Shown here piece after piece: positions 1 to 64,000 of a stretch of DNA of 64,000 bases; the stretch's first letter is position 1; every line of letters starts with the position of its first letter. The stretch is from Perna viridis (lineage: Eukaryota): contig CM074520.1 of assembly GCA_037379345.1 (NCBI GenBank), forward strand, positions 38,412,664 through 38,476,663. The letters are read 5' to 3'. The position numbers and the translations under genes were made by a program. The notes under the pieces were generated by a model, which saw only the letters and a program-made list of their open reading frames with translations, was not told the origin of the DNA and ran no database searches.

Positions 1-150
1 TTTTGTTATCTCGGGGCCTTTTATAGCTTACCGTACGGTATTGGTTTCGCTCATTGTTGAAGGCCGTGCAGTGACCTGTAGCTGTTTACTGTTTGTTCTT
101 TCTTTAGTGGGAAGTTGTCTCATTGGCGATCTTACCACATCTTCTTTTTT
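1..150 (+). mobile_element. 3' portion of an abundant bivalve SINE-like repeat
   Basis: Motif GGGGCCTTTTATAGCT...GCTCATTGTTGAAGGCCGT.C.GTGACCT.TAG...GTTGTCTCATTGGC.ATC.TACCACATCTTCTTTTT, recognised from memory as a high-copy mussel/oyster repeat; cut by the window edge. Confidence 0.5.
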
Positions 151-879
151 ACAAAGTTGTATCTGTTATTCAAAATATTTGAAATTGAATAAATTATTTA
201 TTTATAATTAATATAAATATTAGATTTATTTATAAGAATAAAATAAAGACATGAATGATAAAAAAAGTCAATTTTTCAAGCAGATAAATACTCTTCCATT
301 GCAAATATGCTTAAACTTATCTCCATGTTGATGAGTTTAGGGAAAGATTAGTTAATGTAGTTGCAGATAAAAAAAAACAGAAAAAAAGATATAATAAATA
401 CAATTTAAGTTATCTATAGCGATACAACATACAGGTTTCAGTTTTAAGTAATTTGTGGTACAGGGGGTCCAGCATATCTTGTGACAAAAAAAGAGCGTCA
501 TCTGCAATAAATATGGTCGTGTGTATTTTGTATTTAAATACTTTTAAACGAAACTAGGGGAATGCAAATGATGGCGTCCTTTATTGTCAGGCACAATTGT
601 AGTTGCAGATGAAGAAAACAGAAAATTCGTTTAAAAAAGGGATTAACTTCAAACGGCGATCTACCTGCCTGCAAGATGTTTGATTCATAGATAGTGTCTT
701 GCTAGGTGTTTGTCTCATATATAATGGTAATACAGCAGTATTGCGAGAGGTTACATAAAAATTATATAAAGCATACCTATTGGAGGTGTTTGATGGACAT
801 TTTGGGATTAAATTGTTAAGAGAAGTAACAAGTTAATAAAATAATTAAATACAAGTTAATGTAGGGTAAAATTAATTTA

Positions 880-1545
880 TTATATGATTGTATTTTTTCT
901 TTGCTCTGATTGGCTGTAATTACCTTGAAAAGTATTGAGTATGTCCAATGTCTACCTAAAAATCGCCTTGCAGATAACGAGGACTGTAATTTATTTGTCA
1001 ACCCGGTTTGCATAAAAATGGAACAAAAAAATCCAAATCATTCTTAAAATAAAACAGCCAATCAAAAATCACCTCGGCGGTAACGTCACTAACATGGACT
1101 GTAATGTCAACCCGGTTTGGATAAAAATAGATCAAAAACACCAAATCATTCTTAACATACAACAACCATTCAAATTTTATGACATTTTAAGAACTGTTGA
1201 TACAATATGAACTTACCGGTACCTTCATCTAGAACTGGACATTTTAATTTCCCAAGTCAGCATTTAACAAATGTTCAAACATTACAATCAATTTCAATCT
1301 TAGAAAATGAATCTGGCCAGACTTGCCTATTAAAATCCATGTTCTTTGATTATTATTTATTATTTCTTTGCCATTGTGAAGGGAAAAACCATATAATAAA
1401 ACAATCATTGACTCTTAAATAGGAGCTGGGTTTATCAACCCTCAAAAAGAAATATTAACCTCGACTTCGGCTCGGTTAATATTACTTTTGTTAAGTTGTT
1501 AAATCCCCGTAGTAACCCATATAAGAGTCAATAATTGTATAATAG
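880..1545. mobile_element. Non-autonomous Crypton-like element (hairpin-ended)
   Basis: Begins near CTCTGATTGGCTG. Internal direct duplication of about 115 bp (980-1070 vs 1096-1175). Terminal hairpin AATATTAACC-TCGACTTCGGCTC-GGTTAATATT at about 1451-1483, then ...AATAATTGTATAA. Confidence 0.45.
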
Positions 1546-1810
1546 TAATTAGAGTTAGGGTAAACATAAAATTTATAGAGTTAAATAAGTGTTAGAGTAA
1601 AAATTAAAGGTTTAAGAAGGGGTTAGTGTGGGTAAAAGTTAAAGGGTTAGGTAAAGAGTTGTGGTTAAAGTTAGGGTTAATGGGCAGGGTCAGGATTAGA
1701 GTAGATGTATTGTGTACATGAAAGGGAAATAATTGAAATGGGGAATTTATCAATACGTTTACGGTATGAGTATCAAAGAGTTGGGGTATAGTTTGGGTTA
1801 AGGTACAGGC
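1545..1810 (+). repeat. Degenerate (TTAGGG)n-like G-rich tract
   Basis: Many GTTAGGG/GTTAGAG/GTTAAAG/GGTTAAGG variants in tandem. Confidence 0.55.
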
Positions 1811-2087
1811 ACGTGAAATAAAAAGAATGGAAATGGGAGAATATAGGTACATGATTTTCAAGGATTTTGAGTCATTAAACATTCTTTTTACAATGAAATC
1901 CTGGGTTTGACATTATGCTTAGCTATATTTTTGTATAACTTGTGCACCCAACATCATCATTATCATACTTCCTCCATCCATTCATCCATCCATCCATCAT
2001 TATATGATCAATCAATCAATCGGAACCTGCACTTATCATCACATGGACTATGGACGAATATTAAATAAACCAAGATACTAAAGTAAT

Positions 2088-2480
2088 TTATTTATTCAAA
2101 TCATGTGTTTTCATGTGTCTCAGTTTTCCACATGTATTGCACGAATAAGGTTTTTCCCCGATGTATGACCATGCCACACTTTTGACAAGTATACGGATTC
2201 TCACCAGTATGTATTCTCATGTGGCGATCCCAATGGTTAAATTGTTTGTTTTTTTGTCCACATTGGTCACACATGTAAGACTTTTAATCAGAGTACGTTC
2301 CCATGGACTCGTTGTCTGAAATCCTGTTCGCATACTGAACATGTATAAGGTTTGATACCAGTATGTGTTCTCATGTATTTGTAGATCGTCTGTCCGACTA
2401 AATGTTTTGCCACATACTTCACATTGACATGGTTTATCGATTTGTTTGTGTTCTCATCAGCACGCACAAGTTACACTTTT
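2088..2480 (-). pseudogene. C2H2 (Kruppel-type) zinc-finger array, about 6 decayed fingers
   Basis: Manual translation across frameshifts: DKPCQCEVCGKTFSRTDDLQIH / MRTHTGIKPYTCSVCEQDF / KSYMCDQCGQKNKQFNHWDRHMRIHTGENPYTCQKCG / GEKPYSCNTCGKLRHMKTHDLNK*. TGEKPY-type linkers; not in the ORF track because of frameshifts. Confidence 0.9.
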
Positions 2481-2678
2481 AATCAGGGTGGACAGGGTAG
2501 AGGGAGACAGGGAGAACGGAGATAGGGGAGGGAGAGTGGAGAGAGGGGGATAAAGGAGAGAAGGGGAGGGAGAATGCAGAGAGTGGGAGGAAAATGCAGA
2601 GAGGGGGAGGAGAATGAATAGAGGGGAAGAGAGTTGAGAGAGGGGGGATAAAGGAGAGAAGGGGAAGAATGGAGAGAG
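2481..2678 (-). pseudogene. Ser/Pro/Leu-rich region of the zinc-finger gene, part 3' of the LINE insertion
   Basis: GA-rich tract reads ...PFSPLSPSLHSPSPISVLPVSLYPVHPD*KCNLC, running into the first finger. Confidence 0.6.
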
Positions 2679-4190
2679 TCTCTGTTCTTGGCCCCTTGAT
2701 GTTCCTTATATATATTAACGACATTGGAGAAACCTTGTTGTCGCTAACTAGACTTTTAACTGACGATACTTCACTTGGATATTCCAGTAGCGAAAAAGTA
2801 GTTAACTACGACTTAAGCGAATTAAATTCTTGATCTAAGAAATGGCTAATGTCATTTAACCCGGATAAAACTGAAATCATGGTATTTTCAAACCTAATAA
2901 TCCCTAATGATTTTGAATACACTTAATAGGAGGACATTTTCCCACGATGCAAAGTGGGATGAGCATATTGACAAAATTGAAAATAGTGCACATAAGCAAC
3001 TTGGTATACTACGAAAGTTTAAATTTATTATGAGTAGACAAAATCTACATAAGATCTATATTGTATATATTCGTCCACTTCTCGAATACGCATGTGAAAA
3101 TTGGGACAATTGCAATCTTGGAGACACTCAGAGACTTGAGAAGATCCAGCTTGAATTATTGTCACTGGGTTACCAATATTTACTCCGGTAAACTATCTTT
3201 ATCGTGAAACCGAATCGGAAACTTTAGAAACTAGACGGAAATGGAGAAAGCTACAATTGTTTTTTAATATAAATAAACATGAAGCTCCAGAATATCTATG
3301 CGACCTTCTTCCACCCTCCATCCAAAGTACAACGACTTGTCCACTTAGAAATGGATATGACCTAACTGTACCCTTTTTGACTCTCTCACAGGTAATTCTT
3401 TTCCCCATCGACAGTCAAAGAATGGAACTAGATGAACTACGACTTTTTGACTTTTTGACTTTTGAACCTGTTCGGAATGTCGCTGAGATTTCTAAGTTTA
3501 AACGGGCAATTCGAGATGAAGATGACAGAGTCTCCGTTCCTAAGTTATACGAATTCGGTCCAAGAAAATATAATACTATTCTAACTCAACTTAGATGTGG
3601 AGCTTCCTTCCTAAACTTTGATCTCTTTAAAACAACCCTAAATGTTCTTGTGATGCACCGGTTGAAGATGTAAAACACTTTTCCTTTGATTGTGAAAACT
3701 ATTCAGAAATTATAACTTCTTTACTTGGTATATTATCAGTCTTCAGAGTTCCCCTAAATGTTAAATTATTTACTGATGGTAATCAAAATCTCACATATCA
3801 ACAAAATTGTGACGTCTTCAAGGAGGTCTATAAATTTATTCAATCATCTAAACGATTCCTTTGAGTTTAAATATATTATTGGATCATGTTGGGCTGCACG
3901 CCTGTCCCATTGATGTTCACGTGTGATCGCCAAACCAACCTATCATTCGATGTTTTCCTCCCCCTTTTTCCTGTTACATGTATTTTCCTACATATTTTAT
4001 GTATATTGAAGTATTGACTTGAATTATGTATGCTCTCTGTTTAATTTAACTTGTCGGAAATTTACAAATACAAAAGGAGAAGACTCTATAAGTTAGGATT
4101 ATTGTGACCTTTAATTATAATATCTATTCTATTGTATATGTTATCAAAACTTGTGTCTCATCCTTGAGCAAATAAAATAATTCTAATTCT
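2679..4190 (+). mobile_element. 5'-truncated CR1/L2-type LINE (RT C-terminal half plus 3' UTR), decayed
   Basis: SVLGPLMFLIYIND...LLTDDTSL RT motifs; ORFs 2907-3191 (IRPLLEYAC..WD) and 3257-3673 (APEYL..LLP, LTQLRCG). Ends AATAAA plus (TTCTAA)2 tail. TSD AATGGAGAGAG at 2668-2678 and 4191-4201. Confidence 0.92.
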
Positions 4191-4400
4191 AATGGAGAGA
4201 GGGGAGGGAGAGTGGATATAATGGAGGGAGAAAGGAGAAATGGGGAGGGAGAAAGGAGAAAATGGAAGGGAGAGGGGAGAAAATCACTGCTTCCCACTAT
4301 ACATTGTAACTCCTGTTTTAATTTCAATCATGTGTTGAGCTTTTGACTTTTACCGCCATTTTAACATGGAGTTAATAGTGACTTCAGAGAAATTCCTACC
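4191..4400 (-). pseudogene. N-terminal part of the zinc-finger gene, 5' of the LINE insertion
   Basis: GA-rich tract resumes after the TSD (LPSPFHFLLSPSPFLLSPS..LPPLSP). Candidate start AAAATGGCGG near 4360 and a possible acceptor AG near 4395-4402. Confidence 0.5.
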
Positions 4401-4419
4401 TATTAATTTATTTTATTTA

Positions 4420-7365
4420 CATGTACATCGTTTGTGAAGCTATAATAAAGCTATGACGGAGGTACATGAAACATGAAACAACGAATTGTTTTCCTTGTTC
4501 CCCTGAAATTCGTTATAGCCGAGTTTTTTCTGTACATCGTTCATGGAACTAAAGTAAAGCTTTGTGAAGCTAGAATTAAGCTATGACGGAGGTTTATGAT
4601 ACATGTACGTTGTTTTGACGGAGATTTATGATACATGCACATCGCTTGAGAAGCTAAGATAAAGCTTTAACGGAGGGTTATGAAACATTTACATCGTTTG
4701 TGGAACTAAAGTAAAGCTTTGACAGAGGTTTATGATACATGTACATCGTTTGATTAAAGTAACGCTTTGATGGATGTATATGTTAAATGTACATCGTTTG
4801 TGCAGCTAATATAAAGCTTTGACGGAGCCTTATTATACATGTTGGGGAACTAAAATAAAACTTTGACACAGGTTTATTATACATGTACATCGTTTGTAAA
4901 ACTTAAATAAAGCTTTGAGGGAGGTTCCAAGTTCCAGCGTTGCTTGAAGTTGAGGGTATCTGATACACACGCAAAAATGAGGACATTTTCACACCGAGGA
5001 CACACGATGTTAGAATATTGACGCACTGACAATTGCGACATTTTTACAACGAGCACATGTACAGCAATGATGTTTAGGGAACATGACTGTGTAAAATGAA
5101 CGTTACTATAAGGTAAACCACAATGAATAACTCAGAACATGTGTTATGTATGCCTAACATTCCTAAAAAAGCATAGGAACCTTTCCTGGAAGCGCATGAT
5201 ACATGTGCATCGTGAATTTAAAATAAATTTGTTCGTTTTAAACGTTTGTGAAACCCAAATAACGCTTTTTTGGTACATGTTACATGTAAATCGTTTGTGA
5301 AGCTAAAATAAAGCTTTGACGGTGGTTTATGATATATGTATATCGGTTGTGAAGCTAAAATACAGCTTGACGTAGGGAAACTATACATGAAAATCATTTG
5401 CAAAGCTAAAATAAAGTTTTGTCGGAAATTTATGATAGTGAAGCTAAAATAAAGCTTGACGTAGGTACATGTATACTATACATGAAAATCATTTGCGAAG
5501 CTACAATAAAGTTTTGTCGGAGATTTATGATAGTGAAGCTAAAATAAAGCTTGACGTAGGTATACTATATACATGAAAATCATTTCCGAAGCTTAGATAA
5601 AGTTTTGATGGAGGTTTATTATACATTTACATGTACATCGGTTGTGAGGCTAAAATAAAGATTTGACGGAGGTTTATGATACATGTACATCGTTTGGGGA
5701 ACTAAAATAAAGCTTTGACAGAGGTTTATGGTACATGTACATCGGTTGTGAAGCTAAAATAAAGCTTTGACAGAGGTTTATAATACAAGTACATCGGTTG
5801 TGAAGCTAAAATAAAGCTTGACATAGGTATACTATGCATGAACATCATTTGCTAAGCTAAAATAAAGATTTGACGGAGGTTTTTTATGCATGTACATCAG
5901 TTGTGAAGCTAAAATAAAGATTTGCCATGAACATCGTTTGGGCTTGAACGAATAGCTTTGATGGATGTATGAATCTGTGCAATCCTATCCATTGCCTATA
6001 TTATATGATACATGTACATCGCTTGTGAAACTAAAATAAATCTTTGACGGAGGTTTATGATACATGTAAATCGGTTGTGAAGCTAAAATAAAGCTTTGAC
6101 GGAAGTTAATATACATGAACATCGTTTGGGCTTGGACGAATAGCTAAAATAAAGCTTTGATGGATGTATATATCTGTGCAATCATATCCATTGCCTATAT
6201 TATATGATACATGTACATCGTTTTGTAAAACTTAGATAAAGCTTTGGCGGAGGTTCCAAGTTCCAGTGTTGCTTGAAGTTGAGGGTATCTGATACACACG
6301 CAAAAATGAGGACTTTTCACACCGAGGACACACGATGTTAGAATATTGACAGACTGACAATTGCAACAATTTTACAACGAGCACATGTACGGCAATGATG
6401 TTAAGGGAACATGACTGTGTAAATGAACGTTACTATTAGGTAAACCACAATGAAGAACTCCGAACAAGTGTTATGTATGCCTAACATTCCTAAAAAAACA
6501 TAAGAACCATTCCCGGATGCACAAGATACACGTGCATCGTAAAGCTAAAATAAATTCGTTCGTTTAAATCGTTTGTGAAACCCGAATAACGTTTTTTTGG
6601 TACATGTTACATGTACATTGGTTGTGAAGCTAACATAAAGCTTGACGTAGGTATACTATACATGAAAATCATTTGCGAAGCTAAAAAAAGCTTTGGCAGA
6701 GGTTTATGCTGCATGTACATCGGTTGTGAAGCTGAAGCTAAAATAAAGCTTTGACGGAGGTTTTTTATGCATGTACATCGGTTGTGAAGCTAAAATAAAG
6801 ATTTGACATGAACATCGTTTGGGCTTGAACGAATAGCTTTGATGGATGTATGAATCTGTGCAATCCTATCCATTGCCTATATTATATGATACATGTACAT
6901 CATTTGTAAAACTTAAATAAAGCTTTGACGGAGGTTCCAAGTTCCAGTGTTGCTTGAAGTTGAGGGTATCTGATACACACGCAAAAATGAGGACATTTTC
7001 ACACCGAGGACACACGATGTTAGAATATTGACAGACTGACAATTGCGACATTTTAACAACGAGCACATGTACGGCAATGATGTTTAGGGAACATGACTGT
7101 GTAAATGAACGTTACCATACATGAAAATCATTTTAAAAGCTAAAATAATGCTTTGACGGAGGCGCATGATACATGTGCATCGTGAACCTAAAATAAATTC
7201 GTTCATTTAAATCGTTTGTGAAACCCAAATAACGCTTTTTTGTACATGTTACATATACATCGTTTGTGAAGCTACAATAAAGCGTGGACAGAGGTTTATG
7301 ATACATGTACATCGTTTGTAAAGCTACAATAAAGTTTTGACATAGGTTTAAGATACATGCACAGA
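4420..7365. repeat. About 43-bp tandem satellite with interspersed 240-bp blocks (higher-order structure)
   Basis: Unit TACATGTACATCGTTTGTGAAGCTAAAATAAAGCTTTGACGGAGGTTTATGA repeated dozens of times; unique blocks at about 4925-5165, 6255-6495 and 6935-7115. Confidence 0.92.
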
Positions 7366-7735
7366 TGTCCGACAAACTAGGAAATAAATCCCGCCATATC
7401 GGGACCACCACTTGAAGCTGTATACAAAATTTCAGAATCCGACGATTAATAGTCTCTAAGAAAACTATTACGAAAACTGACCATTGACCCAATGGGAGAA
7501 AAAATAAAGAAATGGAGCAATCGCACACGAAAGCGAACCCCCTCGCCCATTAACATTATTTTCAATATAAACTTTAACCTAAGTCATTCATGCAGAAAAT
7601 GTAGGTCAAGGTGACCTATTTTTGGTATTGATGTTGGTTACTACCATAGATATATCCACTGACCTAATATGAACCCTATACAACTTGTACATGTAGTTGC
7701 TGAGATATGGACCTTAACCAAAACTTTAACCTGAC
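7363..7735 (+). mobile_element. Non-autonomous interspersed repeat (AGATGTCCGACA / GTGACCT / TACAAAATTTCA family)
   Basis: Aligns with copies at about 9045-9243, 16800-16860, 19000-19030 and 20548-21135. Confidence 0.65.
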
Positions 7736-8065
7736 AGTACCATACTACTATGGTATGGTACCTACTAACAACAAACAAAACACTATATCAGCTGGTTTTG
7801 CCAAAGCATCGCCCATTTTGGAGCAAGAAGTGATTTTGATGTTTATCAAGAATTCGGCTCATGTGTATGCTAGGGGCCATCTTGGTCTTGTTTGAGGGTG
7901 TGAACATTTCGTTCATTGTTGAAGGCCCTTAGACAACATCAAGATGCAGAACAGGAATAAAGGCCCTGTTCCTTGATAATTGGACTTTAACTTGTATTTT
8001 ATGTGCCTTGCTGTCACATGTACATTCACTCCATATCCTCTCCTTTTTTCTAATGGCAGTGGCTA

Positions 8066-8977
8066 CAGTTACCTGGATTTACCTAGAAAAGTAACAATAA
8101 CATTTTTTTTATTGTTACCTGAGAGTCTATTTCGAGAACGGTTACCGGACACGGAGCTGAAACAGGTAACAATAACATATTATTTAGTTATTCTTACCTA
8201 GTACCGTTATTGTTACCTGAAATTGAAATCGAACAGAAAGGACTAGACCTATTTCAGTTAAAATTAATATGACAGCTTTAGTAAAAATGCTGTATTTTTT
8301 ACATAAAAATATATTATAGCATAGAACCAATATTACACTAACCATGTTCAGCTGAAGTTTCTGTAATGACTTGTAAGGTAAAGTAAAGAATGATGTTGAA
8401 ACATAGTTAAAGGAATACCAAGATGCTAATTTTGTGGAACTTTATAAAAGAAGTTCAACAAAAATAGAAAAGGCAAAAACAAAAAAAGGAAATAATAAGT
8501 ATCAGGAGTTAAATTTAGTATTTGGATCTGGATGTGGTTACGGTTTTTCTCGTGAACATTTATCTATTAGATAAATTATGTATAAATTCTATGCATGATT
8601 TATAAATATTTTCATGCACAAAGTATGTTGAATTTTCATCGTGACTTCCGTCTTATTCAACCTGTATACCAAAGCAGGTGCCCAGGTACAATTTACATTT
8701 CGGATGAGCTCCTTATTCCAAATTATACCTATTAAAAATACAACCACTCAGGCATAAGGGGCGAAACCGTTACAATACATGTATGTAGAACTTGCCACAC
8801 AACCCATTTCCTTAGAATTTACATGTTGCCGAGTGTCAATGTTAAAAAATATCAGGTAACAATAACCAAATAATATCTTATTGTTACCCGTTTCAGGTCT
8901 GTGTCCGGTAACCGTTCCCGAATTAGTCTCTCAGGTAACAATAAGAAATTTCTTATTGTTACTTTTCCAGGTAACTC
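8066..8977. mobile_element. MITE with TIRs of about 125 bp, flanked by TA
   Basis: Left CAGTTACCTGG...GAAAAGTAACAATAA...GGTTACCGGACAC...GGTAACAATAA mirrors right TTATTGTTACC...GTGTCCGGTAACC...TTATTGTTACTTTTCCAGGTAACTC; TA on both sides. Confidence 0.85.
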
Positions 8978-9256
8978 TATCCTGTGCCTTTGCTATATCC
9001 CCTCCCCAATTTGGTTGGCTTGGGGATAATTCAAATGGGAAGTAGATGTCCGACAGACTCAAAATCGAATCCAACCTTATGGTACCACTATCGGAGGCTG
9101 CATACAAAATTTCAGAACGCTACAATTAATAGTGATTAGTCTCCGAGAAAACTGTTACGAAAGTTTGATCACTGACGGACACAAGGACGTCCAGACCAGT
9201 AAAAACATTATACCCTTCACAACTTTGTTGCGTGGGGTTTAAATATATATACTCAC

Positions 9257-9417
9257 CAAGTTCCAGTGTTGCTTGAAGTTGGGGATATCTGATACACACG
9301 CAAAAATGAAGACATTTTCACACTAAGGACAAACAATGTTTTGGGCCCAGGACAGTGCAAATGAACATTACCAAGAAGTACAGAACTCAGAACAAGTGAT
9401 ATGTATGCCTAACAATC
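9257..9417 (-). other. Putative non-coding (5' UTR-like) exon
   Basis: Poly-T/TTTAG acceptor at 9418-9431 and GTGAGT donor at 9251-9256; stops in all three frames; homologous to the blocks embedded in the 43-bp satellite. Confidence 0.45.
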
Positions 9418-9449
9418 CTAAATAAAAAAAAACCCATAGGTACCTGTCC

Positions 9450-9670
9450 ATGACACATGTACATCGTGAAGCTAAAATAAATTAAGCTTTGTCAGATGTG
9501 TATGATACATGTGTTTGTGAAGCTAAAATAGAGCTTTGACAGAGATATATGACACATTACGTTGTTTGTGAAACCAAAATAAAGCTGACAGAGGTTTATG
9601 ATGCATGTACATGTATATTGTCAATGAAATTACATTGAAGCTTTGCAGGAGGTTTGAAGTACATGTAGAT
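9450..9670. repeat. Degenerate continuation of the 43-bp satellite
   Basis: GTGAAGCTAAAATA.AGCTTTGACAGAG units. Confidence 0.8.
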
Positions 9671-9882
9671 TGGTGGTTTCTTTAATCTCTAACTCTGAAG
9701 GATAAATTAACGGAATTCCTCTAAATTCGGTGATTGATGAACAGACATAATCCAATTAAATGTGTGTCAAAAAACTGTTGCATACAAATAAGTCAGGTAA
9801 GTCATATATGAACTAAAAAATTTAATAATAAAATTCTTTAAACATGAACAAGCTTACATACATGTATTATAATTTCTTCATT

Positions 9883-10015
9883 AGTAACAAATATAAACTC
9901 TAATTTCATATTTTAAAAGCAACAAATATAAACTCTAATTTCATAATTAGCAACAAATATAAACTCTAATTTCATAATTAGCAGCAAATATAAACAATAT
10001 AAACTCCGAATTCAT
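9883..10015. repeat. About 31-bp tandem repeat, 4 copies
   Basis: AGCAACAAATATAAACTCTAATTTCATAATT units. Confidence 0.8.
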
Positions 10016-11600
10016 ATACAGAGACTAAGATAAACCTTATTTCAGATAGAAATCATTATATTAAATTCTAAAATACACATGTAACTCCTTTTGGGACTGT
10101 TGAGATATGTATATTTATCATAAGCCATGTATGTTTGGTGTGCAATAGTAAACCTTAATGGTCTATCTTGGCGTTTGTACTAAAATTATTATTACATGAA
10201 AAAGTCCTTGCTTAGTTATCTCCTCAGTCCTGTATACAATAACCAAAATTATTCATCAGGAAATTGGAATCAAATTTGAATGTTATCAGTATGTTTAAAA
10301 ACTTCAGAAATTTTATTGGAATTCAGTAAAAAATAATACAAGAATTGCAACAATAAAAACAATAACTGATGTTTTTCAGTATGTACATTCCTAGATATAG
10401 ATGATGCATTCAATCCTAAAAAAACATCTCAGATTTAGTCATCAGCAAGCAGATCATGATATGATTACAGCATCATTGTCGTGCAATTGATAAGGAGTAT
10501 GGTCAGGTTTAATTAAGATTTTATAAATAAAGCCGCCATTAAATGGATTGTTACCATTCACGAAAAAAATATATCATTAAAAAATAATTTTGTGATATTG
10601 TGTGGTGATAGAATAATGTCAATAATGAAGATCTATTAAACCAAATAGTTTTTTTAAACATAGAAAAATAAACATATAATTTTCATTATTATCGTATTTA
10701 AATTCAATATTTGCGAAAATTACTTTGATAATTTTAAATCAATCCATCAAAACGATTAAATCAAATTTATTTCTATTTTCAAATATTAAAGCTTCTTTGC
10801 GCACCAAATTAAATATAAAATTATCTGATCAATACAAAATATATTTTGTGTGTATCGTCCTTAAAATTATGCAAGAAATATAGCTTTATAACGACTTTAA
10901 TTCTAAACATTGTATGATAAAATTGTAAAAATAAATTTAAAAATACTCAAATGGTCCATCTAAGTATGTCCACTCCTTATCGGGTACACAACAGTGAGGA
11001 TGTCTCTAACAGAACACTATAAAATAAGTATGCTTCCAGTACTTAGAATAATATTCACCACACAAATATGATTGACAATGTAATATGTTTGCCACAATAA
11101 TACATCTGATTTTTATTCATTTTTAGCAACTTTTTGGCATTTTTAAAATGGTAAGAAATAATGTGTTGTTACATTTTCATTTTAATAGAGAATCCGCTGC
11201 AAAAATCCCAACAAAATAAAGGAAAAGTTATGTTGCTTTATGTCCCTTTATTCTCTTTCTTCTAAAAAATATAGATAGAAAAATGCATAACAGTTCTAAC
11301 TAGTGGGTGTGTCTGTAAGCCACGAATGGCCCTCTCGTCATACATGTTGTAGGTACATATAAAAGCCAAAACATGGACTTTACTGAAGTATCTCAATCTT
11401 AAAATGTATGTCACAGTGACCTTATTCCTAGTGGGCTGTGCCATACCACCCAAGACACATCTACTGGAGAAATATCATGACCCTAGTACATATAGTACCA
11501 AAGATATGGACCTAAACCAAGAACTTAACCAAAGTTTTATGGACGTGCAGACGGAGAAGGGTATAACAATGTATGTTTGTTATACATGTACATGTATTAG

Positions 11601-11860
11601 TCACTTCATTTGTATAGAGTAAAGTAATGCAACTATTTTTGTTACTTTTTGTAACTTTCTGTCCATGGAAACAATTTTGTTTCTCACAAAGTCTTTAACC
11701 ATCCTCCATGTTCTTTTTCGCAATACATCATTTGTTTCCAGAAGTTGTTCACATTCACGATTTCCTGGCAATCTTTTCACAGCAAGATGTTTCCTGAAGG
11801 CAGTCTCCACACACCTTTTTTCTTCCTTGGTCCATGTATGTCTTTGTCCATTTTTTTTCC
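11601..11860 (-). pseudogene. Terminal exon: Myb/trihelix-like domain
   Basis: TTTCTTACAG acceptor; GKKNGQRHTWTKEEKRCVETAFRKHLAVKRLPGNRECEQLLETNDVLRKRTWRMVKDFVRNKI, with two spaced Trp helices. Confidence 0.75.
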
Positions 11861-12159
11861 CTGTAAGAAATGATATTGTGTTTTATCTGAACTAGAGGGT
11901 CCATACAGATGACTTCATTTTATCAATCAACAACCATAAAAATTACAATGTAACAATTCTCAAAGAGACAATTTAATATCTATGGATACCAAGTCTTTAA
12001 AATGCATAGATTTTTTGGGAAATATACATGTAAGTGATTTTATTATTTAACTAGTTGCTGTTACACCATTATGGAAGTCCAAATAAGCTGAGCTATTTAA
12101 AAAGGTGATTATAAAAATAATTCCCATTTTAACTATCTTTAGCCTGGCAACCATTTTGG

Positions 12160-12235
12160 TTGGATTGATTGATTGATTGTTGGTGTTTTACGTCCGAGCA
12201 ACACTATATACCGTAGGTTATATCAAGGCGATGAA
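12160..12235 (-). mobile_element. SINE-like 3' tail with (CAAT)n end
   Basis: Reverse strand reads ...GATATAACC...GGACGTAAAACACCAACAATCAATCAATCAATCC, typical of mollusc SINE tails. Confidence 0.4.
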
Positions 12236-12678
12236 CATGAAAGGGTGATAAAATGAACATAAAATAATAATGAATGAAATGGGATGGGTTTGAATGGGAC
12301 ACATGGAAATGCAATTTTGATTGCCACTGGAAAAAAGGGGAGATGGGTAGGCATACCGTGGGGCGGTCCAAAAAGGTACATGCCTGAATTGTGCCACTCC
12401 TCAGACACGTTGGCCCACTATGATCCACGGTCAGGCTTTCTGTATTATGACCTGACAACTCCCGCACACAAGGCCTACCCTATTTAGCCACCAAGAGTAC
12501 ACACCTTGATTGCTCTATGGGCTGAGCACTGCTGCTGACCTATTCTACACCCGCCTCTGCATAGGGTCATTTTGGTTGGAGATGGTGTCTATGCGACACA
12601 CTTTCGAAAGGGGTCCACCCAAAAACAATTCCGCAAGTATGATCCCAATTGACAACACAACTATCTGATATGCCTTAC

Positions 12679-12820
12679 CAACTGGTACAACATGTTTAAA
12701 GTCTTCCACTTCATCTTCATCATCATCCTTATCATAGACTTTTCGTCTAATAGCTGGAGATGGTCTCCAATCTTCATCATTATCATCATCATAATCATCC
12801 ACTTGATTACAATAACTTGA
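12679..12820 (-). pseudogene. Acidic exon of the SET gene
   Basis: TTTACAG/GTAAGG boundaries; SSYCNQVDDYDDDNDEDWRPSPAIRRKVYDKDDDEDEVEDFKHVVPV; phase 1 matches the terminal exon. Confidence 0.75.
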
Positions 12821-13660
12821 CTGTAAACCTATCAATACATATAAATTCTTGTTTCTTCAAATTGCTATTTGAAAATTATGTAATTTCTCCTGCTGATGAA
12901 GTAAAATTTTCATATTTAAAGACAAATTTAGTAAACTTTTAAATGAATTGATGTTTGGTTGTTTAATGTTTTCATGTTGTCTGCTTCTCTGTTTTGTTTT
13001 TTTACACCTTACTAGTAACTGATTTCATCTATCCTCTGACCATTAGGTATGAAAAGTACAATTGGTACCTCTTAGCCTCTATTATACTCAACTATGTTTG
13101 GTTCAAAATTTAAGTTTTACAAAGCAATTGAAAACATGGTAAAATGTATCATACGGCATTTAAAATATTCGGATCAATAATACTTTTGACCAATTTTGCA
13201 CAATTGTGCAAATCTGGTCCTCAAAAGTGAGTGAGTGATTGTTGTTTTATGTCCTACCATCACTATATTTATTTGATCGCAGCAGGTCTGAACGCTGTAC
13301 GTTGGGGGACCAATATGGATAGTCTACTGTGTTTTGTCACATTCGGCCTATGGTGGACTAAGTCAACACTTTTGTCACATGTGTCCCATGGTGGACTTAC
13401 TATATTCTTACACTTTTATCTCTTTAATGGATTCCTTGGTAGCAGCTTTGAAATTGGTATTTACAGCCCCTTTGAACCCAATTGACTTCATTGGACATCT
13501 GCCAAAATATGACTGGTAAAAAATCTGGGACAGAAGCTATTTATTGGGTCATTTTATTAAAATGTAGGGCAGAATGCTACCTAAAAGCTACCTACAGAGG
13601 TATTGAAAGCAACAGGCCATTTCTGAAAAAAAAGCCATAATTATTAATTTTTTGTCAGAA

Positions 13661-14212
13661 AATTCTGTGCAATGTTCCCCCCAAATACCGCAAGACGATC
13701 GCACGGCAGGCACACAACGACTGCTGATGAAGTGTAAATGAGCCCTTAGTCAGGAAGTAGCTGCCAGAGAGATTTTAACCAACATATCAAACAAGCATTA
13801 AATCTGAAGTGGCTGTGGTAAGTAGTTGCTGAGAAATCCTTCGTGTTTCGGTCACATGCAGGTGGAAGGACAGGCTGAGGTAAGCAGTATACACCAACAA
13901 AACTTTTGAACAAGTCAAACATACCATATTGTTTTGAATGAGATTCCATTACATGTAAAGCAGTTGAACCATAATCATCATCATCATCATCAACCAAACA
14001 AGACTCCATCGAATCAGATGAGCCACCATCATCATGATTCTTTAAATCAAATGGGTCATCATCCTCTTCTTCATCTGGAAAACACCAATTAAAATTCCAT
14101 ATTATATGTCTAGAAAATTCATCACTAAAAATGTAAAAGTAGACATAGAGCCATCAATGGATAGCATATGCAGCCTGCTACACCTGTAAATTACCCCCAA
14201 AAAATCATCAGA
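13661..14212. repeat. Internal segmental duplication, copy 1 (copy 2 at 17411-18250), including an acidic exon
   Basis: Near-identical sequence from AATTCTGTGCAATGTTCCCC to AAAATCATCAGA; exon DEEEDDDPFDLKNHDDGGSSDSMESCLVD in both copies. Confidence 0.92.
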
Positions 14213-14221
14213 CATGTCGGG

Positions 14222-14610
14222 GTGGTGCATCATGCAGACTGAGGACATTAGGTTGTGTATCATCTGAACTGAGGACATTAGGTTGTGTATCATCTGAACT
14301 GAGGACATTAGGCGGTGTATCATCTGAACTGAGGACATTAGGTTGTGTATCATCTGAACTGAGGACATTAGGTGGTGTATCATCTGAACTGAGGACATTA
14401 GGTTGTGTATCATCCAGACTGAGGATATTAGGTGGTGTATCATCCGGACGGAGATTGGGTGGTGTATCATCTGGACTGAGGACATTAGGCGGTGTATCAT
14501 CTGAACTGAGGACATTAGGTTGTGTATCATCCAGACTGAGGACATTAGGTGGTGTATCATCCGGACTGAGGACATTAGGTGGTGTATCATCTGGACTGAG
14601 GACATTGGGT
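14222..14610 (-). repeat. 30-bp minisatellite, about 13 units, inside a putative exon
   Basis: Unit GGTGGTGTATCATCTGAACTGAGGACATTA; the minus strand can encode NVLS(P/S/L)DDT(P/Q)P repeats. Confidence 0.92.
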
Positions 14611-15304
14611 GTTTAAATTTCATTTGAATTGGTCAAAGCATACTGCATTATCTTATGACATAGAAATTTCTGGTGGACTGTCAGATTGACGTCCAATTTT
14701 TCGGCAACAATTCAAAATCAAAAGACTTCTTTCTATATATAGTGATAATTACTGTTGGGTACATTTAAATCATCAAGGCATTCATCAGTTATCGTACCAC
14801 ACAGAAAAATGTGATTGACAGACAAACATAGTGATTACTGCTGGGCATGCCATCATTCGTGGTGGGCCCTAATTACTGCCCTTTTCCTGTCGAAACAGAA
14901 TGAAAAGAAATTGCTCCAAAATTATTTCCTTTGATAATCAGAAAATATGCTCAGTGTAATAATACTGATCTACCTTAAGGCAAATAACTTTGGCAATTCC
15001 AGTCATACCTGTAGTGTTTTGTTGTGGTTTCTTCTTGTTTGAGTAGACATGTCTTTTCTTTGGAATGGAATCTTTGGAGCGAATTTCAAAACCTGTAACA
15101 GTTAGAAGAGCTTCACAGTATATATTTTATTTCTGAAGACAATCTTTTCTTTACCATCAAAAGTGATAATTTCTTGGTATTTCCTGATGGTCAAACATTT
15201 ATATATTAGCTCTTTAATTCTGACAGCCAAGATTCTATAGAATAAAAAAAATGATCAACTGCTAACAATGAAATTTTCACTCATCATTTGTCCTATTTCA
15301 GTTT

Positions 15305-15382
15305 AGGCCATTATAAAATAATTCCTAGATTCTCATTGGGACGGAAGGAGATGAGAATCTAGGATATTTCTTATATTGGCCT
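15305..15382. mobile_element. Tiny fold-back (MITE remnant)
   Basis: AGGCCA.TATAA.A.AATTCCTAGATTCTCAT ... ATGAGAATCTAGGATATTTCTTATATTGGCCT. Confidence 0.6.
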
Positions 15383-15859
15383 TATCTGTCAATAATGTGA
15401 TAATGTCCTTTGCATGTTCATTGTATTAAAATTCGTATCAAGTCAAAATATTCAATAATATTGAGTGGTATTTAATTCCTAATTCTCTTGCATTAGGGTT
15501 TGAACAATTAAACATGAATCTCATTACCAAAGCACGACCTATTTTTCATGTCCGAAATAAATGCATCTCTGTGTATCTCTGTGAATTAACATCTGATTGC
15601 TGTTGAATTGGTTACCAATTTGCAGCTGAATTTGGTACGACTTACTACTATGACCCCCCTCCCCCAATAAGAATCATGTTTTTATTAGCAACTACATAAT
15701 AATTTCAAGAGAGGACTACCAAATATTGCATGATAATGCATCCAGCTCATGCATTCACTTTTAAGTTCGCTTCAACGAAAGTTGAGGAAGAACTACTGGG
15801 ATACCCACTGATTCCAAATGCATGTCCGCATACACGAACATCCACGATACATGTCCCTG

Positions 15860-16295
15860 ATTAAAGTTTAGGTCCAACCTCATATTTCAGTAACTATAAG
15901 TGGTAGGATCTTGTAACCTTGTATACAGATGCACCTTAAGTATAGGCCAGCATCCAGGTAAAATTAGGTCACTCTGACCTACATTTTACACATCAGTGAA
16001 CTTGGTTAAAGTTTAGGTCCAACCTTATATCTCAGTAACTATTTATAAGTGGTATGATCTTGTAACCTTGTATACCCTGGCAAAACTAGGTCACTCTCAC
16101 CTACATTTTACTCATCAGTGAACTTGGTTAAAGTTTAGGTCCAACCTCACACCTCAGCAACTATAAGTGGTAGGATCTTGTAACCTTGCATACTGATGCA
16201 CCATGGAGGGTAGGTCAGCATCCAAGCAAAATTATACATTGCAAATCATTGTGCCGTAACGAGGCAAACTTTGTAATCGTTGATTACCTAGTATG
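15860..16295 (-). repeat. About 120-145-bp tandem units (x3) of the GTGACCT repeat family, reverse orientation
   Basis: AAAGTTTAGGTCCAACCT..ATCTCAG.AACTATAAGTGGTAGGATCTTGTAACCTTG repeated at about 15864, 16008 and 16130. Confidence 0.75.
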
Positions 16296-16483
16296 TTTAA
16301 TGTATATGGTTGCATTTAAATTTTTAACATCTTTTCATCACAGGTGGTCTCTTTTATCTGTCAGGATTAGAAAGTTATAACAAATCCAAGGCAACAAGTT
16401 GATGTCGGAGCACAAAAAAGTGTGTATTCAGTGATATTAATCCTTAAATCTTCCGGCTGTTTTAAAGAAAATTTTAAACCTAC

Positions 16484-17164
16484 CTCTTATTCCATCTGTC
16501 TGATTTTTTCTTCTCCATGCTCTTCCTCTTTCCTTTGGAGTCTCTCTTCCTCTTCCTTCCTTGCTTGCAACTGGGCTTTGGTAGCAGCAACCTACAATTG
16601 ATATAAAATACATAAATGATCATAATTATTACTAGCCAATGAAATAATTACCTTTGGACAATAGATGACCTTGAGAGCTGTGGGTATTTATCTCGTCTTC
16701 TTTTCTCCTAAGATAATTCTCTTTATTGGTTTCCGCAATGTAAAAAAAACTGGTCAAAGATAGAAAAACACGAATATCATTAAAAAGGAAGTAAATCTCA
16801 CCATATGGGACCCAAACTGAGACTGCACACAAAATTTCAAAACCTTACAACTAATACATGTATTTGTTTCCCCAACTGCCCATTATTCACCATATTATAT
16901 TTCACTTTCATGAAATAAGGGTAATAATTAGACAGCAAAGGAATTTTCAATGTAATTTCTAACTATTAAAATATCATTCAATGTGTCTTAAAAGACACAA
17001 TTTTAAATGAATATGATATGATATTACCATAGCTGTCTTCTGTTTTTCTCTTTCTCGTTTCTCCTTGTCTAAATCATCAATGGTTATAACGTTGACGGCA
17101 GCCATCTTGGGTTCTATGTCAACCTCCACCTGGTATTCTGGACTAGGTTCTTCTGCATCTTCAC
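16484..17164 (-). pseudogene. Two charged coiled-coil exons of the SET gene (17164-17028, 16591-16484)
   Basis: GEDAEEPSPEYQVEVDIEPKMAAVNVITIDDLDKEKREREKQKTAM | VAATKAQLQARKEEEERLQRKEEEHGEEKIRQME*E; canonical splice sites, phase 0 junction. Confidence 0.65.
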
Positions 17165-17410
17165 CTGCAATAAGTTAAAAGGTCAGGGGAACAAGGTTAT
17201 GACAATACACTCTTATATCCATAGACTGGGGGGTTACAACAATTAAAAAATGTTTCTACATACATGACAGATGGCAATGCAAGTCTTGTTCTAGAAAAAA
17301 CATGAACAATAGAAGTATCAATGCTGACCTACCATTCCTGATGCATCCATACACAAGGTTAGATGATCCTACCATGTATAGTTGCTATCATTATTAATTT
17401 TATGTCAGTG

Positions 17411-18250
17411 AATTCTGTGCAATGTTCCCCCGAACACCGCAAGACGATCGCACGGCAGGCACACAAAGACTGCTGATGAAGTATAAATGAGCCCTTAGTC
17501 AGTAAACAGGAAGTAGCTGCCAGAGAGATTTTAAATTCGGTCACCAACATATCAAACTAGCACTAAATCTGAAGTGGCTGTGGTAATTAGTTGCTGAGAA
17601 ATCCTTCGTGTTTCAGTCACGTACAGGTGGAAGGATAGGCTGAGGTAAAGCAGTATACACTGACAAAAATTTTGAACAAGTCAAACATACCATATTGTTT
17701 TGAATGAGATTCCATGTAAAGCAGTTGAACCATCATCATCATCATCATTATCAACCAAACAAGACTCCATCGAATCAGATGAGCCACCATCATCATGATT
17801 CTTTAAATCAAATGGGTCATCATCCTCTTCTTCATCTAGAAAACACCAATTAAAATTCCATATTATATGTCTAGAAAATTCATCACTAAAAATGTAATAT
17901 GAGGAAGGTGCAACCTGAAATGCTCCCAAAGATATTCTTATAAAAACCTTTTATTGGTATTTTGTTATAGCCGGTTATACTCGACGTCCTGCTTGCGCTT
18001 AATACAGAGGAAGATTACTATCACAATGATGTCATGATTGACGCTGATCCGTCAAAAATGAAAGTAGAAAACCCCGATACAATGTGCATGCAGAACAGGA
18101 CATTGAAGGAAAACTACTCATAGTATTCATAATTTAATGACATTTCTACGATTATCGCTCCCTTCGGGAGCATAAAAGTAGACATAGAGCCATTAATGGA
18201 TAGCATATGCAGTCTGCTGCACCTGTATATTAGCCCCCAAAATCATCAGA
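17411..18250. repeat. Internal segmental duplication, copy 2 (with a 275-bp insertion)
   Basis: Aligns to 13661-14212 apart from the insertion at 17898-18172. Confidence 0.9.
17898..18172 (+). mobile_element. 275-bp insertion with TAA duplication and 3' hairpin
   Basis: Empty site AATGTAAAAGTAGAC near 14130; filled site AATGTAA[...GCTCCCTTCGGGAGCA]TAAAAGTAGAC. Confidence 0.75.
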
Positions 18251-19345
18251 ACAAAATCAACATCCTTAAATATGTTTTGTTTTGGTTATGTTCAACTTTA
18301 ATTGAGCTGATACACAATTATGAAGAGTACATTTTTGCATCAGATTTAGCCTTTTTATAAATGGTGAGTGACACAAGTAATTATAAGTATATGGAATTTT
18401 TCATCATCAATCATTTCAAATTTGACCAATATTTTAATATTTGATGTTCAAATGTTTCTTTAAAAGAACAATTTCTTCATTTCTTTACAAAGTTAGAGTA
18501 CAACTAGATGGAGCGATCCAGGAATAGAAAATGCCGCCAGCACACAAGTTTTTGGTAAACAGGAAGTAGATGAGCTATGGCCATAAAATTGCTTACAATG
18601 TATAGTAATATACATGTAGTATGAAGACTTCTGTAAAGTTTTCAGCCTCTCAGGCTCTGCTCTATGCAGTTCCTGAAAAAAGTGTTACAGAAATGTTGTG
18701 TGACGCAGGATGATGCATGGTTCCTAAGTGATCCTTATATGTCCAAACATAATAATAAGCAAACTGAAAGTGTCTCCAAGACACGGATGTCTCGCTCGGC
18801 ACATATTTGTCCCCCAAGACTGTTGGCATAAAAAGAATACACACAGAAATAAAATAATAAAATACATAATACACAAAATGATATAACAAAGAAAGTAGCA
18901 TATGCATAGCAAGGGTAGTAAAATCAAATAAAATAAAGCAGGCTAAGCTAAGTTTATACGTGTATAAGCATAAACAGACTCGTCAAGACAGCATAGACTG
19001 CATACAAAATTTCAAAATCCTACAACCAATAGGTGACCTAATTTCACCTTGATGCTGACCTACAACCCCTGATGTATGCAAATACATCCACCATTTTTAG
19101 TTCCTGAGATATGAACTCTGACATAAACTTGAATGTATACTTGCACGCGGAAGTAGACACAGGGGGTTCGCCAATAGTTCTCCTTCAACTTCGTTGAGAC
19201 AAACTCAAAAAAACAAGTTTCATGAAGATTGGTGAAGTCACTTCAAGGTTATAGACTGGACACAAATTTTGCAGATGGACGGATAGACAAAGTGATTCCT
19301 ATATACAACCAAACTTTGATGGCAGGGGTATAAATTCAATAGTAC

Positions 19346-19550
19346 CTGATGCCTCCAAAAAAGTTTGTCTGGGTCATCCCCGTAGTCATATCGCAATTCT
19401 TCCCCTAAGGGTATATCCCTGCTGGCAAACAGGCACAACCTAGGATACTGGTTAAATATCTTTAATTTCATCTTGGTATTGCACATGGAAGTGCCATTTT
19501 CAGCATCATTCACGAATTTACACAAATGGTTGGATTCTGATCCATCAATC
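19346..19550 (-). pseudogene. SET domain C-terminal exon
   Basis: (W)IDGSESNHLCKFVNDAENGTSMCNTKMKLKIFNQYPRLCLFASRDIPLGEELRYDYGDDPDKLFWRHQ, containing the RFxNH-like and GEELxYDY SET motifs. Confidence 0.92.
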
Positions 19551-20262
19551 CTAGAAAAAAGGAACTTTAATTTTACAACAATAAATCTGTGAAAGAGTCA
19601 CTGGCAGGACTAGCGACACCCCCCTCTGTCTTGTATTATCATGAGAAAAATTGGCTAAAGGCAATAAGTATGTAATCTGAAAGTAGATAACCAACAGACC
19701 TGAAAATAAAATCCATGATATGGGACCTAATATGGACAAAATGTATGGATGCAGCATATGAAACATAAAAAGCTATTGATAATATTGTTACAAAAAATTT
19801 CAATATATTGGTCCTAATTGCTACAATATTGTCGAAAAACAGGAAGACGACTGACAGACCCAAAATAGGTAAATCTGCATACCAAATTATATCAAGATGC
19901 TGTGGTAGGTAGTTGCTTCAAAAACTTTTAACAAACATTTTCAGTATTGGCTCTAAAGGACACGGAATTGTATTGGTGGGTAGGAACAGCAGATCTGAAA
20001 ACTAGATGGTGAAATCCAGAGGAATAGCATATATTTCTGCAGCTAAAACTTTTACAAACAGGAAGTAGATGATCATGGAGCATAAAAATGTTTTACACGA
20101 TACAATACCACATGTATAATAGATTTAGTACTATAGACTGCTGTAGTATAATTTCAAGCAGTTCAGCAACTAAACTATTTTCCTATACATTAAATGTGAA
20201 AAATTTCTAGGAAAATTGTTTATGCCTGATCATGCTGATGTAGACTAGGTTTTTATACTCAC

Positions 20263-20412
20263 CAGTATGATTTGTTATTATAAACCTATCCGAATAGAAA
20301 GTTATGCTTTTTCCAGTCTTTTGCGGTGAGTTCTTCCTGTCTTTTCTACCTCCGAAATGTTCCAGCAAAAACTCTCCTTTTAAGAAAGATTTTGTTGTAA
20401 AAACACCAAAAC
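20263..20412 (-). pseudogene. SET domain middle exon (frameshift and stop)
   Basis: GFGVFTTKSFLKGEFLLEH, then in a shifted frame NFLFG*VYNNKSYW; TTTCTAG/GTGAGT boundaries. Confidence 0.85.
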
Positions 20413-20547
20413 CTAGAAAAAAAACCACAAAAGATGAGACAAACGCCTGTTTTAAAGTATAATATCTAAAAAAACAAGTGTTAACAAGAACAGATTCTAG
20501 GACCCCTGCCAGATGAAAAAAATCTAAGCCGGCTCATTAAACAAAAA

Positions 20548-21135
20548 GATGTCCGACAGACCCAAAAAAAGAATCCCAACCAATGGGACCCCTACTTGAG
20601 GCTGCATACAAAATTGTAGAAGCCTACAATTAATAGTTTCTGACAAAAAATAAAAACGAATCCCACCATATGAGACCACTACCTGAGGCTGTATACAAAA
20701 TTTCCGAATCCTACCATTAGCTTCTGAGAAAACTGTTATGAAAATTTTCCATTGACCCTATGGAAGAAAAATGGAGCAGTTGCCCGGACAGCAAATCCCC
20801 TCACCCATTTTTGATTATATTATTTTGAGAGCAATATTATTCCCTAAAATGTAAAATCTAGATCAAGGTGAATATATTAACTTTAGTAGAGATGTTGGCT
20901 ATTACTCAAGATGTATCCACTATCCAATTATCATTCCTTTACCACTTGTACTTGCTGAGATATGGGCATTAACGAAAACTTTAACCCAAGTCACTTATGC
21001 ATAAAATGTAGGCCAAGGTGACCTAATTCGGTATGGATGTTGGTTACTACCCAAGATGCATCCACTAATCAAATATCATCCCTCTACTACTTTTAGTTGC
21101 TGAGATATGGACCTTAACCGAAACTTTAACCTGAC
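20548..21135 (+). mobile_element. Copy of the AGATGTCCGACA / GTGACCT repeat family
   Basis: Homologous to 7363-7735. Confidence 0.65.
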
Positions 21136-21775
21136 CATTACTCACATATGTACACACAAACCAAACTCTATAAATGACTATAAATGGGATAAAAATGACT
21201 AAGTCGTAAAACAAGAAGAAGATGTGCGACAGCATCAGGGTTTGAAATTACCACTCGCCCACTAGCATTTGGCCCCTAAAATTTTCTGTGGGCGGGGGCT
21301 TTAACAATCTTTGACTCCCAATATTTTTAGGAAATATGGTTTGCACAAAGCATGCGCAGTATTTGATCATGATTTAACAAAATTCCACTGAAAAATGTAA
21401 AATTTATCTAGAATCTTGGTCCAGATGTTGGTAAGATACGGAATTATAATGAATAGATAAAATACAAGTTGTCTTTGTTGTGTTGCCTGAAACAAGGCAA
21501 TCCCAGTCCCAATATCAAAATTTCACAGGGTCCTCGAATATATTCAAGCATTGCTATCGACTACTCAAGTATTGAAATTAGCATGTTTTGACATTCCCAA
21601 ATATTGCATTCAATTATTCCATTACACATTCCTCTCATCTATCATCAAAGCAATTGATTTTCAATTATAATCGATCATTGGGACAACACAAGCAAATACA
21701 ACTGAACTCAACAGACTGTTGGAGGATGTACTATTTGTTCATGGAAGATGATTACATTTACTACAACTTACTTAC

Positions 21776-21884
21776 CTATACATTTACTTATAATTTTTTT
21801 TTCAAATCCGTCTTTGTCGAGCCCCATCTCACACCAAAATTAGGCGTCACTATCCGGACTTGTTCTTCCATGTCTTCTACTAAT
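21776..21884 (-). pseudogene. SET domain N-terminal (pre-SET) exon with in-frame stop
   Basis: ISRRHGRTSPDSDA*FWCEMGLDKDGFEKKIISKCI|G; TAA at 21840-21842; GTAAGT donor, phase 1 into the GFGVF exon. Confidence 0.75.
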
Positions 21885-23470
21885 CTATATTAAAAATGCA
21901 TAGAAAAGAAGATCTGTAATAACCATGATTCAACTCAGCATACCATACCTAGATATACAATTTACATGTAATAACTGGAAAAAAACCCTAGAAATCGGAC
22001 GAAGTCGGGAAGGCCCTGTTCGTAAAAAGTCCAAGTTTTAACCCAAAATATTTGATGGATTTGCACAAATTTTTAATATGCAAATCTTCAAATGGTACTT
22101 AGTGACTGTGTAGAGTTTCAGCTCTGCACTGGGTTGTACGGAACTTAATGAAAAATTTAAGGACACATTAATGACAAAATTGTTACATCTGATTGGCTAA
22201 TGATGAGTTAATGACAAATTAATGAAGTCATTAGAGTTTCGTACAACCGGATGCTGTACTTTGCATAGTTCTCTTAGTTTTAGTGTTCACATGAAATTGT
22301 GGACAGACGGACAAAGTGAATACTATAGGGCGCAGCATTTTCAAAAAAAAAATGTGAACAAATAATCTCCCCTAGAATTCTTCAGGCTTGTCAATATCAT
22401 CCTTTCATACATCACACATGTACACAAATGTATTTATTTAGATAAGTTATACATGTCATGCATGTTATAAGCATTGGTTATTAGCATATTAAAAAAATAG
22501 CGAAATCTCGTTTCAACCTTATGTCTATTTTAATGTTGAAGACATTGAACACTTTCTGTTGAAATTGTGAAAATTTCAATAACATTAGACAAGAACATCT
22601 CAGAGACACTATAGTCTGTAGTCAATATGATGATAAATACACATGTAAGTGTACAAAATATTATGAATAGATTGGACTTACCAGTACTGTTTCTGAGAAA
22701 TCTACTTAAAATGAAGGTTTTTCAAACATGTCAAAAGGTAAATCTTTCATGAATGAATGAGCCAACCAATCAAGCAACCAGCAGCCAACCAACCATAAAA
22801 CTATACATGTAGGCTATGTCTAATTTCTTCAGATGAGACAAAAACATTAACTTACCAGCTTTGAGGGGGAGGGTTTATAAATATAACACAGATTGTAAGA
22901 TTATAACTGTTTATTACTAAACTTCAATCTTGAATAACAATACAGTAGCATCAGCGGCAAATAGGCACTTCAGGAGACTTCATGCAAATTTCAATCACTG
23001 GCATGCAAAAAAAACATTGCCGTTACGTTTTTCAAATGCACAATTTTTCATACCTAGCGCAACCACTGTCTTTCACTAGTACCTGAGAAATGGTACTAAA
23101 CGGAGTGGCTCAAGTGGAAAATGTTGGTCAAAGTGACCTTATTATTACTGGTGAACCTTGTAGTACTTCCCACATGTGAATCTAAACACAACAAACTTTA
23201 ACAGACATTATATGTGTACATGTACAAGGTTACAACAACGTACTTTTTGCTTGAATGCTGGCTTATTCTGGCTTACTCTGCAAGGACCAAGGTGCATCAT
23301 TATACTAAGTTTCAACATCCTACCATTTATAGTCGTGAGATACACTATGAGCTCAGATCTAAAACTAAACCAAGTACACTGATAGTAAAATGTATGTCAG
23401 AGTGACCTACTTTTGCATGGATGCTGATTTACTCTCCAAGATACTTCAACATACAAGGTTACAACATCAC

Positions 23471-23964
23471 ACCTGTTAACCTCTGGAAGCATGTAAGAGG
23501 GAGATCTCCCACTTTGCCATTCATCTATGAGGGAGATTTTGCGTAGCGACCCTTTTTCGTCAAAACTTTTCATGTTATATAGAAATAACCATACCAGTAC
23601 ATGTATTATGAAATAAGGTAAGTTAACCTTTTTGAAGAATATATTTTAAATGCTAATATAATTTAATTAAATAATTGAATTAGATGAGCATTTAAAATCT
23701 ATTAATCCATATAATGTACACAATTTCAGTTAAATTACCTATTACACCTATATTTGACTTAATTAAGGGTTGTACCAAGAAGACAATTCACTGGATTATG
23801 TCTGTAAATTGGAAGTTATTGGCAAAAGATAAGTTAGAGGGAGATTTTGGGGAAGAAATATGTGTAAGAGGGAGATTTATGTCTCCCTCGTGGGAGACTT
23901 ACTCTAAGGGGAGAAATGACTGCTAAGAGGAAGTCTCCCTCTTAATGTGGGAGGGTTAACAGGT
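23471..23964. mobile_element. MITE
   Basis: TIRs ACCTGTTAACC...AAGAGGGAGA / TCTCCCTCTT...GGTTAACAGGT; internal GAGGGAGATTT repeats; interrupts a GTGACCT-family repeat. Confidence 0.75.
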
Positions 23965-24113
23965 ATTCAACATGCTACACCACTTATAGTTGGTGAGATC
24001 CGAGCTCGGACCCAACAGTTAACATGGGAATGACAAGGGTACTCCAATAGTTCAACATCAACTTTGTTAAGGCAATCTAACAATGTCAGAAATGCATTGT
24101 TGTCTATACTTAC

Positions 24114-24190
24114 AGCATGTTTTCCTCTTGAGATGGCTGACATCTCTGAAATTCACAAAATGTAGTTCAGTCATGTGCTTCTACAATCTA
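24114..24190 (-). other. Putative 5' exon of the SET gene
   Basis: TTTTTTTTCTTCTAG acceptor and GTAAGT donor at 24108-24113; similar small exon candidates near 22682-22707 and 22856-23082. Confidence 0.4.
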
Positions 24191-24254
24191 CTAGAAGAAA
24201 AAAAACCAATCTAATTATTGATTACAAAGGTCATCTCATTATGCAGCATATTAT

Positions 24255-24400
24255 TTAAGAAACAATTTATGTCTGTCATATTTTATTGGTCTTTAAACAT
24301 GAATATTTAATCCCGAGCGGTAGCGAGGGCGTTAAATCTCATGAATATATTACCTACCCATGTTTAAATACCAATAAAAATGGCAGACATAAATTATTTC
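24255..24400. mobile_element. Crypton-N-like palindromic element
   Basis: AATTTATGTCTG.CAT..TTTATTGGT.TTTAAACATG ... CCCGAGCGGTAGCGAGGG ... CATGTTTAAA.ACCAATAAAAATG.CAGACATAAATT. Confidence 0.55.
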
Positions 24401-24799
24401 GATTCTAATAGGACAAACAAACATATTTTAAGGTCTGAAGCGGAGCCTGACAGCCATTATATTCAAGTTTCAAGTCTTGGAGCGACGCTTCTGTTTTTTA
24501 AAATAACATGAAAACAACTTAATAATTTTTATATTTAGTGAACAAAAAAAAAGAATAAAAATAACGACCATTTTACATGAAAGGTTCAGATGACAGATGG
24601 AACTTTTTTCCAAATTCGGAGCATGGGCATAGACGGGTCCACATAGGGAAGTAATGGGCGTACGCTTCAACTTTGATGAGAAAATTTTTATTTATTTAAC
24701 ACAAAATTTAATTTTTTTTTTCGGAAACTGCAGACAAAAACGTAAAATAACACATTTTTAGATGATTTTTCTCATGATGATTTCGCTCCCTCTTTGAAA

Positions 24800-25050
24800 A
24801 ACCCTGCACCCGCCCCTGCGGAGTCAGACATAATAGGCACGTATGGCCATATGACGTGAAAGACTGCTGGTGTTTTGTGAAACAACATCTGGAATATTAT
24901 ACGTACAACTCTTTTCTTCTCTCAACGACATGACTGTCGCCATCTTTTTTTTCAAAATCAACGCATGCGCAATAACATTTTGTGTAAAAGTTTTTGTTGC
25001 GGGAAATGGCAAAATATGGTAGACACGTACACCTTCGTTGTACATTGACA
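24800..25050 (-). promoter_or_regulatory. Candidate promoter/TSS region of the SET gene
   Basis: Locally CpG-richer; GC box CCCGCCCC near 24808; YY1-like AAGATGGCG on the minus strand near 24938-24946. Confidence 0.3.
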
Positions 25051-25144
25051 GATGACGGACTGCAAGTGAGACCCTGTTATTTTTTTAGTTTTTTATATGT
25101 TTTGTAGGAAAATAAGTGATTTTATGATTTTTTCTGCAGAATCA

Positions 25145-25228
25145 AACTGAGGACGTCCTCAGTTGTAAGTGGAGTCCTCAAATAAAGGTGTGTATACTTA
25201 TCCGAGTCCTCAATGACATACTGGGAGC

Positions 25229-25230
<2 letters not shown>
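25145..25230. mobile_element. Putative transposon terminus (palindrome plus GTCCTCA repeats) abutting (CA)n
   Basis: Perfect palindrome AACTGAGGACGTCCTCAGTT at 25145-25164; GAGTCCTCAA at about 25172 and 25204. Confidence 0.45.

Positions 25231-25267
<37 letters not shown>
25231..25267 (+). repeat. (CA)18 microsatellite
   Basis: Perfect CA run. Confidence 0.98.
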
Positions 25268-25270
<3 letters not shown>

Positions 25271-28200
25271 CCAAAAGTGGAATGTTTACAACTATATTCT
25301 TATACAACGAAATTCATTAGTCGTGTGTTTATGGATTTTGGTAACTTGATATAACCTCTCTCTTTGAAAATTTGTGGACACGTTGATAACGTTTTTAATG
25401 AATAAAACTGATCTGAAAAAGAAAAACGAAGAAAAATGGATAACGAATTTTCTAAAGTACTCCAACAACCAGGATTTATGAAATGAAAATGTGATAATTG
25501 GGAATTATTGTCTCGTGCTCAAGGGTTAATTCTGAGCTGCTTTTAGTTATAAACCTTCATTTCCTTTATCCAAAGCTTCAAATGATTCCATGAATGCTCA
25601 TACAGTTGCATGACAAATAGTTAGTCTGTTTGAAACAGGCTACGTAATCATTGCTGAAAGCGCTGTAATTCAAAAGTTAACCGAAAAAAAATGGATCAGG
25701 AAAATAAAGAATATGAAGTGTTAAATTTGGTTAAATTTCTTTGTATTTGTTTTTCCTTTCTTACAGATGACTACCATTTTTTACGGTAAAGATTATTTAA
25801 TTAAAACTTTTTTTTCTGTTGGAGTACCTACAGTATTACTTTTTCGTAACCTCGCTCCCCATTCTTCAATGTGTACAAAAATGGTAATATGTAGTCACCG
25901 TTTCCGAATCGTTTGATAATAAGCATTGACATCTCTAAAACAGAGACACGTTAACTCTTCTCATAGGACAATAAATATATATTGTTGATACATCCATAAA
26001 TGTGTTAGGTTCCGAAAGCTGTCTTTTAAAATATACTCCCACTACATTTTGTTAGGTGACCGTACACCTTACATTTATATATAGGAACCTAAATTGCCGA
26101 TGACCATATTTTTAATAGTATAAAACAAATCACTATTTACGATCGTTAAATACAAAACAAGCCCATGTATCGCCTAACATTAAGCAAAAGCCTGGCGAGA
26201 ATATAACGATAAATAAACATGTACTAATAATTTCCAATCGTCATTGAAAAAGAAAAATCAAAGTCCTTTTGTACTGAATTAATTTACATTGACTTTTTTC
26301 AGTTGCCTTAAAAAGACTGACTTCTTGGTTATTAAAACATTTCAACCATTATTGTATGGTAATACTGTAAAGTTCCAACATTGTTGTCCCAACTTATACA
26401 ACGGAGGCAATTACTCACACTTGTACACAATATTCATACTTTTGTAGTGACTTAAGCGTATGATTTTTAAAGTATACAATCTGAGTTTTATTTTGACCAC
26501 ATTTGAACAATACATACTCAGATAATCCATTTACAATGCATTATTCAAGAATAAGTATGTATAAGTACTACTCAGTAGGGTGACCATTTGATGTAGTAGT
26601 GACTATCGAGACTTTTGCTTTGGGATACTTTATAATTATGTCCCTTTGAATTTTCCTATGTTCATGAAAATCGCCATTTTATTTTGTTTTCAACTAATTT
26701 CATTGATGAAAAAAATAGTTTCACCAATTTTGTGTTGTGTATTCTTTTAAAGGATCAGGACATATTTGTTCCAAGATACACATCGTATCAGATATGCATA
26801 TAATACTTTTTCTCGTAAGTTCGTTTAGAGTACAGATGTATACCTTTACTGAACTACATCGAACATTTTATTGTGTACGTTTTATTATAGACTATGGCCA
26901 GTATGATTAAGTGAAATAAACACATAAAACAGATTAGAACTAATTGAGTTATTTGCTTCAAATTAAATGGTGTTTCAGGACAAGTAAAACATATATATCA
27001 TACACACATTTATTTAAAAAAAAGGCTTTTTGAGACATTTCATTTAAACATTTTGAAAAAAAGTAGCGAGAAATGTAGTAAAGAAAAAATACAACACTTA
27101 ACATACATATACACTGGTCCTTGTGACACATACGGTACTATTATAATAAATCGGAGTATAATAAATAATAGTGTGAGTTAAAAAAAAAACACACACAAGC
27201 AAACGTAAAATAACATTTAAGACTGAAAAATGCCAATGTTCAATACAGACATGATATTATGAACAGTTTTTTTTTATTATTCTGCATTGATATATATATC
27301 AAACAACACAATTTTTAAATAAGATACGTTATGATCAAACCCATTAGGCTATAGGCAAGTTGAATAATTACGAAAATGCCATGTTTTTCGTCAAAAAGTT
27401 ATGCAAATACATGCGTATGATTTAAATATGTGCACAATCCTTGTAATATGTATCCCCATCCTATTATACAATTGACCCACTCCCATTTGTTATAACGTTG
27501 CGTACGTTGTTGGTGTCACATACGACTGAACCGGGGGCTGGTTAGGAAAAAGTTAAATGTTGCTGTTAGAGTGTGGAGTTGTCAAAGGAAATATAGATAT
27601 TAAAATGTTCGAAAATGGTTATTGTTTAAGAATTGTTATCATAAATCTTTGAAAGATGCCATTAATTGTGGATGAAAACAATAGTCGATCACAACAACGT
27701 CCATTTTCATATGTGGACGGATAACATTAAGAAATGCCTGCTTCACATTTCACCAATATATCTAAGTTGTTTCTTGATGTATTATCATTAGACAAACTTT
27801 TTTATGGAAAGAGCAATTTGTGTTTTTCAGGACGTAATAATAAGCGTATTACAATATTACAAATGTCTCCCCTTTGATGTGGACAATGCAATAATAGAAA
27901 TAAATCTATTTGAAGACAAAATGTTGACATTTTTGTCTTTAAATTATGCGAAAAGCTTTTTTTTTATCGGGTCTTTTATTAAATATTTTGACAATGTATT
28001 ACCTTACCACAATGAACATATATAAAATGTTCAATCACTCTTTTTGTTAAAAGCCTTCTTGTCCGTATTTCAATTATATCACAAATCTTAATCTTTTCGA
28101 CGCTGGCCATTGGCTACTTTCTTGCTTACGGTTGTAAAATATAACAACGAATAGTATTTTTTACCAAAGTATATTCTCGCTTAAAAGACTATATAATTAT

Positions 28201-28662
28201 TCAGAATATCATGTATATTCTAAAAATAATGAGTTTTATTGTCTAATAGTAGATAATTACGCACGTATGTTGTGATGTCACGTTGTCTTTTTCCCAACGT
28301 TTTCTTCACTTTGCGTGCTAGCCAGTCTTTATCAAAAGCTTCTTTTGTTAGCTTTGAGTGAACTTATAACTATGAACTTTTGAGATTTACATGTATATAA
28401 GCTGCAGTTAGTATATTCTAAAAATAATGGTACTTGGTGAAACATGTATCTTAGCGCAGCATTTTGTCTGTGTCTGACCAAAATGTCACAACATCTAGAA
28501 TTGGTATTTTATTTATTCACGCGTACAGCATGTGAAATTCGAAAGAATTGTTCAAAAAGGGAAATGGTGTTAAGTAGATTTCTTCATATACTAAAAAAAG
28601 TTTTAATCCTCTATGATTTTATCTTTTATCAATTTTTTCTTTGGCTTAACAAATGGGTTAAA

Positions 28663-28972
28663 CACTCCGTGAGACGTCCACGTTTCCCATTTCGTTCGTG
28701 CATCGTCTATCGTGTGTTTACACGTCGTTTTGCGTTCGTTTAAACGCACGATAAACGCACGTTAGAAGCGTTCATTTAAACGCACGATAAACGCACGTTA
28801 GAAGCGTTCATTTAAACGCACGATAAAAGCGTTCGTTTATCGTACGTTTAAATGCTCGATAGGAGTGTTCGTTTAAACGCATGATAGAAGAGTTCGTTTA
28901 TCGTGCGTTTGGTGAGCGTTTGGCGATCGTTTAGGTTTCGTGCTTGAGGAAACCTAAACGCCTCAAGGAGTG
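28663..28972. mobile_element. MITE with CACTCC termini and internal AAACGCACG repeats
   Basis: CACTCCGTGAGACGT ... ACGCCTCAAGGAGTG; 36-bp tandem unit at about 28740-28830. Confidence 0.7.
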
Positions 28973-31487
28973 TATATATATGTAAAACCGTGTCTAACAA
29001 ATATATCACAAAGCACAGTTTTGACGCTTCCAAAATAACGTTCTGTTTTGCGACATACAAACTCTTTTAACGTCAATTTTAAAAACAATAAAAAATATTG
29101 AAGAGGTACGAACCTAGATTAAATTAATATGACTGTGGATGTAAGGATTAAAGAAAAAATACGATTTTTGCGAATCTTATCAAATAATGAAAGAAATATT
29201 GAAAAGTAAACAGGAAAAAGAAAGCCCTTCCTCTTGCGCGCACTCCTGTCTGTTCATATGCAATGATGTCCGGATGAAATCGGGATCAACGTGTCTTCAT
29301 CAAAGTATTTTGAAGTTTGTAGACACGCGCTTACACCTTCGCTAGTGAAATATTGTAAAAGCACCACATATCTTGCACCTGTCTAAATTATAAGAAACAG
29401 ACAATTTTATTCTACGGTGATATTAAAGTTTAGGTTCTGATATGTTGCAATTTTAGTGTAATTGCAATTTTGCTGAATCAGCATGTTTAATTGTTACATA
29501 GAATTGAAGGCTTTGCGCGTGTGTCGGTAATAATTCACAACTATTGCTATTTGTTAATTTTCAATCGTTAAACACTGAAGAGATTTTACAGACATTTGAC
29601 TATTATATGTATTTACATATTTCAACAATAATTAAATATCGAGTTGTGGGTGCCATTTTCCTATCTTACTGCAAATTCCACGATAAATGAAAAAAATGCA
29701 ATGGTTGATATTTTCATCCCGGTGAGGTTGTTGTCTCTTTAACATACACACCATACCTATTTTCGTTATATGTATTATTGTATAAATGATGATAAGTTTG
29801 GTAAGGTCTTTTACTCCCTCCCCCTTTTAATTTATGTGTTTTTGTTTTCTTTTAATTCAATACAGTATTATGCACGTTCATACTACGATGGTGAATTTAC
29901 AAATAAATTTGGAATCAATGCCTCTATAAAGGTTTATACACGTAGAAAACACAACAATCCATGAGTATATATTCAAAGATAGTTCACTGTATCGACGCTA
30001 GTGCATACCAAACATTGAAAACGAACAAGATTTTTGAATAGCCTTCCATTTACAATGAAACATATACGGATTTTTCATCAATGAAAGATATGATGAAAAA
30101 CATACACTCACTTTGTTGGGACCAAAGGGTATACTGATATAGAAGGTATTGCTTTGTTGTCTACCTTTTCAATAAATTCGTTTGAAATGTAGCAGACCGT
30201 TCCTAATATTTAAACATAAACAAACATGCTTGACGAAACCAAACGAATACTTGATAACAATAAGAGAAAGTAATGGCATTTGCTCGTTTCTGGAAAGTTT
30301 CTTTATCTTTAATTGCGTTTTGTTCTCGACACTGACAGAAAGTTGTTATGAGTGCGTTTATAAAACGTTGGACACCCGTTTATGTATATTGCAAGGACAA
30401 AAGTGTTAAGTGGTATACCGGTAACTATCATTATATAAGTATGATGTGATTGTTAATGGTTAGAGATTACAAAGGGCAGTTGTCGCGCCGATCTATGAGG
30501 GTATGGAAAATGGGTGTGTAATTTACATGCACATGAGAGAACGTAAAAGTCTCTTTAAAATAAAAAAAAATGTATCGTCCATGATAAAAGTGGAGTGGAA
30601 GCAGATGACTGAAAAAAAAAAGAAAAAAAAATTGTGAAACGCACATTCTTCCAAACAAAAACCGCGGGCGTATTGTCTGCCCTGAACAGGTTTGTTGATA
30701 AAGGTTACCAATTTCAATTATTTGATTATTCTTTGAACCTTATTTTACAAATAGAGATATTAGTCCCCTAAATGCATTACCACATAAAAAAACTGTCTTT
30801 TTTGACATTGTATGACATCACATTTTGTCTTTGTAGTACTTATTTTCACTACTCCAAATCAAGTTTGCTGGAAATATGAAACTAAAACTTTTGATGATAA
30901 TTGCATTCTTCAATATATTCTGAGCTTTTTTTTTCACTAACTGTGAAACTTTTAAGTGGATATCCCAGCTTGTCTATATGGTGTATATTTAGGTATTCCA
31001 CCAGCTGTATAAATGATTGAACAGTATGGCGTGTTTATTTGTTGTTTCCGTTCATTTTTTTTATCTTTCATTTTGCTACAATTATGTATGAAGTCTTTGA
31101 GACCACAATTGTGGTTGATTTTCGATTGCTATATGAGCAAAACGATATTGGGTGTGGCTAATGTGTGTGTGAATACTGCCCACTTTGAATGATATAAACA
31201 AACACACGAAACATGTTGATGTGTAACAGATGTTTTCATTCATTTCATGAATAAACATCAAACACATATTTCATCAAAAATATTAAACTTTATGTTTTAG
31301 AAAAGTTATATTATATTCCTGAAAAATCACTTACACACGTACACGGTAGCATGGCCACGCGCGTAATCATGTACGAAAACAGACAAAAACAATCGTCGAT
31401 GAATGAAACATTGTACATGTCCATATTTAGTACACCGCGACATTATTATGCAAACAACTATTGTCATATCTAACATCCTTCTACTTT

Positions 31488-31675
31488 CTGTAAAAGTACT
31501 TTAATACATAGATCAGGGAAGAAACAGAAGTTCATGGATTCCTGAATTCGTGGTTTTGAGGTTTTCAGTACACACATCAATGGAAATCTACTATTCGTTG
31601 GGAACTAAATTTCGTGAAATTTCCTGCCTAAGAAAACCACAAAAATTGGTACCACGAATAATAGTACTTTCACAG
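31488..31675. mobile_element. Short Tc1/pogo-type MITE remnant
   Basis: CTGTAAAAGTACT ... AGTACTTTCACAG(TA); internal AATTCGTGG/CCACGAA motifs. Confidence 0.55.
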
Positions 31676-33289
31676 TAATTCACTCTTTCCTTCATAATAT
31701 ATAATACAAAGGACTAGTTCTTATTTTCACTGATAAACGACCATTTCAAGAGACAATACGAAAAGTGTACAGCCAAATAATGACAAATATGGGAGTGTAA
31801 GTTTATTATTAAAGGTCACGAAAATGTTGTCCTATTAAAAACAAAATTAATCACAGAAACTTGAGTTTGTCATTAATTCACTATGGACTGACAATTTATC
31901 GGTATTTACCAAAAATATTAGTAAATTAATGATAAACTAGTGTTTCGTGATTTATTTCTTAATTAGTCTTCTAAGGTGTGTATATATATTCTTTGTAGGA
32001 TCCTCCCAGGGTACTGGCACGTTTCTCCCAGTTTCCTTGTTATGGTCATCAAAACATGGCGTGGTAAACACATAAAAACCAATACACATCAATCAGAACT
32101 TTATAGATCTGGTATAAGCCTTTATGAGGATGCTGCTTATATTCATTCGTAGAGTTTCATTGTTTACATTTAATGATTTTGGACAAGAATGATGTCTAGC
32201 TTGTTAAGGTTTAGTGTATCCTGGCGATGTCTTTACACTTACACCTCGACTTTTTATTTTTATATTAGCATTGCTGCTTGGAAGATTAATAGTATCTACA
32301 AACTATTGTTTTCAGGTGAAGTAAGATGAATTTCCATTGTACGTTGTTGCTTTTATTTGTACCTGTGGATTTGAATTCGTTTATTCTGCTGTATAAATGT
32401 GATCATACTTCCTTTAAAAAAAACTAATTGAATAATACAGGGCTACACGTGCTACAAACTTTCATTTATGAAGAGTAATATCATTGAATGCAAAATTGGC
32501 CAAAGGATAATTAAGCCAATTGCAGCATGCTTCTTTTGCCATTCGAGCTATTTGTGTCATAAATCCAGTATCTATAAGCTTCTATAAGGATTTTCCTTAT
32601 ATCATTTGAAATTTAATAAGTTAACTTTTCTAATTTACTCTTTGGTACAAAAATTGTAAGGTTGTGTCGTGTGACATGCTCAAATATCAAATCTTTATTA
32701 AAACCTTTTCTATTGTTCGGTTCTCTGAAAATGAAAGTGTTTATTTTTACTAACCTTTACCAAATGGAGAGCTTAAACGAGCTTATTCGAGGAAAACCCT
32801 TATATTATAAAGAACATGCTTGAAACATTAAGAGTAATCACACATCTACAATCATTTGAAAGTATGCTTTCAACTTTGTTTGAAGGATTATTGCCTTCAT
32901 GGAAAATGAACCATCAAATAAAATGAATTCAAATCTATTGAAATTGAGGAGACATATACTACGAAATGATATATTTATGAACAAAAGAAGAATGTTAGTT
33001 TAAACGTAATTAAACAAATATGCACAACTTTAAAAGCAAAAATGCATGGTGAAAAGGGATTCATATTTTATAGTAATACCCAAACCTTTACACTCAATAT
33101 TTCATATTATGATATCCAATATGCAGTTTAATCCTGTAACAAAACACATTACCTATGACCAGTATGCAGGTCACCTTTACATAAAGTTGTTCAGTTGTCA
33201 GTGTATTCCAATCAATGGTAATTAAATCAAACTTTGTAGTTTTATCTTGATATGTCATACAAACCTTTCAATTGACAGTGTTAAATAAA

Positions 33290-36065
33290 TCTATGTCACG
33301 TCGTGGTAATTTAACTGAAAGTTCCGATGGAAATAATGTTAATGATGATTAGGAAATTCTGAAATTATTTTCCGGCTTTTCACACCAGTCACGAAAATCG
33401 AACACTGCAAGGGAAGTTGCAACAGTTTAAAAGGTCAGTGATAATATTCAAATGGAGGCTACACCGGTATGATACCAGTGTTAATGAAAGCGGAAAATCT
33501 CAAATCAAAAACTGGAGATTTTAAACAGATGAGATGTGTCTAAAGCTATTACTATTATTTTTAATGTTCATTTGGAACTTTTTGTCACGAGGAAGATGAG
33601 TCTTAAACCATTCAAAGATACCAAAAAAGTTTCATCAGTTCTGCAACCACAATGAAGAGATAGGTATCAATCTTTTTGGAGATGATATAGGAAAGAAATT
33701 GAATCATATTAATGAGGCAAAAAAGTTAAACAAAAATATCTCAAGTGTAAGAGTAAGAGGCAGAGGATATGGCCAATATCATACACAACAGCAGAACAGT
33801 TTTTTTGTTAAGAAGAAGAGACGAATGCCGTCAAAATTATCAGTCAAAGAACACAATTCGCAAGAGACAGAGGCCAAAGCAGGTTTACATGCAGTCAAAA
33901 GAAAAAGTTTTAAAGGTGAGAAAATGTATCAAGTGTAAAAATACAACAGGTAATTTGAAGAATGTTTTCTTTAAATGTAATAACGTTACAACTGATAAAT
34001 GGGTGTTATCAACTGTAAAAGAATATAAAACTGAGTTTGAAAAATGTCCACATCAAACTAAAACTGTGCCTCCCAATTCAAATGATGCTGAAAAAGTTTC
34101 GATTCAGAAAGAGGTAAATGACATGTTGAGTAAAGGAACAATCATGAGGTACTTCAAGAAGAAAATTAATTTATTTCTAATATTTTTTTGGTAAAAAAAT
34201 TGAAAGTACAGATCAGTTATAAATTTGAAAAAAAAACAAATGAGTTTGTCTCTTATCATTTTAAACAAGAGAATTTAGATGTTATCCTTAAAGGAATAAA
34301 AAGGGACAGTTATTTTACTTCTTTAGATTTAATTGACACCTTTTTTTCGATTGCAATAGATGAGACTGCTAGAAAATTTTTAAAATTTATTTTGAATGAT
34401 GAGCTTTAACTTTTCCAATGTCTTCTTTTTGGCCAGGCATCTTCGTCTCGCGTTTTCACTACAGTGCTCAAAGTTCCCTTGATTACTCTCTTACATAGAT
34501 GACTCATTGGTACAGGCAGGTGGTTATGGATGTAGTGTCCAAATTACAGGGTAGGTCAAATCATTTATTGAACCTGTTGGCGCTCATATCAATTATGGAA
34601 AATCGGATTTTATTATACCTCAGATAATTATCTTTTTAGGATATATTATTGATTCAATTCTGTTCAAAGTTTTTCTACCAAATGATAAGATACAGAAAAT
34701 TATTGAAATGTCAACATTGATTTTAAGGAATTCAAAAGTGTTAATAAGAGATGTAGCAAAGCTTATAGGGTTATATTCTAGTGTCCGGTATGCCATAACA
34801 AATGCTCATCTTTTTCATAGGTATTTGGATATTGTTGAAACTCAAGCCTTATAAGATTCAAACAATGATTACATTTTTTATGTCCTTAACTGATAGGAGT
34901 AAAGACAAAATGCAATGGTGGCTAGACAACATTTAATTAGAAAATGATAGAGCTATAAAAAGAGAGTCTTCTAGTCATTATCTGCACTCCGATGCATCCA
35001 TGGATGGCTGGGGTGTTTTTGGAAAGTCATTTTCTACTCAAGGTCGCTGGAATCGACAAGAGTAGAAAATGAATGCATTTAAATGTATTCGAACTAAAAA
35101 CTGTTTTATTTGGTCTGATTTCTCTGTGTTAACATATGAATGGAGTTCATATCCAAATAAAATCAGATAGTTCTACAGGTACTATATAAATAATCAAGGT
35201 GGTTCAGTGTTATCTGTGTTAGAAATTACTAAATACATTTGATTTTGATGTATAAATAAAAGAAACTATTTATATCTGCAGTATATTTTCCAGGAAAGGA
35301 AAAAGTGGTACCTGATAATTTATCAAGGTGTTTGAAAGATACCTCAGAGTGGAGACTGAAGCTTCAATATTTAGAAAAATATGACTCATTTGTTTAATAT
35401 TTTTTGTAGCAGAAATAGATTTGTTTACTTCTAGACCTGTTTGTAAGTTGATATCCCAGTCCTCATGCTTGGGCTACTGATGCTCTTTCAATTACATTGC
35501 GATTTATCAATCCATATATTTTTCTTCCTTTCAGTCAGATCAGCAGAGTTTTGATCAAGATCAAGGAGTACAAGGTAAGAAAAGCAATTATAATAGTACC
35601 AATGTGGACCACTCAGATGTGGCTTCCAATAGTTTTAGAATCATTTATAGCTTCTCTTATAAAGTTGCCACCGTGCTCGGATTTACTAACATTAGTACAC
35701 AACAAGCAAAAATGTTCTTTGTTGTGTATATCTGTTTTCCATGTCTGGTTTTTGTGCCTGGATTATATTCTTTTGAATACCACTATAACCTTGGTTTCCT
35801 TGATTACTCTTTCAGGCAAACAAACAAACATTATATTTCATTCTTGAAAAAAGTCCACCAATATCCAATATGAATATGTTTGGAGAAAATGGTATTGTGG
35901 TGTCATAAACGACAGCCTGATTCCCTTGCTTCACATATGAGTTTGTTTTTAGATTATTTATCCGTCTTATTTCAAGAGGGAAAGTCTTACAGCTATATTA
36001 ATTCACATAAATCTGCAATATTATCAGACACTGACAATGAGTGGGATCGATAGTTTTCAAACAAA
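33290..36065 (+). mobile_element. Decayed DIRS1-like tyrosine-recombinase retrotransposon (gag-RT-RNaseH-MT-start of YR), 3'-truncated
   Basis: Gag-like LFGDDIGKKL. RT: TTDKWVLSTVKEY, HFKQENL, SLDLIDTFFSI, LFG.ASS.RVFT, YIDD near 34495. RNase H: HSDASMDGWG, SDSST, YINNQGG. Methyltransferase-like: DLFTS, YIFLPFSQISRVLIKI..IIVPMW. YR N-terminus: KKSTNIQYEYVWRKW, GKSYSYINSHKSAI. Confidence 0.9.
35712..35812 (+). mobile_element. Penelope pseudo-LTR 3' fragment nested in the DIRS element
   Basis: Matches the reverse complement of 52630-52730 and 57243-57345. Confidence 0.85.
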
Positions 36066-36211
36066 TATTACGGCGAGATTCTAAAATTAATATTGATTGC
36101 ACAAAACTTTCTACATCCTAATGCATTATATGTGTTTGATAAAACATTTACTTTACTTTTTTTTTTCTTTTCGGAATGGGAGAAGGCATTGGACAACGGA
36201 AAATAAGTCGA

Positions 36212-36305
36212 TGCAATGGGGGATGGAGCAATGGGGAATGGGGCTATGGGGAATGGGGTATGGGGCAATAGGGAACGGGGGATGGGGCAATGAGGTATGG
36301 GCAAG
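36212..36305 (+). repeat. G-rich minisatellite (GCAATGGGGAATGGG-like)
   Basis: Repeated GGGGAAT/GGGGCAAT units. Confidence 0.75.
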
Positions 36306-37099
36306 TGGAAAGTTTATCTTATACAGGGACTGAAGCATCTGTGACGTAAATATTTGTTAACTGCTTATATAGAGAAAGAGTGTAGGAAAATTTTCCGTAG
36401 TGCATTTCAGCTAAATTTGACCTATCAATATCTTTAAAAAAATTACAAACACTTTCATGGTTATTTCTCGTGGTTATCATGTATAATTAATTGGTCAATG
36501 CAATAAAATCTCTGCGTTTTTTTTTCCTGTATGTGCTACGCCTTATATACATTTTTCCCGATTCTTAGACGAAAAAGTACTTAATAATCAACTGAAATCA
36601 TAGAGACGTTCATTCCATTGAATCCTTTAAAGAATTCCAACCATTTTCGGACTTGTTTAGATAAACAAATGTTGTTTCCCCATGTTTATCTACTATTTAG
36701 TAGTCATTGATATTTACAGCAGTCATGTACAGGTGTATTTCACTTTTATTCCTGTTCTTGAATTGTTAATGTTATTTACCACGCATGGAAAATGGTTAAA
36801 GACTAAATTCAAAAGAGAAAAACAAATATGTAAAAAAAGAGACAGCAAATATGTTATGAATTGATTATCTGGTAACCTACCAATGCAATGTATTTCAGTG
36901 GTCATAATATGAAGTGGTAAAACATGTTTTGTCACAATCATACTGTATAAATAATTCTGCTTCATTATATATTGAAGAAATCATACAATTCGACATTTTG
37001 CACGTTACTTTCTATATAAGATATACATAGTATATCTCTAGTGCAACTAAATAAATTGTGCGAGATATTTCGTTTAGTTTTTTGCCCAACTGTACAAAT

Positions 37100-37262
37100 N
37101 NNNNNNNNNNNNNNNNNNNNNNNNNNNNNNNNNNNNNNNNNNNNNNNNNNNNNNNNNNNNNNNNNNNNNNNNNNNNNNNNNNNNNNNNNNNNNNNNNNNN
37201 NNNNNNNNNNNNNNNNNNNNNNNNNNNNNNNNNNNNNNNNNNNNNNNNNNNNNNNNNNNNNN
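37100..37262. other. Assembly gap (163 N)
   Basis: Run of N. Confidence 0.99.
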
Positions 37263-38948
37263 AAATGTTTCAATCAATGCATTGTGTGTCTATGACAAAT
37301 ACATTTTGTCTAACACAACGGTAAAAAAATATAGCATCAGTCATTTTTTGGTCAATATTACCAAAATGAAATGTTTATGTAGAACTATGTCAACACTTTT
37401 TAGGTTTAGCCAAAAAAAATGTCGATGTCAACGCTTTTAATGTTGAGTTAGACAAAAAATGTATTCCATCTTTTTCCATTGCGGTAGACAAAATGTGTCT
37501 AACGCATATAAGCATAGTGTTAGACTTTTTGTGTCCTTCTCAACACTAAATTTGCTTTGATTTTTTTAAGGCAACCTACTTTTGTGTCGACTCTGACAAA
37601 TTGTGTTTTTAATGAAGTTGATATGGTCAAAATATGACTAAGCAAAACGAAAAAAGCGTTTAAGTAGTCTATATTTGTATTCATCAATAATATGTTGACT
37701 GTACATGGTCACTACATTAAATATTCCAGCTAGCAGTTACATTCTTTTAAGGCTTAATATTTATGTACGTGTACATACTTGTCACTGGCGTTCTAATTAT
37801 GAAATGAAAAATCACGCAACCTGTTTAACATGATTTTCGATGAACCCGAGAATCAGATTAAAAGATCTCAGGTAGATTATGGCAATCAGACTAATAAACA
37901 AGTGAATCACGTTTAATTAACAAATACAGGTGATAATCAAACTAGATGCTATGTTATTTACGGGTACACACGAAATTTTACCGGAATTACATACGTTGAA
38001 CACGATTGGGATTATTACATGTACATGCTGTAGTTACTATCGGTAGTTAATCTAAACATTATTTTTATATTGTTTATACCTCTTTTGTTATCTGTCCAGA
38101 GACAGAATTAGTGATCTCGGGTATTTATAACCTCGTCTTAAAAATATCATTGTCTAAAAATATCCAGAGATAATCAAATACTAGTATTATACTCAGTCAG
38201 AATCTGAGCCGTAGCAAAAACATATTCATAACAAATAATAACAGTATATATCTGGTCCTGTTCTTCTAATTCAAAAAGGCTTCTAATGCGTTTCCGATTT
38301 CCTCCATACATGTAATAGACACATTTTTCTTGTATTAACACCGCAAAAAATGAAGACTAATCTGAGGAATCAAGTGGCAAAAATATACTGAAAGAGTCCA
38401 TCGCTCAAAATCTAATAGTCTGGCCATTCGATTAAGAAATTATCCTCATTCTCAACGTTACAAGTTGTACAGTATATTGCCATAAATGAAAATACAAAGT
38501 CGTTTGATTTTTTTTAACAGAATTACCGAATTCCAGTCAGCGTTTAACCCTTCATATATGTTGGTATTATAGGTTAAAGGGGTGTGATTAAACATTATGT
38601 ATTGAATACACCTATGACTTATAAAAGAAAAAGACATCAAAACATTTAAATACATGCAAGTCCCTTGTGCTGGCGGTTTTGGCGTCCTTAACAATCATAG
38701 CTTGCGTTTGAATCTTACCGTGGCAAATTCTAGACTACAGCAAATGATGAAATTTATTTTGCAATGAGCACATTTCTTGTTTTGTTAACTGTTTAATTAT
38801 CCGAAAACTAGTACCAAAAATATGTGCTTCGTTTCACCAATAAAATAAATGCCATAACGTTTTTGTTATTATAAAATATATTGTGTTAAGTTAATTGAAG
38901 ACTGCCTACATCCTTACCAACTTACCCGAATACTATTGTCAAGCAAAG

Positions 38949-39162
38949 NNNNNNNNNNNNNNNNNNNNNNNNNNNNNNNNNNNNNNNNNNNNNNNNNNNN
39001 NNNNNNNNNNNNNNNNNNNNNNNNNNNNNNNNNNNNNNNNNNNNNNNNNNNNNNNNNNNNNNNNNNNNNNNNNNNNNNNNNNNNNNNNNNNNNNNNNNNN
39101 NNNNNNNNNNNNNNNNNNNNNNNNNNNNNNNNNNNNNNNNNNNNNNNNNNNNNNNNNNNNNN
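38949..39162. other. Assembly gap (214 N)
   Basis: Run of N. Confidence 0.99.
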
Positions 39163-41256
39163 TTATGATTATTTTTTTCTCGTTTGTTTCAAAGCGTCTG
39201 CGAAGGTTGTTTTTGTTTTTTTTCTTGTAAGTCAAGAGGCATCTATTTGAAAAAGTTATTTTTTTCTGTTTTCGGTGCAAGAATGCCACGCCAATGCGTC
39301 CATACTTCATCTCAACCAATCAAAATCAATGAAAATGCATTTTAATTCATTGATTAATATAGGTATTTTCGCATAAAATTTATTTCTTTGTAAGAGCTGT
39401 TCTAGTAGTGTTTAGTATTTGTTGGACAACAAATCACAATTAAAATTGTTCTAAAATGTAGTAACAATTGTCTAATACGATTGATGGTTCTTTCACTGTG
39501 ATCAAATAGTGTAAATTACTGTAAGATAATCATCTATTTGTTCAACAAAAGAGCTGTCTGCACGTCTCACCAAACTTGTGTCTGCAGTGAAGGAAGGGAA
39601 ACAATACTGTGAAACTATTTACGAGCATAGGCGTAGTAATCATATTTGGATTTGCGAAACTTTTAAGTGATCTAAAATTTTTATTATTTGTTGAAGTTAA
39701 CTTTATTTAAACTTTTGACTTTTCAATATTATATATAACATTGCCACACAATAAATCAAAAATCCTTCTAAAGGGAATCATCCACAAAGTTTTAAATGCA
39801 AGAATGGCAATTTTTACATTTAATTTTATTTAAGGCTACAACTCTACATATTATACCACAACAATAAATTTCCCTGATTATAAAATGAAGTCCTCAAAAG
39901 GCTTTGAAATCACAAGATTGCCACATAAAAAGAACGCATTACAATTGGCTTGATTTGTGTCTGTGTAACTTACCTCCGACGAATATAGTGGGAATATTAG
40001 GATATTGTAAGGCACCAAAATCTGTCGTATTAGAATCGAAATTAATCATGATAACTCAATTTAATCATCGTTTACAAGGCTGGACGTCGATATTGACATT
40101 CAAACCATCGCTATTGGTAAAATATTTTTTTTAAAAATGACCAGTCCGTTGTAAAACAGTAATAAAATTGAGCTTCTTTTATTTGTTATTTACATGTACC
40201 CCACTATACAAAACAATTGTGAACTAAATACTTTTGTTCATTGCGCAAACAAATTAGTTCAAAACTAGCGAAAAGGAACGTCAAAGTTTTAAAAGACGGA
40301 TAAAATTAAGCAATGAAAACCAAATACAACAAAATAGGAAAGGATCCATTGTCTGCCAATACTGCATGTGCAATATTGTAAATCGATATTTGGCAGTTAT
40401 TTTCAGAATAACTTGGGAACTACGTATTGCCTTTAGAACTGTAAACAATATGGCGACCTCCGTGTCGATGTCGCTGAGAAAATTAGTCATACATTTGTTT
40501 CTGCATGTAATATTTCTCCAACTGGAAAAAATTATTTGAATATTGAAATCGTGACTTGTTTTATGTGATGTATGAATAAATGGTATTTTTGTGTTATTTT
40601 GTAACCGTATGCTGGTCTATCCCTCTCTTTATGCATTCCACTGCAGACGACCGGCAGTCGTCCAAAAATATCTTCCGACAGTGAAACGGAATCTGTATCG
40701 CCATTTAACATGGACTGGACGCTGACGTTGAACATCCAGAATCTTAATGTTTATATGCATCTACCGCCAAATTCCTTGCATGACTAACATGCTTCGTGGC
40801 GTAATGATCCATGTGTAAAACAATTCATTTTTGTGATAGGTGATTTTCACGATATAAAATTCAAAATAAATCATAAATTTACGAACTCATTTCAGCGCCC
40901 ATTGTCAACCATTTCTTCATAAAAGTGCGTCGCCGGTTTCGCAAAAAAAGAAATACCTCAGCCACGCAACCGTTTTTTTCGGCATTAAATCACAAAGAAA
41001 ATATTTTTTCTTAAATACTTTTAAAGTCATTAACATTTATAAAATATATGCAGATTACAAACACATATAGCATTTTCTCCAGAATGTATTATTTTAAAAT
41101 GAATGGGCAGACTCGCACGGATTTGCATACCCATACCGTCGCTAACATATTACTCCACGCTGCGTCAATAAAGGCGCAATATAGGTACTTTTTGTAAACC
41201 ACGGAAAAGGCAGTTTTATAGAAAAGACTAAAACCAATATTGTTTTTTCTTTGCAG

Positions 41257-41420
41257 GATAAGCACAATACAAAACCACTGTCCTAGCATATCGGCAATAT
41301 GGGTTACTCGGCGCGAAACGGGGGTAAATCGCTCCCCAAAGCCTCGTGAAACCCCCGTTTCTTGGCCTCACTCCCATATTTTAGATATGCTAGGATACTG
41401 AATGTGTATTGTATCTTTAT
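41257..41420. mobile_element. Crypton-N-like long hairpin
   Basis: CAATACA...TCCTAGCATATC...AATATGGG...GAAACGGGGGT / ACCCCCGTTTC...CCCATATT...GATATGCTAGGA...TGTATTG. Confidence 0.55.
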
Positions 41421-42104
41421 TAGTTAAACAATTAAATTTCTGAATAAAATTATACATTGAAATATTGATTAATTGATAATTGTTAAATTTATAATGACAG
41501 AAATGGGAAACCGTTCAGGACAAGGATGATTCAATAATTGACTGAAATCATACAGACATTCACCCTATTACACTCTAAAGGAATTTAAGCGTTTTCGGAC
41601 TTATTTTCATTGGAAAAGTGCTACTAACAAAGAAACATTGGACATAAAAAGAAATGCGTCCACGTTTAAAGCCAAAAGACATTGTCGGCATCATTAATGT
41701 CAAGAAATGCACGCAATGCCAGACATATCTTGACTGATAGACAAATCAATACTTTACTATATGTTATAACAATATATTCAACAGTTTTAAATAATGCGTT
41801 ATTTCACATATAATTGGACTGTAAACATACTTTCCATGTTGATAAAGTTCTAAATTAATTGAACGTTTTGAGAATTTAAGACATGATAAAACATGAAACT
41901 TAATTAGTAGTCACTAATAAAATATGTCAAGTGATTTGAATAAAACAACACCTTTTTTACTGACATGGTATTCTATTTTAAGTTTTTATTTAGAACAGAA
42001 CACAATAACTATTCATTTACTTGATTTAAATATACAAATTCAGTTTGAATTAATATTTGAGCTGCATCCATCTATAACTTTTATGTCAAGATCACTCAAT
42101 ATAT

Positions 42105-42660
42105 TTTGTATGACAAGTTCACTCAAAACATTGTTTTTAGGAAAAGTTTACTCCATACATACGTTTTATGCCGTCATTCCCTACAAAGGTTTTTTTTTCT
42201 TTTTTTTTTTTCATGTTCACTCCATACACAGGTTTTATGACAAGTTCACTCAAAACATAGTTTTTAGGAAAAGTTTACTCCATACATACGTTTTATGCCG
42301 TCATTCCCTACAAAGGTTTTTTTTTCAAATTCACTCTATACACAGGTTTTATGACAAGTTCACTCAAAACATAGTTTTTAGGAAAAGTTTACTCCATACA
42401 TACGTTTTATGCCGTCATTCCATACAAAGGTTTTTTTTTTTCAAGTTCACTCCATACATAGGTTTTATGGTAAGTTCACTCAAAACATAGCTTTTAAGAA
42501 AAGTTTACTCCATACATATGTTTTATGCCGTCATTCCATACAAAGGTTTTTTCAAGTTCACTCAATACATAGGTTCTTGTTAAGTTCACACTAACATATG
42601 TTGTATGCGAAGTTCACACTATACATATGTTTTATGCCAAGTTCCTTTTATGCATAGGTC
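42105..42660. repeat. About 118-bp tandem repeat (about 4.5 copies) built from 29-bp subunits
   Basis: CAAGTTCACTCAAAACATAGTTTTTAGGAAAAGTTTACTCCATACATACGTTTTATGCCGTCATTCC repeated. Confidence 0.92.
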
Positions 42661-43200
42661 ATATGTCGACACTCATTGCTTAGTTGTCAAATATATTAAT
42701 TTTCAAATCATTATAAAGATACAAGTCTTTTTTTATCAATCCTTCTCAATTACATGCATTGATATACCAATATGTATCACCTGTTCTCCACAAAGCCGAT
42801 GCCATGTGTCTTTCCTCCTGCAAAATAGTAGTATTTTGTTACTTTAACGACAATATAAAACTACATTGATATTATACAGGGATTTTTAAATAGAGAAAGC
42901 ATCCTTGAGTGAAATTATACTGTAAGATCGGTAAGTTTTTAACATGCATGGGTCTGATTTTTCCCATTTTGCCTGATCGTACTTAGAAAGAAAATATTCA
43001 TCCTTAACAGGTGAAAACATGTCTGAAATAATTAATTTTATTGTACAGTGCTGTATACGCGAAGCCACTGTAAACATAAATCAGTAGCGTAAATATACTC
43101 ACCCACAACGTTTACAATCCCTAAAAACAAAACGATTTCTGATTATAGATATTATTTATTATTACTGATTATAATTTTTTTTAAGATAATTTAAGATAAG

Positions 43201-43430
43201 TTTCCTCGTTTGCCTATCCCGGACTTTACTTTTATGAGCAACTCGGCGGGTGTTTTTAGAAAAGCAAAGGGCGCTTGTCCTACCGGTGCACCTAGTCCAT
43301 GCTCCCAGTTTTTAGTGGAGTCCGAGTTGCTCATTTGCTTTTGTTATTTTGTATGTATGATTTTAGTTACTTGATGTTCTTTGATGTGTATTTTTATTTT
43401 CCATGTCTGGTCTTTGTCCCTGGATTACCT
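43201..43430 (+). mobile_element. Solo Penelope pseudo-LTR
   Basis: Homologous to the RT-adjacent repeats at 52630-52895 and 57243-57515. Confidence 0.85.
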
Positions 43431-45169
43431 TGGAATGAGAAAAACATCAGCTGGATATAGTTCGTTTTTCCCCTGGTTTATTACGGTTATTCTTTTAAAT
43501 ACACAAATATAGTTTTTCTTTCAGCGTAATTTACAACTGATTGGTCAATGATTTTCAGATACATAACCATGAAAAAAATACTTTTCATGTTTGTGATTTT
43601 TACGTACGGCAATGTATCAATGAAATGCTACTTAGGTGTAAAATCGTTTGTTCTTTATAATATTCGTTAATTGTGTATATGAACAAAGTGGATGATCAAT
43701 TGTATATTTAGTGTGTTTTTTTTTTTTTTTGTTGTTGTTATTGATGACGTATGTATATAATATGTTTAGATAAGCAAACAATGTGAACTAAAATTCCGAA
43801 AACACATATGAGGCAAATTGGAAGACAAAATAATTAAGGATGATAGCAAAATGTACTCACAGTCTTTCGCTGAGTCTTAAACGAGAAATGAAAGCATTCA
43901 GTTGACAACTTTGTCAATGGTCTATTTAGTAGTCCCTTGATTATATTGGAAAATTTGTTACAATTGGTACAAATACTTATAAATATGAACACTTACATCT
44001 ACGTGGTATTCTATTTGTAGTAAAGATCAAGATAATATTTTGTTAGTGTACAAACTTTTGGCATTTACTCACAGATAGTTTTTAATTGTGAGCAGGTTTT
44101 GTGAATTAACGATTCACAAAACGTGCAATGCCAAGAAGTTGGTTAAGCGAGCTTTACTTGGTCAAACATTTAAAACAAGCCTGGTGATTTAAATTCTAAT
44201 GGATAAATTTAAAAAAAATAAGTCTTATTTCTTCATCAAAGCCATATTTAGTTTGAAAATATTTTAATGGCGTACTGCAAATGGTGGACTTTAATGACGT
44301 AAGAGTACTAAGCTAGTTTAGGGATAACACTTTGCCCTGATGAGAAATAAGCAGTCAAATCTTTTTTACACTGAACTAAACAACATGTTTATAAAGCCAT
44401 ACATATATATGAGATCGTGATACCATGTCTATTAACAAGTACCCATTACACGATATATAGTACTTCACTGCAGAAAAAAGCGCGGTAATTCAGTCAGAAA
44501 GGGGATATACCGCAACTCACGGCAACGTGGTCAATTCCAAGGTCTACGCGATCTAAAATCACATTTTAAAAGTTGGTATTTGACAATCAGTGTCAAGAAT
44601 TAAACGATAAATGATATTCTGGTCATTTCGACATTTATTTGGCAGCCAAAAATTAAATAGCGTATTACAATAACTTAATACGTTAGTTTTAGATCTTTTT
44701 TAACAAAGGTAACGACAAAATGGTTCACAGCAGAATATCCTTGAAAGCAACTTAAAATTATCATTGGAATTTTCAGGTGCTATTTTTTAACGACAAGGTC
44801 TCTTCTAGAATATTTATTTTTTCAATTGCTTAACCATAGAAAACATCCGAATAATTAATGACTTGTTCGCTTCTGGCTTATAAATGTTCCTAATATGCAT
44901 GTACAGTATATATGAAACGGCTAAAACATATCTGCATTATCTTGATGTTCTCTTTTGTGGGTAAACGAAAACTTTATAAGTGTTCTCATATTAATTTAGA
45001 AAAAAAAAACAGTTGGTCATAATGATATTATTGCAGATATTATAACTATATTAATACTTACAAAATGTAGCTGAAAAAAAGAAACAAACATTACTTCACT
45101 TTAAAAAAAGAATCATCAAATCATACAAAATGGTCAACGGTTGAATTAAATAGTCTATCAGTTTTGTAG

Positions 45170-45430
45170 TTCTTTGTTTGTTTGTTTGTTTTGTAAATGT
45201 TGTTGTTTTGTTTGTTTTCTCTTTTTCTTCATTTTTTCTTCACATTTTGGGGTCTAAATTAAGTATGCTATATCCCAATTAGATATATTTGTCAGTATTA
45301 AACGGTGTTTTAAATAAACACACTAGATGTTCGTTTGCTTTGTTTTGTTTTTTTTTTTTTTCGTTTTGTTTTTTTTTTTTTCGTTTTGTTTTTTTTTTTT
45401 GGTTTTTTTTTTCTTTTCTGTTTTTTTTTC
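45170..45430 (+). repeat. T-rich low-complexity and (GTTT)n tracts
   Basis: Poly-T and GTTT runs. Confidence 0.8.
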
Positions 45431-47999
45431 TTATATTTTGTATATATTTATATTCAAATATTGTGTCATGACAAAACAGTTAACGTTTATGTTAGTCATG
45501 ATTAACTGCTACAATTCGATTGTAAGTTTTGATACATAATATGGGAACAACGGTAATACGTCCTTTTTCATTCGAACCTCTTCAAAATCACAAACGTAGT
45601 TGTAATCATGAGTCGCCATGTTATTTCCTGATTCATTCTGATCATGAAAACAAATGACAATTAAATGTGGTTCTATGATTTCAAATAAACATACTACTGA
45701 ACATTATAGAAATCAAATTATTACATATCTATGAACTATTGTATATTCACAAATCAGTTTAAATATTTAAATATAAAAATTATTTATATTTGATTTGTAT
45801 GAAACAACAATGGCTTAAAATATTTACCTTCGACGTGGATTTTTACTGGAATAAAGAAACAGTATGTTCAATTAGAAAATGGCATAGGGATTATAATGAA
45901 ACCGGATATAAATACAAATTACTGTAGTCTTTGATGAATTAATAAACAATCGTATATGATATTTAGATCCCGGATTATAGATTACTCTTCTACTTTCGTA
46001 GAAACTGTAGAAGTTAAACTCGATAGTAAATGTTCGAGGGTTGTTTTAATAAATTATAATATTAAGCATATTTCCTTTTCTTCTTCAAATATAGACAGTT
46101 AGTTCATTTATGTATACAATTACATTAAGATTCATATATTCTAAAGAAACCGCTATCAATAAAATTTGAATATTTTACCATAATGTCGCCATGCAGATTT
46201 TTAGTTGAAAAATAAAACGGAAATCAACCAACATGAAAAAAACCCAGAACCATTTAAGTGTTCAACGGTCTGAGACGGTATAATTGAAAGCAATTAATCA
46301 AGATTTTATTGTAACTATGGGAAGTTTCTGTTATTTGTATTTGTATTTGTAACACCATATCATAGGGTGGCAAAAGAGTCCATCAAAAGAAAGAGACCGC
46401 TATTCTAAAATTATACTTTGAGGGCATCACTTGGGTAAATAAGTATTTAAGTAGATTAAATGCCTTTTGCTTGATTTTAAAAGCTAATAACACGCCAAAA
46501 TAAATGTGCGCATTTACTGTGATCAGGGGAAATAATTTTATAATATAAACACAAATTTAAAAGATACAAAAATACACTACTTTTCGAGTTTCAAATGTAA
46601 AACGATTCTAAGGATCAACTACATTGGTTTTTCGGAAACTGCATTCTGAAGGAAATGTTCATGCTTTACGCAAGGATGTTAAGGTACTTTCGTGTATGTT
46701 TTGTAAGGGGGAGACAACTCTGTCATGACGTCGATTGGTAACCACAGAATGGCTACGCCATTACCCTTGCTTCGTTCATAAAATGGTGTCTTTTCAATAT
46801 TTTACGGTTCTTTATAGCTTTGGTTTCGTTTGCATTCGGTAGAAATAAATGTACTCGTTTTAATATTGCGTGTTAGATGAAAGAAAAGTGTATTTCAAGG
46901 TGAAAATATATCGTTTGTGAATGCGCATATCATTAGTCTTGGGCGGAACTTTTTACCTTATATGGAAAACGACGTTGGCGAGAAGCTTGAAAAATTTCTG
47001 TCAGCTGTTTGCTCGTTGCTTGAGAAAAGGAAGAAGAAAACAACACTATACGACGTAATATCACATCTAGTCCAATGTACCAACGTATGGGATGATAGCT
47101 GCAGGTGATGTTTGTATACTGTGGTTATCGATTTAGTATTTTTTTTCTCATACGCTCACTTGGCCTTGGGTCAAAATTGAAATTATGCATATTCTATTGG
47201 CATATAGCTCTGGAAATTTCAAATACTGATTGAATCATAGAAATATAGCGTCCAATTTTACATGTACCTGTAACTACACGTATTACTAACTGTCTTATAT
47301 GTTCTCTGTGACCATTCACTGTGTTAACAAAGCAGTATTTTTGCTTTCTTGTATCCATGCAGGCTATAGCCATTTCACTTAATGTCACAATGACATGTTT
47401 AATTTCAATAATTGATATTTATAATTGGTCATTTTTTCTCCAGTGGTGGGTTGGCAAAATGTACTTGGACCCCCTTTTTATAGAAATTTTAGCTAATGTT
47501 ATGTGCGTACAGTATTTATAATTTTCTTAATGTACAAAATAAAGAATGAAGAAGTATTTCTCATCACGTGCTGTAAAATGTGGAAAAAAATCTGACTTCT
47601 TAGTTTCAATAATCCAATAAAGAAAGAAATGTCAGTTTTATTGTCAAAATTATATTTGAGTTTCAGACTGATATACATTTCATAGTGAATAATTGTATGA
47701 CATATAAAATTTGATGCCAATATCTTTTTTTTCTTTTTGGTTCAGATGTGTTCGAAATTTGAGAAAATCTAGCAATTGTTATGTGCTGACTATATGTATA
47801 ATTGTTTTTATGAACAGGTTAAAGATTAAAAGGCATTTCACATCAGCTTCTTAGAAAAGTCATTGAAATCCTAAATTGCATTATTCATTTTATTATCCTA
47901 TTGCCCGATTTGACATAATTTGGAACTGCTTATCTGAATTAGTTGATACTTTGTACATATTAAATCAAATTGATTCCTCAAGCATTTTACATGTAACTT

Positions 48000-49080
48000 C
48001 ATGCATGAAATTGCATGTATAATGCATTATGAATGAATTTATGTGCAGTACTTAGTCTGAAATTGTAGGTAGAATGCTTGAGGAATGAATTTATATTCAG
48101 TACTAGGTATGAAAATGCATGTAGAATGCTTGAGGAATGAATTTAGGTGCAATAGAAAGTAAAAAAATTGCATGTCGAATGCCTGAGGAATGAATTTCTG
48201 TGCAGCACAGGGTAAGAAATGGCAAGCAGAATGCATGAGGAAGAAATTTATGTGAGTACTAAGTATGAAACTGCATGTAGAATGCCTGAGGAAAGAATTT
48301 TTGTGCAGTGTAGAGTAAAAAAAATGCACGTTGAATGCATGAGGAATGAATTAATGTGCAGTACAAGGTATGAAGTGGCATGTAGAATGCATGAGGAATG
48401 AATTTATGTGCAGTTATAACTATGAAACTGCATGTAGAATTCTTGACGAATAAATTTATGTGCAGTAGAGAGTAAAATATTGCATGTTGAATGCATGAGA
48501 GTTGAATTTCTGTGCAGTAAAGGGTATGAAGTGGCATGTAGAATGCATGAGGAATGAATTTATGTGCAGTACTAAGTATGAAACTACATGTAGAATGCCT
48601 GAAGAATGAATTTATGTGCAGAAGAGAATAAAAAAAATGCATGTTGAATGCACGAAGAATGAATTTATGTGCAGAAAAGAGTAAAGAGAGTATAAAATTG
48701 CATGTTGAATGCATGAGAGTTGAATTTTTGTGCAGTACAAGGTATGAAATGGCATGTAGAATGCATGAGAGATGAATTTATGTGCAGTACTAAGTATGAA
48801 ACTGCATGTAGAATGCCTGAGGAATAAATTTATGTGCAGTAATGGATATAAAGTTGCATGTAAGATGCATTAAGGGATAAATTATAAGCAGTTATGAGAA
48901 TGTATTGTTCATAGAATGCTTGAGGAATGAATTTCCTTGCAGTACAAAGGTATAATGCATGAGGAATGAATGTATTTGTAGCACAGGATATGAAATGGCA
49001 TATAGAATGCATGGGGAATGAATAAATGTTCAGTACAAAGTATGAAATTGCATGTAGAATTCTTGAGGAATGAATTTTTC
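48000..49080. repeat. About 45-bp tandem satellite (roughly 23 copies)
   Basis: Unit GAAATTGCATGTAGAATGCATGAGGAATGAATTTATGTGCAGTACTAAGTAT. Confidence 0.95.
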
Positions 49081-52000
49081 AATTGTTTTGAAACTGGCAA
49101 AGTATTATCAAGTTTAATACTATATTGCTCATGTCAGTAGTTCAGGTTTAAGTCTTTAAACAGGCAGAGAGAAAACAAAACATAAGGAAATGTTTTTAAA
49201 TGTGGGTGTATGTAATATCGTAGCAACTATTACAGACAAATAGAAAAATTAGATCTGTATGTATTTGTAACATTTTCTGCGAAACCTTACAAATCTGAAC
49301 ACTATATGTAAAAATGTGATCCCTATTTTATAAATGCATAATATTGAAAGTGATTCATTTTATTTCTTTTACATTTGAGATTGCACCAAACATTTTGGTT
49401 GGTTCTGGCTTATAGCACCAATAATTTATTATGAATGAATCAACAAAATAATGGCTAGTTTATGGAAAGCTGTTTTGACCCATATAATAACATGATATCA
49501 AGAGTATTTAATGTGTGAATATACATGCACATGAATGACAAATGAAGTATACCCAAAGTTCCTGTTGATGACCACCAAAAAAAGAAATCTCTGTGTTTAT
49601 AATAAGATAAAGTGTGAGGAGAAATTGAGTGAAAGAGCCAATTGTAAAGAAGATGTTGGTACTTACAATGTATACATAGACAATTACACATCATGTATAG
49701 AACATCTATGTACGTGTAGATACATGCATTGACAAAAATAAACAGAAAGATTATGCGTGCTTTCAAAATATGGTGAAAATAAAGATTATTTGCTGAATTC
49801 TTAAAATCTATTGAAGTGTCCTCAAATGGACATGGATTCAAAAATAAAATTGTTTCGAATATTACAGATATTACAGGTCAATCAAGTACTGTAACATATG
49901 TAAATGAATGGTTTTTAAACGTAGTATCATTCAAGTAACTAAAACATGTTGCTTCCAAAGCGGTATTCATCACAAACAAGTTCACGAAAATTGACTCTAG
50001 GAGTAAAATAATGAATCCAAAGGAAACAAATTACTATTTTTTCAAGTGAGCCTTACACCATTCCCTTGTGTCAAGGTTTTCTCCTTCGCAAGCAATTTGA
50101 ATATTGAAATATTTCTTGTAGATTGTGAGAATTTATAATTCAAAGGAAAAAAGAATCTTTTTTTTCATCTAAACTTTTACATTTTTTTTTTGTGAATGGG
50201 CAAGTCCAAACACAAAAATTACTTTCATTTGTTTCTTCTTTACAAAAACAACTCGTATCTCTTCCAAGTTTGTATTAATTTAGGCATAAACAACACTTTA
50301 TCAAATCACCAAGAAAATGTAGCCAATAATATGGTTGATGTACATATTATTGGCTAAAGTGGTTGAGAGCACAAAGAATGTGTCACATAACGACATGAAT
50401 AACAATGTAGATTAATAATAGGTGCATGTTATTGTTTTTTCTAAGTCGTTTTGATCTGATCGTATATCCATACATGTTTTTGCAGGATGAACATGATATA
50501 TGTTTCTGTCTGATGAAATGACTAGTAACTTCTAAATTATAGTTAAACATTGCATGTCTGACCACAAGGAAGGATGTTGAAAAATACAGAAAGATAGCTT
50601 TAAATGATCAAAATGGGAAATTTCAACACCAAACAGAAGCTTGCATCAATTGCTAATTGTGTTACAGATGTCGCAGTCAGAAAATTCAAAGTTCATTGAG
50701 CGTTTGAATGGATATTACGTACATGTATACGCTGTAAGTGCCCAAACAAAACTAAGTGTCGGGTAAAATGGCATTAATTCTGATCGGAGCGTGTCAAACA
50801 ATTTGTTTTGTTTTTTTGTTTTTTTTTTGTTTTTTTTTTTTTTTTTTTTGGGGGGGGGTCAAAAATGGTGGAAAATCAAGTTTTCACACTAAAATATACA
50901 TTTTTCAAAAAAAAAAAAAAAAAGAAACAAAAACACAATAACAACAAAAAAAGAAACGGGGGTGCGAACGTTCCCTCCGAATTTACTAACTGCGTGATTC
51001 AAGAGACAGATCCACCAATCTTGGGTCTCGCAAGGCAAACCCAGACAAGTTACTAAAATTAAAATGCTTGATGTAAAATCGGCTTTACTTTCCAATTTAC
51101 ATTATATTCTTATCTTCAATTGTTCTTTTTATTTTCATTGTATCATTAAAGATAATGATGGGTGATAATAAGATACATTACGTATGAGTCGCTTTATAGT
51201 TCCGCTAGTTTGCAGTAATTACCATTCTCCTATCAATAATTCTTTGCCTAAACGTTGGATATTTATCTGATTATAAGGTACATGTACTTGCATCAAAACA
51301 CGCGCTTCATAGGCGTAAACATTCTAACTAGAATAGTCGTAAACATTCTAGGGAGTGACGTAACGCGAAATAAATCGACTGAAAGATATTTGACCAGATA
51401 TACACACGTTGGTTTTACCCCTAGTTGTACGAGATAAGCCTTAGCTATAAAACACTTGTAACTTAATTTTATTGTGATAATTATTAATTTTAAAAGAAGC
51501 AGAGTAGGGGTGTGGGCTGAAGTCCCCTTAGCTCCCCAGGTAAATCCGCCACTGCTAAGCACTAAAATAGTACTATAATGGAGAAAAACAGGATAGGGTA
51601 TGTATTAAATGCTAAAATTGCATAAAAAACGAGTCAGACATGCGTTCCAAAGCTTTTTTGGGTTGAATAAATAAAAAATCCGATTTTTTTTCCAAAAAAG
51701 TAAAAAAAAAAAAAAATAAATAACTAAATCCTGTCCTTGAGTGCCTGTGGAATGGTACTTTGAACAGTCCCTGCGTAAAAGTAGACTCGACTTTGTAATA
51801 TTGAAGATTATTTCATTTCATAATTAGTTCATTAAAATTATATTGTTTAAATTTAATATTTTAATAAAATGAGAACAAAGTGTTTTAAAATTAAAACTTA
51901 TTAATTAACCAGTAGTTCCACGTCCATATTTTCTCGGCAGTTAACGTCATGTCGTCATCAGTACAATGCGGAATGTCCATTCCATTCTCTTCCGTAGTCC

Positions 52001-52629
52001 GATTTTGATATTACATTACTATTGTCATTCTTTTGAACGTTTTGATTTACGTCATCTATTACGATTGGAACTAATTAAATGATGCCACTCTATTTTGATC
52101 CAAAAGGACAGGAGGAAGAGCTAAATAGACTCACTAGATTTATGGTGGGATCGATAGCGGAAATTTAAATGTTTTTTTTTTTTTAAATTGCTGTGACTAA
52201 TTTACCTTAACTTTTTAACAAATAGAAAAAAGCAAATGAAGTGCAATCTTGATGAAATTTGTAAAAAGAAAAACACTGCTTTGGACCAAAATTTAAATAT
52301 GTGTACGATCTCAGGTCACAGCACTTTTTGGATAGTGTAAAGTAACTTAAACATGTCAGAATGGGCTGTGGTTGGCTTCCTCTGTATATTTTGAAGTTTC
52401 TGACATTTTATGAAGAAGGCATGTTTTGGTCACGTGATTCATTTCTATTTCAGGAATGTTGAAATTTTTTCATAAAGAATCGATGGACTGATATCGTAGA
52501 ATATGTACATATGTAGTTTTTGTATGAAAAATAAATGTCAAATAGAGGATTTTATTTGGAGGTTGAAACATACTTAAGATTGAACAGGATTTTTGTCGTT
52601 TTTTTTCTGGAACCTTAACATCGTTGCGT

Positions 52630-54770
52630 GAAGAGTAATCAAGGGAACCAAGGTTATAGCAGCAATCAAAAGAATGCAATCCAGGGACAAAGACCAGACA
52701 TGGAAAACAGACATACACAACAAAGAACATAAAGTAACCAAAATCATACATACAAAGTAACAAAAGCAAATGAGCAACTCGGACTCCAATAAGCATGGAC
52801 CAGGTGCACCGGTAGGGTAAGCGTCTTTTGCTTTTCTAGAAACACCCGCCGAGTTGCTCATAACAAGTCAAGTCCGGGGTAGACAAACGAGGAAAGGAAA
52901 ACTATGTTTCGTTTCATGGTGCAGATGGATACATCATAACGTTCCACGAGTTCATGATGACGACCATAAAACTTCTGTAGTGATGACTTGTAGCAACATA
53001 CCTCTGTTCCAGAACCCTATTTGTTAGAGTTCTAGCGCGACACAAAAAGTCTGCGTAGTTTCGGCAAGCTCTGGCATAACGTATGAGTTGTGATATGAAC
53101 ACTCCATACACAGGTTGCCACAGACGAAAGGAAAGTTGACAATTTTGAATGAAAAGTCATCACGTTTGTGGTAAAGTTTGGTCAATAGTGTTCCTTTACC
53201 GTCGATTTCTAAGTGTAGGTCAAGATATGAGGCTGACTTCACAGTGTCTGTAGTATCCTTTATCTCAAGTTCTTTGGAGTAGATGCAATGTACCAAATCC
53301 CCAAAATTAGGATTGTTTAAAGATAATACGTCATCTATATAGCGGAAACTGAGATTCAACGATTTAGCCAAACGATATTCTTTCTTTCGGATCAAATCAG
53401 TTAGAAAGACAGCCTCATACGAGTGAAGGAATCAATCAGCAAGTAAAGGAGTTAAATTTGTTTCCATTGGAATGCCGATCGTTTGTTGAAAAATACGTCC
53501 ACCACACTGGACAAATATGTTGCCGATTAGAAGTTCCAGGATTTTGTAATCATCTTTCTCTGTATATTTGGAAGATGATTTGGAATTATTTCTTACAAAG
53601 TATGAGGAATCTCTACCAAGAACTATATATTTGTATCTAGGTGTACCATCTTTTTCGGAAGAAACAACAAAGTATAATGTTTTTAAGTCTGGATTTTAAC
53701 TGAGTATGGGGAATAGAAGTATACAGTGTTGAAATATCATAGGTTTTAATGCTATTATATTCAAATAATAGTCTTGAACTGATTGTCTCCTAAAGATCTT
53801 TCGAATTTTTCAGGATCCACATTGAATTAATACTACTACGGGAGTAACAAGTGTTGTGGTAGGACTGCAGACCCTCTTTGACAGTTGTGAGTATAGAAGT
53901 TAAAAGTTTTGAAAGAGGTTTGGTGGTACATTTTGCAGATCCAGCTATGAAACGTTGTCTGTATGAATTCGTGTGGAGTTTAGGAATCCAGTACATAGAC
54001 GGTACATCACAATCATCGTCCTTGGTAGAGACAGATTTATGGTTTTCCACAATCTCTTCTTTGGAGAGTGTGGTAGCAGTATAGGTCTCGTCACTGCTAT
54101 TATTTTGTATGTCTACCTCTTATAATAAACATTGGATGTAAAACGTTTTATAGACAAAAACAATGTTGCTTTGTGCTTTGTCTGCTGGTATGACAAATAC
54201 TTGTCATGTATAGTAGACAATGTTTTTGCTACATCGGGGTCTTTGAGAACTGATGTAGCCTTGGCACTCATTTACCTACTTAAAACTTTCATTCGTTTCA
54301 AAATTAAAGATCTCGCGGCCTGTAACCACTGTGATAGTGAATCAATGTCTTCTTGTTCTCTTTTTATCCATTTTCTTGCATAGTCCACGACGGCATCCAT
54401 AAGAACTTTAAAGTTAAAATTCCAATTTATGGAGCATGGTTCACTATACTTGGGACCTTTAGAAACGATATTATGCAGAGATTCGTTTTCGATGATGGTT
54501 AAATCTCCCGTAACGACGTGACCAGAAGGACCATATTTGAATGGAGAGTTTTTGCAAGAACAGTCAGGTGGTTTGGCCTTGAACTCCTCAATCTCGAGGT
54601 TCTGCAATAGCCTTTTATAATTGAAAATTTTGGATGCAATGGGTGAAGTATAGGAATAGGAAATAATTGGTATGAATTTGTCTTTGAAATATGGGGGAAT
54701 TTTGTTGGTAATGTATACGTTAGAACGTATACGTTAAGAAACGTATTGCTGATAGGTTGCATCAAAACCT
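52630..54770 (-). mobile_element. Penelope-like retroelement (decayed RT plus 3' pseudo-LTR), 5'-truncated
   Basis: RT motifs: SMYWIPKLH..RFIAGS.KCTTKPLS, MWILKNSKDL, DISTLYTSIPH, QQTIGIPME, FRYIDDVLSLNN, SASYLDLHL, YGVFISQLIRYARAC. Pseudo-LTR at 52630-52895. Confidence 0.92.
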
Positions 54771-56299
54771 ATTATACAATCAGTTCACAAAATTAAAAGA
54801 CTTATAGAACACGTATTGTTCTTTTTAACAAGGAAGATTCAGATACATTAAAACATTAGTTTGTTCAAATCCTTATGTAACATATGCATCATTAACTAGA
54901 ATCCAAATAACATTTCAGGTTTATCAACCCCACAAAGAGGGGACTCCTTCCATAGTAAACATTGTACTTACTCAGAACGCTGTTTATTGCTGGAATAGAA
55001 AGAGGTTGTTTCAAGTTAATCAAGAGTAATAAAGTCGACTAATCGCAATTTTAAAAGCAAACATCTTATTATTTTTTAAAATTTAATAATACAATTGCTC
55101 TGATATCATTTATATAATAATATAACATAAATGGATATTTTACTGAGCGTATTTTTTTTCAAACTTAAACTTAAACTGTAATTACGCATAAATAATTCTT
55201 AATAAACATTAAATTCAGAATCTGTGAAATTATTTCTTTCCAAAGATGTGACCACATTGCAGATGGAACATTTTCATCACTTTATATGAATTTTGAAATC
55301 ACAAACTGGGAATAATATAAAGTATTTTAATATAAAAATCGACAGTTGTATTACATTTATACATCTGTACCATTCAAACAATAATATGCCAGTTTTCAAT
55401 AAAATTATTTGAGTGATTGTTACATTTTTGAGGTATCGTTAGTTTGGTAACTTGTTTAATATGTCCATAAGAGTATCATTGTTGTGCTTACTGAGGAAGT
55501 TTAAGTTATGTGTAAACATTTGTAAGAATCGGGGAAAAATTGGGAAAGCAGAAACATGTACACAAAACATACCGATCTTAAAATAAGATTTCTATTATTT
55601 TTTTCTATATAATAAGGCCATTATTTGATCTCTGAGTCACTGAATCTGTTTTCAATAGAATGTTAAGAAATGAAATTTTTGAGTGAGTAATCTGCCCTTG
55701 AAATGTTGATTTCATTGCGTTTCAATTAAATTAGATCTCAATTTACCATTATATGGAAGGTCTCCTATTTCCTTGGTTCTGATGGTGCAAATACTAAAAT
55801 TACAGTGTAAAAATGATGTTTGTTTATACCATGATTTAACCTCTGGCTGATTCTTACAGAGATTGATACTTGAAATATAAGCTCAACAAATATTAACATT
55901 AGAAAAAAATGATGCTGTAATGATTGAATTTTAGAAAACTACAGACATACTTCCTTTCCATGAACAAGAATGTAAATCAAAGCGAGTAATTTAAAATATT
56001 TGTTTTTCATAATAATTGTCTGTAAAGGAGGTTAAACTTTCATTGTCAGTTAACAGTTAATAAAAGAAGAATGAAAATATGAAATTGATATGTCCAAAAC
56101 AGCAAATGTAAATGCTCACGTATAACTTAAATCAACATTAGTAAATAACGTTTAATTTAATTCTTAATATTTTTTTCATTTATTTATTATTTATAATTTT
56201 TACCATAATTATTTTTAAGACTTTATCCACCACGCTTTGTTCATTTTAATTTTTATTTACAATATTGTTTGATATTATCTGCCACTTTCTGAAAACAAC

Positions 56300-58040
56300 A
56301 GTGAACAAGGGAACCAAGATTCTAGTGGAAATCAATAGAATGCAATACAGGGACAAACACCACACATGGAAAACAGACATACACAACAAAGAAAATAAAG
56401 TAACGAAAATAAAGCCTACAAAGTGACAAAGGTAAATGAGCAACTCGACTCCACCAAAAACTGGAAGCATGGACCAGGTGTACCGGTAGGGTAAGCGTCC
56501 TCTGCTCTTTTTGAAACCCCAACCTAGTTGATCATAAAAGTCAATAGTTTTTTTTTTACCATCGATCTCTAAGTGTAGGTCAAGATATGAGGCTGACTTC
56601 ACATTGTCTGTAGTATCCTTTATTTGAAGTTCTTTTGGGTAGGTGCGATGAATAAATTCTCAAAAAGTTAAACGATAATACCTAATCTATATAGATGAAA
56701 GTGGGAAATAGAAGTATAAAAAGTATAGAAATCATAGCTTTCAATGCGTTTGTAATCTAATAATAAATTAAACGTTTTAAAAGAGGTTTTGTGGTACATT
56801 TTAAAGATCCAGATATGTAGCGTTGTTAGTTTAGATTATTTTGGAGTTTAGGAATCCAGTACATGCACGGTAGATCATAATCATCGTCTTTGGTAGAAAG
56901 GCCAAAATAAGATAGCACATATTTATGGTTTTCCACTATCTCTTCTTTGGAGGGTGTGGTGGCAGTATAGATTTTATTCTGGCCTTTTTACTTCTATCTT
57001 GAGATTTAGCAATAGACTTTTATAGTTAGTAATGTTGGATGCAATACGAAGTATAAAGTAAAGTATAGGAAAATGAAATAATCGGTATTGATTTGTCTTT
57101 GAAATAAGGGGCAATTTTGTTCATGACATTTTTGTAATGGCGGATGTCTGCCCAATTCAATACATCAATACCTTTGTTGACAAATGGCTTTGGAAGCAAT
57201 GATATTTTTATTTTTATCTTGACCTTTAACATCAAATTGTTGAAAGAGTAATCAAGGGAACCAAGGTTATAGCGGTAATCAAAAGAATGTAATCCAGGGA
57301 CAAAGACCCGACATGGAAAACAGACATACACAACAAAGAACATAAAGTAACTAAAATCATACATACAAAGTAACAAAAGTAAATGAGCAACTCGGACTCC
57401 ACTAAAAACTGGGAGCATGGACCAGGTGCACCGGTAGGGTAGGCGTCCTCTGCTTTTCTCACCCGCCGAGTTGCTCATAAAAAGTGAAGTCTGGGGTAGA
57501 CAAACGAGGAAAGGACAAATATGACCCGCTAAATAAATCAGTTTTCATGGTGCAAATGGATACACCATAACGATCCATGAGTTCATGATGACGACCATAG
57601 AACTTCATAGAACTTCTGTAGTGATGACTTCAATCTTGTAACAACATAACCCTTTCCAGAAGCCTATTTGTTAGAGTTCTAGTGCGATCCAAAAAGTCTG
57701 TGGTAACCAATATAAAAATATTAAGGTAGGTTCAGAAACAGGAATTTCAAGACTTGATGTGTAAAAGGAGCACAGTAGAATGAGAGATATAGTTTACAGT
57801 CTAGTTCAATTGTGATGAAGTCCGAGATGTTTTTGTATGAAAGGAAAGATGACCATCTTTGGAAACATTACGCATCTTAGGTGATGTAAAGTGGCGATGG
57901 CCATGACCCCTTATCCGTCTTAGATTTTTGTTAAATAAATTCATCACATTTATGATAGTATTATAATGGCTTGAAAGGTTTCCTATTCTTTTGATGTTGT
58001 CATTGCACACGTAAGATATTGCAGTACCTATTCTGCGGTC
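56300..58040 (-). mobile_element. Fragmented tandem Penelope-like copies (pLTR-RT pieces-pLTR-RT end-N-terminal piece)
   Basis: pLTRs at 56300-56545 and 57243-57515; SASYLDLHLEIDGK near 56580; MYWIPKL near 56860; FVNKGID...IAPYFKDKSIPIISFSY near 57070-57190; FYGRHHEL near 57590. Confidence 0.85.
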
Positions 58041-59894
58041 CTAGTATTCCTCTCTTTCCCTACGATAGTTTTTACTTAAGCCAGGAATGTTCGTTGGGGG
58101 GTATTAAAATTTTGCATATTTCACTATTTTAATTCCACATTTTGATATATATTAGATATTTTGTACATTATGGATTAGTAGACTGACTGTGTGATTGAGT
58201 AAACTTTGTTTGAATTGTCGGGGCACCAACCATACCAGATGTTAGAATGCTAGTAGTACAATAAAACGATGACGAACAACATTGTACTATATCAAAATGT
58301 GGAATTAAAATTGCAAAACATGCAAAATTCTAATGACCGAATCAATAAATAACTTGTTAATGGAATATTTTTTCTTATTTTGTAGAATTAAAACAAATGA
58401 TTTTTTTCTTTGATTAGTTATGTTCACTTTTTGAAAAATAAATAGGTACAACTATTGAACTAATATACACGAAAACGCGTTTAATATCTTATAAAATTAT
58501 GTGTCAATGAATTTATCAATTTCCCCTCTAAGATTGGCAAATACACAAACATTTTGATCTTAAGTATCAACTTTTAGTTCTTATTCAGAAACCGGTATAG
58601 ATCACATAATCTGTCTACGTTATTTATTCGGGCGTTGTGCTTTTCAGATAAAATTAATATAAACTGAAATTAGAACTTGGCAAAGTTATCGATCGTGATT
58701 TTGTATGATTTGGTTGATTTCAGTTTTTAGATTAAAACGAAGTTTCTCAACAGTACAGAACTAAATACAGAAAAGGCTATTGCCACAAAATATATAGCAA
58801 ATATTGACCAAAATATCTTTTGTTCTGTAAATTTTTCTACACAATGAATCATAGGCATTGTCTCAATGTTGTATGGAATGGTACTTAAAATGTTACACAT
58901 AAATTTACCTGCAACTAGTGCATCTGTATCTGTATTTTCCAATCTGTTCTTTCCTACAATAACAATATAAAAAAATGAAACATTTAGAGCTTTCCTCCAT
59001 ATACAGTACAGTAAACTTTTCAAACGTTAGAGATACTATCTGCACTTTTTATATTGTTATATGAATCTATTAATGTTTTATTCATTCATAGCCCACCCTG
59101 GTCATTATCTATATGTGTAGGCCGAAGAATAATAGGATATTTATTTGAAAAGAACGAGTTGTTAAAATATGATCACGAGTACAGAGTCCAATGCTTAACG
59201 AATGTGCGGGTCTCTTCTGCGCATAATTGAAATCTTAAGGCGTTCTTGGCAAAAAAATCGCTTTTTATTTACAGGTAGGCTATTACTTTTCTGCGAACGA
59301 TTTCACTTCAATTAACATTGTTCAAGCCTTAAACACACGTGACTCGAGAAGTCGATTTCACGATTCAAGCAATTGCTCCACTTTCTATTTCAAAAATAAG
59401 AATTAAACAAGCCTGCTCATACTCATATGTTAAAATCTGAAATATGCCGAATCGACATAATGAATAGTCACTCATTATTGAATTATAATTTATAGTGTAT
59501 ATGAAACAAGCAATGGAAGTCTCGTAACGGGAGCGTGGGTATAAAGACGATGCCATCTGCATATTGTTAAATGGAAGCACTATTGATTTTAGTGTTAGCT
59601 TTCATATAATGGGGATATACTATCCCTGAGTTATTTTCTACAGTTTCCGCCTTAGACCTAAAACAGTGACTTATATTTGATATTCAACATATTTTCTCAG
59701 GGAAGAAGAAATAAAGACGACATAAGATTTTAACCTTTTAATATATTCCCTTACAAATTAATAGTGAATAATCTGAATAGGAAAACAATGGCACCATGAT
59801 TCGAAATCCAAGAAAACAATCCAAGGTTTGGCAGTTGATACTTTTCTCCTCAACACTCTTTGATCTGACGAAGGCCGTAAGTCCGTAAATTTAA

Positions 59895-60316
59895 AAGTCC
59901 GTGCAACACAAATTGCGATCGATCGAACATCGATCAACGATCAGTTTCCGGTCAGTCGTCGATCCGTCATACCGATCCCTTTAATTGGTGATCGCATCAC
60001 ATGACCACAGAGCGGTCAATGTATTTTACCGGACTTTTGTTTTTGTTTTTGTTTGTTTGTTTGTTTTGTTTTGTCTTGTTTTTGTTTTTGTTTTTTTTTT
60101 CTTTTTTTGTCAATTTTACATATATTTGCATAATGTTATATATTTAAACATCAATTTATACTTTTATTTGTCATTTCTTTTATTTAAAACTGATCTTACG
60201 TCATTTTAAATAACAAAAATGCGATCAGAACGGTCATCGATCATCGATCCGTCAGCGATCAATCAGGCAATGGTCATCGATCCGTCAAATTGTTGCGTGG
60301 ATCGGTTCACGGACTG
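59895..60316. mobile_element. MITE with AGTCCGTG/CACGGACT termini and GATC-rich subterminal repeats
   Basis: Short TIRs; many GATCG/TCGATC motifs at both ends; AT-rich middle. Confidence 0.6.
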
Positions 60317-61105
60317 TATGTAAATTAAGAATAGCGGTATTGATTGGGGAAAATGAACAAACTTGATTCAACGTACGTTCGACATAAGAATTAAACAATT
60401 ATAATGTAATTGCTGACCTTACACGCTTTCTGATTGGATAAATATTTTGTCCATCACCTCATGGACCAAATTGTGTTGTGTGACAGTGACTTGCTGATTT
60501 ACCCGTTTTAAAACTTTGATACCAAAAGTAAATTATTAGGAGTGACTGTTATATTTTTTGATCTATTGAAAATTATTTCAATGACCGTTGCGCACATTTT
60601 AAAATATTAGTAAGCAGCATGCAATTGAGATATTTCATCAAAAACCGAAAAATTTAAGAAACCATAATCCTCAAGAATCAACATATATATACATCAAGGC
60701 GGTAATATAATAATACCATTACGATAAATTCGAACGAGATAATAATGGAGAGGGGCCAATGGGGATATAATGAGGAAATTTTTACCATTCAAGGGCTGCA
60801 TCAGATATTACTCGTTTGACAAAATCAACATATCTCATATAAATACATATGGTTTATTTCCAGTTGTATCATTGTTAGTCTGCTTTTGTATTTTACTGAA
60901 ATGAAATATACTTCAGATTTACAAAACAAAAAAGTATTTATGTAAATTCGAGTAAATAAAAAATTAATTCATATTTTTTTTTAATTCAGATCTCGTTTGG
61001 ATAGCTAAAAAATATTACCCTCAATAAACGACAATAATTAATTTTACTGCTTATTTTTTTTTCTATTTAGAGTCTACCTTTTATCATAATTTATGGTAAA
61101 CCAAC

Positions 61106-61872
61106 CTCGTATCGATAGATCCAAATAATTTAGAAATTGAGACATTATTTGCTTCTTTAGGTCTATACATCAGCCTGGTCACTGATGGTAAGCCCATTAC
61201 TGTTAGCTATTCAACATCTAATTTTAATTGACTCATTTGCTTGTTCAATTCGTGGTCTTCAGTATTATCTTGAATGGTTTTCAGTACCTGTTTGTAGTTT
61301 TGTATCTTTTCAAGTTCTGTATTGAAGTCTTCCTGCATACTGGTCAATGTTTTCAACTGCCTGGATTCATAGACCTTGACCTTTTTAACGAGTTCCTCAA
61401 CCTTTCTATCAATCAATTGTTTTAAACGATTCCCTTCTTCCATGATTGCGTTTATGGCAAATTTTGCTTCATTTTGTTTCTGGTTAGTTCCTTTTTCAAG
61501 TTAGTTTACGCTCTTCTGTAGTTTCCCCATCTTTGTTTCTATAATTTCGTTTACATCAATTCGCAACTTTTCAGAATATCCTGCCAAATCTGACACTTTG
61601 TGCCCGTTATGATTTTTTACGACACAAATTCTGCAAACTTGTGTATCACACTGGAGGCACTGGTAGATAAACAATTCGTTATGTTGTTGACAGTTCAATT
61701 TTACATGTTTTCTTATATTGTCACCAGACCCGAAGGTGTGATTCTTTGTTATATTTGATCTAAGGTGTCCTACTTTGCAGTTCTGGCAAAAGAGTTGGTC
61801 ACACTGCTGACACAGATATCGACCCGAAGCACTTACACAAATATCACATGTTTTAGAAGCCATCTGAGCCAT
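61106..61872 (-). pseudogene. B-box1/B-box2/coiled-coil (TRIM-like, RING-less) first coding exon with two in-frame stops
   Basis: MAQMASKTCDIC..C..CDQLFC..C..H..H; CQQHNE..C..C..C..C..HNGH; coiled coil. TAA at 61501-61503 and TAG at 61207-61209 lie in one frame that continues to LFGSIDT and a GT donor at 61104-61105. Acceptor near 61890, upstream donor near 62022-62027. Confidence 0.85.
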
Positions 61873-62597
61873 CGTGTATCTAAATATTCCTGTAAAATAT
61901 GACGTGACATATAAATATTTTCAAATATATATTAATTAGAAATCAACCATTATTTCAATTGACCTTCACAACTTACAATATACATCATAGGTACATAAAG
62001 TGCTATAGCAATTTCACCTTGCTTTACCTTGCCTTTGAAGAAGAGTGTATTCAACAGTTGTCGGGGGGGGGGGGGTAGTAATAAATAATAAAGTAACAGT
62101 CGAAAAAAAGGCGTTCGGTTAACACCGCTTTACATTTCATTTAAACTGATATTAAGGAAGATATACCATTTGTCTTTTTTCCTTGTCAGAATTAAGGTCT
62201 GGTAGTAGCGATCAATTAATATGCCGAACGTAGTTTTGTTAAAAACAGTTTACTTTTTACAAACAAGCCTGTTCACTTTTAAGTATGCATATAAAGGAAG
62301 TTATTGTTTACCAATATAATTTCCCCATAGAAAGCAGTGCAATGACAGCTTGCATTAAATTTTCATATTCCACTTTTAGCAAATAATGTCAGGATTTGTG
62401 ACACTTTCTGTGAAAAACATTCAAGTAAAAAGACCGAGTTATATTGCCATACAAAAAAATCTTATTTAAAAAAAAGTCTTATTGCATGAAAACTGGGAAA
62501 TGTTATCCCTTGTAGATTGTATATTGCACTCGTTAACTCGTGCAATATAACATTTTACTCGATATTATATCCCCCAGTATGTATATATTTTATTCTA

Positions 62598-62970
62598 TTA
62601 CCACACTGTCCAGCGAGATAGGAAAGCTCCACGGCAAGATGCACGTGCTACTCGGGATAATATTTCCAGGTATTTGTGTAAAACCCTAAATCACTATTGT
62701 GTAATTTCTTGAAATACAATTTATTCTTGACTTCAATAAAAATATATATCTTATTACCCCACACTGTCGAGCGAGTGTGGACAGCTCCACGGCAAATACA
62801 TGTGCTACTTGGGGTTATATTTCCAAGGATGTATGTAATAACCCTATCATCATTGTATAATTTGTTGAAATTTTAGCGTAATACTTTTTTAATAAAAAAA
62901 ATGTCTATATCTCATCTCCACAATGTCCAGCGAGAGTAGAAAGCTCCGCGGCAAAATGCACGTGCAAGTA
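62598..62970. repeat. About 158-bp tandem repeat (2 full copies plus 1 partial)
   Basis: CCACACTGTCCAGCGAG..GAAAGCTCCACGGCAA at about 62601, 62759 and 62918. Confidence 0.85.
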
Positions 62971-63494
62971 CAGGGGTACAGAATTATGAGAACAAAACTT
63001 TTCTACTAGAAAATGTTGTTTCTCGGGGAGATTGCTACATACCAAGACGTGATTCATTCCAATATATATTTTAAGAAATAAAAATATGTCATGAACGATG
63101 TTTCAAATCACATATTGTGTGTAAGTGGCTGTTGTCCTTCTCTTGACCAGCATGTCAATTTAAATACAGTTGACATTAATATATGGGGAGCATTTCAAAA
63201 CTTTATCTCGGGTATGTTATTTTGGCATTCTCAGCAAATGATACAACGATACAAACAAACAAGAAAAAATCATCTAATATTTGACACCACATTAATGTAA
63301 CTTTCTCATATCAAGGTGATGATATATCTAAAAACTTGTCTAGTTCCATAGATTTGTGTCTAGTCAGAGGAGACCTTGCGGTGAAAATTAGTCTAATTTT
63401 GTTGAAGATCAATAATAAACCTAAAATGAATTTAGTCTTCATTCTTGAAAATTCTGATAACATCGCAGCACCTTTCTATTGTGACATCAACTTT

Positions 63495-63828
63495 TTGACG
63501 TAACTTCATCGACCAATCATAAAAAATTGAATAATTATTTGAAGATAGAAACAATTTATTTGGGAATCTATGTTAGCAAAATAAATTACATAATCAATTC
63601 GTTATCGTGACTACTATGTAACCAAAATGTAACAACTCGTACCGGAGACGCTTGACGTAACTTATGTTTGGGAACATTAATCGACCAATCATAAAAATTG
63701 AATAATTATTTGAAGATAGAAACAATATTTTGGGGAAATCTATGTTAGCGAAATAAATTACATAATCAATTCGTTATCGTGACTACTAAGTAACCAAAAT
63801 GTAACAACTCGTGCCGAAGACGCTTGAA
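63495..63828. repeat. About 160-170-bp tandem duplication
   Basis: TTGACGTAACTT...ATCGACCAATCATAAAAATTGAATAATTATTTGAAG...AACTCGT.CCG.AGACGCTTGA twice. Confidence 0.9.
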
Positions 63829-64000
63829 GAATTAATAACTTGAAACTCTAACTTTTACTAGTAAATTGATAGCAGTAGTTATTTTTTCCACATATCCTAG
63901 AAAAAAAAGCCATTTTCGTTTTTAAAGGAGGTAGAGCTACGGTAAGAGACACAACGCTTAAAAAACATTGGAACGTTTGTAATCGGCATTTTACATCAAT

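Follow-up and report, generated by a model that had tools for sequence, protein, structure and literature searches.

A 26,080-bp element lies on the minus strand of the window (the whole analysed stretch of 64,000 nucleotides of Perna viridis DNA), running from position 25229 to about 850 bases before the window start, with a (TG)n tract at each end (Table 1). Loci were compared within the assembly of the window (G000), whose contigs are called C1 to C15 here; the window copy lies on C10. The first-pass annotation had anchored the element at a microsatellite, which was indeed found at its 5' end, and had assigned it an extent of 11601..25267. Half of it was thereby missed, as it continues for about 12.5 kb, to about position -850. 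The direct repeats at the ends are the (TG)n tracts themselves. The best end-to-end matches are 10 bases long, and there is only a short imperfect inverted motif, with no long terminal inverted repeats.

Table 1. Features of the element, in window coordinates unless stated otherwise.
Feature	Position	Strand	Evidence
Element body	1..25229, on to G000:C10:38411813, ending in (TG)n	-	C9 alignment from 25267 to -864; flanks diverge past both microsatellites
Broken C2H2 zinc-finger array, 3' half	2104..2470	-	Pfam zf-H2C2_2 E 1.1e-8, zf-C2H2 E 1.7e-5
52-bp tandem arrays, within element	4614..7363
900-bp insert, 124-nt inverted arms, within element	8076..8977
Terminal exon, three-helix Myb/homeodomain-like, open frame	11601..11860	-	no joint among those listed
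Acidic exon candidate, AG..GT ends	12679..12828	-	no joint among those listed
Duplicate of 17390-17897 (~91% overall, core 98%), contains exon 10	13634..14136	-	self-comparison
Exon 10, copy of exon 6	14074-13925	-	joint 15009>14074
30-bp minisatellite, 13 copies, intronic in transcripts seen	14221..14611		joint 15009>14074
Exon 9, basic	15009..15092	-	joints
Exon 8, charged, coiled-coil-like	16484..16591	-	joints
Exon 7, acidic/charged	17028..17164	-	joints
Exon 6, acidic, out-of-frame junction with exon 5	17691..17835	-	joints
Exon 5, C-terminal half of SET (FVND, ELRYDYG)	19346..19550	-	Pfam SET E 2.7e-6; joints
Exon 4, N-terminal half of SET	20263..20412	-	exon comparison and joints
Exon 3, pre-SET	21776..21884	-	joint to exon 4 in 4/4 runs
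Exon 2, likely ATG (MSAISRGKHA)	24114..24190	-	joints and frame
Exon 1, 3' part (start unmapped)	24907..24983	-	GT-AG joint 24907>24190, run X6 only
5' subterminal region, TG(A/G)GGAC, 3 forward and 1 reverse	25140..25229	-	motif count
(AC)19 microsatellite, 5'-end insertion target	25230..25267		same end abuts (TG)n in 6/6 close copies

Transcript evidence was taken from contigs of public runs presumed to be RNA (X1, X3, X6, X7 and X18), with X1 and X18 counted once, given their near-identical tables. Eight GT-AG joints are present in these contigs, and splicing spans exons 1 to 10. The pre-SET and SET exons, the acidic, coiled-coil-like and basic exons and the terminal exon are all present as first annotated. 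The proposal of a single 12-exon gene ending in the terminal domain was not confirmed: no joint among those listed leads into the acidic exon at 12.8 kb or the terminal exon. Coverage over 11734-12100 and 12468-13201 (none in X3 and X7, low in X6) was not used as evidence. The minisatellite, previously taken for an exon, is bypassed by joint 15009>14074 in all three RNA-like runs and in 0 of 1 DNA-like run. In transcripts, exon 8 is followed by sequence missing from the assembly, and in X3 and X6 exon 9 is preceded by an extra exon of at least 128 bases, which gave 0 matches in the assembly and all loci compared. Four further exon candidates (23060-23215, 22835-23075, 22665-22770 and 14590-14900) read poorly, lie inside observed introns and were rejected.

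The SET reading frame is interrupted in all four of its genomic copies, and the stops and frameshift reported earlier were confirmed. An in-frame TAG in exon 4 (20288-20286) is common to the four copies, which means that the frame was broken before they separated; only the window copy has a TAA in exon 3 (21842-21840), and a 1-base frameshift near 20342 in exon 4 is found in the window and C9 copies. Joint 19346>17835, which connects exons 5 and 6, closes the SET frame 10 codons on, a further point on which the continuous gene first proposed found no confirmation. Exon 4 aligns to contigs of X3 and X7 without a single difference or gap, so that these contigs carry both the TAG and the frameshift. 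Between the window and the second C8 copy (C8b), the SET exons show 9 amino-acid-changing and 6 silent differences, with changes slightly below the neutral-drift expectation in numbers too small to test.

These lesions bear on whether the element holds a live, recombinase-less SET gene, with an open-frame copy in some individuals, a stand-alone protein of ~175 residues that would methylate histones to protect the element, and an assembly that captured dead alleles only. Such a gene would account for the X6 contig over exons 3 to 5, in which the frame-restoring base is present with no other gap (exon 4 has 6 differences, 5 of them listed, and its TAG site could be in either state), and it would fit the extra exon of X3 and X6, the open SET frames of close relatives (P0001, 75%; P0002, 65%) and a second YR-less element, on C15, with open SET exons. 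We nevertheless consider it decidedly unlikely, because the TAG occurs in 4/4 genomic copies and in the X3 and X7 contigs, the stop 10 codons into exon 6 is followed by at least four downstream joints and is thus a likely decay signal, and the usual NH of the SET motif is ND in the element group (VND). As judged from the reading frame, the SET gene is likely a spliced, transcribed pseudogene and a passenger rather than the working chromatin writer initially envisaged, and the spliced RNA would not yield an active methyltransferase.

Domestication of the element at the window locus, as a long non-coding RNA or promoter donor, is very improbable. Spliced contigs do come from at least four studies, and those of X1, X3 and X7 carry letters private to the window, but the SET exons are as diverged (15/463) as the whole element (~3%), and exon content differs among individuals.

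The 5' end is present at six loci, with 95-100% identity. Both ends are present in the window, C9 and C4 copies, which lie on three contigs in unrelated flanks (0 for a control pattern), while two copies on C8 and one on C2 have the 5' end only. Thus, the multi-copy state with common boundaries suggested by the first-pass annotation was borne out. (TG)n tracts adjoin both ends of the three two-ended copies and the 5' end of the three truncated ones. The C9 copy is colinear with the window copy at 98.6% identity across 25,962 bases; since both are devoid of a YR, the YR-less form has transposed at least once, and the alignment shows that this 26-kb form did so recently (1.4% divergence). Close to the ends, TG(A/G)GGAC motifs are clustered (Table 1), with five reverse copies beyond the window, in the 300 bases that close the 3' end, against a background of 0.039 per kb per strand (window 25400-64000). 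These clusters are likely recombinase-binding sites. An empty site for the window element was not found among the loci compared with the flanks of three copies. A C14 pair and a locus at C4:44.26 Mb were rejected as further copies, with only the first 70-270 bases alike (70-82%) and no SET or YR.

Ordinary segmental duplication of a decayed host SET gene, with the microsatellites incidental, would be in keeping with the position of both C8 copies within a single 64-kb tandem duplication and with the SET-YR copies on C13, which are alike over 60 kb at 99.8%. It is scarcely tenable, however, as at three loci, each on its own contig, identity breaks off at the (TG)n tracts on either side and TG(A/G)GGAC clusters lie at both ends; the boundaries common to copies already contradict it. 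Moreover, a paralogous empty site exists for the sister element on C15, and the host SET gene, found once in the search, lies apart from the copies at C9:1.69 Mb; from its motifs we take it to be SET8/KMT5A-like. This gene shares with the element the SET fold, an ELxYDY motif and ~49% identity over the last exon, but has a canonical INHS motif in place of VND, and no (TG)n end was seen beside it. Neither condition set by the first-pass annotation for its own refutation, a single-copy syntenic host SET gene or copies without a common boundary, was found to hold.

Pfam Phage_integrase gave 65 matches across the assembly, none at the six copy loci. As this family misses the YR of the group, a YR profile of our own was built. 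With it, nothing under E 5 was obtained in the six frames of the element and of the C9, C4, C2 and C8 regions, in agreement with the recombinase-free exons first described, whereas YR frames were recovered on C13, C1, C8 (34.5 Mb), C11, C12 and C14 (E 1e-28 to 1e-50). SET, YR and a C-terminal three-helix domain occur within one Hydractinia protein. P0175 is a full SET-YR-tail protein, its YR region being nearest to Phage_integrase clusters (0.91), and P0107 is a SET tail-repeats-YR-tail protein. The layout is thus whole in a cnidarian, partial in sea urchin and represented by linked exons in the window genome, where SET-YR loci lie on C12 and C13. Together with P0175, these loci uphold the proposed descent from SET-YR-C-terminal-domain proteins. 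The model of an oyster relative (P0016) folds like XerH, XerA and Cre (Foldseek E 8.7e-5); a PDB sequence search with the C13 YR and the YR alignment returned no integrase, and the fold search alone found one.

The C12 locus comprises SET, a broken YR and a weak tail, with (TG)n next to a 5' end that resembles that of the element; only short 5' words are common to the two. No YR-bearing locus with the ends of the element was found in the assembly. The candidate donor YR loci are broken, both that with the most similar end (C12) and those with the most similar motif (C14, C15:11.1 Mb and C2:11.6 Mb); for the YR families that are intact, C13 and C1/C8/C13, the ends were not found. Acidic and repetitive spacers also flank the YR in YR-intact relatives. 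Because of these spacers, and because the minisatellite is spliced out, the YR exon was likely lost by deletion rather than giving way to acidic, minisatellite and duplicated exons, as had been supposed.

The terminal exon has 504 relatives. Among 33 long ones, 26 match the YR-region profile (10 of these 26 were used to build it) and 8 match the independent C13 query. The tail, first described as Myb/trihelix-like, was modelled as a three-helix bundle with a helix-turn-helix (pLDDT 93.8), close to homeodomains (Z 8.3-7.5, rmsd ~2, 56-64 residues aligned), the telomere-repeat Myb 4j19 (Z 7.7) and, at Z 5.8, the GT-1 trihelix; a Myb/homeodomain-like fold is thus predicted. Sequence matches were weak: the Myb_DNA-binding profile matched 4/78 relatives (best E 0.009), and the best PDB sequence match was a Myb (E 0.059). 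For the window exon itself, Pfam gave 0 families, a word-indexed search nothing among 31 candidates, and an Atlas search only unnamed clusters, all under 0.9.

Taken together, the window copy is best read, with a probability of about 0.8, as a (TG)n-flanked, non-autonomous CryptonV-like YR transposon that was moved in trans. This placement follows described features (YR, microsatellite target), not Repbase CryptonV sequences. The consulted part of PMC8869645 describes CryptonV as YR-encoding and microsatellite-targeting and cites Kapitonov and Jurka (2012, Repbase Reports); CryptonV is also listed in the parts seen of PMC4455052 and PMC5753468. On this partial description, the likeness consists in a YR-encoding lineage (here the relatives), microsatellite insertion, animal hosts and no long terminal inverted repeats. 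The window copy differs in having no recombinase, a length of 26 kb, many introns and, besides its probable SET pseudogene, a disrupted zinc-finger array and a three-helix tail. Some CryptonV entries in Repbase may carry SET. A search of open papers did not turn up the SET-YR-three-helix layout; Repbase reports or supplements to papers may already describe SET in CryptonV. The excerpted PMC3212892 reports CryptonI-1N1_RPro and CryptonA-1N1_OL as non-autonomous, internal-deletion derivatives that far outnumber their autonomous partners; they too kept both ends and lost the YR, but the window family has six close copies, a spliced gene remnant and a (TG)n target. The Phytophthora DNA transposons HarbingerS and MuDR likewise carry a SET histone-methyltransferase gene, according to the portion seen of PMC12730594, but these are oomycete elements with DDE transposases, whereas in the window group SET is fused to YR in animal relatives and broken in the window copy.

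The ancestor of this CryptonV-like element would have encoded a single protein in which SET and the YR were each followed by a spacer and a three-helix DNA-binding domain came last. The large exon with the YR would then have been deleted, probably out of the 820-bp gap ahead of the terminal exon. A related YR supplied in trans would bind the inward-facing TG(A/G)GGAC clusters, cut the element out as a circle through recombination within the microsatellite and place it in another (TG)n, as in the general Crypton model. The fixed ends of a large microsatellite-targeting YR element, with a candidate binding motif, lend themselves to a straightforward recombination assay. The window locus, a probable decayed passenger, is of value as a marker of a poorly documented group, and multi-copy SET8-like gene models are to be annotated as transposon genes.

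The C15 element (G000:C15:16232986-16290200) is 57 kb long and lies in (GA)n; its match at C1:0.53 Mb is just a 378-base end. It is conceivable, if rather unlikely, that SET-carrying, microsatellite-targeting Crypton-like elements lost their YR repeatedly here with SET still expressed, the putative X6 allele and the C15 element being mobile methyltransferases. If an intact YR-less SET copy is real, animals would offer a case of a transposon with its own chromatin writer. A YR was also sought, and not found, in the unique middle of the C4 copy, which contains a tandem DDE and His-Me array. The C9 and C4 copies likewise have a disrupted C2H2 zinc-finger array.

The element is a large, recently moved, recombinase-less Crypton-like transposon carrying a transcribed SET pseudogene. 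The window lies at C10:38412664-38476663 of the Perna viridis assembly (G000), in which the last SET exon had 21 matches among 26 candidates, four of them at 97–100% identity (the window, contig C8 twice and C9). The alignment of the C9 copy ran from window position 25267 to −864, interrupted by one 4.1-kb insert, and each of its limits coincided with a (TG)n tract. This puts the element's length at 26,080 bp, and the interval 11601–25267 proposed in the first-pass annotation corresponds to its 5' half only; the microsatellite-anchored terminus proposed there was present at both ends of the window and C9 copies. The 5' end gave nine matches in the assembly (six at 95–100%); for the 3' end, a DNA search and a 24-base pattern (control pattern, 0) each gave three locations, on C10, C9 and C4. 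The C4 copy kept both ends, its middle being exchanged for other repeats, while the C8 pair lies inside one tandem duplication, with similarity breaking off at window position 19141, and the C2 copy breaks off at 22860. Substitution identity to the window copy was 98.6% (C9), 96.4% (C4), 96.7–97.1% (C8) and 95.6% (C2). Counting the copies and aligning their flanks thus yielded a multi-copy family with common ends and unlike flanks at five insertion sites. Nested in the C4 copy (G000:C4:40604700-40619400) is a tandem array of about five units with a Mutator-like DDE transposase and an opposite-strand His-Me endonuclease, consistent with KolobokP multimers as outlined in PMC9587614.

No long inverted repeat was found between the ends, the best end-to-end matches being 10 bases. 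Within the first 90 bases, the motif TG(A/G)GGAC has three forward copies and one reverse copy, and five reverse copies fall in the last 300 bases. These clusters, set against a density of 0.039 per kb per strand over the remaining window, are putative recombinase-binding sites. The unit of an intronic minisatellite (window 14221-14611) contains a 14-base word with the end motif, and the 43-bp repeats close to the 3' end have this word as well; the minisatellite may have arisen by amplification of a binding site, or the shared word may be fortuitous. Related 5' ends (70–82%) lie beside short TG runs at C14:4752678, C14:4773418 and C4:44263640, the C14 pair facing inward at a distance of 20.7 kb with no SET or tyrosine recombinase (YR) between.

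A YR profile was built from 10 relatives and used for six-frame searches. It recovered other loci of the assembly at E 1e-28 to 1e-50 and nothing under E 5 in the element or the C9, C4, C2 and C8 regions, in line with the absence of a recombinase noted previously. With an E-value limit of 0.001, 504 relatives of the terminal domain were found. Among the 150 listed, 33 were of at least 400 residues; 26 of these matched the YR-region profile (10 of the 26 having been used in building it), and 8 of the 33 matched an independent YR query from C13. The structure model of an oyster relative matched XerH (E 8.7e-5), then XerA, lambda integrase and Cre. In a Hydractinia protein, one chain runs from SET through a low-complexity spacer to the YR and on through an acidic spacer to a similar tail (below the tail-profile cut-off); in a sea-urchin protein, the last part of SET is followed by tandem repeats, an acidic spacer, the YR and the tail. 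On C13, all six SET matches, which may represent one duplicated block, had a YR frame 23.4–23.5 kb downstream. The C12 locus (G000:C12:17165000-17227600) contains the last SET exon nine times at about 5.5-kb spacing, a broken YR and a weak tail match, and its 5' end has (TG)n and some words in common with that of the element. Since SET-YR-tail relatives were found, the architecture cited in the first-pass annotation is correct. Intact YR frames (566–583 residues) were present on C13, C1 and C8; the ends of the elements carrying them were sought and not found. Two (TA)n tracts at C14:30291747 and 30305855, each after the same 20-base word and upstream of a broken YR, are perhaps the ends of another microsatellite-targeting family.

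Replacement of the recombinase by acidic, minisatellite and duplicated exons had been suggested. Intact proteins have spacers of the same kind on both sides of the YR, and for this reason the window is better explained by deletion. The loss may be placed in the gap of about 820 bases between the acidic exon candidate near position 12.8 kb and the terminal exon, since the former, on visual comparison, resembles the acidic spacer that immediately precedes the YR and the distance is short.

The claimed exons were present on the minus strand (see table), with acidic, charged and basic exons downstream of the SET exons, the third of which matched Pfam SET (E 2.7e-6). A blood-clam protein came out as the nearest named relative, with 75% over that exon; it contains the acidic word DDPFDLK as well. 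The SET gene is broken, contrary to its proposed role as a chromatin writer: in all four copies SET is interrupted by TAG in frame at 20288-20286, a position occupied by an aromatic residue in relatives. In addition, a private TAA stops the window copy's frame when the exons are spliced as they stand, one frameshift is common to the window and C9 copies, and one of the C8 copies (C8a) has a separate frameshift. The SET exons differ from those of the other (C8b) at 15 of 463 bases, the level of the whole element; nine changes alter a residue and six are silent, a number too small for judging selection.

Features of the element, its sister and the window (window positions unless a contig is given)
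Feature	Coordinates	Strand	Evidence
Pre-SET and SET exons	21884-21776, 20412-20263, 19550-19346	-	reading of window sequence
Terminal exon	11860-11601	-	reading of window sequence
Joint	24907>24190	-	X6
Joint	24114>21884	-	X1
Joint	21774>20410	-	X1, X3, X6
Joint	20262>19549	-	X1, X3, X6
Joint	19346>17835	-	X1, X3, X6
Joint	17689>17162	-	X1, X6
Joint	17026>16589	-	X1, X3
Joint	15009>14074	-	X3, X6, X7
C15 sister element	G000:C15:16232986-16290200
B-box/coiled-coil (TRIM-like) coding exon	61207-61920	-	Pfam zf-B_box, E 6.5e-12

Eight joints with GT-AG ends were found in contigs of public sequencing runs (X1, X3, X6, X7) whose RNA status is a guess, no RNA label being on record; run X18 duplicates the X1 results. 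The DNA-like run X15 was without the two of the eight joints listed for its comparison. The last joint skips the minisatellite, which is intronic in these contigs and not exonic as had been assumed. An additional joint in X1 skips exon 5, the exon 5–6 joint closes the SET frame 10 codons further on, and in X3 and X6 the basic exon 9 is entered from 128–130 bases without a match in the assembly. Contigs from X3 (exons 3–4) and X7 (most of exon 4) match the lesioned exons with 0 differences and so carry the lesions. The chief result against a SET pseudogene is an X6 contig over exons 3–5 that holds a frame-restoring base; its exon 4 shows 6 differences, 5 of them listed and none of these at the TAG, differences near contig-piece ends lying outside the listing. 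A live writer in this element family is unlikely.

The AlphaFold2 model of the tail shows three bundled helices, the last of them long (pLDDT 93.8). Its best structural matches were homeodomains (Z 8.3, rmsd 2.0, 64 aligned), followed by a telomere-repeat Myb domain (Z 7.7) and, lower than both, the GT-1 trihelix (Z 5.8), all moderate scores for a helical domain this small. The model suggests a Myb/homeodomain-like domain that is likely DNA-binding; of the Myb/trihelix-like tail proposed before, the Myb-like fold is the part retained, with weak Myb support by sequence.

According to the model for Cryptons, the elements leave their site as circles and then insert again (PMC3212892; general features are given in PMC13465315). 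By analogy, a YR from a related element would act on the end motifs and recombine within the microsatellite. The element works like a non-autonomous member of CryptonV, described as YR-encoding and microsatellite-targeting in PMC8869645 and listed in PMC4455052 and PMC5753468, the likeness being one of features. SET capture by HarbingerS and MuDR is noted for Phytophthora in PMC12730594. In the literature searched on CryptonV and on Crypton/YR with SET, no animal transposon was described as having a SET-YR fusion; one may be recorded in Repbase reports. Overall, the initial observation and its interpretation held in part: mobility, lack of a YR and SET-YR-tail descent were retained, and extent, writer and YR replacement were not.

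A distant SET match on C15 lies in a 57-kb sister element with (GA)n at both ends and the same TG(A/G)GGAC motif clustered nearby. In a paralogous repeat on C14 (C14:30271281), its two flanks are joined across (GA)n, representing an empty site. Two SET exons and a weak tail match were open, as were repeat-rich frames of 357 and 314 residues; neither a YR (by profile search) nor the pre-SET exon was found in it. A 378-base end copy lies at C1:530984, inside the same host repeat.

M-phase phosphoprotein 8 is a subunit of the HUSH silencing complex. Fish proteins so annotated (P0027, stickleback; the P0026 cluster, salmonids; P0020, whitefish) match, past the chromodomain, the YR region of the transposon group (P0027, E 2e-155) and contain two tail copies; in P0020 the tail is joined to ankyrin repeats. 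The arrangement has the look of a Crypton-like gene that was domesticated and became part of a factor silencing transposons; the literature searched, including portions of PMC10380595 and PMC7619638, did not mention it.

Elsewhere in the window, 2901-3670, 33600-35870 and 52470-57544 are presumably retroelement-like coding fragments (Pfam gave no match). An array of 25–36-bp repeats at 28725-28910 also forms inverted pairs, and satellite arrays occupy 42203-42644 and 48005-49077.
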